Part shown: in pieces, positions 1-64,000 of the stretch
Position numbering within the stretch: position 1 is the first letter of the stretch
Layout of the letters: every line of letters begins with the position of its first letter
Sequence record: OR699282.2
DNA: 64,000 bases
Strand: one strand, 5' to 3'
Notes under the pieces: model-generated
What the model saw: the letters and a program-made list of their open reading frames with translations, nothing else
Database searches by the model: none
What the model was told of the DNA's origin: nothing
Translations under genes and position numbers: made by a program

Positions 1-267
1 AGTTTTATTGTAGGTGATATTGATGCATTCAAGTATTTTGACAAAGGTGCAAAACATTTTGAAATTCAATGTCTTAGTACTGCACTATGTGAACTCATTA
101 AAATTTACATAAAAGAGTATTTGGGTATTGACAATGTACGTGTACCAGAGTATACTTTTTCTATTGAATTCGATTGTGAATCAATCAAAGAGTTTGGAAT
201 TCTTTTCAATAAACAAATAGAACTTGCAATTCAAAACGAAATCAAGTACTATACTACTAACATTTAA
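1..267 (+). CDS. hypothetical protein, 5'-truncated by window
   Basis: open frame from base 1 to TAA 265-267. Confidence 0.7.
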   Translation, partial: SFIVGDIDAFKYFDKGAKHFEIQCLSTALCELIKIYIKEYLGIDNVRVPEYTFSIEFDCESIKEFGILFNKQIELAIQNEIKYYTTNI

Positions 268-282
268 TCAGAGGAAATTATC

Positions 283-465
283 ATGCAAATTATCATTCTT
301 ATCGTTGGCATCATGCTGGGTGTTTACGGTCACTCCTGGATGAACGAGAAGTTTCCTAATACGCGTCCTGAGTATTGCAGTACTAATGTATTCCAGAATG
401 GTGAGAAACCAAAGGAAAGCATTGGTAAAAAGCTGGATAAAGTACTTGATGTGATCAATGAATAA
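283..465 (+). CDS. small membrane-anchored protein
   Basis: GAGG RBS; hydrophobic N-terminus MQIIILIVGIMLGVY. Confidence 0.75.
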   Translation: MQIIILIVGIMLGVYGHSWMNEKFPNTRPEYCSTNVFQNGEKPKESIGKKLDKVLDVINE

Positions 466-676
466 GGGCCATAAAATGTTTAAACCGAATTCCAATGTTG
501 GTAAGAAAGTTCAATTACTTGAAGATGTATCCACCATGAGTGGAATTTTCCCAAGAGGTCACATCATGACTATTATTGCCGAAACATCCCGTGGGTGGGA
601 TTTGGAAGATGCTGATGGTAATCGCATCCTTGAGGCTGGATTCTATGGTCATCGTGAATATAAAATCATTGATTAA
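458..676 (+). CDS. hypothetical protein
   Basis: overlaps upstream stop; operon context. Confidence 0.75.
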   Translation: MNKGHKMFKPNSNVGKKVQLLEDVSTMSGIFPRGHIMTIIAETSRGWDLEDADGNRILEAGFYGHREYKIID

Positions 677-772
677 GGATACAACATGACTTTAGAGATT
701 GTCTTTGGTATTGTTAGCTTAGTCGTCTGTGTGGGTTGGTTTGGGTATCTGATGATTTTTGGTGATTAATAC

Positions 773-800
773 TTGACATAAGATATCAGTACTGTATAAT
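773..800 (+). promoter_or_regulatory. sigma70 promoter
   Basis: TTGACA-16-TATAAT, AGTACT in spacer. Confidence 0.85.
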
Positions 801-893
801 GTTTATATCAAAGGGAATGCAGTGAAAGGAAAGACAGCATAATCGTACTCGTCACTGCGTTCCCGCCCTTTTAAATTAAATGAGGAATTAACT

Positions 894-1202
894 ATGTTTC
901 AAACTAACACTCAAGGTTTTGTAATCATCGATTTGAATCAAAACAGCGGTTATTGGATGAAACCTACTGACGCATGTATGCAGTTTGATTTTTTAGGTTA
1001 CAGGATTAGTGTAAGTACTGGTGCTTCTGTACTGCGTGGTGGTTGTATCGTTGAACATCTGGTAACTGATCCAGAAGGTCGTGAGTATGAAATCGCAGGT
1101 TCGGTACAAGATGCCATTATGTTTGTATGTCAGCGTGAAATGAATAGTTCGAATTCAAATGCACTGACTCATGCTCTTTCTCAAGAAGTGGAGGTTCGTT
1201 AA
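894..1202 (+). CDS. hypothetical protein
   Basis: GAGGA RBS; ORF track. Confidence 0.8.
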   Translation: MFQTNTQGFVIIDLNQNSGYWMKPTDACMQFDFLGYRISVSTGASVLRGGCIVEHLVTDPEGREYEIAGSVQDAIMFVCQREMNSSNSNALTHALSQEVEVR

Positions 1203-1453
1203 TGAAATATATCGTAGCAGTACTCGTTGCATTTTTACTCACTGCATGTGACGCTTCAACAAAAGAACGCACAAGTGATTTTATTCTCCCTATTGAATTA
1301 CAAGAAGCAGGATGTAAGATTTATCGTATGCAAAAGGACGGTGCTGGCGTAACCTTGTATACAGTTTATTGCCCTAATGCAAATACCAGTACTGGATACA
1401 GCAGCGGTAAAACACGAATCAATACTTCAGTGATTAATGGAGTACAACAATGA
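1202..1453 (+). CDS. lipoprotein
   Basis: signal peptide with lipobox LTAC. Confidence 0.8.
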   Translation: MKYIVAVLVAFLLTACDASTKERTSDFILPIELQEAGCKIYRMQKDGAGVTLYTVYCPNANTSTGYSSGKTRINTSVINGVQQ

Positions 1454-1818
1454 GCCTTGATACAACCCGTGCAACAGATTTATTAACTCGTATGAATAAT
1501 GAAGAATTTCTTGCTGAAATAAAGTACAAGCTTGAAAAACTGGCACGAAGTGCTGAAGTAATTGAAGTTGAAGGTCACTTACCAATGGACCAATTCAATA
1601 CGTTCAACGAAGATATGGTTTATTATCCAAATGAAATTTGGATTGAGTGGGAGTCATGGACTAACAAAACTCTACGCATTGAAGGTTATTGTGTGAATTA
1701 TGAATCTGAACCTGGTGATGTTACAAAAACTCTCTCCATTTGGTGTACAAAAACACATGAACTCGTTGAGGTGAATTTGAATTATATGAAAGGTTTCCGT
1801 TGGGGTGATGTTCAATGA
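1450..1818 (+). CDS. hypothetical protein
   Basis: ATGA overlap; GGAG RBS. Confidence 0.8.
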   Translation: MSLDTTRATDLLTRMNNEEFLAEIKYKLEKLARSAEVIEVEGHLPMDQFNTFNEDMVYYPNEIWIEWESWTNKTLRIEGYCVNYESEPGDVTKTLSIWCTKTHELVEVNLNYMKGFRWGDVQ

Positions 1819-2090
1819 TTAAAAAACTATTGACAGTTGTCTTTGTATTCTGTACAATGTTTCTTACAGCATGTAATGATGACGGCAGGTTTAGTGCAAA
1901 AGACTTAGTTCGTCAGGATTGTACATTCACAGGTAAGTCTTTTATTAACGAGTATGAGGTATGTACACAATCAGGCCGTATCTGTGGTGGTTGGGAAAAA
2001 CGACAGGAGCGATTGTATGTATATGAATGCCCTGGACATCACAACAAAGTACTAAGCACACACAAACTTGTTTATGATAAGGTTGAATAA
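1815..2090 (+). CDS. lipoprotein, Cys-rich
   Basis: signal peptide with lipobox LTAC; four further Cys in mature part. Confidence 0.8.
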   Translation: MIKKLLTVVFVFCTMFLTACNDDGRFSAKDLVRQDCTFTGKSFINEYEVCTQSGRICGGWEKRQERLYVYECPGHHNKVLSTHKLVYDKVE

Positions 2091-2305
2091 TGACTACCAA
2101 TGAAATGATGCAGGTTATTTGGGATAAAGGTTGTGATATTAAAATCACTAGTACTGATGTTCGTGTATTCAAAACTGAATATATGGAGTACTTGGACCTT
2201 GATACTTATAATAATATTGTATCAATTGAACACAAAGGTGCAGTACTGGAAACCATTGACGTAGTACTCAAGAAAGCTACCGACCTATTAGGAGTGGCAG
2301 TGTGA
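2090..2305 (+). CDS. hypothetical protein
   Basis: coupled start; ORF track. Confidence 0.75.
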   Translation: MTTNEMMQVIWDKGCDIKITSTDVRVFKTEYMEYLDLDTYNNIVSIEHKGAVLETIDVVLKKATDLLGVAV

Positions 2306-2456
2306 ATAACAAAGAGTGGGAAGATTACCGCAAGAAGTGCAGGGAGTTTGATAAAGAACTTACTGGTACAGTGAATGCAGTAATGTGGGTATCTGTAATT
2401 ATTGCAGTTCTTGCGTTGGGTGCTATTATTATTAATAAATTATTCTAAGGACTAAT

Positions 2457-2657
2457 ATGTTTACTTTATATCTTGCAGTAGTACTAACTAATGGTGAAAT
2501 CACTCGCACCGTTGGTGAAGGTGTATATAAAACACCTGATCAGTGTTACTCTGCAACTCATTGGCCTCGTGATGCTGGTGATGAATCTCGCACTGAATAC
2601 AAATGTATGAAGGTTAAAGGTGACTTTGTAAATCTAAAGGTTATTGAGACTAAGTAA
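2457..2657 (+). CDS. hypothetical protein
   Basis: AAGGA RBS. Confidence 0.75.
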   Translation: MFTLYLAVVLTNGEITRTVGEGVYKTPDQCYSATHWPRDAGDESRTEYKCMKVKGDFVNLKVIETK

Positions 2658-3175
2658 TGGATATTAATGAGTTGTTGAAATTAGTGTTTAATCGTGAACG
2701 CCGCGATACAAGACCAATTGAATATCAAGATGTGATACGCATTGAAACTGATTTCTGTTATGGTAAAACAACTCATGACCTTTTGAATCTCTCTGGAAAA
2801 CGCTATGCTGATGTTTGTTTTTCAGAGAGAAGTGATGGTTCAGAAATAACGAGTACTGATATTGTTTGTTACGCACGCAGTGCTGATAAATCTTATGAAA
2901 TAGAACTTATATATTCCCCTAGTTCTAAAACAAATCATCACCGCCATATTTTATATGATGTTTACACACCACCTGGTATTGCTGAATATTTTGTTATTGA
3001 TTATAGTACTGAAGAAAATGTGTTTCAACAAAGTTTGATTCATAACTTTGAGGTTAATGATCCATTAGTGCCAAAGTTATTCAAACTACTTGACACCATC
3101 GATGTTGATTTTGAATTTGTTATGTGTATTAGAACTTCTTTATTCAATGAATTCATGGAACTTTTTAATATATGA
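2657..3175 (+). CDS. hypothetical protein, EE.F(Q/M).S(L/I) paralog family
   Basis: STEENVFQQSLI motif shared with 8212, 23657, 39277. Confidence 0.75.
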   Translation: MDINELLKLVFNRERRDTRPIEYQDVIRIETDFCYGKTTHDLLNLSGKRYADVCFSERSDGSEITSTDIVCYARSADKSYEIELIYSPSSKTNHHRHILYDVYTPPGIAEYFVIDYSTEENVFQQSLIHNFEVNDPLVPKLFKLLDTIDVDFEFVMCIRTSLFNEFMELFNI

Positions 3176-3393
3176 ATAGATACTATGTTGTGTATGAACA
3201 CGTCTCTGAATTTAATAACATACGAGGTTATTCCAGAGTTGTCACAAAGATGGATGTATTCATTCGTGCTCTTAGTGAAGTGGATGCACTGTTTAAATTG
3301 TTTGATGAAATTACAAAGTATAACACACCCAAAACACACCGCTATGTGGAAACTGTACATAGCATTATACTAACTGAAAGTGATGAGGAATGA
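3172..3393 (+). CDS. hypothetical protein
   Basis: coupled start. Confidence 0.7.
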   Translation: MNRYYVVYEHVSEFNNIRGYSRVVTKMDVFIRALSEVDALFKLFDEITKYNTPKTHRYVETVHSIILTESDEE

Positions 3394-3396
3394 TAA

Positions 3397-3615
3397 ATGA
3401 ATTTATATCTAGTTGAAGGTTTAGTACAAGTCTATAAACCAGAAGGTGAAGGTCAACGTTTTTCACACGTAGAAGAATTTAAGTACGTTGTACAGGCTGA
3501 TGGTCAGTACGATGCGGAAATTCAAGTAGATGAATCATTCCGTAAGAAAAATGAAATTGGTAAATTTCAATACCAGAACTTACAATATAAAGTATGGCCT
3601 AGTATAAATGACTAA
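3397..3615 (+). CDS. hypothetical protein
   Basis: GAGGA RBS. Confidence 0.7.
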   Translation: MNLYLVEGLVQVYKPEGEGQRFSHVEEFKYVVQADGQYDAEIQVDESFRKKNEIGKFQYQNLQYKVWPSIND

Positions 3616-3823
3616 GATGTGGTGGTGTCATGGTGTATATAACGTGTATGTAAATGGTAGATATAAAATGTCTAGTACCTATGCAAGACGTGTTAATGCG
3701 AACAACCAAGTTGATGCTGCTTGTGAGATCATTGAGTGGTATGCTGAGTTCAATGCACCTGACTATATGTACGAAATAGTTACAATAAATGTTGTACAAA
3801 TCGATACATCTTTGATACAATAA
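3608..3823 (+). CDS. hypothetical protein
   Basis: coupled start. Confidence 0.7.
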   Translation: MTKMWWCHGVYNVYVNGRYKMSSTYARRVNANNQVDAACEIIEWYAEFNAPDYMYEIVTINVVQIDTSLIQ

Positions 3824-3855
3824 CCACATCAAAAAAATTGCATCTGAGGATACTT

Positions 3856-4518
3856 ATGTTAGTTAATCTTAATTTCATCACTTCACCTGACTGGGCATTA
3901 CGTGGAGTTTCTTTAAACTTCAAGGAAACTATGTTTGACTACATTGGTGAGTGTACATTGGTAAATGCAACTTTTGATCCAAATCATCCGTTTTGGGCTG
4001 AAATTCATGATCCAAATGTAAACAACAATACATCTGTTATGACTATTGTCCAGACTAAACATGCAGGTATCCTTGCAGGTTATCGACCTGCACATGCAAT
4101 TGAACACTTCACTGATTACGATGTCGTGGATGAATACCCAATGATCCATGAAGATGGAAGTCTATACACATCTGAAGACTTCCGTGCTATCTTTAATAGT
4201 ACTGATGATATTCTACCAAGTGGACGTCCACGTCCTGAGTCTTATCTTATGCATCCATCTTATGGTGTAGCAGATACGCTTGAACAGATTATGAATAAGT
4301 ACAAGAACCTAATTGAAGGTCCAGAAGAAATTGTCCTGTGCTATCACCCAGTACTGAAGTCTGAACAACCAAAGGATGGTGGATGGCGTTGGCATAAGAA
4401 TGGTGAGTATATCGGTACTAAACGAAGTAAAGAACGTTTTGAGTACTTGTATGATGAGCCAGATGTTGATGTGGTTTTGTGTTATAATTTTATTAAGGTG
4501 AAAAAGAAATGTATCTAG
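3856..4518 (+). CDS. hypothetical protein
   Basis: GAGGA RBS before ATG 3856 (start corrected from ORF track). Confidence 0.8.
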   Translation: MLVNLNFITSPDWALRGVSLNFKETMFDYIGECTLVNATFDPNHPFWAEIHDPNVNNNTSVMTIVQTKHAGILAGYRPAHAIEHFTDYDVVDEYPMIHEDGSLYTSEDFRAIFNSTDDILPSGRPRPESYLMHPSYGVADTLEQIMNKYKNLIEGPEEIVLCYHPVLKSEQPKDGGWRWHKNGEYIGTKRSKERFEYLYDEPDVDVVLCYNFIKVKKKCI

Positions 4519-4751
4519 TACTAAGTTTTGTTGTTGCACTATTGTTTATGTTCTATCCTACACTAGTGGCATTAGCCACTAGGCGAACGATGGTAGATCT
4601 CACTACTGTATTCTTGCTAAACGTGGCATTAGTACTGGTGTCTATTATCATTCCAGTGAGCTTTACAGTTATTGATATTATTTCGGTATTACTCTTCGTG
4701 TTAAGTTATCTTATGCTTATTGAAGAAACAAATGTTGACAAACGTTCGTAG
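4509..4751 (+). CDS. small membrane protein
   Basis: almost entirely hydrophobic. Confidence 0.75.
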   Translation: MYLVLSFVVALLFMFYPTLVALATRRTMVDLTTVFLLNVALVLVSIIIPVSFTVIDIISVLLFVLSYLMLIEETNVDKRS

Positions 4752-4762
4752 TACTGTATAAT
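4735..4762 (+). promoter_or_regulatory. sigma70 promoter
   Basis: TTGACA-16-TATAAT. Confidence 0.8.
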
Positions 4763-4809
4763 GGTTCCTGTAGTCTGAAACTTAACACTTAAACTTGAGG
4801 TAAAAAAAT

Positions 4810-5136
4810 ATGCTATCAGTACTAATTTCAATTCCGTCTTTAATTCTGATTTGGCTTCTGGTTTACGAATGCTTTATTACTGATGATAATGATAAAAAAG
4901 AGTTCTCTGAGTTGTTTATGCTTGATTCACCGATTGTGCGTATTTTCTATACAGTCGTTGTGGTTTCAGTAATTGTATGGATTTTGAGTTTTATCTTCCC
5001 ACTCGGTGCAGTAGTTAAAACTTTGGATTTAGTTGAGAACTTTGTTGCAATTATGTGGCTAATCAAAGCACTATTTGCAGGAAATGTTAAAATTTGGATT
5101 GATATTATCAAATTCAAGTTCACGAATAAGATGTAA
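4810..5136 (+). CDS. small membrane protein
   Basis: GAGG RBS; about 3 hydrophobic segments. Confidence 0.8.
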   Translation: MLSVLISIPSLILIWLLVYECFITDDNDKKEFSELFMLDSPIVRIFYTVVVVSVIVWILSFIFPLGAVVKTLDLVENFVAIMWLIKALFAGNVKIWIDIIKFKFTNKM

Positions 5137-5214
5137 CAGTGAAAATATCTCTATAGTATTAAATACTTCTGTACATATATATAGTACAGAAGTATTTCTC
5201 GTTAGAGGTTTGTT

Positions 5215-5574
5215 ATGAAGAGTTATATAAAATTAATAGCACTTGTGTGTGCATTATTTTCATGTTTTAGTTATGGTGCAGCAGCAGAAACATATTGTCG
5301 TAGTACTAAGGGAACGTGGCATGTATTGACTAACGACCCTAGAAATGGTAAAAATATAGTTGTTGATGGTGTGATTTATCGTTTTAAAGTAGAAAGTATT
5401 ATCGGTAATAAAAAAATCTCGACTTATAGAGATGATTCTGGTACATTAGCAAACGTAATATTAATTGTAGACCCAAGAACTGGTAATGGTGATATCTATA
5501 TAGTAATTTACTTGGACTCATCGGTACGCCGTGACCTAGATATAGATAAATTGAACTTACACTGTGAAATATAG
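5215..5574 (+). CDS. exported protein (paralog of 5965)
   Basis: signal peptide ending SYGA-A; IVVDG..Y.F segment like 5965. Confidence 0.75.
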   Translation: MKSYIKLIALVCALFSCFSYGAAAETYCRSTKGTWHVLTNDPRNGKNIVVDGVIYRFKVESIIGNKKISTYRDDSGTLANVILIVDPRTGNGDIYIVIYLDSSVRRDLDIDKLNLHCEI

Positions 5575-5584
5575 GACTTAAAAA

Positions 5585-5962
5585 ATGGTAAACACTATTT
5601 TACTTTTGTTGTTGAATATTCCAATTATTCTGTCTTTTTTAATTTCTATTTTTATGGCAGGATATTGTTTAGTTGCAGTAATTCATTTCATTTTAACAAA
5701 CAAATATGTCCTAATTTCTAAGCTTGATTCTATTTTTGCTTGCGATTCGATTGCTTATAACTTGTGGTTAATTTGTTCTTGCATTATGGGAGTAACTTTC
5801 CTTCTGTATGTATTTGATGTCCTTGACCAAAAGTTCGTATACATCAGTACTGGATTGGCTCTTTATCCTGCTACGTGGTACTTGATTTACGTTGGTGATA
5901 TATGGTATAGTACTTATAAAGAATATCAGTACAAGAAATCACTTAACGTTGGAGGAAAATAA
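5585..5962 (+). CDS. membrane protein
   Basis: 3 hydrophobic segments. Confidence 0.75.
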   Translation: MVNTILLLLLNIPIILSFLISIFMAGYCLVAVIHFILTNKYVLISKLDSIFACDSIAYNLWLICSCIMGVTFLLYVFDVLDQKFVYISTGLALYPATWYLIYVGDIWYSTYKEYQYKKSLNVGGK

Positions 5963-5964
5963 TC

Positions 5965-6315
5965 ATGAAAATTATTTTATTTTTTGTATGTATGTTAATG
6001 TGTGGATTGTCATATGCTGAACCATTGGAAGGTTTAGTTTGTACAGATGGTAATATTAAACATATCTATCAAGGTGATAGTGACAATCGAGATATTGTAT
6101 ATATTGATGGACAATCATATACGTTTGTTAAAGAGCATACAGTAGGCGACATTAGCTTCACTGAGTTTTCTAACGACACAGACCCTAACTTCTTAGCGTT
6201 TATTGAAGTAGATGTATATGAAGATAGTAATGGCACACAATATGCTAAATTAGTTATGATGCGTCGTGGTGCTAAAGAAACTAGTTTTGGTGGCTTGTGT
6301 AAATATAAGGATTGA
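5965..6315 (+). CDS. exported protein (paralog of 5215)
   Basis: signal peptide ending LSYA; GGAGG RBS. Confidence 0.75.
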   Translation: MKIILFFVCMLMCGLSYAEPLEGLVCTDGNIKHIYQGDSDNRDIVYIDGQSYTFVKEHTVGDISFTEFSNDTDPNFLAFIEVDVYEDSNGTQYAKLVMMRRGAKETSFGGLCKYKD

Positions 6316-6319
6316 TATT

Positions 6320-6511
6320 ATGTTGATTTATCAAAGTGATAATATTCGTGTTATGCAGCATCCCTACTTACAAATCTTTGATGTGCAGCAGTATATGGAA
6401 GGTGATGACCCAAGAACCTATGGTCGTAAGTATGATTACTTCACTGTAAAGCAGTGTAAAAATATTAACGAAGTACGACAATTAGTTCAAGAACTTCAAA
6501 ACAAAGGTTGA
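6320..6511 (+). CDS. hypothetical protein
   Basis: AAGGA RBS before ATG 6320. Confidence 0.7.
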   Translation: MLIYQSDNIRVMQHPYLQIFDVQQYMEGDDPRTYGRKYDYFTVKQCKNINEVRQLVQELQNKG

Positions 6512-6537
6512 CTTCGGTCAGCCTTTTTTGTTATAAT
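6503..6537 (+). terminator. fused intrinsic terminator / sigma70 promoter cassette
   Basis: AGGTTGAC-TTCG-GTCAGCCT-T tract; TTGACT in 5' arm, 18 bp, TGn-TATAAT. Further copies near 9745, 9929, 11273, 12358, 16930, 18213, 19934, 53355, 57392, 60383, 62646. Confidence 0.85.
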
Positions 6538-6565
6538 TCTCTTAATAAATTAGAGGATTTTAATT

Positions 6566-7006
6566 ATGTATGTATATCGTTTTGAACTTAAATTTAGTTA
6601 CATTGAACCTAACTTAGATCCTGCACGAACTGTAGGTCCGTTTGCACGGTATTCAACTAGATACAGTACTAAAAATGGATTTGACCGTTTGTGCATGACC
6701 ACACCTTCGCAATTCCAACCAGAACCAACTGAAGATGGAATCTATTCAATCAAACGTGGCTGGGTATTTGGCTGTCAAAGTTTGAAAGATTTGTTCAGAT
6801 TCTTCACTATGGACTTGGGTAAATTGCATCGTGCTGGGTTTGCTATATCTGTATATGAAGTTCCAGACCACCATGTAGACATTGGTCGTAATCAGGTTCA
6901 GTACTATTGCGGTAGTGCTAAATTAGTTCGTATCATGTCAGTTAAGGAAGCAAAGGATGAGTTCCGACAAAGTAAAAGAGAAACACATGAGGTAATATAT
7001 GGATAA
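6566..7006 (+). CDS. hypothetical protein
   Basis: GAGGA RBS. Confidence 0.8.
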   Translation: MYVYRFELKFSYIEPNLDPARTVGPFARYSTRYSTKNGFDRLCMTTPSQFQPEPTEDGIYSIKRGWVFGCQSLKDLFRFFTMDLGKLHRAGFAISVYEVPDHHVDIGRNQVQYYCGSAKLVRIMSVKEAKDEFRQSKRETHEVIYG

Positions 7007-7343
7007 AACTCAAATAGAATTAAAGAAATTTGTTTCATTCTATTTTCCTGATGACCCACGTAATTCACAAAAAGATATTGAATATTATAATATCCTATCT
7101 AAACAGTTAATGAGAAAGTTTCAACAGTGTTTAACTATATTCAATACAGATGGAAGACGTAGATACCGAATCGTTTCAATGAATGATGAAAACGCAAATT
7201 TCTTTGATTACGATGTAGTTTTTAGAGCATATAATGATGATCGTATAAAATTAAATTATGATCAAATTATACTTGACCTGAATGTTATATGTGTTATAAT
7301 CACTCACGTAGCCGAACTTAATGGTTTTAAAGAATGGTATTGA
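6999..7343 (+). CDS. hypothetical protein
   Basis: GAGG RBS, overlap. Confidence 0.75.
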   Translation: MDKTQIELKKFVSFYFPDDPRNSQKDIEYYNILSKQLMRKFQQCLTIFNTDGRRRYRIVSMNDENANFFDYDVVFRAYNDDRIKLNYDQIILDLNVICVIITHVAELNGFKEWY

Positions 7344-7357
7344 ATAGAGGATAACAT

Positions 7358-7624
7358 ATGAAGCTTAAATTACAATATAATGGATTTACTTTACGTAATG
7401 ATACTGAATTTATTAATCGTTCTCCTGGTGCTGAACTGTTTTTACGAGAGATGAACATTCCTTTCATCATTACTACAGTGGGCGACCGTGAAGTTCTACA
7501 ATATGCAGAGCATCCGATTATTGATGTTCCTTGGTACTCTGAGCATATGTACATGGATATGGCACGTCGCTACAACTGTAAGTTCGTAGTTGAAGGTGAT
7601 AAAATTACAGTCGAATTTAAATAA
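7358..7624 (+). CDS. hypothetical protein
   Basis: GAGGA RBS. Confidence 0.8.
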   Translation: MKLKLQYNGFTLRNDTEFINRSPGAELFLREMNIPFIITTVGDREVLQYAEHPIIDVPWYSEHMYMDMARRYNCKFVVEGDKITVEFK

Positions 7625-7636
7625 GGTAAATTAAAA

Positions 7637-7930
7637 ATGATCAGTACTTCAGTTAATGAAAGCATCGTCGCTGACGTAGAAATGGTTAAAGAATGTGCAG
7701 ATGAAACTCTTCGTGATATGTACATTAATGATTTAATTACTGAATACGGTAGTCGTGGTGTACACGAATTTATTCGTTTAAGTGGAGAGTTGATGAAAAA
7801 TCGAATTCGTATGAAGCTTAACGTACATCCAAAAGCATGGGCATTTACATTAAAATACGCAGAAGATATTGTGAATTTGCGTCGAACTGAAGTATATGAA
7901 CGTTTGCACAATGGTATGTTAGATAAATGA
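7637..7930 (+). CDS. hypothetical protein
   Basis: AAGG RBS. Confidence 0.75.
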   Translation: MISTSVNESIVADVEMVKECADETLRDMYINDLITEYGSRGVHEFIRLSGELMKNRIRMKLNVHPKAWAFTLKYAEDIVNLRRTEVYERLHNGMLDK

Positions 7931-7934
7931 TTGT

Positions 7935-7967
7935 AAAAAAGGAATTCTTAAATGAATTCCTTTTTGT
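7935..7967. terminator. bidirectional intrinsic terminator
   Basis: A-tract GGAATTC loop GAATTCC T-tract. Confidence 0.75.
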
Positions 7968-7982
7968 TTATAAGGTATAGTA

Positions 7983-8204
7983 ATGAAATATATAGTACTT
8001 GTACTGATATTATTCAGTACTGTTGTAAGTGCTAAACAAAAAGAATATGTTAAATGTATAAATTATGAAGAGAAATATGTTGAAACATATAAAAAAAGTA
8101 TAATTAAAAACGTTTCGATTACTAACAGAGCAACAATCATTGTACTTAAAAATGGGTTAATTATGCTATATAAACCACACGTTAAATGTGAAATTATTAA
8201 TTGA
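7983..8204 (+). CDS. exported protein
   Basis: signal peptide ending VVSA. Confidence 0.7.
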   Translation: MKYIVLVLILFSTVVSAKQKEYVKCINYEEKYVETYKKSIIKNVSITNRATIIVLKNGLIMLYKPHVKCEIIN

Positions 8205-8211
8205 GGAAATT

Positions 8212-8784
8212 ATGAATCGTAAAGGTCGTTTTAAAGTATCAAAAAAGAACAAAAGTTCTAGGTTTAAACCTATTGTTTTAACAGTTAAATCTAACAAAGA
8301 TTTAACTGCACTTAGTAAAAAGATAATTTCATCTAAGATTGAAGTATCATACGTAAATTCATTAAAATATATGAATGTCAAACCACTGGACCAACTCATT
8401 TCACTTATATTTGAACGTAATGATTTTGAGATATCAGTAGATGATTATAGAGCCTATAATGCTGGTTTCATTAATGTTACTTGTAATAAAAAACTAACTG
8501 AGTTGGAAAATTTGTCATGTATAATAAATCTAGATAAAGGTGTTGTGAAGTACCATTTTGTACATTTCACTAATATCAATAATGGAATGGGTGTACAATC
8601 CAGACCTATAGTGCCTACGTGTGATGTTACTAAATTAGCAAAGCTCAATGATGAAGAATATTTTCAAGAAAGCATTGTAACTGAGCATTTAGATGATATA
8701 ATAGCTACTTACAAAGAATGCATATGGGTGTTGAATGCTATAAAACCTAAATTGTGTTTAATGAATATTGTTCGTGATTTATGA
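8212..8784 (+). CDS. hypothetical protein, EE.F(Q/M).S(L/I) paralog family
   Basis: GAGGA RBS; NDEEYFQESIV motif. Confidence 0.75.
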   Translation: MNRKGRFKVSKKNKSSRFKPIVLTVKSNKDLTALSKKIISSKIEVSYVNSLKYMNVKPLDQLISLIFERNDFEISVDDYRAYNAGFINVTCNKKLTELENLSCIINLDKGVVKYHFVHFTNINNGMGVQSRPIVPTCDVTKLAKLNDEEYFQESIVTEHLDDIIATYKECIWVLNAIKPKLCLMNIVRDL

Positions 8785-8797
8785 ATGGGGAATCGTA

Positions 8798-9241
8798 ATG
8801 AGTTGGGTAAATGTTAATAGTATTGAACTTAACGAACAAGATATTTTTGCATTTGTAAATTTAACTAATAACACAGTACTAAAAGGGCGTTTGTTCAGTG
8901 CTAGTGATGGGTACAAATGGATCTCTTTGATGGATGATAGTGGTGTGATTTATAATGTAATGCAATTACCCCAATGGGTATATAGTAACACTGCTGACGA
9001 TGTTCTTACCGCAGTTATGCGTGAGTTTGAAAAACTCCCAGGTGGTGATATCAAAAACAAAGTTTTTAATGCAGAACGTAAAAATTATACAGCACAGCAA
9101 TTGGAATCCCTTGCCATTGCTGCTTATCAAGCTGCTATTAAGAAGCCAGAGTGCGTTATTCTTAAGTATGTACCAGACTTAAAACTTACGTTGGAAGACA
9201 TGGATGCATTCATTTTTACATCTGAACTTGATCAGTACTAA
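8798..9241 (+). CDS. hypothetical protein
   Basis: GGGGA RBS before ATG 8798. Confidence 0.75.
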   Translation: MSWVNVNSIELNEQDIFAFVNLTNNTVLKGRLFSASDGYKWISLMDDSGVIYNVMQLPQWVYSNTADDVLTAVMREFEKLPGGDIKNKVFNAERKNYTAQQLESLAIAAYQAAIKKPECVILKYVPDLKLTLEDMDAFIFTSELDQY

Positions 9242-9312
9242 TTTAACTTTGGGACAACCATTCTTATTATGATATAATGTTTTATGTCATTCGATATAAA
9301 TGACAACGGAAC

Positions 9313-9320
9313 TATAAATA
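9313..9320 (+). promoter_or_regulatory. T4-type late promoter
   Basis: TATAAATA upstream of 9357; second copy 9961-9968. Confidence 0.6.
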
Positions 9321-9356
9321 TTATAGTAAAATTTATCTCTTATAGGAGTTATAAAA

Positions 9357-9740
9357 ATGGTTGATAAATGGAATAAGAAAGATCCATCACATGATGTTGA
9401 TATTTCTGGTCTAGACAATGCACATAAGCACAAGTATCTAGATTCACTAGGTCTTCTAAAACCAGACCAAAGTCTTGCACATGATCGTCCATCCCGTGAA
9501 AAAGCATTTAGCCTAGAATCACTAGGTCATGAGCTTAATCGTGTGTTTGAGGATCACCCAATCTATGTACGTGATATTATCGAGAAACTTAAAGTAACTC
9601 CTAAAGAGCACTTTAAAGCAACTGTACACTCTGCATTCCGTGCATTACATGAATCTCTAAAGAAAACTCACAATCTTCGTAAAATTCATGATGAAATCGT
9701 GAATGCTATCGAAAGTGAAAAACATAAGTTCAAGAAGTAA
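9357..9740 (+). CDS. His/Lys-rich protein, possible internal virion protein
   Basis: late promoter; AGGAG RBS; KYLDSLGLL segment shared with 9987 gene. Confidence 0.7.
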   Translation: MVDKWNKKDPSHDVDISGLDNAHKHKYLDSLGLLKPDQSLAHDRPSREKAFSLESLGHELNRVFEDHPIYVRDIIEKLKVTPKEHFKATVHSAFRALHESLKKTHNLRKIHDEIVNAIESEKHKFKK

Positions 9741-9986
9741 TAAAAAGGGTTGACTAAGGTCAGCCCTTTGTTGTATCATAACTTCTCAATATAACTGAGG
9801 TATCATATATGCAAGGTTTAAAATTTGTAGTTGCTGCACTCATCGCCGCAGTACTGGTTGGTGGTGTATTCTATGTAGTGGATCAAAAAGTAAATCCACC
9901 TGCACAAGAACAATCTACGTAACAAAATAAGGTTGACTTCGGTCAGCCTTTTCTTTATACTATAAATATAGACATAGAGAAAAAAA

Positions 9987-11264
9987 ATGAAATCTATGGA
10001 GAGAAATCAAATGCCAAGTAATTTTACTGATAAAAATGGTGGTAACATGGCTGGTCACTCTGATAAATGGAGTGAACGCAACCGCCGTCCAAATAGTTAT
10101 CAAGCAGGTCAAGGTTCACGTGGGTCACGTAATCAAGGAACTGGTCTAGCTGGTAAAGCAAACGCAGAAGCAGGTGAAGTTAAGAGTACTGAGAACATGA
10201 CTGAGCTAGAAAAGCTACGTTATGTTAATTCATTGGGACTTCTTAATGCTACACAAAAACAACGTCTAGCTGATATGGAACGTGAAGAAAAAGAAAAATC
10301 TGCTCCTGCTAAAGAAGAACCAAAACAAGAAGCACCAAAGGCGGTTAACCCTGTCAAAGAACTGTCGGATAAGTTAGGTAAGATTTTTGCTAATAAACCA
10401 CAACTTATCCAAGGTATTGTGAAAGAATTGCAATCTGTACCTAAAGAAGAATTAAAAGTCAAAGCACAAGCTGTACTTGATGCAATGAGTGGAAATACCA
10501 GTACTGAACCAACTGAAGTATTCAGTACTATAATGCGTGCACTTGAAGGTACGCAACAAGGTGATGTGCCTGCACAAGAGGAAGTAAGTCTTGAAAGCGT
10601 ACTTAAAACATTTGATAGTATTGGTAAAGAAGACCGTGCTAATGCTCAACAAGTTAAGAATGTACTAGCTAAGTTAGAAAACCGTCTGGAAGGTAAAGAC
10701 GATAAGATTAAATTAGTATCTGATGCAGTTAACGATGCACTTAAATCTTATGTACAAGGTGAAAAGAGTCGTTTTGTAACTGCAATGGATGCTGCATTCA
10801 ATACTATGAAAAAGTATGAAGCTGATCATGGTGAGAAGGTTACACGAGATGGTTATCTGATGCGTGATGATGAAGAAGGTGCAGTAGAACAGAACGATGT
10901 TCATTCAGACGAAGAAATTGATGACATGGAAGCTGAACTGTCACAAGACCGCCAAATGACTGAAAAATCCCATAACGAACTACAGAAATTAATGCAATGG
11001 GTTGCAGATGTTGGTGAAAAAGCTGGTGCTGATAAGAAGAGTATAAACCGAAATCTTAGTTGGATTAAAGATAAAGTTGGTAACAACGCTCGTAAACTAC
11101 AAAAAGCGTGGACTGATGTAGTGAATGGTGCTGTTGATATTGATGTTGAATCCGGTGAGGCATATGATTATGCATTGACTACACTTGATGACTCTTTCCG
11201 TGATTACGAAAATGGAAATGTAACTCCTTGGGAAAAGGACATCATGAGCAAATACGGTAAATGA
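9987..11264 (+). CDS. highly charged helical protein, possible internal virion protein
   Basis: 425 aa (start may be a few codons later); late promoter; RYVNSLGLL; repeated helical domain. Confidence 0.75.
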   Translation: MKSMERNQMPSNFTDKNGGNMAGHSDKWSERNRRPNSYQAGQGSRGSRNQGTGLAGKANAEAGEVKSTENMTELEKLRYVNSLGLLNATQKQRLADMEREEKEKSAPAKEEPKQEAPKAVNPVKELSDKLGKIFANKPQLIQGIVKELQSVPKEELKVKAQAVLDAMSGNTSTEPTEVFSTIMRALEGTQQGDVPAQEEVSLESVLKTFDSIGKEDRANAQQVKNVLAKLENRLEGKDDKIKLVSDAVNDALKSYVQGEKSRFVTAMDAAFNTMKKYEADHGEKVTRDGYLMRDDEEGAVEQNDVHSDEEIDDMEAELSQDRQMTEKSHNELQKLMQWVADVGEKAGADKKSINRNLSWIKDKVGNNARKLQKAWTDVVNGAVDIDVESGEAYDYALTTLDDSFRDYENGNVTPWEKDIMSKYGK

Positions 11265-11335
11265 TAAAACAAAAGGTTGACTTCGGTCAGCCTTTTTTTG
11301 TAAATACAAAAGAGGAATTAAGAAGAGGGATTACA

Positions 11336-11921
11336 ATGAAAAAATATATTATATTTGGAATTGTATTATTTTCCAGTACTGCTTATGGTGCAGATTATCA
11401 TTGCTCCGTAGCAAGGCAGGATTTCAGAAATGGGGAGTTCTATACTACCTCATACACAAAAGGAATAATACACGACACCGACAGAACTATTGGATTTAAT
11501 GTGTTTGACAACAAAGATTCATATACTTCAGGTATACTATCTGAGCATAAGACTGATGTAATGGGAATAGAAAAAGAGTTCCGGTGATTCAGTAGTAATG
11601 TGCAATGACATTGAAAGTACTAAAACAATTTATTATAATAATGAACGTAACTATCGTTTTCATAATTTAACCACAAATAAAAGTTTACTATTTTACAATT
11701 GTAAAGAAGTAATACTCCCATCAGACAATAGCTGTACTCCAACTAATCAACCCCCAGCACAATGTAATACTCCCTCTGAACCTGATAAAAATAAAAAAGA
11801 CAAAGATAAAGATAAAAAAGAAGACAAAAAACCTTTAAAAGATAAAAAGAAAGATAAAAAACCTAATCCGTTTAAAAATAATAAACCAGCACAACCCGAT
11901 ATGACATGTAAAATAAAATAA
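11336..11921 (+). pseudogene. exported protein with Lys/Asp-rich tail, split by +1 frameshift near 11582
   Basis: signal peptide; frame reads KEF-R-stop; +1 frame continues GDSVV directly into ORF 11598. Confidence 0.55.
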
Positions 11922-11930
11922 GGATATATA

Positions 11931-12350
11931 ATGAAAAAGATTTTTTTAAGTATTATTTTAGTACTTTTTAGTTTTAATGTATATGCAGCAGATGCTAAAC
12001 AGGTTGCAAATACAGTAAAAGATGTTATAGTAGATAATGCTCCTACATTAGAGGAAATTGGGGTAAAAACTTGTGATATAGTAATATATAATTTAGTTAA
12101 TGATGAACGAGTTATGTTGAATACGTATGAACAAGTAGTCCCATTGGTTGAATCTGGTGATGCTTTTAGCTTTACATATAAAGTTAAATTAACAGGAGGG
12201 GTTGAAGTTAATCTTGACATTGATACCGCTTCAGTACTAAAAGATAAACTAGGATATGTGTTCAATCGTATTCGTGAAGAAGGTCATCTTAAGTATGTTT
12301 ATGAAAGTAAAATACTAAAACGTGCAATAGTTATAGAAAACTGTAAATGA
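11931..12350 (+). CDS. exported protein
   Basis: signal peptide ending VYA; AAGGA RBS. Confidence 0.8.
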   Translation: MKKIFLSIILVLFSFNVYAADAKQVANTVKDVIVDNAPTLEEIGVKTCDIVIYNLVNDERVMLNTYEQVVPLVESGDAFSFTYKVKLTGGVEVNLDIDTASVLKDKLGYVFNRIREEGHLKYVYESKILKRAIVIENCK

Positions 12351-12419
12351 TAATAAAAGGGTTGACTTCGGTCAGCCTTTTTTGTTATGATGTTGGTATT
12401 AACTACAGAGGATAAAGTA

Positions 12420-13061
12420 ATGACTAAGCAAGACATATTCAAAACTTTAATTGACATTTTGCGTCCATCAAAAACTCGTTGTGCGATGGAGTTTGATATT
12501 CCTTATGCTGAACGCGTAATCTTTCCACAAGTTAAAGCTGCTGGACTTACTTTGCTTGGAATGGGGATGTACTCTGTAGTAGTTGAACATAAAAACTATC
12601 CTGGACGTGCATTTAAAGTAACCACTTCACGCTGGGATGGTTTTCGTGCTTATGCAAAGTACTGCATTGAAAACGCAGGAACCAAGTTTCTTCCAGTGAT
12701 CTACAGTGCCAACGAACAAGGAAACTTTGGATGGTATGAGATGGACAAGTACTATCCTATAATTAAACAAAAAAATAATTATGATGACTTTGTTAGTACT
12801 AAAATTGGAGATTTATATTCTTATGCACATGCTGGTCAGTACGCTACTTCAGTGAATGATATGCGTGGTAATTCTGAAGAGATTGCTATTGCAACGGTCG
12901 CTGCTAACATCATGAAAGAGTTTCACGGGCGTTTTGTACCAGACATTCATTCCAGTAATGTCATGATGGATAAAGATGGCAATGTATTCATTACTGATCC
13001 TCTTTCGTGTGATGTACGTAGAGAAATACCAGTTACTGAAGAAGATCCAGTTTTTTATTGA
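12420..13061 (+). CDS. T7 gp0.7-like Ser/Thr protein kinase
   Basis: GMGMYS..RAFKV..AY.KYC..LP.IY..DIHSSNVMM..FITDPL parallels T7 0.7 GNGHFS..RVIKV..DMHSGNIM..YITDPV. Confidence 0.85.
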   Translation: MTKQDIFKTLIDILRPSKTRCAMEFDIPYAERVIFPQVKAAGLTLLGMGMYSVVVEHKNYPGRAFKVTTSRWDGFRAYAKYCIENAGTKFLPVIYSANEQGNFGWYEMDKYYPIIKQKNNYDDFVSTKIGDLYSYAHAGQYATSVNDMRGNSEEIAIATVAANIMKEFHGRFVPDIHSSNVMMDKDGNVFITDPLSCDVRREIPVTEEDPVFY

Positions 13062-13122
13062 CAGAACTGATGTTCTGGTGTATTCTTAATAAACCATAAA
13101 AATTGCGGTAAAGGATAAAATC

Positions 13123-13404
13123 ATGCGTTCATTTGAAAACTTAATAGGTAAGCATCTTTTATCTGAAATTGATGCAGACGTTAAAGAATTATCCAAATCA
13201 AAAAGTTACATTCATTTGGATGAACTGTTTATTAAGTACGGTGAGATTGGTTTTAAGTCATTATTTGTTTTTACTATGAAAGTACATAGTTTAAAGTACT
13301 TCGATTTGAGTTCTAAAGATGGTGAACCGAATCTATATTACATGTATTACCTTAAGAACAAAGATGAAGCTAATACATTACTCTCTGAATATATATTGGG
13401 GTAA
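13123..13404 (+). CDS. hypothetical protein
   Basis: promoter TTGACA-17-TATTCT at 13058; AAGGA RBS. Confidence 0.75.
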   Translation: MRSFENLIGKHLLSEIDADVKELSKSKSYIHLDELFIKYGEIGFKSLFVFTMKVHSLKYFDLSSKDGEPNLYYMYYLKNKDEANTLLSEYILG

Positions 13405-13406
13405 AA

Positions 13407-13745
13407 ATGGAACAATATTTTGAATTAATAAACAAAGTATCATTTTATGTAGTATCTTTGGTTTGGGTGTATTATATGTTTTGCTACATTATTGCATTCT
13501 TCCGATACACTACTTTATATGAACGTATCTACTATGATGCCCCAATTTCATTCTTGATGTTTTGTGCATGTACGTGGGGAATATTAGAAGTACTGATATG
13601 TGGGTATAGTACTGATGAATTAAATCTGGTATCGGTCTTGACTGGGTTTTCATTTGTTGTTATGATAGCTGCCGTTCCAGTATGGTTGTTCTTTGGACTA
13701 GTTCATCGCATTGATATATGGCGTTCTAATATCCCTGAAAAGTAA
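13407..13745 (+). CDS. 3-TM membrane protein, paralog family
   Basis: hydrophobic; ends RSNIPEK. Confidence 0.75.
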   Translation: MEQYFELINKVSFYVVSLVWVYYMFCYIIAFFRYTTLYERIYYDAPISFLMFCACTWGILEVLICGYSTDELNLVSVLTGFSFVVMIAAVPVWLFFGLVHRIDIWRSNIPEK

Positions 13746-13754
13746 GGATTGGTA

Positions 13755-14096
13755 ATGATTTATTACACTAACATGTTTGCCTATGCTGTTGCTTGCATTT
13801 ACATTGTTTACTTCTTATTCGGTGGAGTACTGTGCTTCTTTAAGTACAAAACGTTGTTCAACCGAATGTACCCAAATCATCCAATTGTAGTTGTACTTTT
13901 GATTCTTTCAGTTTCTCAAATAATCGTTGAAACTACAATGGGTATCAGTAGTGTACATTATAGTTTTGGCACTATAGTAATTATTACTATGCTTATTGCA
14001 TACATTTTAGTACTTGGATATGGTATCTTTGGTAATATTGGTATGAAAATGTATCATCGAATTAAAACATTACGTGATAATCTACCGGAGCGTTGA
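13755..14096 (+). CDS. 3-TM membrane protein, paralog family
   Basis: hydrophobic; ends RDNLPER. Confidence 0.75.
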   Translation: MIYYTNMFAYAVACIYIVYFLFGGVLCFFKYKTLFNRMYPNHPIVVVLLILSVSQIIVETTMGISSVHYSFGTIVIITMLIAYILVLGYGIFGNIGMKMYHRIKTLRDNLPER

Positions 14097-14097
14097 T

Positions 14098-14442
14098 ATG
14101 TATAATTTGAACCTAATCTCATATATTATAACAACACTGTTTACATTCTATGCCTTTGTTGGTATAATCCTACTGTACTTTAAATTTTATAAAGTGTTTA
14201 ACCGTTTCTATCCTTCAATGGAGAATGAGTTTTTCTTTGTGTTGTACGTAGGTTACACATTAATGGCTACATGTTTCACTGTAGCCGATGGTGTCATCGG
14301 CATTAAAACTGATTCCCCAAATGGTAGTACGCTGGTTGCATTTATTCTTACTGGATTCCTTGCAACTTATATTGCCTTCATTACAACATGGTCAGTGGTT
14401 GAATTTCTCTTGCGACTACGAAAGAATATGCCGAATCGATAG
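14098..14442 (+). CDS. 3-TM membrane protein, paralog family
   Basis: hydrophobic; ends RKNMPNR. Confidence 0.75.
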   Translation: MYNLNLISYIITTLFTFYAFVGIILLYFKFYKVFNRFYPSMENEFFFVLYVGYTLMATCFTVADGVIGIKTDSPNGSTLVAFILTGFLATYIAFITTWSVVEFLLRLRKNMPNR

Positions 14443-14451
14443 GAGACATAT

Positions 14452-14706
14452 ATGTTTGCGTTGCGTAATAAAAACACTAAAGAATTATTATGTATTGATA
14501 CCGTATGGGATTGTGCGGGATCAACTACAGTTCTTGAAGAAGGAACTGGATATTGCGTGTTTGTTGTTCATGATAGGAATGAACTCGAATTATTACTTGC
14601 TGAGTTCAATGCTGGTGGTAATCCTAACAGTACTGAATACCCTGAGATTATCAATCCAGCACCACCAGGCTCTTATGAAATTCTACAACTGTGGGAGTTG
14701 AAGTAA
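14452..14706 (+). CDS. hypothetical protein
   Basis: AGGAG RBS; similar to 16568 gene. Confidence 0.75.
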   Translation: MFALRNKNTKELLCIDTVWDCAGSTTVLEEGTGYCVFVVHDRNELELLLAEFNAGGNPNSTEYPEIINPAPPGSYEILQLWELK

Positions 14707-15086
14707 TGCGTCAAATGCACAAAGTAACCGAGCTAAACAAGCGTCTGGTTAAACAATCAATGTTCGAGGATAAAGAGTCTTATTATAACTTTAAACGTGC
14801 TGTAGAGGCTGCTATCCACATTCAGAAGCTTAAAGAACGTGGTTGTATTATTCTGGAAAATGGGTCGGAAGTTGTAACGGATGACTTTAGTGTAGCGTTT
14901 GATGTTTCACCTGACGGGACGCTATCAATGCCCCGCTTAGGAACTGGAAACATGACTGTTTGGGTTGGCTTCACTATGGGGAATGTACCTGGTACTGTGT
15001 ACGTAGATGATGCGGAATTGAAAGACAGTTTCAAAAACTTATCTTATCTTGAACCACAATACGCACATGAAATGAATTTATTTTGA
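14706..15086 (+). CDS. hypothetical protein
   Basis: TAATG coupling. Confidence 0.75.
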   Translation: MRQMHKVTELNKRLVKQSMFEDKESYYNFKRAVEAAIHIQKLKERGCIILENGSEVVTDDFSVAFDVSPDGTLSMPRLGTGNMTVWVGFTMGNVPGTVYVDDAELKDSFKNLSYLEPQYAHEMNLF

Positions 15087-15087
15087 G

Positions 15088-15115
15088 TTGACAAACACAT
15101 TCAGTACTGTATAAT
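15088..15115 (+). promoter_or_regulatory. sigma70 promoter with leader hairpin
   Basis: TTGACA-16-TATAAT then GGGATGA-loop-TCATCCC. Confidence 0.8.
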
Positions 15116-15162
15116 GCTTATCAAGGGGATGAACTTCTCATCCCTACAATCGAGGAACTACC

Positions 15163-15717
15163 ATGATTACTTTTAAGAAAACTGCTAACCACATCCATGA
15201 AATCTACATTAACGGTCACAAAGCTGGCCTTCTTCGTTTACTCGCCCATCATCCTGATGTTACCGTATCTGATAATGAACCTAAAGATTGGCGTGTATTT
15301 TTCTTTGGAAAGTACAGTGATTTTCAAGTATCAAACCTGAAGAACATTCGTTCAGTATGCACGTTAACTGAAATTAAAGAAAAGTTAGAAAAAGCATTGA
15401 AAACTAATCCAGATGGTGTTCTTCCACCTGATAACTTTGTAGAGAAAGGTTATGCATTAGCTCATTTCAAAGATGGTACTATTCAATCTATCAGTACTGA
15501 ATATGAATATCAATGGACTGAGTACTTCACTTATGGATCGCGTAATACATTGATGGCTTCACGTAGTAAATTGGAAGAAGTACTGACTCGTATGAATGAA
15601 CGCGAACGTCAATTTTATGACAAACCAGAAATGTGGAGTTCAACTTACATTGACCGTATTGACTATGTTATTATGACTCCAATCTTTGACACTGCTTACT
15701 ATGATTCTTTGAAATAA
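15163..15717 (+). CDS. hypothetical protein
   Basis: GAGGA RBS. Confidence 0.8.
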   Translation: MITFKKTANHIHEIYINGHKAGLLRLLAHHPDVTVSDNEPKDWRVFFFGKYSDFQVSNLKNIRSVCTLTEIKEKLEKALKTNPDGVLPPDNFVEKGYALAHFKDGTIQSISTEYEYQWTEYFTYGSRNTLMASRSKLEEVLTRMNERERQFYDKPEMWSSTYIDRIDYVIMTPIFDTAYYDSLK

Positions 15718-15933
15718 GGATAACTTATATGAAACTACGTACTCGTAATCGACTGATGGATGCACTGTACCATGAACAGCTTTCACTGAATGAAGTGAAG
15801 CGTCAGTTAATGTACACATATCTGTTACCCGCTCGCATTGCAAAACAACGTGCTAAAGAATTGCTGAAAGAAGCAATCGAGTACTGGGAATCTGATTCGT
15901 ACTAATTGTCACGTTAATTAAGTGAGGCGATAA

Positions 15934-16185
15934 ATGAAAATTTTATTAGTTCTAATACTACTAATTGTTTTACCATTTACGTTAGTATCCCCTGAACTTG
16001 CATGGAATGTGTTTGTGTACTTACTATGTACTATTGTAGTAAATGGTATCTTGTTCTTAGTTCTATTCATAAATGGAATAGGACACGGTGGAGGATGGAC
16101 CAGTACTGCTGATATTGTACATAAAACCACTATGTCTTTATTTGTAGTGTGGAATTTATTCTGGACTTGGTTTGTGTTCTTCTAA
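15934..16185 (+). CDS. small membrane protein
   Basis: hydrophobic; GAGG RBS. Confidence 0.75.
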   Translation: MKILLVLILLIVLPFTLVSPELAWNVFVYLLCTIVVNGILFLVLFINGIGHGGGWTSTADIVHKTTMSLFVVWNLFWTWFVFF

Positions 16186-16194
16186 TTAAAAAAT

Positions 16195-16566
16195 ATGAAT
16201 ATAGATTTGAAAGGTGCAACCCGAACTGTTATCCTCATTGGGGAATACGCTATCAAGATTCCAACCTTTAAAAGTTGGAAGCTATTCTTAACAGGGATGA
16301 TAGCTAACCTCAATGAACGTTCGTGGATGCAGTACTCCAAGCGTAGTGATACTGGTATCTGTCCTACTTTGTGGTCATCATGTACTGGACTAGTAACTGT
16401 ACAGAAACGTTGTAAGCCAGTACAACATAGGGGTTTATTTTGGGTGGAGTTGTGTGCTTTAGCATTGAATTCAGAGTTAAGTACTGACTTCTTCTATTCA
16501 GATGCGAAGCCAGAAAACTTTGGGTATCTGTGTGGTAAGTTGGTTAAACTTGATTATGGAGATTAA
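16195..16566 (+). CDS. minimal protein-kinase-like protein
   Basis: GATRTV (Gly loop), AIKIP (beta3 Lys), NE (alphaC), DAKPEN (catalytic loop), KLDYG. Confidence 0.7.
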   Translation: MNIDLKGATRTVILIGEYAIKIPTFKSWKLFLTGMIANLNERSWMQYSKRSDTGICPTLWSSCTGLVTVQKRCKPVQHRGLFWVELCALALNSELSTDFFYSDAKPENFGYLCGKLVKLDYGD

Positions 16567-16567
16567 T

Positions 16568-16837
16568 ATGTACGCACTGTATAATAAAGAAAAGAAACGA
16601 TTTGCTAAGGTTGAAATTTCGATTGATACATTTGATATGTTGGAGTACTGTATTGTAACTGACCTATATGCTAACTTGTATTACGTTCTTGATGACGTAT
16701 CAGTACTGCAACGATTGCTTGAGAATTCCAAAAGTCAATGCCAGGGCATCCATGATGGTTCATCTTATGAAACACCTGAGTGTTCCTACGGCTATCTGGA
16801 CGGGTATGAGATTGTGAAGTTGGGGATTGTTGAATAA
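16568..16837 (+). CDS. hypothetical protein
   Basis: GGAG RBS; MYALYNK like 14452 MFALRNK. Confidence 0.75.
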   Translation: MYALYNKEKKRFAKVEISIDTFDMLEYCIVTDLYANLYYVLDDVSVLQRLLENSKSQCQGIHDGSSYETPECSYGYLDGYEIVKLGIVE

Positions 16838-16849
16838 ATGGATTAAACA

Positions 16850-16939
16850 ATGAAGAAGTGTATGATTCTTTGTTCTAATCACCATCGCATGGTACATTCT
16901 GGTAGACTATGTTTGATTGAAAGAAAAAAAAAGGGTTGA
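16850..16939 (+). pseudogene. HNH endonuclease C-terminal remnant
   Basis: MKKCMILCSNHHRMVHSG; stop immediately upstream in frame. Confidence 0.55.
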
Positions 16940-16993
16940 CTTCAGTCGGCCCTTTTTGCTATAATCATTTCATCGAAACGAGAGGATGAATAC

Positions 16994-17509
16994 ATGACAC
17001 GCATTAACTTAGTACACGTTAAAGAACTTGCTGACCAACATCTGATGGCTGAATATCGTGAACTCCCACGTGTATTTGGTGCTGTACAAAAACACGTTCA
17101 AGCACGTAAGCGTGTACGTGATTTCAAAATTAACAGTACTTACCTGTTGGGTTCAGGTCATGTAACATTCTTCTACAACAAGTTATTGTACTTACAGAAG
17201 CGTCATATTGATATTGTTAACGAATGTTTGCGTCGTGGTATGAAGATTCAAAACACTGAAGTAAACGACATTAGCGGATTCCCTGCTGAGTTTTGTAATG
17301 ACTACGTACCATCGGAGTCAGAGATTAAAATGTCTCGTGATCGTTTGATTGAGAAGCTCCAGATGAAGCCTAAGTGGTATAAGTTTACTGATGTTGAATG
17401 TCCACAGTACGTTAAAGATATGCAGAACGTAAGTAGTAAGAACGAATCTAGTACTGATATGTTCGACGAAATTGAAGAACAAATCAAAGATGAAATGAAT
17501 AATTATTAA
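16994..17509 (+). CDS. denV: pyrimidine-dimer DNA glycosylase / endonuclease V
   Basis: [38 protein letters not shown]4 endonuclease V signature. Confidence 0.95.
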
Positions 17510-17547
17510 AGGAAAGGATTGACTTCGGTCACATAAAGGAACATAAC

Positions 17548-17742
17548 ATGTTATTAGTATATTCAAAGCGTTTCTGGATTTCTTTCATTGTACTTTCGCT
17601 AATCGGCTTCGGTGTGAGTATAATCTTTTCGTGGGATGAATTGGGTACATGGTATTATGAAGTTCCGTGGTACATGAAGATAGCTCCTTGTTATGCGGCA
17701 TTGTTCGTGTCATTCCTTATTGTTGTCTTCAGCGAGGATTAG
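17548..17742 (+). CDS. small membrane protein
   Basis: 2 hydrophobic segments; AAGGA RBS. Confidence 0.7.
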   Translation: MLLVYSKRFWISFIVLSLIGFGVSIIFSWDELGTWYYEVPWYMKIAPCYAALFVSFLIVVFSED

Positions 17743-17848
17743 TTGATGTAGTATTTGCTACACCAAAGTATTTGGATATTTTAGATATAAACATGGACAC
17801 CTGTTCTATCTTTCTGTATTATGTACATCACCAAATGAGGAATACAAC

Positions 17849-18208
17849 ATGGCATCTTTAAGTGAAATCGCAGAATACAACCCACTAACAATCTCAACAA
17901 TTCAACGTACAAAAACTTTTTATTTCCGTCCTGCTGATGGATGGAAACGTGGAATGAATGGTGACTATCGAGTACTGGAAGATTCACTAATCGAGCGTAT
18001 CAACTCTGAACTACAGAAGTATGAAGGTGTTAAAGTTGTGCGTTCAACTTCTCGTTATTTTGAGTACTACATTGAGTCTTCAACTGTAAATGAAAACTCA
18101 TCATTATCGGTGGACAACACTGATATTCTTCGTAATGCAGTTGGTATGTTATGCAACATTGCAGAAGAAATGGGATTAACTATTAGTACTATGAGTGAGT
18201 TAGAATAA
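17849..18208 (+). CDS. hypothetical protein
   Basis: GAGGA RBS. Confidence 0.8.
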   Translation: MASLSEIAEYNPLTISTIQRTKTFYFRPADGWKRGMNGDYRVLEDSLIERINSELQKYEGVKVVRSTSRYFEYYIESSTVNENSSLSVDNTDILRNAVGMLCNIAEEMGLTISTMSELE

Positions 18209-18273
18209 CATAAAGGGTTGACTTCGGTCAGCCCTTTTTGCTATAATCATTTCATCAACTCAAGAGGCAACAC

Positions 18274-18507
18274 ATGAAACTATCTTTTATACGATTGGCT
18301 GAATTCTTTGGTACTGATGTAATTACTCTACAACAAATCGCAGATAATACATCATTAACTACACAAGAAGTACTTGATTTAGATGTAATTCAGTGCGATA
18401 ATACTTCCATCGATTACAAAGAAGGTCTTGTCGAAAAAGATAAGATTCAAGCTAAAATTAATGGTGCTGGACGGGTTCAGTACTGGAAAGGAGTTTTAAG
18501 TAAATGA
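18274..18507 (+). CDS. hypothetical protein
   Basis: cassette promoter 18218; GAGG RBS. Confidence 0.75.
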   Translation: MKLSFIRLAEFFGTDVITLQQIADNTSLTTQEVLDLDVIQCDNTSIDYKEGLVEKDKIQAKINGAGRVQYWKGVLSK

Positions 18508-19928
18508 AAATTTATATTGATAAATTTGGAACGACTTATGAATATTATGATTATACACATTATAATTCATATATACAAAAAAATCATAACCAAATGTCAC
18601 CTTATTTGCATTATGAAGATTTAATGGAACTATTCTCTAAAAATGTAAATTCTATTAAATTTATTGGTTTTAAAGATCCAACATGGAAAAGTTCACATAC
18701 GCATGTGTATTTTGAATATGATAATATGGTATATGAACATTCAATATCAAATATCAAAACAAAATTCGCTGATCATAGATATAAACCAGGTAGAATATGT
18801 AGAACCTTGGAACAAATTATAAATGAGTCCATTTATATATTTAAAAAATATGATAAATTTAATTTTCATAGCATTGCATCATTTAATGGAGCACGAACTA
18901 TAATCAATTATACAATTGAAGGACGTGAAAGAATATTTTCTATATCATTCAATTCATTAATAAAAGATTTTAAAGGGGGAAGCCCATGTTATTCATATGA
19001 AGAAGTAGAAAATATATCTATAAAAAAATTAAATGAACATAATTTGAGATTTATCTCAATTAGTAAATTTAATGGTGTGTTTAGTTGTATTGAATATGAA
19101 CAACCAACTCAGAAAGGAAAAAAATATGTTGATTTTAATATATTAATCTATAATGAATGGAAAGGTAATCTACCGAATATAACTAATGAAGAGGTGAATA
19201 ATCGAATTTCAGAAAAAATGAAAAAACTAAATATCAATGAATATGAAATTGTAGAATATAACAGTACTAGGAGCATGGTTGAATATACAGTTGATGATAT
19301 TTCATATACAACTAGTTACGATAAGATTATGCATCCAACTTGGAAAGGTAATCCAAGATATACAAAAGAAAGAATAATAAAATTGTCGAAAAAATATTGC
19401 AAGGGTAAAAAATTTCAATTTAATAAAATAATTGGTAATGTTAAAGGAATTAATACTATCATTGAATTAGAACTTGAAAATGGTATGTTTATATATCCAA
19501 AATTTATACAATTAAAAGGAGGTTCTGACTTTAATACATCCACTGATGGTAAGATTTTAACAGAAATAATTTATCCTTTGTTCGACAATTATATCACACA
19601 AAAACGTTTTGAAAATTGTAGAAATCCTGAAACTGGATACTTGTTGCCATATGATTTGTATGTTCCAGAATTTAATTTATTATTAGAAAAAGATGGAGTG
19701 CAACATTACAATCCAACAGCATATTTTAATAAAACATATGAATCATATTTGAAATTGAGAGAGAGAGATGAATTTAAAAACAAATATGCCATATCAAATG
19801 GTTATAATTTCATGCGAATAGCAGATTATGAAGATCATGAAAAAATATTGAAATCTTTCCTTAAACTCATTGAAGAGAATCCAGGAAAGCAAATTGTGCA
19901 GATCTATGGTGAAGTACAAATTATCTAA
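18504..19928 (+). mobile_element. free-standing homing endonuclease, C-terminal PD-(D/E)xK (DUF559/Vsr-like) domain
   Basis: LPYDLYVPEFNLLLEKDGVQHY..RDEFKNKYAISNGYNFMRI; repeated N-terminal modules; very AT-rich. Confidence 0.75.
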
Positions 19929-19996
19929 AACAAAAGGGTTGACTTCGGTCGGCCCTTTTTGCTATAATTATTTCATCAACTGATGAGGATAACGAA

Positions 19997-20767
19997 ATGA
20001 CCAGAGAAGCACGTAGCATTCAAATCCAGAAAAACTTCAACTCCATGATGGTTGCTCTTGAGTGTTTGCTCGACGATAGCAGTACTGTAAAAAGTATGGT
20101 TGTCAGCGGTGCACCTGGTGTTGGTAAGACTTACACCCTGTCACAACGCCTCCAGAAAGCTCATGACGCAGCAGAATGGAACGTAGCCACTATCAGTGGT
20201 AAGATGACTACTCTTGCTCTGTATGAAGTTCTGTACAAGAATCGTCACAGCACTAATGTATTAGTACTTGATGATATGGATAGCATCTTTGAATCAGAAG
20301 ATGGTATGAACCTACTTAAAGCTGTTTTGGATAGTGGTAAGCGTACTGTATCTTATATGACTAGCTCTAAGTACTTGAGCACTAACGGCATTCCTAATAG
20401 CTTTGATTTTAATGGTCGCATCGTATTCATTACTAACAAAGATTTAGCGTTAGATGCTAAAGCTAAAACTAAAATGTCTGCTCATTATGCTGCTCTTATG
20501 TCTCGTTCTGTGTACGTGGATTTACAGATTCAGACTAAAAGTGATATCATGATTCATATTGAAAATGTAATGACTAAGACTAATATTCTTGCATCTAAAG
20601 GTGTTAACAGTAACGGCAGTAAAGCAATTCTGAACTGGATGTTAAAACATGAAGATAATCTTCGTGCACCATCCCTGCGTATGCCTTTGTTGATTTCAGC
20701 AGTATATAACAACAATCCGTATGATTGGGAAGAACAATGTGAAAACTTGTTCCTTGAGAAAATCTAA
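19997..20767 (+). CDS. AAA-family P-loop ATPase
   Basis: Walker A GAPGVGKT; Walker B VLVLDDMD; FITN sensor. Confidence 0.85.
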   Translation: MTREARSIQIQKNFNSMMVALECLLDDSSTVKSMVVSGAPGVGKTYTLSQRLQKAHDAAEWNVATISGKMTTLALYEVLYKNRHSTNVLVLDDMDSIFESEDGMNLLKAVLDSGKRTVSYMTSSKYLSTNGIPNSFDFNGRIVFITNKDLALDAKAKTKMSAHYAALMSRSVYVDLQIQTKSDIMIHIENVMTKTNILASKGVNSNGSKAILNWMLKHEDNLRAPSLRMPLLISAVYNNNPYDWEEQCENLFLEKI

Positions 20768-20776
20768 TTACATATG

Positions 20777-20805
20777 TTGACAGTACTACCATCGTGTAGT
20801 ACTAT
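20777..20805 (+). promoter_or_regulatory. sigma70 promoter with inverted repeat across the spacer
   Basis: TTGACA-17-TACTAT; AGTACTAC..GTAGTACT. Confidence 0.7.
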
Positions 20806-20834
20806 AACTTAATATTCACCACCGGAGATACGAT

Positions 20835-21176
20835 ATGCTTGAGTTTTTTAATTCAGATACAATGCTTGGTATCACGCTAATTTACATGTTTGTATTTTTG
20901 TGTTATCATTCAATTGTAATTAGTCTGTGGTATTTTAAAAGGAAAATTGTTTTTAAATTGTATTCGGATGATAATGTAGTCTTAGTTTTATATAGTATTA
21001 TCCAAGGTGGGTTTATTTTATTTGGTGTGATGACATATGCGATTTACATGTTACAAATTGATAATACACCACACATTACACAATATCTTGTGTTTTCAGG
21101 TCTAATCGTGTGGTTGTTGGTGTGTAGCATGTACTTTATTATTAAAGCTCGTGATAGAATTAAAGGGGATTTCTAA
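20835..21176 (+). CDS. 3-TM membrane protein, tandem array member 1
   Basis: hydrophobic; ends RDRIKGDF. Confidence 0.8.
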   Translation: MLEFFNSDTMLGITLIYMFVFLCYHSIVISLWYFKRKIVFKLYSDDNVVLVLYSIIQGGFILFGVMTYAIYMLQIDNTPHITQYLVFSGLIVWLLVCSMYFIIKARDRIKGDF

Positions 21177-21514
21177 TGTTAACATTCTTTAAGTCAGATA
21201 CAATGCTTAGTATTACTTTGATTTATCTGTTTGGTTTTTTCTTTTATCATGCACTAGTTGTAGTACTATGGTATTTTAAAAAGAAAATTGTTTTTAAACT
21301 GTATCCAGTGAGGAATTCATCACTAGTTCTTTACACACTTGTTCAAGGTTTGTTTGCAATTGTTGGTCTTATGGCACACTTAATTTATTGTGCTAATCCT
21401 CACTTGAACTCAATCTCACAATATATTGTATTCTTTGGGTTGTTCATTTGGTTAGTTGTATACTTAATCCATCTCATTATTCATGGTAGAGATAAAATTC
21501 GCGGAGACTTCTAA
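21176..21514 (+). CDS. 3-TM membrane protein, member 2
   Basis: close paralog of 20835; ends RDKIRGDF. Confidence 0.8.
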   Translation: MLTFFKSDTMLSITLIYLFGFFFYHALVVVLWYFKKKIVFKLYPVRNSSLVLYTLVQGLFAIVGLMAHLIYCANPHLNSISQYIVFFGLFIWLVVYLIHLIIHGRDKIRGDF

Positions 21515-21861
21515 TGTTTGAAGCTTATCTTGAGTTTTTAAGGAGTAGTCCAGTTGCACATTCAATTGCAGGGATTATTCTAACAGGTTATGTAACATTT
21601 TGGGTAGTTATGTTTCTAGGATGGTATTTTAAACGACAATTCTATAAGCGTAATGGTGAAGATTTTATGAATTCTTTCATTAATCAATCGTTGTTTGCAT
21701 CAACATTGATTGCATGTATTGTGGCTGTTCTAGCCGGAAAAGCACTACCTGCTTTTTCAGTCGTTTATGGAACAATTGGTATGATATGTGTAGTTTTTCA
21801 CTTGATCATTAAACTTTGTTGTGTTATGATTGACCTTCGAAACAAGATACCGGAGGAATGA
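21514..21861 (+). CDS. 3-TM membrane protein, member 3
   Basis: ends RNKIPEE. Confidence 0.8.
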   Translation: MFEAYLEFLRSSPVAHSIAGIILTGYVTFWVVMFLGWYFKRQFYKRNGEDFMNSFINQSLFASTLIACIVAVLAGKALPAFSVVYGTIGMICVVFHLIIKLCCVMIDLRNKIPEE

Positions 21862-22196
21862 TGGAATATTTTTTACACTTACTGCCGTGGTATATGAAAG
21901 TTAGTACCATGTACTATATTATTAGTGCTGGATTCTACTTTCTGATGTGGTTCTTTAAACGACCAATTTCAGTATTCATCGCTGATAACATGCTGCAATT
22001 AAAATTACACGCATGGTTTGGTATGGCGATGATTATGCCTATTATTCACTACTCAATGATTAGTAGAGGTTTCCGTTCTAATGGTGAACCAATTGTATTA
22101 GTATTCTATTGGGGTTCAACTATTGCATATGTAAGTTTGTTGTTGTTCCCAGTCGTTCATAAGTTACGTGCTAAAGTTCCTGATGCGAGGTACTAA
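21858..22196 (+). CDS. 3-TM membrane protein, member 4
   Basis: ends RAKVPDARY. Confidence 0.8.
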   Translation: MMEYFLHLLPWYMKVSTMYYIISAGFYFLMWFFKRPISVFIADNMLQLKLHAWFGMAMIMPIIHYSMISRGFRSNGEPIVLVFYWGSTIAYVSLLLFPVVHKLRAKVPDARY

Positions 22197-22510
22197 TGGA
22201 TATAGTAACATTGATTTACACGTTGTATTCATTCTATTTCATTATGTGTTGGGTTGGATTTTTATTTGTACTCAAGATGTTTGATTATGTTGAAAAACAG
22301 ATAAAAGAATTTTGTATTCCTTTTATCGGTTCAACCATTATTAGTGTTTCTTGTGTGTATTTTTTGGTTTTTGATCCACCAGATAACACTGCAATGATTG
22401 ACTTGATGTTACTACCAACAACTGTTACTTTTTTATGTAGTCTAATGCCGCCGATTAGCCGTGGACTAACAGAATTTAGACGCAATCAAAAGCGTAAACG
22501 AGGGATGTAA
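22196..22510 (+). CDS. 3-TM membrane protein, member 5
   Basis: basic tail RRNQKRKRGM. Confidence 0.8.
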   Translation: MDIVTLIYTLYSFYFIMCWVGFLFVLKMFDYVEKQIKEFCIPFIGSTIISVSCVYFLVFDPPDNTAMIDLMLLPTTVTFLCSLMPPISRGLTEFRRNQKRKRGM

Positions 22511-22878
22511 TGGAAATTGCTCTTATTATCTTAACTGCTATGCTGTTTATTAGTACTGTGGTTATAATTGGTAAATTCTTTTGTGTATCATTTTTAGAAA
22601 CGGTATACGATGAAATTGCTGATGATTATGAATTACAAGCCGGATTTTTCATTACGTATTGGCTTAGTTTATTTTGTCTAGTCATTGCTTGGATTTTACA
22701 TATCTTTAAATGGGGTATGGTAGACGGTGATCCTATTATGGCAATTATTGTTCTAGTGTTTGGTATCCTTGGTGGTGCAGTGCATAATCTAATGGTTATC
22801 TGGCAAACTGTTCAATATGTTTTGGTTCCCTATTTCGAAAAGATGCACAGTACAATTAAAAAACGTAAACGAGGTTAG
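22510..22878 (+). CDS. 3-TM membrane protein, member 6
   Basis: basic tail KKRKRG. Confidence 0.8.
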   Translation: MEIALIILTAMLFISTVVIIGKFFCVSFLETVYDEIADDYELQAGFFITYWLSLFCLVIAWILHIFKWGMVDGDPIMAIIVLVFGILGGAVHNLMVIWQTVQYVLVPYFEKMHSTIKKRKRG

Positions 22879-22879
22879 T

Positions 22880-23242
22880 ATGAACGGGATAGAATTATCT
22901 TTCGTTGGTCAATTACTAGTAATGGCGTATACATTTATCTTCTCACTGAATGCATTCGTGTGCATTGGGAAGTACTTCCATAAGCGACCATTATCAAATA
23001 TATATGATGTAATCCAAAAGAGATATAGTCCAGCATATACTGTGTTGGGTACAGTATTCAATTTTGGTTTTATTGTATTAATAATTGGACTGTTCACATC
23101 CTCTTTGAATACAATAACCTTCGGTCTTATGATATGTTCATTGGTATTAGCCGTAATTATATGTTGTTTAGTACTGCACCTTGTGGTACTATTGTATATA
23201 AAGATCTCTGAAATCCACCAACGTTTGGGTATGAGGAAATAA
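22880..23242 (+). CDS. 3-TM membrane protein, member 7
   Basis: GAGG RBS before ATG 22880. Confidence 0.8.
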   Translation: MNGIELSFVGQLLVMAYTFIFSLNAFVCIGKYFHKRPLSNIYDVIQKRYSPAYTVLGTVFNFGFIVLIIGLFTSSLNTITFGLMICSLVLAVIICCLVLHLVVLLYIKISEIHQRLGMRK

Positions 23243-23243
23243 T

Positions 23244-23615
23244 ATGAGTTACCGTGAGATATTTTCCATTATTTCAATTATTATGTTCAGTACTGGAACA
23301 CTGGTATGGTTATTATACTTCTTCTGTATTAATCCAGTGTATAATATGTTATGTAATATTAAATCAAGTGCCGGATATATCACTTTTATGGTCTTTATGG
23401 GATATTATTGTCTAAGCATTTTAGGTGTTGTTTTGGTTGTTATATTTGATGTGGGACCAAATAGTGATGGTATGGAAATACATGAATTAATAACCATGTT
23501 TGGATGTATGATACCAACAGCACTACTGTTTGTAGCTACTGGTAGTGGATTGATAAAATTATATAATTATTTAAAATCCATTCATAATTCCATTCATAAT
23601 AAGCGTATGTCATAA
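23244..23615 (+). CDS. 3-TM membrane protein, member 8
   Basis: GAGG RBS; hydrophobic. Confidence 0.8.
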   Translation: MSYREIFSIISIIMFSTGTLVWLLYFFCINPVYNMLCNIKSSAGYITFMVFMGYYCLSILGVVLVVIFDVGPNSDGMEIHELITMFGCMIPTALLFVATGSGLIKLYNYLKSIHNSIHNKRMS

Positions 23616-23656
23616 TAAAAATCCAGTACTTGATAGTACTGGATTAATAAGGAGTT

Positions 23657-24319
23657 ATGATGAAAACAAAATTAGGTTTGTTTTATAAAAATTATTTCGT
23701 TAAACAGCGTAAATTTATAAAAAAATATTTCTCTGGTGAGAAGTCTAGTCCTATAATTTTTAAAAGACCAAGTTATAATACTTACTTAGCTGGTGCTAAA
23801 CAGTCTAAGAAATTTATTACTCTTTTAAATAAAAACAAAATTAAAGCTTCTTATGTTGAAACGAGAAGAAACTCATCAATAACTCCTGGTGATTTTATTG
23901 AGTACGGATGTTTCAATATTAAGTATAATGATAATACATACTTTATGGATATTGATTGTAATACATCCAATCTTTTTAACATTGTAGTAAATCCATTAAA
24001 ACAATATAATGTTTATGGTGATTCTATTATCAAATTAATCAAAAACAAAGATGGCTTTGATTTTGAAATAAATGTTTTAGATGATAATTTTGACGAAGTA
24101 CCCGTAAACCCTGAAATCTGTGATATTTTAAACAGTTTAAAAGGTAGTACCTACAATATATCATCTGATTTAATGTTTCAGTACTCCTTAATCCATAAAG
24201 ATATTGAAAAGTATATTGAATGTTCCAGAATTTTGAATTTTCTCTATGATGAATTTAAAAAGAGTTCTAAAATAACTGCATACACTTTGTACAATATTCC
24301 TAAAATGGTGAATCTTTGA
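23657..24319 (+). CDS. hypothetical protein, EE.F(Q/M).S(L/I) paralog family
   Basis: AAGGAG RBS; DLMFQYSLI. Confidence 0.8.
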   Translation: MMKTKLGLFYKNYFVKQRKFIKKYFSGEKSSPIIFKRPSYNTYLAGAKQSKKFITLLNKNKIKASYVETRRNSSITPGDFIEYGCFNIKYNDNTYFMDIDCNTSNLFNIVVNPLKQYNVYGDSIIKLIKNKDGFDFEINVLDDNFDEVPVNPEICDILNSLKGSTYNISSDLMFQYSLIHKDIEKYIECSRILNFLYDEFKKSSKITAYTLYNIPKMVNL

Positions 24320-25452
24320 CAAATACAGTACTGGCAACTCCACCGTCTGTTGTATTTTGTCCAGTACTGTAAATTTGTATACCATCGGTTAAGTAAGTTC
24401 TGTATAAAGTTGCTGTAACATATACGTTATTCATATTCATCTCTATTGGTAGTACACATTTGGTATAGGCCGACACATCTGTTTGTGTACCTATACCCAA
24501 TTGACCTGCGTTATCGCCTGTGTTATAACCAGTTGCGTAAACACCTAATGAAGTTATAATATGATTAGAAAAATATGAATAACCCACACTGCTTCTTATT
24601 ATATCACCTGGTGCTTGTGTTGTTTGTCTTAACGAAATATATGTTTGTGATGTAGAACCATTTGCTAACTGACCAAAGTATTGTCCACCACCATGATATG
24701 CAAATAATTTATTAGTACTATTATTACTTGCTATAGCAAAAGCGAAGTAACTTGAGTTTGTTGTATAATCTTTCACCGTATAGGTATTAGTTATTTGAGA
24801 ACATAACGTGTACTTTGAATATAACGTCATGTCGGTTGTACCTACGCCTGATATTGCACCAGTATAATACAATCTCCCATCGGTTCCAATAAATCCTTGC
24901 ATAAGAAAATTTGCCAGTATTTTGGATGGTGTTACTCCAGTAGGTACTGTTCCTTGTACAAATGATGAAAGTGAATCGGTACTTCTACCATTTCCCAGTT
25001 GTCCATAACTACCATAACCCGTATTCCATATCGTGTTGTCTGTACATAATACGCTTAATGCACCTGCACTAACTGCAATTTGTTTTATTGTTTTTCCAAG
25101 TGCTGTTATTCTATCAAACACTATCTTTGCAGAAGCCCACGTTGTTGACTTATCAGTTGATAAACCGAATGATGCACCATTTCCAGCATACCACATCGTA
25201 TTATCTTTCTTTTTAATTAATGTTGACTCATACCCGAACCCATAGATCTTCTACGTTTGTATTGCACAAAACCCATTTGGTTTGTGTTATAATATTACCT
25301 ATACCCATTTGCCCAAACTCTTGAGAGCCTCTACTGTACAACGTACCATCTGACATAAGGGCAAAAACTGTTGTATCAGATGAAGCTATTTTTGTTACAG
25401 AAGGTTGTATGTTCTTTTTTGATGATGTGATAATTCTTCCAAAGGGTAGCAT
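24300..25452 (-). pseudogene. RCC1/BLIP-II-like repeat protein split by +1 frameshift near 25236
   Basis: MLPFGR start at 25452; EDLWV-RV-stop; +1 frame GYESTLIKKKDNTMW joins ORF 24300..25196 with GYGSYGQLGNG repeats. Confidence 0.75.
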
Positions 25453-25525
25453 TGTATCCTCCAAATGTAAATCGTTATTATATTTAGGACAAAAAAAATG
25501 CCAGTACAAGGCACTGGCATAAAAT

Positions 25526-26695
25526 CTAAGCAGAAGGCATATCCTTCATTTTAATAAATGAAAATTGTGTACCAGTATTTGTGGTTTGATCAGTAAAATA
25601 TGAATTACTACCAGCCCAGTACAATTCATTATTAACTATACAATATATAACAGAACTCGAACTCTGTGAATACACACGACTTATATTTGATGGTTCCACT
25701 CCAGTACTGAACTGAACCGAACCCAACTGTGAACTTGGTATCACATCAGTTGGTCTACCTAAACCATTAACACCAGCCCCACCACCACATGTATATACCC
25801 CAGTACTATCAGTTGATATATTAACATAACCATTTCCGGCATTTTCAAATAGTATTTCACTGGGAACAACACCAAATCCTGTAAGATCTATTTTCCTGAA
25901 TGTAGTGTAAACAGTAGAACCACCAACACCTCTTCCACCATAATCATTAGAACCAGCCATATAGATACTATATCCAGAACTTCCTAAACATAATAACTGT
26001 ACGTTGTCATATAATATTTGCATAGATATAACGTTATCAGGAATACTCAATACCGTAAAAGTAGTTAAAGAAGAACTTCCAATATTACTACCAACCGATG
26101 TTCCACATCTGTAGTACTTACCGCCTTTTATATAATGGAACGATGAACCGCCTAACTTATGTGCTCCTATTGCACTTACCTCAGTATCTATAAGAATGGG
26201 AGATACAACTTTGTTATTAACACCTAACTCAGATCTACTGTTCATACCGAACCCATATAAACGACCATCTAACATCAATATTAGTGTACTACCGGAAGTA
26301 CCCGCTGACGTAAATTCTATATTCTTTATTTGCGACACGTCAATACCTACAAATAATGAAGTTACTTCAGTCCAGTTAACATATGAACCACTAGCCCCAA
26401 AATATCCACCCATGTATAGACCTGCACAATATAATTTATTATCAACAGTCTTTATTAATGTACCGGATACACACGCCCAAAAATCATCAACTTCATAGGG
26501 TACATGTACCCAACCACCTAATACATCACTAGCATCCCCTGTACCTAATTTATAGTTCGAACCAGAACCACGCATGTACATATTCCCTGTACTATAAAGT
26601 AATCCGACATGTAATTGACTACCATCCAATTTCTTTATTTCAGGAAGAGTTGGTTTAATATTTCCGTACTTTAACATTCTTCCAAAAGGTAACAT
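25526..26695 (-). CDS. RCC1/BLIP-II-like beta-propeller protein, cassette array
   Basis: MLPFGRMLKYGN; G.N...LG repeats. Confidence 0.8.
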   Translation of the reverse strand: MLPFGRMLKYGNIKPTLPEIKKLDGSQLHVGLLYSTGNMYMRGSGSNYKLGTGDASDVLGGWVHVPYEVDDFWACVSGTLIKTVDNKLYCAGLYMGGYFGASGSYVNWTEVTSLFVGIDVSQIKNIEFTSAGTSGSTLILMLDGRLYGFGMNSRSELGVNNKVVSPILIDTEVSAIGAHKLGGSSFHYIKGGKYYRCGTSVGSNIGSSSLTTFTVLSIPDNVISMQILYDNVQLLCLGSSGYSIYMAGSNDYGGRGVGGSTVYTTFRKIDLTGFGVVPSEILFENAGNGYVNISTDSTGVYTCGGGAGVNGLGRPTDVIPSSQLGSVQFSTGVEPSNISRVYSQSSSSVIYCIVNNELYWAGSNSYFTDQTTNTGTQFSFIKMKDMPSA

Positions 26696-26705
26696 AATTT
26701 TCTCC

Positions 26706-27885
26706 TTAAATTTGTGGCAATTGGTATTCAGTTAAAGTCCATGTACCAACAACTGTCCCTACGGGAGACATACCAGTGTAGTATAATTTCCCATTCACAT
26801 ATGCAAATAATGCATTGTCATTCGCAGCAACCAACGATGTTGACGGATCATAAACTACAGAATTTGGAAATTGTGCTTGGACGAAAATTGAAGCATTATT
26901 AGATGAATTGTTACCAAGCTGTCCATAATTATTATACCCTGTTCCAAAAATACGACTTCCATTTCTATATAATAATCCCCTAGGATTTTGTGAATATGTT
27001 TGTATAAATTCAAAATCGGAAACATTAGTTAATTGTAAATAAGTACTTTGTGGCGTTAAAGATATCTTATTAGTATTAGATAGAACACCATTTCCTAATT
27101 GTCCGTGAATTTTGTGACCCTACACCATATAGCGGATAAGTATTATCTACATTAAGAACTATACCCAACATATTGTTATATGAAATTATATCAACGGGGT
27201 ACTGGCCTGTAGGAAAACTATACTTTGTCCAACTCGTCAAAGTATCAGTAGCAGAACCAGTTAACAATGTACCAGTACTAGTTTTACCACATCTCCATGC
27301 TGAATTATCATTTTTAATTATCCAAGTTGGACTATTGAAAAATGAACTAACCTTTTTAACATTAATATTAACCTGTGTAAATGATGTAAGTGTAGATGAA
27401 CTACTACCCAACTCATAGGTTGAATTATCACCTATTGCGTAAAGAACACTATCATTTGTTAGTAAAAACATATTACGAACATTTGGATATATCTCCTTGA
27501 TATTATCCACATTAAAACCTGAAAAATAAGACGTACAATCAACAAATGTAGTACTTTGAACTGCACTAGATGTACCAGTCCAAAGGTTCCAACCTGCATA
27601 ATAAAATTTATTATCATTGGTCTGAACTAAGCTATATGAAGCATTCCTTGTGCACCAAAAATTTTTCACATTTTGCATTAAGCGAACCCATTTGGTCTGT
27701 GTCGTTGTATTTCCAAGACCGAATATACCAGCATTGTTACCGCCAATACCCCACAAATCACCGTTCTTATACAGAATCATCAATGTGTTGTTGGTAAAAG
27801 CCGATGGTGCTTGCATTTTAATTACACTAGATTCATATATAGGTGCAATATTCCCGTAATTAACCATTCTTGCAAAAGGTAACAT
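26706..27885 (-). pseudogene. RCC1/BLIP-II-like protein split by +1 frameshift near 27105
   Basis: GSQNS-RTIRKWCSI-stop; +1 frame gives GQLGNG..GYNNYGQLGN..LPQI-stop at 26706; repaired length 392 aa like its neighbours. Confidence 0.8.
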
Positions 27886-27896
27886 ATATTTCCCTC

Positions 27897-29072
27897 CTAT
27901 TCTGGTAAAATCATTTTCTTCATTTTAACTTGTTGTGTACCTGAACTCTGTTCCTGGAACATAGAACCACTACCACACCAGTACACCTCATTTGCCCCCA
28001 CTAATGCGTATAACACACCGGAACCACCTTGTACTGAAAATGCATTAACATCTGGTGCAATATCCATATCCTCATATTGTACTTCGTGATAATACGATCT
28101 TTCAGCAGCACTCGTTACAGGCCACCCAAGAGGAACTCCACCACCACATGTATAAAGTTTACCATTTTGTGTCATTGCCATTATAAAATAGTTCAAACTT
28201 CTATTATTCATCGAGGCAGCATCTGGTACAATCCCACTAATTGCAGGAGTATCACTAAATGGACTCATAATAAAACTAGTACTGCTATTACCAATACCTA
28301 AACAATAATCAGTATTCGTCCCGGCATTATATACTACAATATTACCACCAGATGATGTTAGTACTGAAGTTGTCGTTGAAGTACATGAAATACCGATAAC
28401 ACTTCCAGATATATCTGTACTTACAGTAAATTTACTAAGACTAGAAGCAGCAGTCCCCAAGTTTCTGTTAGCGTTATTACCACATCTGTAGTACTGGTTA
28501 TTTTTTGAATAGTGGAATGATCCAGCACCAGAAGCACTAGCTACTATAGTAACATCAGAATCAATCTTAATCGGTGTCGATACTGTACCAGTAACACCTA
28601 ATTGACCACCACCATTACGACCTATACCATATAAATCACCGTTGCTTAACAAAATTAATATAGCACCGTTACTATCCGTAGTTTCTGTAGCAGCTATATC
28701 AATCACCGTACTAAGTGATGGTATGGTACTTAATATAGATGTAATATTAGTCCACCCGGGAACTGGTGATACAGATACACCGACATAATTCATTTGACCA
28801 GCTAAGTAAAATTCTCCGTCAGTCGTAAGTATAATTGTTGCTGCCAAGAAACACCAAACATTAGAAACTTTATATGGACACTGTACCCACCCATTTTGCA
28901 CAAACGCAGTGCTATCATTTCCTAGCATATAGTTTGCACCTCTTCCACGTAGATATAAGTTGCCACTATCGAATAACATACCAACGTGACTAATGGAAGT
29001 ACTAATCTTTCGCACTACACTGGGAGCAGGTGCAATATTCCCGTACTTAACCATTCTTGCAAAAGGTAACAT
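27897..29072 (-). CDS. RCC1/BLIP-II-like protein, cassette array
   Basis: true start MLPFARMVKYGN at 29072 after GGAGG; GRNGGGQLG. Confidence 0.85.
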   Translation of the reverse strand: MLPFARMVKYGNIAPAPSVVRKISTSISHVGMLFDSGNLYLRGRGANYMLGNDSTAFVQNGWVQCPYKVSNVWCFLAATIILTTDGEFYLAGQMNYVGVSVSPVPGWTNITSILSTIPSLSTVIDIAATETTDSNGAILILLSNGDLYGIGRNGGGQLGVTGTVSTPIKIDSDVTIVASASGAGSFHYSKNNQYYRCGNNANRNLGTAASSLSKFTVSTDISGSVIGISCTSTTTSVLTSSGGNIVVYNAGTNTDYCLGIGNSSTSFIMSPFSDTPAISGIVPDAASMNNRSLNYFIMAMTQNGKLYTCGGGVPLGWPVTSAAERSYYHEVQYEDMDIAPDVNAFSVQGGSGVLYALVGANEVYWCGSGSMFQEQSSGTQQVKMKKMILPE

Positions 29073-29140
29073 ATTCCCTCCTTTATTCATTATACTATAT
29101 TTAATACAAATAAGAAAGCCAGTACAAAGTACTGGCATAA
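29040..29140 (-). repeat. ~110-bp terminator-late promoter-RBS-start cassette repeated before array genes
   Basis: minus strand GCCAGTAC-loop-GTACTGGC TTTCTTATTTG TATTAAATATAGTATAATG AATAAAGGAGG..ATGTTACCTTTTG; copies near 30285, 31094, 32357, 33568, 35959; variants 25452, 37140. Confidence 0.9.
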
Positions 29141-29142
29141 TT

Positions 29143-30285
29143 TCAATAAACATCCCAAGGTAATGGTGTCTTCCTAAATCCATACCTGGTTGTGCTCGCA
29201 CCATCGCCAGCAATGTATCGACCGATGCCACATTGGTATAACTCTGTACTACTACATATAGCACCACCAATAGTACCACTACCCCACTGAATTATATTAG
29301 AATATGTTATTGGTAAATCACTACATTTAGTATATACACCAACGGTAGCAGAACCACTAATACCACCAAACATGCTTCGGTTAGCACCAGTGTAATATAT
29401 ACCATCTGGACTCATAAATGCAGAGGTGTACGTTGTACTACAATCCACTGGACTTCTTATAGTATTAAGATCGCCAGGGTATGTTCTAGCAGCATATACG
29501 TAAACATTACCATCAGTAGTAATACCATTACCCAACTGACCACTGTTCTGACCACCACACGTAACTAACGATGCAGAACCAGAAACAATTGCAGTAGCAT
29601 TATACGAAGTACCCATTGCAATAGAAGCACCAGACAATAGTTTTGGTGTAACGATAGCTGTTGTATTACCCTGTCCTAATTCACCATTTGTGTTACGTCC
29701 CCATGCGTATATAGAAGTCGTATCCAATCGACATAGTACTGAACCATAACTAAACGTATATCGCATGTCATTTACAGCAGAAGGCAAATTAACCTTAGTT
29801 GCAACACTAATAACACCACCAGTAACACCACTGTTTGCGTTCATGTTACGACCATATGCATATAAAGAACCATCTGAAGTTTTAATATGCATCATACCAT
29901 CTGTGCAATATAATGCATCGATGCTATCCACCGCAACCGGACCCATACTGGCAGTTATATCGGTCCACCCAAGAGTAGTAGTGCTAGAAATTAAGTTATT
30001 TCCTGCGTAAAGGATTCTATTATTATTAGTAACTACCACTGTATATCTAGCAGTAACTCCAATTAATCGAACATCAGTATATATCTTAGACCACGCACCT
30101 AGTGAATTGGTATTTGCATCCAAAAAGCCTAACTGCCCATCTGTATTGTATCCAATACCCCATACATCACCTGCACTGTCCAATAACACTTCATGTGAAA
30201 AGCCAATCTTAAAATCTTTTATTGTAGGAACTACTGGAACTGGTGCTATATTCCCGTACTTAACCATTCTTGCAAAAGGTAACAT
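29143..30285 (-). CDS. RCC1/BLIP-II-like protein, cassette array
   Basis: start 30285; GYNTDGQLG, GRNTNGELG, GQNSGQLG. Confidence 0.85.
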   Translation of the reverse strand: MLPFARMVKYGNIAPVPVVPTIKDFKIGFSHEVLLDSAGDVWGIGYNTDGQLGFLDANTNSLGAWSKIYTDVRLIGVTARYTVVVTNNNRILYAGNNLISSTTTLGWTDITASMGPVAVDSIDALYCTDGMMHIKTSDGSLYAYGRNMNANSGVTGGVISVATKVNLPSAVNDMRYTFSYGSVLCRLDTTSIYAWGRNTNGELGQGNTTAIVTPKLLSGASIAMGTSYNATAIVSGSASLVTCGGQNSGQLGNGITTDGNVYVYAARTYPGDLNTIRSPVDCSTTYTSAFMSPDGIYYTGANRSMFGGISGSATVGVYTKCSDLPITYSNIIQWGSGTIGGAICSSTELYQCGIGRYIAGDGASTTRYGFRKTPLPWDVY

Positions 30286-30356
30286 AATTCCCTCCTTATT
30301 CATTATACTATATTTAATAAAAATAAGAAAGCCAGTATCAAGTACTGGCCTATATT

Positions 30357-39936: not shown

Positions 39937-42447
39937 AGAATACTACAAAGATAAAATCCCAATGCATCTACAACACCATATACCAAACGTTGCATTGGGT
40001 ATCAAAGATCACGCAAAGATAATGTTCCAACAATGTACTAAGTACACGCTCATATACGATGATAATCCATATATGCTGTACTACGTAGTAATGCTAACAT
40101 TCAGGTACTAATATGAATACTTATAAAGAATTCTACCTCTCGTACCTTAATTCCGATATAGTAACATCCAATACATTCAGTACTAAAATTATCTATAATG
40201 AAGTAATGAAAGAATGTATTAAAGGTGCTATTAACCCTAAAGATACGTATGACTTGTACTATGCAGTACTAACCCTTGTTTTCACGAAATAACACATAAT
40301 ATGAATAACCACAAAGAATACTACATAGAGAAACTCCCAATGTATCTACAACACCTTGTACCAACAGAACCATTGCGTATAGAAAAAGACTACGAAAAAG
40401 ACTATTTCATTAAGTGCACTAAATCCTCGATAGATATTGAGGACTATAATAGAGTACTGTATCACATCCTTTTACTAATATATAAGTACTAATATGAATA
40501 ACCACAAAGAATACTACATAGAGAAACTCCCAATGTATCTCCAGAGCCAGATACCAAACGTTGCATTGGGCATAAAAGATGACGCAAAAACAATGTTCCA
40601 AGAATGTACTAAGTACACCCTAATGTTCGAGGATAGAACATATAAACTGTACTACATCCTCGCCCTAATATTCAAGTACTAAAGAGAATAATATGAATAA
40701 CCACAAAGAATACTACATACAATTTCTCCCCAGTATATTTGAACACTACGCCAGATATAAAGTCCCCCTGGATAACGATTTGGCAGTACTGGGATTCAAT
40801 AATTGCATAGAACGAAGTATAGAAAATAGTAGTAGTTATGACCAGCTATATAACACTATCCTACTTATATTCAGGTACTAATGTGTATAAAGAATACTAC
40901 ATAAAAGATTTACCACCGCACCTTCAAGGTAATCTGTTAGAAGATGAACCTCGCGGTATAGAAATAAACTACGAAAAAGACTACTTTATTACGTGCACTA
41001 AATGCGTGATAAATTATTACAACTACAATCAAGTACTGTATCATACCCTGTACTTAGCATTCGTATTCTAAGAGAACAATATGCATAAAGAATACTACAC
41101 AAAATATTTCCCAATGTACCTCAGAACTAATCTATTAGATAAACCTCGCGGTATCAATGCTCAAAACGATAAAGTGTACTTTACTATGTGCACTAAAGCA
41201 TGTATACTAGATTTTGATAGCTATCATCGAGTACTGTATCATACCCTGTACCTAGCTTTCGTATTCTAAAAGAACAATATGCATAAAGAATTCTACTTAA
41301 GCCATCTCGATCTAAACTCCCAAATGCTTATACCACTAATCCCAATAGATATCAAGGATAAGAAAAATACCGAACAATTCATTTACCATACACAGTGTGC
41401 GATCACCCCAAATTACATTCCATATGAATTGTACTACATTCTCGCCCTAATATATAGGTACTAATATGCATAGAGAATACTACACACAATTTGTTAAAGG
41501 GAACTACAAACATGCCGTACCCAGAACCCCTTTAAATTTTCATGACCCAAGTACTATATTCTTGTTCCATGACGCAATACGTACAGTACTCAATACTAAA
41601 GATGAAGATGTGCAGTACGTATTCTTACTATTACTTATATACAGACACTAACTAATATGAATAAAGAACATAAAGAATTCTACTCCAAATACATAAGCCC
41701 CTCAGAACAAATGTTTCTAAGGACTACAGCACCTTTAAGTACTAATACATTTTTCGGCAGAGTATGCTACAATAATTGTATTCAAATGACTTTAAACGCA
41801 AACGAAGATGGTAACAGTACTAACCTGTACTCAGGTATCATAGGTATACTATTCCTGTATGAATAATTACAAAGACTTCTATTTGAATACACTACCTACT
41901 GTACTTTCTCTAAGTGCTCAATGTAAAATCCCCCTGGATAATGCTTACGCCAGATATAGCTATTCCATAACTGTTAATCGATGTATAGAGAATCATTGCA
42001 GTACTAACCAGTACTATAACATAATCCTACTTATATTCAGGTACTAATATGAATAAAGAACATAAAGAATTCTATATACGAAAACTAACATTCGTCCCCG
42101 TAAGAATATATAAAGAATGCGACCCAAGATTATACCTATGGCACTTCAATGAGTGCATAAAAGATTCTATATACCCTAAGAACTATAAAGAACAATTGTG
42201 CTCAGTACTAACACTAGTACTATCATATTAATTAATAGAGAATACTATGCATAAAGAGTATAAAAACTTCTATATAAGTAAACTAAAAGAAAATGAACAA
42301 GTATGGATTAGATCTATAATTCCACTGGCATTTAATAGATATGCATTTAACAGATGTACCGAGATTGCTATAGACCCTTATAATATTAAAGAGAATGTAC
42401 AGTATAATCAGTACTACTATATCTTAATGCTTATATATAGAAAGTAA
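39929..42447 (+). other. micro-ORF paralog array, part 2 (13 CDS of 59-69 aa)
   Basis: 39929-40111, 40113-40292, 40301-40492, 40494-40682, 40693-40881, 40883-41071, 41081-41269, 41279-41464, 41466-41651, 41657-41866, 41859-42047, 42049-42231, 42247-42447; M(NN)HKE(Y/F)Y..C...Y.IL.LI(Y/F)(R/K)Y. Confidence 0.85.
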
Positions 42448-43086
42448 TTAAACACATAGAGACAGGGGAAGCTCCTAGTGAACAACCTTTATGTACAGGC
42501 GAATTGTTAAAATTCAGCCTGGACAAATGCGATCACTAGGATTCTCCCCAGGCTAAACCCCGTAATCATAGGTAGTCATAAGTAATCATATATAAACATT
42601 TATATGAGCACCGTAGAATCACAGAATGATTATATATGATTCAGTACTGATTAGTATAGACAAGATTGCTCAAGAATGCACGGAAATGTGTGTGAATGAT
42701 TCAGTACTGATATCCCACTAAAGTAGGCAGAGGAAGTCTGCCGTACTTTGTAGTTTCCAAGCTCCTTTTCCATTTTTCAAATTACATCAAATGTAATCAA
42801 AAGTAATCACGCAATGATTAGTACTGAATTATTACTTTCACCTTAATTTCAATTACCCCTTTACCCTTCGGGGTAAAATTCCATTACCCCTTGAGGCTCC
42901 AGCAAAAAGTTGGTTAGTACTCCATCCTAAATCTCGATCCTAAAAATTTTGGAGTACCTATGAAATAAAAGTTGGATCTTCGAAAGTTGAAATTTACGTT
43001 GGGACGTTTATGATTTGTGGGATATAATGATGTTTGTAGTCGGGTAGTTCTCAAGAATATCAGTACTGAATGGTGAAAGAAAGTTA

Positions 43087-43114
43087 TTGACATTATGATT
43101 CAGTACTGTATAAT
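43087..43114 (+). promoter_or_regulatory. consensus sigma70 promoter with no downstream gene
   Basis: TTGACA-16-TATAAT. Confidence 0.85.
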
Positions 43115-43121
43115 GTTCTAC

Positions 43122-43410
43122 ATAGAGAGATGAGTTGCTGCGAACAATTCATTTACTCTACCTCCTGTCGTGAGACAGTACAGAAAAGATAGTTCCTCCT
43201 GTGGTGGTACATCTTTTTGAACCTCATATGAAAATCGTAATAACAGTACTGATATTAACAGAATGGTGTCAGTACTGATTTTAATCTAAATCATTATGCC
43301 ACCAGCACAAGCTGGTGGATTCCCTCTAACAGTATTCAGTACTACATGATAGTCTTCATCCTCCTAGGGTAACATAGTGAGGGCTATGATGGCAGTACTG
43401 AATACTCCCT
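43122..43410 (+). ncRNA. candidate ~300-nt structured RNA
   Basis: five or more helices with G-U pairs, c(GUGA)g GNRA loop, 13-bp closing stem 43331-43343/43394-43406. Confidence 0.5.
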
Positions 43411-43500
43411 TTCAAAAGATAGATCTATGGTATAGTACTGACGGATTTTGGGTGTAGTTACCCTGGATGGATTTTGGGCGTAGATATGTCTAGCCCTCCA

Positions 43501-43628
43501 GAAGTCTGGAAGTAAAGATGGCTATCCATCTAGACGGCTAAACGGCTAGATTTCTGGATGGCTGGATGGCTAGACGTTTGGACGGCTAAACGGCTAGATG
43601 GTTACACGTCTGGAAGTATAGACGGCTA
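43501..43628. repeat. 16 in-phase degenerate 8-bp units, consensus GAYGGCTR
   Basis: gacggcta aacggcta gatttctg gatggctg gatggcta gacgtttg gacggcta aacggcta gatggtta.. Confidence 0.9.
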
Positions 43629-43789
43629 AATCAAAATTTTATTTTGTTTTTTCCAATAGTTCCCCTACCGCGTGGGGATAGTTTCCCCGCAGTATCTGGT
43701 GTTAGATTTTTCTGAATCTGGAATCATTATCTTATAAACTGGGGGCAATGTCAACGACCTGGACGGATATTTTTAAAAATTTTTTCAGT

Positions 43790-43879
43790 ACTGAATTTTG
43801 GGCGTAACTATGCACCCGGTGGGCTGGAGTCTTTCTCGACTTGATGGAACTATTATACAGTACTGGAAAAATAAAGCAA
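43790..43879 (-). ncRNA. double-hairpin element copy A
   Basis: TTGCTT-16-TATAAT; AGUC-GAGAAA-GACU; GCCCACCGGGUGCA. Confidence 0.55.
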
Positions 43880-43913
43880 TACCCTGGAAGCAAAAAAGTT
43901 TTAATTAATTTGC

Positions 43914-44095
43914 TTGCTATCCTGGGCCGGACTATGGTACTATAATTCAGTACTGAGAAAGTGCGTTTGCCTGCTAGGGTGCGGGAGTGTATCCTTTTTT
44001 TATATCTTGAATTTTGGGCGTAATTCCGCACCCTCTGGGGTTTCCGCTTTCTCGTGTCTATGTAGTAATTATACGCTTTTTCAGGATCAAGTCAA
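43914..44095. ncRNA. double-hairpin element copies B (+) and C (-), convergent
   Basis: cores 43969-43983 GCCTGCTAGGGTGCG and 44027-44041 (minus ACCCCAGAGGGTGCG), each behind its own promoter. Confidence 0.5.
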
Positions 44096-44247
44096 TACCT
44101 AAAAACAAAATAATTGAAAATAATTTAACGCGTTTAAACGGCCTGTAAAGCCCTGGAATGATTGGAATGGTGCAAATGTATAGCTTATGTGTATTAATGC
44201 GTTAGAATGCGTCTGAGGCCGTTTTTTGGGGTGTAGTAGTGATTTGG

Positions 44248-44340
44248 TTGATTCAGTACTGAATAATAGTACTCCTATATAGAAAGATAGTTCCCCTGGA
44301 TTGATTCAGTACTGAATAATAGTACTCCTATATAGAAAGA
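44248..44340. repeat. perfect 40-bp direct repeat (period 53) containing 14-bp palindrome ATTCAGTACTGAAT
   Basis: 44248-44287 equals 44301-44340. Confidence 0.95.
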
Positions 44341-44454
44341 AAACTATTTTAAAAGTATTTGTAGAAAGTACTTGCACCGTACTGATAAAAGCGTATAATG
44401 TTTTACATCGAGAGCGGGAACACTTCCCGCTACACTTTAAAAGAGATGAAAACG

Positions 44455-44817
44455 ATGGCGACTCAAATCAATAAAATCATGCTTAACCTGGTAAACTTCC
44501 GCGATGAGATGAAAGGTCTTCCGGCTGAAACTGTAAAAATTCACATTGCAGCTTATCGGGAACTTATTGCAATGTTGCCGCTTAAGCGTGAACAATACGC
44601 CGCTACTTTGATGCTGGATTCAATGATCCATATAATGATCTCAAATGATTTGACGATGGTTTATCAGTATATGGGCGAAAATTTCGCGGTGTGTAGTAAG
44701 CCAGTACCAGGGATGGCAACAACTGAGGAATTGCACGGCTTAAACTTAAAACAAGATGCATGGGATAATATGCCTCGTTTCCTGGTATGGGCTGACAGTG
44801 GCAAAATTTACAAATAA
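44455..44817 (+). CDS. early hypothetical protein
   Basis: own promoter; ATG 44455. Confidence 0.75.
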   Translation: MATQINKIMLNLVNFRDEMKGLPAETVKIHIAAYRELIAMLPLKREQYAATLMLDSMIHIMISNDLTMVYQYMGENFAVCSKPVPGMATTEELHGLNLKQDAWDNMPRFLVWADSGKIYK

Positions 44818-44911
44818 GTTTAATAAAGTACTTGCATACTAAGTTAAAACAAGTATAATACTTTCTATCAGGTGGGGAATAGTTCCCCACTATAATTAAG
44901 AGATTAATTTT

Positions 44912-45145
44912 ATGAGTACTATTTTAACTGTTTCTCAATCCGTTGCACTGACTGACCTATTAAACGCTTTAAGCCGTTGCACTGAGGTTGGCTTGTTTGA
45001 TGTGGTTGACGTTGCACCGGACGTTATTAATCATTTTTGTGATGCGATGGAAGAATGTAAGGAAGATGATAGCCGTATGATGGCGGTCGCCTTTGAGGAA
45101 GTACAGCCAGGTGAGATCAAAGGTTTACCAGTACTGAAAAAATAG
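44912..45145 (+). CDS. early acidic hypothetical protein
   Basis: own promoter. Confidence 0.75.
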   Translation: MSTILTVSQSVALTDLLNALSRCTEVGLFDVVDVAPDVINHFCDAMEECKEDDSRMMAVAFEEVQPGEIKGLPVLKK

Positions 45146-45227
45146 TACTTGCAAACTAAGTTTAAAAGCGTATAATGTTTTACATCAGGTGGGGAATAGT
45201 TCCCCACTATATAAGAGGATTAAAAAA

Positions 45228-45467
45228 ATGGCAAAATCAAAAATGTTCTTAGGTCACAAAAACAAAACTCATTGGAATGTAAGCCTGTGGATTAATAACG
45301 ATGAGGGATTGTATCGGTTGGCCCTGGATTTTATTAACGACAACACTAATCGCAATGATGCGGCCCGTCATATGATGTTATTTTTAGAACAGACTGGACA
45401 AGATAAAACACCGGACGGATTCAAATATAGCACTACTGCGATCCGTGCGGCGATGGTTGGAATGTAA
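45228..45467 (+). CDS. early protein, paralog of 47341
   Basis: GHKNKTHWNVSLWINN; identical 3' end. Confidence 0.8.
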   Translation: MAKSKMFLGHKNKTHWNVSLWINNDEGLYRLALDFINDNTNRNDAARHMMLFLEQTGQDKTPDGFKYSTTAIRAAMVGM

Positions 45468-45557
45468 TAGAATAGAATTTATTTAAAGTACTATCGCAAA
45501 AAATGATAGTACTTTATAATAGTGTTTTATTCATACACCAACGATAAGGGCAACAGC

Positions 45558-45824
45558 ATGAATATTAAGTATTTTGCGACGCGTGAACAAGCTCGGATCG
45601 CCGCACGCCAGGACGGGGCAACGTTTAAAGATATGGGCGTACAATCGGAACGTGGTAAACGTTGGGCCATTGTAAAGCGTAGTACCGCCAGATCATTACA
45701 GTACTGGTTAGCGGCCTTAAAAAGTCCCGATAGTGTATCGCGTCGAGTGGTAGAAATAAAGCTCGACCGAAAGGGCAACCGCGTGACCGTGTACCGTACT
45801 AAAAAGATTGCAGTACTTGAATAA
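45558..45824 (+). CDS. early basic protein, paralog of 58737
   Basis: TRE.AR..AR..G.TFKDMG..G.RWA..DRKGNRVTVY. Confidence 0.8.
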   Translation: MNIKYFATREQARIAARQDGATFKDMGVQSERGKRWAIVKRSTARSLQYWLAALKSPDSVSRRVVEIKLDRKGNRVTVYRTKKIAVLE

Positions 45825-45911
45825 AAAGTACTTGCAAACTAAGTTTAAAAGCGTATAATGTTTTACATCGAGAGCGGGAACACTTCCCGCCTATAACCTG
45901 GAGTAATAAAA

Positions 45912-46142
45912 ATGACTAATATGTATATGACTGAAGTTAAAACCGTAAAAGATACTACCACAAATAAAGTTACTTACTTACAGCGGATCTGTGGTGTATG
46001 GCAACGTATCAGCAAATCAAAGTACTTTAAATTAACATCATATGCAAACCGTTCGGATTCATTCAGTACTGAAATAAAAGGTAATAAAGTACACCAATAT
46101 GGCACTTATTATTATTATAGCCTGGACGCGATTGCAGTATAA
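45912..46142 (+). CDS. early hypothetical protein
   Basis: GGAG RBS; own promoter. Confidence 0.75.
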   Translation: MTNMYMTEVKTVKDTTTNKVTYLQRICGVWQRISKSKYFKLTSYANRSDSFSTEIKGNKVHQYGTYYYYSLDAIAV

Positions 46143-46172
46143 GCAGTTTACAAATCTTTACAATTGCCGGTA

Positions 46173-46345
46173 TTGACTTATTTTGTCAGTACTGGCATAA
46201 TGTATTCATTGGCAGATAAGCCGTAGCCCATAGGGTGCGGGAGTGTATCTATAGAAAAATTAGTTTAGTATAGTTACAATTGTGCACCCGGTGGGTTAGC
46301 TGTTGTCATGTGGTATATTATGCCAGTACTTGATAATGCTGTCAA
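46173..46345. ncRNA. double-hairpin element copies D (+) and E (-), convergent
   Basis: TTGACT-17-CATAAT and TTGACA-17-CATAAT; cores 46226-46239 and 46283-46296. Confidence 0.6.
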
Positions 46346-46426
46346 TACTTTTTTTTACTATTCAGTACTGAAAACTATTTTTAAAAAGTACTTGCAAACT
46401 ATGTTTAAAGGCGTATAATGTTTTAC

Positions 46427-46501
46427 ATCAGGACGGGGAACGAAATAAGTAACTTCCCGTTAAGTAGCCCAGGAGTAAGGCACACGAAAAACTCCCCTGA
46501 T
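46427..46501 (+). ncRNA. pseudoknot RNA copy 1
   Basis: own promoter, no ORF, next promoter at 46510; UAAGUA GCC CAGGAGUAA GGC AC ACGAAAA ACUCC. Confidence 0.65.
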
Positions 46502-46569
46502 AAAATAGTTTGACAAATGTTTTTAAAAGCGTATAATACTTACATCAACTACTGAATGAGGGTTACAAA

Positions 46570-47258
46570 ATGAAAACTATCACTACTACTACTTTCGTTA
46601 TGGATTTTTCTGAATTGAACGCAGAACAAAAAACGTCAGCTATCGAACTGGTTCGGGAACGTGAAAAAAACTCAAACGACATTTTTCTGAATTGAACGCA
46701 GAACAAAAAACGTCAGCTATCGAACTGGTTCGGGAACGTGAAAAAAACTCAAACGACAATTATTTTTCTGAAAGTGAAATTGAATACTATAAAGAAACAG
46801 TACTACCGGAATATGGCATTAATGACGCTGAAATACAATTCAGTGGTTTTTGGTCCCAGGGTGACGGTGCATCAATCAGTACTGACCACGTTGACGCAGT
46901 GAAGTTTTTACGCAAGGTAAGAGCATTAACTAAGTATCGCTCAATCCGTCACTTGCTGAATGAAGATGATTTGGCGATGAGTGTAAAGCGTTCGCACTCC
47001 CACTACTCGCATGAGAATACTGTAAGCGGGTACATTGAATCGGCTTACACTGATTTAACCGCAAAACAAGAAACGTTAGTTAATGAGCTTGAGGAACTAC
47101 TCACTGAAACTATTCGTGAATTGTCCCGCAAGTTGTACCGTGATTTAGAGAATGCATATGAGGATCAATTCACTACTGAAAACATTACGGCACTGATTGA
47201 GGGTAACGAGTATCAATTCAATGTTATTGATGGCGTAGTGGAATCAATCGAATATTAA
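46570..47258 (+). pseudogene. early acidic protein disrupted by a 77-bp tandem duplication
   Basis: 46604-46680 equals 46681-46757; removing one copy gives a 203-aa ORF with FSGFWSQGDGAS. Confidence 0.75.
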
Positions 47259-47340
47259 TTTAAAAAGTACTTGTTTAAAGGCGTATAATACTTTATATCG
47301 AGGCGGGGAGTGGTTCCCCGCTCAAACGAGGATTAAAAAA

Positions 47341-47580
47341 ATGGCTAGTACTAAAACTTACAACGGGCACAAAAACAAAACTCATTGGAATGTAAGCCTT
47401 TGGATTAATAACGGTGAGTCATTGTATCGGCTTGCTCAAAGTTGCATCGCACAAAGTAGAACTAAAGATATTGCAGCGGAATGTATGTACCGCAGATTAA
47501 AAGCCAACGGTACTACTACAACGCCGGACGGATTCAAATATAGCACTACTGCGATCCGTGCGGCGATGGTTGGAATGTAA
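47341..47580 (+). CDS. early protein, paralog of 45228
   Basis: GAGGA RBS. Confidence 0.8.
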   Translation: MASTKTYNGHKNKTHWNVSLWINNGESLYRLAQSCIAQSRTKDIAAECMYRRLKANGTTTTPDGFKYSTTAIRAAMVGM

Positions 47581-47637
47581 TATTCAGTACTGAGATAATG
47601 GCGGGTAATAGTTCCCGCCTTTACTGAGGGTTATCTA

Positions 47638-47925
47638 ATGAGTAAAGTAATAAAGTACAATGTGTTAAGCAAATCATTGTCTATCAGTGAATGCACCGAT
47701 GGTTTTTGGATGTACGATGAAACGCGTGGCATGAATTTAGCTATGCGTGCAAAAACTGCTGAGGCGGCGTATATTCAAGCACTGGAATACTACCAGGAAC
47801 GTTTAAAGGAAGTAGAAGAAGATTATAAAAGCCTCAAAGCGAAAGTAGATCATTTCGTCGGTCAATTCGTGGAAGACAACGACGAGGACGGGCACTACTG
47901 CGACCGTTGCGGATCTTACAGTTAA
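47638..47925 (+). CDS. early coiled-coil protein with C-terminal CxxC
   Basis: HYCDRCGSYS. Confidence 0.75.
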   Translation: MSKVIKYNVLSKSLSISECTDGFWMYDETRGMNLAMRAKTAEAAYIQALEYYQERLKEVEEDYKSLKAKVDHFVGQFVEDNDEDGHYCDRCGSYS

Positions 47926-47942
47926 GTACTGAGGATTATCTA

Positions 47943-48146
47943 ATGAGTGATTTAATCGACCGCATCAAAGAGCTTGAAGAAAAAGAATTGCAGTTGATCG
48001 GGTTACGGAATAAAGTATTCCATGATTTAGGTGGCTTTATTAATGCCTGGGATAGTGGCGATCCTGATGCGTTACCTGCTAACCGCCAGGCGATGATCAA
48101 TGATGTGCGTGGTGTCTTTGAGTATGTTTTAAAGCAATTAAATTAA
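47943..48146 (+). CDS. early hypothetical protein
   Basis: GAGGA RBS. Confidence 0.75.
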   Translation: MSDLIDRIKELEEKELQLIGLRNKVFHDLGGFINAWDSGDPDALPANRQAMINDVRGVFEYVLKQLN

Positions 48147-48232
48147 AAAAGTACTTGCAATTAGTTTTCAGTACTGTATAATGGTTTACATCAAAGGGAG
48201 AAATGGTTCTCCCTGGTAATGAGGAAAATAAA

Positions 48233-48454
48233 ATGGCAAATATCACTACTCTTTCCCAACTGGAAGCACTGGTTAAATCTATGCGGGAACATGCCGACAA
48301 AATCGGCGTACAAGATCCAGCCGTTTGCTTCTGCGACGAATTGAATGATGATACCCTGGTAATAGCAGAAGTCCAGGACGTTTCTAACTATTCCTCGCGT
48401 TACACTGGCGGCGTAGCAAATAAAGGTGACTTCTGTTTATACCTTACAAAATAA
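48233..48454 (+). CDS. early hypothetical protein
   Basis: GAGGA RBS. Confidence 0.75.
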   Translation: MANITTLSQLEALVKSMREHADKIGVQDPAVCFCDELNDDTLVIAEVQDVSNYSSRYTGGVANKGDFCLYLTK

Positions 48455-48499
48455 CAACGCGGGGAGATAATAACTCCCCGTTACTTTTTCAGTACTGAA

Positions 48500-48589
48500 T
48501 CATTTAATAGACGGATCTCGGCACCCGGTGGGTTAGTGACTGTTTCGTCTTGATGTAGTAATTATGCCAGTACTGGATGCACTTGTCAA
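48500..48589 (-). ncRNA. double-hairpin element copy F
   Basis: TTGACA-17-CATAAT; GAC-GAAACA-GUC; ACCCACCGGGUGC. Confidence 0.6.
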
Positions 48590-48696
48590 CAACTATTTTT
48601 CAAATACTTTTTATTAAAATACTTGCTAATAGTTTTTAAACGCGTATAATGTTTTGCATAGGGGAGCGGTTCCCCTGGTAACTAAGGAATAAGAAA

Positions 48697-48933
48697 ATGC
48701 TTGAACAAATCAAATCAACGTCTGCTAATGTAACGGGAACGGTATCACACTTTATTGGTGATGAATCGCGGGGCGTTCCCTATTGTGCTGTACATGTAAA
48801 CACTGAGGGTAACTACTGGTTTACGGTTTACGGATCATATTCATTTGGACGGCCAGGGCATCAAAAAATTCTGGATAAAGTACAGCCAACGGGTAAAAAT
48901 ATCACGGCTGAAATGTTTTATAAAAAATCATAA
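48697..48933 (+). CDS. early hypothetical protein
   Basis: AAGGA RBS. Confidence 0.75.
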   Translation: MLEQIKSTSANVTGTVSHFIGDESRGVPYCAVHVNTEGNYWFTVYGSYSFGRPGHQKILDKVQPTGKNITAEMFYKKS

Positions 48934-49017
48934 AGTACTTGATAATAGTTTTTAGTACTGTATAATATTTTACATAGCACGGGGGAGCGGTTCCCCCTGG
49001 TAACTAAGGATAATCAA

Positions 49018-49317
49018 ATGAAAATTGCAATCATCGCCCTGGCTTTATCTGTTTCCTCTTTCGCTGTTAATGCGTCGTTAGATGTGAGTAGTGAAAAATT
49101 CATTCAGTGCACTGTTGCGATGACCAATGAAAGTACGGGCGAGATTGTTTTAAAGGATTTAGAGATCCAGCCACAAGCATTTAAAAACGGGCCGTTCCAT
49201 GAAGAAGACGAAAACGGTAGCACAACCATTTACTATGATGCCAGTACTAAACGCGGTTCGGTCACGGTTATGGATACTGAGAAAGTAACTCATACAGGCG
49301 TTATTAATTGCCGTTGA
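49018..49317 (+). CDS. early exported protein
   Basis: signal peptide ending AVNA. Confidence 0.8.
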   Translation: MKIAIIALALSVSSFAVNASLDVSSEKFIQCTVAMTNESTGEIVLKDLEIQPQAFKNGPFHEEDENGSTTIYYDASTKRGSVTVMDTEKVTHTGVINCR

Positions 49318-49338
49318 TTGATACTACGGGGTAACATC

Positions 49339-49569
49339 ATGACAGCACGAATAGTTTTACTTAACGAAAGCAGTACTACACAACTACTTAACGCCGTGCA
49401 TTATGATATTGAAACGAGCGTTAATCTTATCAGTACTGTCGTACTGTTGGACACTGGAAAGGTCGCCAATGATAAAGCGATTGCAGGTATACTAACGGAT
49501 CTTGAGCCTGGTAGCAGTGCACCAATAACGTTAAATGGTAAAGTGTTTAACATTTTACTTACTGATTAA
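49339..49569 (+). CDS. early hypothetical protein
   Basis: operon context. Confidence 0.65.
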   Translation: MTARIVLLNESSTTQLLNAVHYDIETSVNLISTVVLLDTGKVANDKAIAGILTDLEPGSSAPITLNGKVFNILLTD

Positions 49570-49575
49570 GTACAT

Positions 49576-49597
49576 AGCCCACCTGGTGGGCTTTTTT
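49576..49597 (+). terminator. intrinsic terminator
   Basis: AGCCCACC-T-GGTGGGCT plus T tract; relatives at 50307-50333, 54733-54760. Confidence 0.85.
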
Positions 49598-49686
49598 GTT
49601 TTTGTAGTATCGTAGTACTGAGATACTTTGAAAATAGTTTTAAAAAAGTAGTTGACATTACCGCAGAAAAGCGTAGAATGTATTAC

Positions 49687-49759
49687 ATCAAGACGGGGAG
49701 CACTAAGTAGACCGCCAGTAAGTCGAACGAAAAACTGGACACGTCGAGAAAACTTTGAT
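49687..49759 (+). ncRNA. pseudoknot RNA copy 3 (leader of H-NS-like gene)
   Basis: UAAGUA GAC CGCCAGUAA GUC GA ACGAAAA ACUGG. Confidence 0.6.
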
Positions 49760-49802
49760 ACACTAATAAACGTAAACTAAACTTTAATTGAGGATTTATA
49801 AA

Positions 49803-50285
49803 ATGGCTAATGTAAAATCATTCATCAAAGCACTGGTAGCAAATGAAACTAACGTCGCGGCTGAGATCCTGGCTGAACTGGATAACGATACCATGAAAGC
49901 GGTACGCAATAATTTTAACATCGCGTACAGTACTGCGAAAGAACTACAAGCAAATAAAGCGGCAGAAATTGAAGCGGCAAAGGCGGCCCGTGAAGCAGAA
50001 CTACAAGCAACAATCGAAAGTATTCAGGCGGCAGTAGTTGGATTGGATCTGGAAGTAGTTACAGAGATGGCACAAAAAGCCCTGGCGGTTAAGTATGGGG
50101 AAGACAAGCCAGAAGTAAAAGCCAAAAAATGGATTCAGGAACGCGTAGCGGTAGTACTGGACAACGGGGAAGAATATCTGATTCCGGTGCGTGGTAACTG
50201 TATTGCGGTAGTACTGGACGCGATTAACTCCAGTGGTATGACTCGCGAGGAATGGATCGAAGCTCATCGCAAAGTTGAAGCATAA
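49803..50285 (+). CDS. H-NS/MvaT-like nucleoid protein (distant)
   Basis: Ala/Glu/Lys coiled-coil N-half; C-terminal beta-hairpin then AVVLDAINSSGMTREEWI, echoing the H-NS C-terminus. Confidence 0.45.
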   Translation: MANVKSFIKALVANETNVAAEILAELDNDTMKAVRNNFNIAYSTAKELQANKAAEIEAAKAAREAELQATIESIQAAVVGLDLEVVTEMAQKALAVKYGEDKPEVKAKKWIQERVAVVLDNGEEYLIPVRGNCIAVVLDAINSSGMTREEWIEAHRKVEA

Positions 50286-50570
50286 CAATTAAAGTACTGA
50301 ATCACTAGCCCACCTTAAACGGTGGGCTTTTTTGTGTTTATCGTTTACCAGGCCACCAGCACCGCCTAGAAACGATTCTAACGCATTAAACTGATTATCT
50401 GATGCATTGCCCTAGCTGGTGGCGTTAAGGTCGTTGTAATGCGATTGAGAGCGTTTAAAGTATTTTGCAAAAAGTAATAAAAAGTACTTGCACGATTAAG
50501 AGATTAGCGTATAATGTTTTACATCGAGAGGGGGAAACGGTTCTCCTTCCAAATCAAAGGAATCAAAACA

Positions 50571-50798
50571 ATGGCTATTATCATTACTCGCGTATCTGGT
50601 ACTACTGGCAACGAACAAGTAGTTGCAGTCATTACCAACAAGGAAGGTGCGGAATTGCAAAATGCAATGAATACCTGGGCCGTTAATGAGTTCGGTCAGT
50701 GGGCAAGTGTAGCATACATTGAAACCTATCAAGTGCCGTCGATTAGTTTAACTGATTTGGGCGTTGAGCGTATCCTTTGCCTGGATGAATTAAATTAA
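50571..50798 (+). CDS. early hypothetical protein
   Basis: AAGGA RBS. Confidence 0.75.
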   Translation: MAIIITRVSGTTGNEQVVAVITNKEGAELQNAMNTWAVNEFGQWASVAYIETYQVPSISLTDLGVERILCLDELN

Positions 50799-51118
50799 AA
50801 AAGTACTTGCAAAGTAAATCGAATAAAGTATAATACATTACATCAAGGGGAGAAATGATTCTCCCCACTACAAGGAAACTAATATGAAAACTTGTCAATG
50901 TGGTCAGAAATCTATTACTGGTTTAAAGCGGGGCGTTGCTCTTTGCCAGTACCATTATAATTTACAAGTATGGGGTAAAGAATGGGCCGACCAGGTGGAA
51001 GCAGCAAAGAAAGCAAAAAGTAAGTAAAAATATTATCACAGTACTATTGACATAGTTTGATAGTACTGGCATAATAGATTTTATCAAAACGACACATATT
51101 AATTTAAGGAATACCAAA

Positions 51119-51442
51119 ATGGCTAAAACTATCATCAACACCGTTTCCCTGGCTGCAATCCGTGCAATCAATGTTGACGGTAAACGTTGGACTGATTCAT
51201 ATGGCAATACTTATCATTCTTGTCATGTAAGCGTTGAACTGGATAACGGTTTGAATGATCTGGCGGTTGAATCATTTACTTATGGCTATGAAGATGCATA
51301 TCAACAAACGGCGTTTGATCTCTTAAAGGAATCAGTAGACGGGCTTGATACTGTTGAAACCTCCCTTACTCGTTTATGTAATGATTTGTCTATCCCGTTG
51401 CATTGTACTGTACAGAATGTTAAACGTAAAAAAGATCTTTAA
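51119..51442 (+). CDS. early protein, paralog of 58327
   Basis: RWTDS.GNTYHSC.VS..TYGY..V.RKKD. Confidence 0.8.
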   Translation: MAKTIINTVSLAAIRAINVDGKRWTDSYGNTYHSCHVSVELDNGLNDLAVESFTYGYEDAYQQTAFDLLKESVDGLDTVETSLTRLCNDLSIPLHCTVQNVKRKKDL

Positions 51443-51522
51443 TTAGCTTTACTTTATGCAGATACTTTGATATAGTGTCTGCATAGGGGAAAGAAATTAA
51501 ATTAACTTAAGAGGATAGTATA

Positions 51523-51792
51523 ATGAAAAATATCAGTACTTTAATCGATGCAGGTACACATGTTCGTCGGTCTATGGTTACAACCAGTACTACAAAACAA
51601 GTAGCAAGCGGTTATCTTGTATTTGTGCACGATGGAAAACTCCTGGAACGTTCAATCAATTTTGATGTTAAAAACAATTGCCGTTTTATTATCTTTAAGC
51701 GTGAACAATATAAAATCGATTTACCAGCGAAGCCCATAAGCGGGGCGTACAACGTGCAATCATTGTTTGAGCGTCAACCATACACCTATTAA
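51523..51792 (+). CDS. early hypothetical protein
   Basis: GAGGA RBS. Confidence 0.75.
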   Translation: MKNISTLIDAGTHVRRSMVTTSTTKQVASGYLVFVHDGKLLERSINFDVKNNCRFIIFKREQYKIDLPAKPISGAYNVQSLFERQPYTY

Positions 51793-51843
51793 TCAAAACA
51801 TCGTTAGCGGTCGATTCAGGCCGCTTATATTGGGGATTATACC

Positions 51844-52116
51844 ATGAACGTTAATCAAGTACTGAATGAGATCGAAAGCATCATTAAACCGATGAAGCGT
51901 ACTGATGCTATGTTAACACCGGAAGAATGCCGCCTTTATGAGCGTTACAGCGTCGAACAAGTCCAGGCAATGGCTATGGCTACCCCAGCCGTTAAACCGC
52001 CTGAGAATGCGTTACAGGACGTTACAGGGGATTATATCATTAATCCAGTACTAGGGAAGATGGCTGCAATCACCGAAGATCAACAAGACTACTTAAGCCA
52101 GTACTTAAAAGGTTAA
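51844..52116 (+). CDS. early hypothetical protein
   Basis: GGGGA RBS. Confidence 0.7.
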   Translation: MNVNQVLNEIESIIKPMKRTDAMLTPEECRLYERYSVEQVQAMAMATPAVKPPENALQDVTGDYIINPVLGKMAAITEDQQDYLSQYLKG

Positions 52117-52121
52117 TTAAT

Positions 52122-52331
52122 ATGCTTACTGTACAGGATAAGATCGACATCTTAAAGGTTAATATGTATGTGATTGATGCAGTACCTGGTAAAGTATTTG
52201 CATACGATGACACTACTGTAAGCAATTTCTACTATAGCCAGGACGTGGGGGATCTTTCTGTACAGTCGGTTATTGAAAACGTAGTTAATGCAGCGTATGA
52301 GCATTTACTTTCAAATAGTACTTGCAATTAG
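52122..52331 (+). CDS. early hypothetical protein
   Basis: AAGG RBS. Confidence 0.7.
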   Translation: MLTVQDKIDILKVNMYVIDAVPGKVFAYDDTTVSNFYYSQDVGDLSVQSVIENVVNAAYEHLLSNSTCN

Positions 52332-52629
52332 TTTTTAAACGCGTATAATGTTTTACATGAAGGGGAGAAATGATTCTCCCCACTAATTAAGGAATATGAA
52401 ATGAAAGCATCAAAAAAGAGTAATACTAAGAAAGCACGTTCAACCTTAGATGGGGTATTCCCTTTACGTTTCGTTGATGAAGTAGTTTCCTACCCGCCGG
52501 GCCTTACTCCTGAGATGGTAGAAAGTTTGCGTAAATCTAAAAAATAGTACTTGCAATTAGTTTTTAGTACTGTATAATAGTTTACATGAAGGGGAAAACG
52601 TTCCCCTTACACCTAACGAGGAAAGTATA

Positions 52630-52881
52630 ATGGAAACAATTTTAATCAAAGACACTGCTACTACTGTAACTTATGATAATGATTGCATTATCCCAGGGAC
52701 TGAGTACGGCGAACGTGTACCCGTTCAAGTAGAGATTGATACCACATACATCGACAAGGCTGACCAGTGTATCACTATTGTAATTGGTGAATATCGTTTT
52801 CTACCAGAAGAGATCCAAAAATGGCAGAATATGATTGACCGTGCGAAATTAGTCGCACAAAGTTTAAAATACAAAGTTTAA
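52630..52881 (+). CDS. early hypothetical protein
   Basis: GAGGA RBS. Confidence 0.75.
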   Translation: METILIKDTATTVTYDNDCIIPGTEYGERVPVQVEIDTTYIDKADQCITIVIGEYRFLPEEIQKWQNMIDRAKLVAQSLKYKV

Positions 52882-52967
52882 AATAATACTTGCAATTAGT
52901 TTTTAGTACTGTATAATGTTTTACATGAAGGGGAGAAATGATTCTCCCCAATAACAGGAGAAACAAA

Positions 52968-53120
52968 ATGAAACAATACAACGCTCGGTTTGATGTTACT
53001 ATCGGTAACGGCAAAGGTCAATTCTCTTTCAGTACTCGCCGCAGTTATACAGAAAACTTCCTGCGTAATTGTGCACTGACCGCCGCTCAAATTAAACATT
53101 ATTTTCAGGCTAAAAAATGA
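52968..53120 (+). CDS. early small basic protein
   Basis: AGGAG RBS. Confidence 0.7.
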   Translation: MKQYNARFDVTIGNGKGQFSFSTRRSYTENFLRNCALTAAQIKHYFQAKK

Positions 53121-53359
53121 GATCATTAGCTTATTACAGTTCGGCCCTGGTCGGTGCATTGATCGCGGCGTTGTTAGTAACCTATCTATTCTTTATGGTG
53201 ATTTAAATGAATCCAACAGGTTTAAACTATAAAAGTTGTTCGGCATTTACGAAAGCAAATAAAGCGAATGCACGTAAAGCGAAAGTACAGGAATACATCA
53301 AGCAAGGCATGACGCGAAAGGCGGCGATTCTAAAAGCTAAAAATAAATGAAAAAAGTGG

Positions 53360-53445
53360 TTGACTCCGGTCAGCCATTTTGCTATTATATATTCATTGAG
53401 AGATAGCTCACTAGCCCACAGGGTGCAGGAGTGTATCTATTGTAT
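53360..53445 (+). ncRNA. double-hairpin element copy G
   Basis: cassette promoter; UGAG-AGAUAG-CUCA; GCCCACAGGGUGCA; GUGUAUCUAU. Confidence 0.6.
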
Positions 53446-53571
53446 AATGTTTGAGTACTGAAAACTATTTTAAAGTATTTGATAAAAAGTACTTGCAAAC
53501 TATCTCAATAAGCGTATAATGTTTTACATCGCAAGGGGAAACGGTTTCCCCTAGTAATAAGGAAACGAATC

Positions 53572-53913
53572 ATGACTATCTCAATTGCTCAATCTAACTT
53601 TGAAAATGAAATCATCGCCCAGGCACTGCGTTTAAATGATGGTCGGGCCGAAATCAATTACGGTTTCAATTCAGGCGGTTGTGAAAAATATCAGTACTTT
53701 GTAACGGCTGATGGCGGTGTCCTGGGTATCAATACAGTTATTGTAAACATCCAAAAAATTAATTTCAATGATCCAGACGATAGCCAGTTTTACATCACTG
53801 GCGTAGACGTGAACTATGAGGATGACTCACTAACTGATGATCACACTGGTGAGCGGTTAGAAAGTGCATACGGTGAAGATGATTATCAGTCCGGTCCAGA
53901 AGATTTCGAATAA
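53572..53913 (+). CDS. early very acidic protein (possible DNA mimic)
   Basis: Asp/Glu-rich C-half YEDDSLTDDHTGERLESAYGEDD. Confidence 0.75.
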   Translation: MTISIAQSNFENEIIAQALRLNDGRAEINYGFNSGGCEKYQYFVTADGGVLGINTVIVNIQKINFNDPDDSQFYITGVDVNYEDDSLTDDHTGERLESAYGEDDYQSGPEDFE

Positions 53914-54008
53914 TATAAAAAAATAGTTTGACAATAGATTATAGTACTGTATAATAGTTTACATCAAGGGGAGAATAGTTCTCCCCACTAACAGAGAGAG
54001 AAAACAAA

Positions 54009-54221
54009 ATGGCTAATATCCGGTCGAAATTAAAAAATGCAAAACAAGTTTTATTTTCAGATCATGAATACTTTAATAAAGATATTACAGGAGTTACAAG
54101 TATCAAGGAAGTAAAAGAAAAAACCGGCGTTTTGTGTGATGTGCGATTAGTTGGAACATTTGGGAATAACGTGCTATATCGCTGCGGTGATTACAATTTT
54201 ACACTGACTATCATTAACTAA
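54009..54221 (+). CDS. early hypothetical protein
   Basis: own promoter. Confidence 0.7.
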   Translation: MANIRSKLKNAKQVLFSDHEYFNKDITGVTSIKEVKEKTGVLCDVRLVGTFGNNVLYRCGDYNFTLTIIN

Positions 54222-54840
54222 AAATATTATCACAGTACTATTGACATAGTTTGATAGTACTGACATAATAACTTTTATCAACTACACTACTAAGGAATTA
54301 AAAATGGCTATCATCGCAAAAACTGAAATCATCGGCCTGGATTCTATCATCATGACGTTTGAAGATCAAAAAGGTATGTATGTGGTTTCCTATGGTGATT
54401 ATGTTCGGGAGTATGAAACGGTAGACGAAGCCTTTGAAAGTTACATTCGCCAGGTGAATAAAGCATACGACGACTACCGCTAAAATATATTACCAGTACT
54501 ATTAAATCTATTGACAATGTTTGATAGTACTGTATAATAAGTTTTATCAACAGTAGTTAACTTAACCTAAGAGAGAAACAAAATGATCGCACTGGATTCA
54601 TTCATCGACGCAGTACTGGCAAAAACTGGCGAGGATCTGACCGCAGAACAATACGCAATGATCGAGCAATGCCAGCAAGACGGTAAATCGGTGAAAGATA
54701 CTGTTAAGATTATCCGCAAGATGTAAGATTATAGCCCACTGGTTAACGCTGGTGGGCTTTAATTCATTACCCTATACAATGCCAGTACTAAACCGTTTAT
54801 CTCGTTAGAATGCGTTACAGGACGTTTAACAATGATTAGC

Positions 54841-55029
54841 ATGAAATCAGTACAAAAACAAATAGAAACATTATCAAAAATTAAACGTAAACAGTACTCC
54901 TTAGAATATACAATCAATGGTAACTATCATCTAATGAAAGAAAATAATTTTATAGTCATTGATGAATCATTGCAAATCATTAGTATAGTACTGAAAGCAT
55001 TAATCAATGACAGAAAAAAATTAAAATAA
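54841..55029 (+). CDS. early hypothetical protein
   Basis: ORF track; weak RBS. Confidence 0.5.
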   Translation: MKSVQKQIETLSKIKRKQYSLEYTINGNYHLMKENNFIVIDESLQIISIVLKALINDRKKLK

Positions 55030-55033
55030 ACTA

Positions 55034-55115
55034 TTGACAATATCATCCAGTACTGGCATAATACTTACATCAAGACGAGAACGTCACTAACCCATAGGGT
55101 GCACAAATGTAACTG
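55034..55115 (+). ncRNA. double-hairpin element copy H
   Basis: TTGACA-17-CATAAT; GACG-AGAA-CGUC; ACCCAUAGGGUGCA. Confidence 0.6.
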
Positions 55116-55360
55116 TATAATATTGATCAAAAAATGATCTGATCAATACTTGATCAATTTGCGTAAAGTAGTATAATTCTATGCAGTTGGTTAGACGAAA
55201 GGTTATGATTAGTAGTGCAAGTGTATAAAAATTTTCATGGTGTATCGTTCCGCACATATGGGGATGAATATGTGGTATCATGTGGATTGGAAAAAGTAAG
55301 AACAAGTAATATTATTGTCGCATTACAGTACTATAGTATTTTTATAATGAGGTTAAAATA

Positions 55361-55618
55361 ATGGCTGTAGGATTCGCGAAAGATGGGGCCGAACAAGACG
55401 AGATTAACGCAGTGATTCAGGCTGCCGTTAACCACGCTAGAAAGCAAATTAACGCACAAATAGAATCACTGATACATTGCCTCGACTGCGGCGATATAAT
55501 CCCTGAGAAACGACGCCAGGCCGTTAAGGGATGTAAGTACTGCATAACTTGCCAGGAGGATCATGATAGTACTTTTAAACGTCCCCCGCGTAATTGTTGG
55601 CATAGATCTATGAGATAA
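55361..55618 (+). CDS. TraR/DksA C4-type zinc-finger protein
   Basis: CLDCGDIIPEKRRQAVKGCKYCITCQE; N-terminal acidic DE tip. Confidence 0.9.
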   Translation: MAVGFAKDGAEQDEINAVIQAAVNHARKQINAQIESLIHCLDCGDIIPEKRRQAVKGCKYCITCQEDHDSTFKRPPRNCWHRSMR

Positions 55619-55682
55619 AAAGTAATTGACAGTACTGAAAGATAGTGTATAATGTTTTATATCTTAACTGAGGATAGTAATC

Positions 55683-56039
55683 ATGGGAATACAACATATC
55701 ACGCGTACTACTGACAATGGCGAGATCACTGGCTATCAAGTACAGGGCAAAGTAGCACAATTGCAGTACTGGTTTGTTAAACGTGGAATCATTGCACCGG
55801 ATCTTGATTATGACCGTGTAGCGTTTATTGATTCTCTTTATGTTGATCCTGATAGTCGGGGCAATGGTGAAGGTAACGAATTAATGAATGCCTTTATCGA
55901 TGCCGCCGATGATTCAGATTGTATCATCTTAGAATGCGATACGGGAGAAGATAACGCCTTTAATCTTAAAGAATGGTACGAAGGTTTCGGATTCGAGGTA
56001 TTGATAGATAGTGAATATCCTATCATGATTTTATCATAG
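55683..56039 (+). CDS. GNAT-family acetyltransferase
   Basis: IDSLYVDPDSRGNGEGNELM (acetyl-CoA motif A); WYEGFGF. Confidence 0.85.
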   Translation: MGIQHITRTTDNGEITGYQVQGKVAQLQYWFVKRGIIAPDLDYDRVAFIDSLYVDPDSRGNGEGNELMNAFIDAADDSDCIILECDTGEDNAFNLKEWYEGFGFEVLIDSEYPIMILS

Positions 56040-56117
56040 TACTTGCATTTAGTTTTCAGTACTGTTATAGTACTTGCATCAAGGGGAAACATCTTCCCCT
56101 ACTAAGAGGAAATAAAA

Positions 56118-56306
56118 ATGGAAAACTTATCAAGTATTTTAGTACAAGATGATTTCGGTAATCCTGGAAGTGCTATCATTGTTCGGGGTAATAAAGCAAC
56201 ATTTGTTATTGCTGGTGGACCTGTACAGCGTAGCATTAAAAACAATGCCGTTACTATTAATAATGTACGCTATCGCTTAGATAAAGAATTGATTCATAAA
56301 CTGTAA
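56118..56306 (+). CDS. early hypothetical protein
   Basis: GAGGA RBS. Confidence 0.7.
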   Translation: MENLSSILVQDDFGNPGSAIIVRGNKATFVIAGGPVQRSIKNNAVTINNVRYRLDKELIHKL

Positions 56307-56333
56307 TATTAATTTAATAGAGGATAACAATAA

Positions 56334-56657
56334 ATGTACATTCATACTACTATCACAAAGGAAGTCCGTTGCCAGTTCGAAAGTATTCCGGGCGTATGTT
56401 TCATCACTGGTACGTTTTCCCCTGGTGATCGTGATAATCCAGTACTGTTACAATTACGCCATCCATCATGGGATAAAGCATTTGATCTACCGTTGAATGA
56501 ATTCGCAACTACTGCTGAAAAGTACATTAAAAATATTCGCGAGAATGATCGACTATTCATTAATGCTTTTAGTGATTCCGCGTTAAGCGAGATCCACGGC
56601 GTATTGGTTGCAATCATGGAATCAATGCAGAAAACTAAATTCAAACAAGGTGAATAA
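56334..56657 (+). CDS. early hypothetical protein
   Basis: GAGGA RBS. Confidence 0.75.
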   Translation: MYIHTTITKEVRCQFESIPGVCFITGTFSPGDRDNPVLLQLRHPSWDKAFDLPLNEFATTAEKYIKNIRENDRLFINAFSDSALSEIHGVLVAIMESMQKTKFKQGE

Positions 56658-56740
56658 AAACTATTGACAATGCAATCCAGTACTGTATAATAAGTTACAT
56701 GAAGGGGAGAAATGATTCTCCCCACTGAGAGGAAAGAAAA

Positions 56741-56953
56741 ATGCAAGGTCAACTAATCGTTCGTAAATGGTCTGATACTAACGAAAAACCGTGGGATGTA
56801 CAATACATCGGACCGGATGGGGTATCACGTTATCAGCCTGGCGTAACGCATAGTACTGAGCAATATGCCGCCGCTCACCGCGAACGCCTGTTAGAATCCA
56901 TGAAACAGGGATACGGTGAAAAATTCATTCAAGATCATTGGCTGAAAGATTAA
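56741..56953 (+). CDS. early hypothetical protein
   Basis: GAGGA RBS. Confidence 0.75.
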   Translation: MQGQLIVRKWSDTNEKPWDVQYIGPDGVSRYQPGVTHSTEQYAAAHRERLLESMKQGYGEKFIQDHWLKD

Positions 56954-57397
56954 TAGAAGGAGTACAGCTTATGCAAATGAATCCGATGATTATTGTTTTA
57001 GCTGTACTTATGATCATTCATGCAATTGTAGAAGTATTAACGCAATCAGGAGTAATAAAATGATTCAAGTAGAATTATCAGTACTGAAAGATCTGTTTTA
57101 TCGGTTAGGTACTACTGGAGAGTATCCTAAAAGTGATACCGCAAAACTTTTTGTATCACTCGACTTATGGCAACGCGAACAATTAGTAATGTCCTGGCGT
57201 AAAGGTAAAGCAGATAGCGAGGTGAAAGCATGAAAGAATTCTTATTCGAAGTAGTGTTTCAAGGTGTCGGTAGTAACCAACTGATTCGCTCAAGTGGTTA
57301 CAATGTTAACCAGGCATGGAATAACATTAAACAAATGTACCCGAACGCTATCACCTATCGCAACCCGAAAGAAGTTTAAAAATAATTGAAAAAGGGA

Positions 57398-57475
57398 TTG
57401 ACTCCGGTCAGTCCCTTTGCTATTATATACGCATAGAAACAAATCAGCCCACAGGGTGCATAAATGTATCTATTG
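57398..57475 (+). ncRNA. double-hairpin element copy I
   Basis: cassette promoter; GCCCACAGGGUGCA..UGUAUCUAU. Confidence 0.55.
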
Positions 57476-57551
57476 TTAGCTGGTGGCTAGTACTGAAAAC
57501 TATTTTTAAAAAGTACTTGCATTGTACTTAGAATCAAGTATAATGTTTTAC

Positions 57552-57624
57552 ATCAGGACGGGGAACGAAACAAGTAACCCCGTTAAGTAGTCCAGGAGTA
57601 AGACATACGAAAACCTCCCCTGAT
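57552..57624 (+). ncRNA. pseudoknot RNA copy 2
   Basis: own promoter, no ORF; UAAGUA GUC CAGGAGUAA GAC AU ACGAAAA CCUCC. Confidence 0.65.
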
Positions 57625-57693
57625 AAAAAAGATTGACAATAGTTTGAAGTACTGATAAAATAATCACATCAACTACTGATAAGGAAACATAAA

Positions 57694-57969
57694 ATGCGGA
57701 TTCTACTGACAGCTAACGAAATCGAACAAGTACTGACTACTAACCTGGAAGACTGGAAACGTGAAGCAGATATCCAGGCGGTTCAATGGCTTAACGATAA
57801 GTTAACGCCGGATGACTTAAGCAAGATTGTAGATCCTCAATTCTACGAAGATATTCACGACACCGCGTTAAGCGTCGAGGATGTACTAGATAAGCACTAC
57901 ATTGATACTGATTTGCAGGTTTACGGTCGTAAAAACTTTATCACTATTCACGATATTTACAATAATTAA
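57694..57969 (+). CDS. early acidic protein
   Basis: AAGGA RBS; Asp/Glu-rich. Confidence 0.75.
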   Translation: MRILLTANEIEQVLTTNLEDWKREADIQAVQWLNDKLTPDDLSKIVDPQFYEDIHDTALSVEDVLDKHYIDTDLQVYGRKNFITIHDIYNN

Positions 57970-58055
57970 GTATTGACAAAGTATCTTAGTACTGTATAAT
58001 AGTTTACATCGAGAGGGGGAATGGTTCCCCTCCTAACTAAAAGAGAGAAATAAAA

Positions 58056-58238
58056 ATGGCTAAGTGCACTATCTGTAATAAAGAAATAGTATTAGTTCCA
58101 AGTGCCCGTGAACGTGCCGCTCGGTTCGGTGGCAAAGCGTCAGACTATACAAAAATGTTTACTGCCCATACAGCTTGCCAGGTAGCAAAACGTTCACAAG
58201 AAAGCGTAGAATTAATGCGTAAACTTTCCAAAAAATAA
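58056..58238 (+). CDS. early small zinc-binding protein
   Basis: CTIC..H..C. Confidence 0.75.
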   Translation: MAKCTICNKEIVLVPSARERAARFGGKASDYTKMFTAHTACQVAKRSQESVELMRKLSKK

Positions 58239-58326
58239 GTATTGACAAAGTATCTTAGTACTGTATAATAGTTTACATCAAGTGAGGGGAAACGGTTCCC
58301 CTCCTAACAAAGAGAGAGAAATAAAA

Positions 58327-58650
58327 ATGGCTATGATCCTTACCCAGAAAGTGGAACTGAAAATTGTAACCTCCTTTGACATTAACGTTAATCGGTGGAC
58401 TGATTCACACGGCAATACTTACCACTCTTGCTACGTGTCTGCTTTAATTGGCGACCGCTGGGAAGACCTGGGACACGAAACCTTTACATACGGTTACGGT
58501 ACACAAGGCGAATACACGGGCTTGGAGATCATTAAAGAAACCGTTATAGGTTTCAACCCGAAAGAAAAAGTTATTCACCGCATCGAGGAAGAGATCAACA
58601 AAGAAATAACAGTTCGCTACCACGATGTAAAACGTAAGAAAGACATGTAA
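58327..58650 (+). CDS. early protein, paralog of 51119
   Basis: RWTDSHGNTYHSC. Confidence 0.8.
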   Translation: MAMILTQKVELKIVTSFDINVNRWTDSHGNTYHSCYVSALIGDRWEDLGHETFTYGYGTQGEYTGLEIIKETVIGFNPKEKVIHRIEEEINKEITVRYHDVKRKKDM

Positions 58651-58736
58651 TAGAATCCATTTAAAGTACTATTTGACATTGCCCAGATAGTACTTTATAA
58701 TAGACTCTAACTTGTAGTACTAACTTAACTAATAGG

Positions 58737-59141
58737 ATGTATACCATGATTACTAAATTCTACGCTACCCGTGAAGCTGCCCGTATTGTTGCACGCGAGG
58801 AAGGCGAAACATTTAAAGACATGGGCAAAGATGCACCGAAAGGTCAACGCTGGGCCGTACAGTTCAAAGAGATCTCTGATATTGTGAATTCACCGGAGCC
58901 AGTACTAACAGCAGCAGAACTAAAACGAGCGGATTTACTGGCGTCAATACTTGATGCACAAGATGAGTTTATCGCTGATTCTGATATCAAAGTACAGACA
59001 AACCATACCGCATGGACTCACGCGGATCACCTGGCAAACCTTAAGCGTCCAAGTGAACTGATTCGCAACCAGAAAGAGATCCGACACGACCGTAAGGGTA
59101 ATCGTGTAACAGTATACAGTAAACGCCGCCAGGTTATCTAA
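58737..59141 (+). CDS. early protein, paralog of 45558 with central insert
   Basis: shared N- and C-terminal motifs. Confidence 0.75.
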   Translation: MYTMITKFYATREAARIVAREEGETFKDMGKDAPKGQRWAVQFKEISDIVNSPEPVLTAAELKRADLLASILDAQDEFIADSDIKVQTNHTAWTHADHLANLKRPSELIRNQKEIRHDRKGNRVTVYSKRRQVI

Positions 59142-59202
59142 TAACTTGCAGTACTAACAACACGGCGGGATCAGTTCCCGCCTTTTTTATAGGACAAACA
59201 AA

Positions 59203-59457
59203 ATGATTAAGGTTCAACTATATAAAGATAACATCTTACGGGTACACTATAAAGCACCACAGAGAATCATCACAAAGGCCGTACAGCTTGCTAATGAGTT
59301 TATTAATGGTAACCTATTACCTAGGAAGTTAAGCAACGGGAAACTGCGTGTAATCGACGTGGACACTAACAACAGGATAGTAATCGAGAACACAGGAAAG
59401 ATAAACCTTTATGAGCATCAACAATACAATAAGAAAATAAAACTAATATCACGTTGA
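59203..59457 (+). CDS. early basic hypothetical protein
   Basis: AGGA RBS. Confidence 0.7.
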   Translation: MIKVQLYKDNILRVHYKAPQRIITKAVQLANEFINGNLLPRKLSNGKLRVIDVDTNNRIVIENTGKINLYEHQQYNKKIKLISR

Positions 59458-59511
59458 CAGTACTCAAATGTTTTAGTACTATATGTACATACCAACACGG
59501 GGAGAAACAAA

Positions 59512-59754
59512 ATGATTACTTTAGAAAAACGTATCAAAGAAACTACATCGCTGGTGGAACTGTTAACAGTACTCAAATGTAAAACTACTCGGTTTAGTAC
59601 ACCGGACTTTATTAATATGGTTGATGTTAACGGTCGTTATCGTATTGCAGTAGAACAAGGCACGGCAAAAGTATTCAGTACTAAAAACACTAAGGAAGTG
59701 ATTCACGCGGTTAGTGTGAAAAAAGTGGTTGCCATTGATAGTAAAGTACTGTAA
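59512..59754 (+). CDS. early hypothetical protein
   Basis: GGGAG RBS. Confidence 0.75.
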   Translation: MITLEKRIKETTSLVELLTVLKCKTTRFSTPDFINMVDVNGRYRIAVEQGTAKVFSTKNTKEVIHAVSVKKVVAIDSKVL

Positions 59755-59785
59755 GATAGTTTCATTAACTCAAGGAGAACATGCA

Positions 59786-64000: not shown

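Follow-up and report, generated by a model that had tools for sequence, protein, structure and literature searches.

Three copies of an RNA module in the window

The window analysed here, a 64,000-nucleotide stretch of sequence record OR699282.2, holds about 40 early promoters, three of which carry a structured RNA module. The module copies lie at 46427-46501, 49687-49759 and 57552-57624 on the + strand, each directly 3' of a strong sigma-70 promoter as the earlier note had reported, and at all three sites the module begins 7-8 nt past the promoter -10. At about 30 of the other early promoters in the window, what follows is a simple G-rich 5' hairpin.

Copy 1 (51.0 bits against a covariance model from the wider family) follows a strong sigma-70 early promoter (46392..46419, +, TTGCAA-16-TATAAT) with an A/T-rich upstream region. 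Its closing stem (46427-46432/46496-46501) encloses a hairpin, P0 (46433-46460), and a pseudoknot made of stem 1 (46467-46469/46479-46481) and stem 2, the loop-arm helix (46472-46476/46491-46495). A second promoter with consensus elements (46510..46537, +, TTGACA-16-TATAAT) begins 14 nt past the pseudoknot 3' arm and drives the gene at 46570-47258. Copy 3 (50.0 bits) has the same arrangement, with a strong promoter (57517..57544, +, TTGCAT-16-TATAAT), closing stem (57552-57557/57619-57624), P0 (57558-57583), stem 1 (57590-57592/57602-57604) and stem 2 (57595-57598/57615-57618). The promoter that follows (57633..57661, +, TTGACA-17-TAAAAT) again begins 14 nt past the pseudoknot and drives the gene at 57694-57969; this gene and one of Justusliebigvirus muut share 99% identity. 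These two sites are the only closely spaced tandem promoters in the window.

Copy 2 (51.8 bits) lacks P0 and is closed by two stems (49687-49691/49755-49759 and 49692-49695/49742-49745) around stem 1 (49710-49712/49722-49724) and stem 2 (49715-49719/49734-49738). An intrinsic terminator-like hairpin with a T-run (49576..49592, +) lies just upstream of the unit, which comprises a strong promoter (49652..49679, +, TTGACA-16-TAGAAT), the module, and a gene for a 160-aa protein of unknown function (49803..50285, +, PHROG 27871), and is closed by an intrinsic-terminator-like site (50307..50328, +). A weak and uncertain promoter-like site (49755..49783, +, TTGATA-17-TAAACT) falls between module and gene. 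The claim that a new promoter directly follows the RNA stands for the first and third copies in coordinate order, and fails for the second (49687), which leads into its gene. That gene had been called H-NS-like, a label for which no H-NS match was found in Pfam, PDB sequences or PHROGs.

An exact pattern search of the whole window for the shared linkers returned cores at 46461-46490, 49704-49733 and 57584-57613, on the + strand only, where 0.34 matches would be expected by chance even with three mismatches allowed. Scores of the three copies against the covariance model (50.0-51.8 bits) were far above the next best window match (10.0 bits), and the window therefore contains exactly three copies. 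By reading, stem 1 is GCC/GGC, GAC/GUC and GUC/GAC across the copies and the loop-arm helix GGAGU/ACUCC, CCAGU/ACUGG and GGAG/CUCC; the end pairings proposed earlier (AUCAGG/CCUGAU and AUCAA/UUGAU) also hold.

A pseudoknot with covarying helices and invariant linkers

The core of the module is an H-type pseudoknot of about 38 nt, usually preceded by P0. Stem 1 comprises 3 bp (G-N-C with G-N'-C) and stem 2 comprises 5-6 bp formed between the stem 1 loop and a downstream arm, while three unpaired blocks (UAAGUA(G), UAAG and ACGAAAA) are nearly invariant. Conservation of unpaired positions is very strong, with 15 of 40 columns invariant in the core alignment. Outside the T7 lineage, closing stems that vary from lineage to lineage pair the first bases of the transcript with the segment just past the pseudoknot.

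Predicted pairs were formed at 94.8% across 32 distinct cores, as opposed to 23-41% in shifted controls in which the partners were slid. Both-side changes occurred in five of the nine pairs, namely the middle pair of stem 1 (AU 24, CG 4, UA 3, GC 1, never unpaired) and four pairs of stem 2. The earlier reading of an RNA-level H-type pseudoknot with fixed linkers was thus borne out, with much stronger covariation once relatives were added. Its claim of compensatory change in both helices is accurate for stem 2 and for the middle pair of stem 1, but the outer G-C and C-G pairs of stem 1 are invariant in 32/32 distinct sequences. The structure can be placed on the transcribed strand because the 12 G-U wobbles among the distinct cores would be C-A mismatches on the opposite strand. 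RNAalifold applied to 28 T7-like leaders independently recovered P0 and stem 2, with double changes in 7 pairs (3.9 ± 0.8 in shuffles). Among 137 distinct sequences matching the linkers alone, both stems were fully paired in 32/32 family members and in 1/105 others. The module is, with very high confidence, a conserved structured RNA on the transcribed strand, at the extreme 5' end of strong early transcripts made by host RNA polymerase.

Distribution among phages and absence from hosts

Describing the module as a three-copy family understated its extent, as some 500 phages besides T7 have the motif. In T7 the core is found in the A1 leader, directly before promoter A2 (one of three T7 early promoters carries it). 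Each of 487 T7-like phage records contains it once. Further carriers are Justusliebigvirus, a Vequintavirinae phage, and Rak2-like, Munch-like and Erwinia jumbo phages, and the unpaired blocks are unchanged in phages infecting Escherichia, Klebsiella, Yersinia, Salmonella, Erwinia, Pantoea and Cronobacter. Searches of 5,426 E. coli genomes (prophages included) and 72,556 plasmids did not find the motif, nor did a search of 185,579 species genomes, save for one T7-like contig in a metagenome-assembled genome. No Rfam family matched at E up to 10, in agreement with the earlier note. We conclude that the module belongs to a large and apparently undescribed family of pseudoknotted leader RNAs that many lytic enterobacterial phages, including T7, make from their strongest early promoters.

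Its occurrence in unrelated phage groups, along with the nearly identical neighbouring gene shared by the jumbo phage and Justusliebigvirus muut, suggests from sequence comparison that the module is mobile. It appears accessory rather than essential, since the native 3' strand of stem 2 is missing from the deposited complete genomes of two T7 laboratory isolates.

Position of the module in early transcripts

In every lineage, the motif begins between +19 and +54 relative to a strong promoter. No terminator follows the module, and another promoter lies 2-49 nt past the pseudoknot 3' arm in 15-16 of 17 lineage representatives; transcripts from that downstream promoter lack the module. Locus L094 has no downstream promoter and carries a boxA-like sequence 19 nt past the module. 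T7 also has a boxA-like sequence, further downstream in the same leader and after all tandem early promoters; in the jumbo phage early region boxA-like sequences were not above chance. In the T7 group, RNase III cleavage at the R0.3 site (annotated in phiYeO3-12, established for T7) separates the leader from the mRNA, so that a discrete leader RNA exists there. As had been proposed, the RNA itself looks like the product: it begins where transcription does, a terminal stem closes it, and a second promoter comes next.

Possible functions of the module

Our tentative best guess is that the module works in trans, as an RNA ligand or decoy that engages a conserved host factor. Promoter and module would together form a small, horizontally mobile "RNA gene". 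Its RNA would be produced abundantly during the first minutes of infection, at the 5' end of a longer transcript. Once folded, the pseudoknot would bind a conserved enterobacterial cell component in trans and with high affinity, as a decoy or an aptamer, while downstream genes would rely on their own promoter, independently of the module. This proposal builds on the observed structure, strand, position, distribution and absence from hosts; we infer that the RNA is released or stable on its own (assumed for the jumbo phage), that it acts in trans and that a host partner exists, and a decoy role seems plausible. The unchanged unpaired blocks in phages of seven host genera, together with the lack of the motif in bacterial genomes and plasmids, are read as signs of a host-directed role. 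A decoy aimed at a sporadic defence system would usually have a patchy distribution. The module seems almost universal among enterobacterial T7-like phages, a pattern that favours a core host factor and also leaves cis-acting models in play.

A cis effect on the transcribing host RNA polymerase is possible and nearly as likely: the nascent pseudoknot may bind the elongation complex on leaving the exit channel. The polymerase might thereby become resistant to pausing or termination, as with put of phage HK022, or might release sigma-70, so that polymerases launched upstream cross the next strong promoter without stalling at its -10/-35 elements. The near-universal downstream promoter could mean that the RNA acts on transcription through that promoter: as the 3' arm ends 2-49 nt before it, folding would be completed as the polymerase enters it. 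In addition, the module invariably lies close to its promoter, is encoded on the transcribed strand and has no terminator, and its invariant unpaired bases are what one would expect if a conserved machine such as RNA polymerase were involved in recognition. BoxA/nut signals (lambda, rrn operons, T7 early leader) are likewise short, conserved signals in leader RNA that conserved host factors recognise, and a boxA-like sequence shares a leader with the module in both T7 and L094. However, boxA is a linear sequence and lies past the last early promoter, where a generally useful polymerase modifier would be expected, whereas the module is a pseudoknot upstream of A2 and A3. As it lies upstream of tandem promoters, most early polymerases never carry it, and only the three window promoters noted above do so. 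Closing stems that pair the 5' end would not be needed, and the copy 2 unit is a single gene between terminators. The put RNAs (putL and putR) are structured cis-acting antiterminators of about 70 nt that need no phage proteins and lie directly downstream of early host-polymerase promoters, a position comparable to that of the module, which is also phage-encoded. Nevertheless, put consists of two stem-loops rather than a hairpin and H-type pseudoknot, lies between promoter and operon rather than upstream of a further promoter, and belongs to temperate lambdoid phages, whereas the module is absent from the E. coli genomes and their prophages. For the copy 2 type, homologues of the gene at 49803-50285 also come after the module in the Munch-like and Hallingskeid jumbo phages, and in these three jumbo lineages it could be a cis-regulatory leader of that gene family.

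A small-molecule aptamer, either a riboswitch-like sensor or a sponge for a metabolite or signalling nucleotide, is unlikely. A compact H-type pseudoknot with an A-rich third loop, in which helices covary freely around invariant unpaired bases that could form a ligand pocket, is typical of aptamers, and resembles the very small preQ1-I aptamer, the smallest H-type pseudoknot riboswitch. Yet no Rfam riboswitch model, preQ1-I included, matched at E up to 10, stem lengths are inverted relative to preQ1-I, and no queuosine genes lie nearby. An expression platform is also missing, as the module has neither a terminator nor any ribosome-site sequestration common to the lineages and is followed in T7 by a promoter, and there is no consistent gene association.

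Generic 5' protection against RNase E and pyrophosphohydrolase attack is improbable. The module pairs the first transcribed bases, as the 5' hairpins of ordinary early leaders such as those at the roughly 30 other window promoters would, but any stable hairpin would suffice. Neither a pseudoknot with invariant unpaired blocks across unrelated phage families nor its position upstream of a second promoter whose transcripts lack it would be explained.

The leading specific idea of the earlier note, a pseudo-ToxI-like mimic of a type III antitoxin that inhibits a ToxN-family endoribonuclease, now appears very unlikely. The RNA is made early from strong promoters, its core length and fold are within the range of type III antitoxin units, the A-run of the third loop resembles A-rich cleavage contexts of ToxN-type toxins, and the pseudo-ToxI of phage TE sets a precedent for phage-encoded decoys built of short pseudoknotted units. 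Antitoxin units are tandem repeats, however, and the module units are single and kilobases apart. Rfam scans at E up to 10 returned no match at all, no toxin partner came to light, and the mimicked antitoxin would be expected in hosts, where nothing similar occurred in the E. coli, plasmid and species genome sets. Near-universality in T7-like phages would also be odd for a counter to a rare, plasmid-borne system. The CsrA sponge suggested alongside it was not upheld: GGA occurs only in the Rak2/Justusliebigvirus variant, where it is base-paired, and T7-like copies have CCUG. An exonuclease-resistant RNA was not supported either, as enterobacteria have no known 5'-3' exoribonuclease.

We give equally little credence to the idea that a novel small self-cleaving ribozyme or processing signal frees the leader from downstream mRNA. 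Small ribozymes are common in phages, and the module is small, pseudoknotted, rich in invariant unpaired bases and unit-like yet without a terminator; but Rfam models of twister, pistol, hatchet, hammerhead and HDV ribozymes did not match, and we know of no report of leader self-cleavage despite decades of in vitro transcription from natural T7 A1 templates. A DNA-level element (operator, UP element or other protein-binding palindrome) is disfavoured as extremely unlikely: in several lineages the module occupies roughly -40 to -80 relative to the next promoter, and the T7 A-run falls at the UP-element position, but the distance to that promoter ranges over 2-49 nt, L094 lacks one, and the arms covary with no single kept sequence and with G-U wobbles tolerated only on the + strand.

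A protein-bound H-type pseudoknot also stands at the 5' end of the mRNA leader of phage T4 gene 32. It is tied to a single autoregulated gene, whereas the gene after the module is not constant, being ocr in T7 and various proteins of unknown function in the large phages; in phiYeO3-12, gene 0.3 after the module is annotated as a SAM-dependent methyltransferase.

Structure and covariation of the leader pseudoknot

Transcripts that start at the strongest early promoters open with a conserved pseudoknotted RNA. The window, which belongs to a Rak2-like E. coli jumbo phage (121Q/PBECO4/G17 group), contains three copies of it (46427–46501, 49687–49759 and 57552–57624, all on the plus strand). A whole-window pattern search confirmed the positions proposed from sequence inspection, with exact linker matches at 46461–46490, 49704–49733 and 57584–57613 (all +) and no others; with up to three mismatches allowed, 0.34 linker matches would be expected by chance in the window. 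The stems, loop-arm pairings and terminal pairings quoted in the earlier note were likewise all found in the three copies. Each module starts 7–8 nt past the -10 element of a strong sigma-70 promoter (46392–46419, 49652–49679 and 57517–57544, all +). Second promoters start at 46510 after copy 1 and at 57633 after copy 3 (both +), and these two sites (46392/46510 and 57517/57633), each a module site, are the two in the window where promoters stand in tandem at close spacing. Copy 2 opens onto a gene for a 160-aa protein, the whole unit lying between terminator-like sites (49576–49592 and 50307–50328).

We assessed the fold in an alignment of 32 distinct cores (40 columns, 15 invariant), comprising stem 1 (three pairs), stem 2 (six pairs, between the loop of stem 1 and a downstream arm) and the unpaired linkers. 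The family was gathered partly by exact linker patterns, which leaves the stems unbiased but perhaps overstates the invariance of the linkers. Standard pairs occupied 94.8% of cells, and only 23–41% when the 3' partners were slid by 1–3 columns as a control. The middle pair of stem 1 was AU in 24 cores, CG in four (Rak2 and Justusliebigvirus copies plus L094, a separate short viral contig), UA in three (the jumbo phage and a Kayfunavirus-like contig) and GC in one (a T3-like contig), and it was never unpaired; the outer two pairs did not change across cores. Pair types in stem 2 were CG/GC, CG/GC/UA, UA/AU/UG and GC/GU/AU. This stem also holds 12 G–U wobbles, which on the opposite strand would be C–A mismatches, so that the structure belongs to the transcript. 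The proposal of a pseudoknot with compensatory changes, made from three copies, is thereby upheld in 32 cores. Among 28 T7-like leaders, the hairpin 5' of the pseudoknot (P0) covaried as well (CG/GC/UG, GC/AU/GU/CG and GC/CG), RNAalifold recovered P0 and stem 2 independently, and double changes occurred at 7 pairs compared with 3.9 ± 0.8 in shuffles.

Relaxed linker patterns matched mostly by chance in IMG/VR and metagenomes; 137 distinct linker-matching sequences from viral and metagenomic collections served as a negative control. Full pairing in both stems was seen in 33 of the 137, of which 32 were the phage-leader family, leaving just one among the other 105 linker matches. Eight metagenomic contigs (L153, L160, L163, L164, L173, L174, L175 and L181) share an unrelated conserved element that matches the linker pattern by chance; it has GTAA repeats on its 5' side, and neither stem is possible. 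The covariance-model search that had been proposed for the three copies was run with a model of the core, which separated members (46–68 bits) from noise (≤13 bits) and found exactly three copies in the window. An extra pairing of the 5' block with the third loop was rejected, as one side is invariant and there is no covariation. The third loop is A-rich and 9 nt long; together with the unchanging outer pairs of stem 1, this would fit minor-groove contacts to that stem.

What stays constant in the module is the pseudoknot, including three invariant unpaired blocks (UAAGUA, AGUAA/UAAG and ACGAAAA); the parts around it vary. In T7-like leaders a separate 5' hairpin comes first, followed by P0 and the pseudoknot; window copies 1 and 3, Justusliebigvirus and the Munch-like phages have P0 and a closing stem; in copy 2, LTH01 and Hallingskeid the closing stem is present but P0 is missing. 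This stem joins the first transcribed bases to those directly after the pseudoknot, and its sequence varies by lineage with pairing kept, which implies that the module outside the T7 group is a closed domain starting at the transcription start. In all lineages examined, the core begins between +19 and +54 relative to a strong promoter, and the next promoter follows 2–49 nt past the 3' arm in 15–16 of 17 lineage representatives, with L094 the sole member lacking a promoter after the module. On that contig (L094:4112–4190, +), a boxA-like sequence lies 19 nt past the module and is the same, base for base, as that found after A3 in T7. A boxA link in the jumbo phage was rejected, window matches elsewhere being at chance level.

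Distribution across phages and hosts

By blastn, copies are present in all close relatives of the window phage. Further matches lie in the ~145-kb Justusliebigvirus phages (muut, outra and others), the Vequintavirinae phage LTH01, Munch-like jumbo phages of Salmonella and Klebsiella, the Erwinia jumbo phage Hallingskeid and, unexpectedly, T7-like phages of Yersinia. What had been described as a three-copy family is therefore far wider, the motif occurring also in T7, in about 500 sequenced T7-like phages and in at least five other phage groups. A 54-nt segment of T7 matches 487 phage records with one copy per record, including T3, K1F and phiYeO3-12 and T7-like phages of Klebsiella, Salmonella, Citrobacter, Enterobacter, Serratia, Pectobacterium and Kosakonia, and the motif was also seen in individual genomes of Drulisvirus, Cronosvirus and Limelightvirus. 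From cells it is essentially absent: blastn did not find it in 5,426 complete E. coli genomes or in 72,556 plasmids, and the exact pattern, sought in 185,579 species genomes, turned up on a single contig, from a metagenome-assembled genome, bearing a T7-like leader. Only lytic phages that infect Enterobacterales carry the module, which moves from one phage group to another.

The neighbouring genes bear on how it moves. In three jumbo lineages, the genes that follow the copy-2-type module are homologous: homologues of the 160-aa protein (49803–50285, +) are encoded right after the module in the Munch-like and Hallingskeid jumbo phages (L139:3783–4370 and L138:12172–12798; E = 4e-15 and 7e-8). 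The product of the gene after copy 3 (57694–57969, +) has 99% protein identity to muut_139 of Justusliebigvirus muut (L141:6152–6427). Together these point to whole-cassette transfer, and the 99% identity indicates that a cassette of module, promoter and gene passed recently between unrelated phage groups. As a leader of one particular gene the module was rejected, since downstream genes vary by lineage, and so was a common downstream gene as a general cis target, homologous neighbours being limited to the copy-2-type module in the three jumbo lineages. Genes downstream of the window copies fall into PHROGs of unknown function. The N-terminal half of the protein after copy 2 is helical and rich in Ala and Glu, and the protein was assigned to no family; its description as H-NS-like found no backing in Pfam, PDB sequences or PHROGs. 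The gene after copy 1 (46570–47258, +) consists of two ORFs matching one PHROG (5162) and is apparently broken once, by a frame-shifting perfect tandem duplication that is either real or an assembly artefact.

The module in phage T7

Few viruses have been studied as well as T7, whose A1 promoter is in standard use in transcription biochemistry. The T7 module (~nt 536–587) lies within the A1 transcript leader (+1 at 498) and stops one base short of the A2 -35 element, giving the same promoter-module-promoter layout as at window copies 1 and 3. In the T7 group, RNase III separates the leader from the mRNA by cutting at R0.3, a site annotated in phiYeO3-12 and well established in T7.

Two T7 laboratory isolates with host BL21, T7_del_holin F10 and F20 (MZ318362 and MZ318363, deposited as complete genomes), carry a deletion that starts within the motif. 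Lost with it are the A-run and the native 3' half of stem 2, as well as promoters A2 and A3 and most of genes 0.3–0.7; at the junction, at most three stem 2 pairs are able to re-form. The intact pseudoknot is thus probably dispensable for growth on a laboratory strain, like other early accessory functions. The same two phages allow leaders that lack the intact element to be compared, in natural material, with leaders that keep it.

Comparison with known RNA classes

The absence of a recognisable Rfam family, noted at first reading, was borne out. Across the whole window, none of the 4227 models of Rfam 15, among them riboswitches, small ribozymes, leaders and antitoxin RNAs, reached its gathering score. 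With E up to 10, no hit fell on the motif core in 44–60 kb, and the left ends of T7, phiA1122, GAP227 and phiYeO3-12 were free of hits altogether; a tRNA/tmRNA scan found none. A literature search returned no description of the element, although older T7 literature could mention a conserved segment. The pseudoknot region of T7 A1 was found printed only as a transcription template or CRISPRi target, and the text of a screen that lists over 10,000 unnamed phage RNA candidates (PMC10690425) mentions neither T7 nor the motif. We rate the module as a new RNA family, one that is present in the A1 leader of T7, about 500 T7-like phages and at least five other groups, yet has no Rfam family.

A CsrA/RsmA sponge, suggested from GGA in the loop of two copies, does not hold up: GGA is limited to the Rak2/Justusliebigvirus variant, where it is paired within stem 2, and the T7-like, Munch-like, LTH01 and copy 2 variants have CCUG, CCAG or CUUG in its place.

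Possible modes of action

The same unpaired bases recur in phages that share almost no proteins, from which we infer a conserved host partner or small ligand; taken with the restriction to lytic enterobacterial phages, they imply a host partner that is specific and conserved and acts within minutes of the onset of infection. The mechanism most likely falls within a known kind, namely a decoy, a nascent-RNA regulator or an aptamer.

Our leading but tentative reading, held at well below even confidence, is that the module RNA would be an independent product acting in trans as a decoy or aptamer. Four features favour this over a general cis leader signal. The module occurs on a minority of early promoters (one of three in T7, and only three of the ~40 within 43–64 kb of the window); it is positioned upstream of the next promoter and not downstream of all of them; it forms a closed domain; and it moves along with its own promoter. 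The RNase III cut at R0.3 in any case frees the leader from the mRNA in the T7 group.

Only slightly less likely is a cis model in which the nascent pseudoknot acts on the transcribing polymerase, for instance by put-like anti-pausing or by releasing sigma-70 before the polymerase crosses the next promoter. In its favour, a promoter just downstream is near-universal. Like HK022 put, the module is carried on the nascent transcript, a short way past an early promoter used by the host polymerase; it differs in having one hairpin and a covariation-supported H-type pseudoknot, put being two stem-loops without a pseudoknot. Placement upstream of the next promoter argues against a general role in terminator resistance of the put kind.

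A small-molecule aptamer is unlikely. It would account for the invariant unpaired bases through a ligand, but no preQ1-I or other Rfam model matches the module, the element that follows is a promoter, and the downstream genes are not queuosine-related and have no assigned function. Service as a 5' stabiliser seems slightly more improbable still. For an exonuclease-resistant RNA (xrRNA), no Rfam model matched over the motif (E up to 10, 44–60 kb), and enterobacteria are not known to have the 5'-3' exoribonuclease that such an RNA would block.

Mimicry of a type III antitoxin, put forward in the earlier note with ToxI as the example, is now very unlikely. The covariation-supported H-type pseudoknot is a genuine likeness, but no module copy has tandem direct repeats of a 34–45-nt unit, the window copies being single hits 3.2 and 7.9 kb apart, and neither a bacterial counterpart to mimic (in the species genomes, E. 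coli genomes and plasmids) nor an Rfam hit was found. Equally slight, on sequence grounds, is the chance that the module would be a ribozyme, given that twister, pistol, hatchet, hammerhead and HDV-like models of small self-cleaving ribozymes had no match in the window or the T7-group left ends. A DNA-level element or palindrome is the least credible, as the wobbles are strand-specific and the spacing to the next promoter is variable.

Beyond the decoy or aptamer acting in trans, it is conceivable, if less probable than a known kind of mechanism, that the first and most abundant product of T7-like and other lytic enterobacterial phages is an RNA whose mechanism has no precedent. The module would then perhaps be a mobile promoter-plus-pseudoknot gene whose RNA binds a core host machine or an alarm signal; by way of speculative example, it might strip sigma-70, recruit polymerases to adjacent promoters or soak up an immune signal molecule. 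If true, this would constitute a new class of anti-host RNA and give a function to the long-puzzling tandem A1-A2-A3 arrangement of T7. Finding the partner would add an RNA-based layer to phage-host takeover and may explain tandem early promoters. At a practical level, A1 templates with and without the module segment may behave differently in vitro.

Other leader and promoter hairpins in the window

About 30 early promoters (44372–63262, +) are followed by a short G-rich 5' hairpin from ~+5, of the GGGGA...UCCCC type (for example 44405–44440, 50521–50550 and 58006–58035). This is a common leader design apart from the pseudoknot module and presumably a 5' stabiliser. A repeated hairpin with a 12-bp stem (53353–53380, 57391–57418, 60382–60409 and 62645–62672, all +) carries a TTGACT -35 element inside its 5' arm, followed by a TATTAT or TATAAT -10 element. 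The layout resembles a terminator and a promoter in one and may represent a second class of promoter; similar hairpins lie at 6508–6537, 16936–16965, 18218–18247 and 19939–19968.
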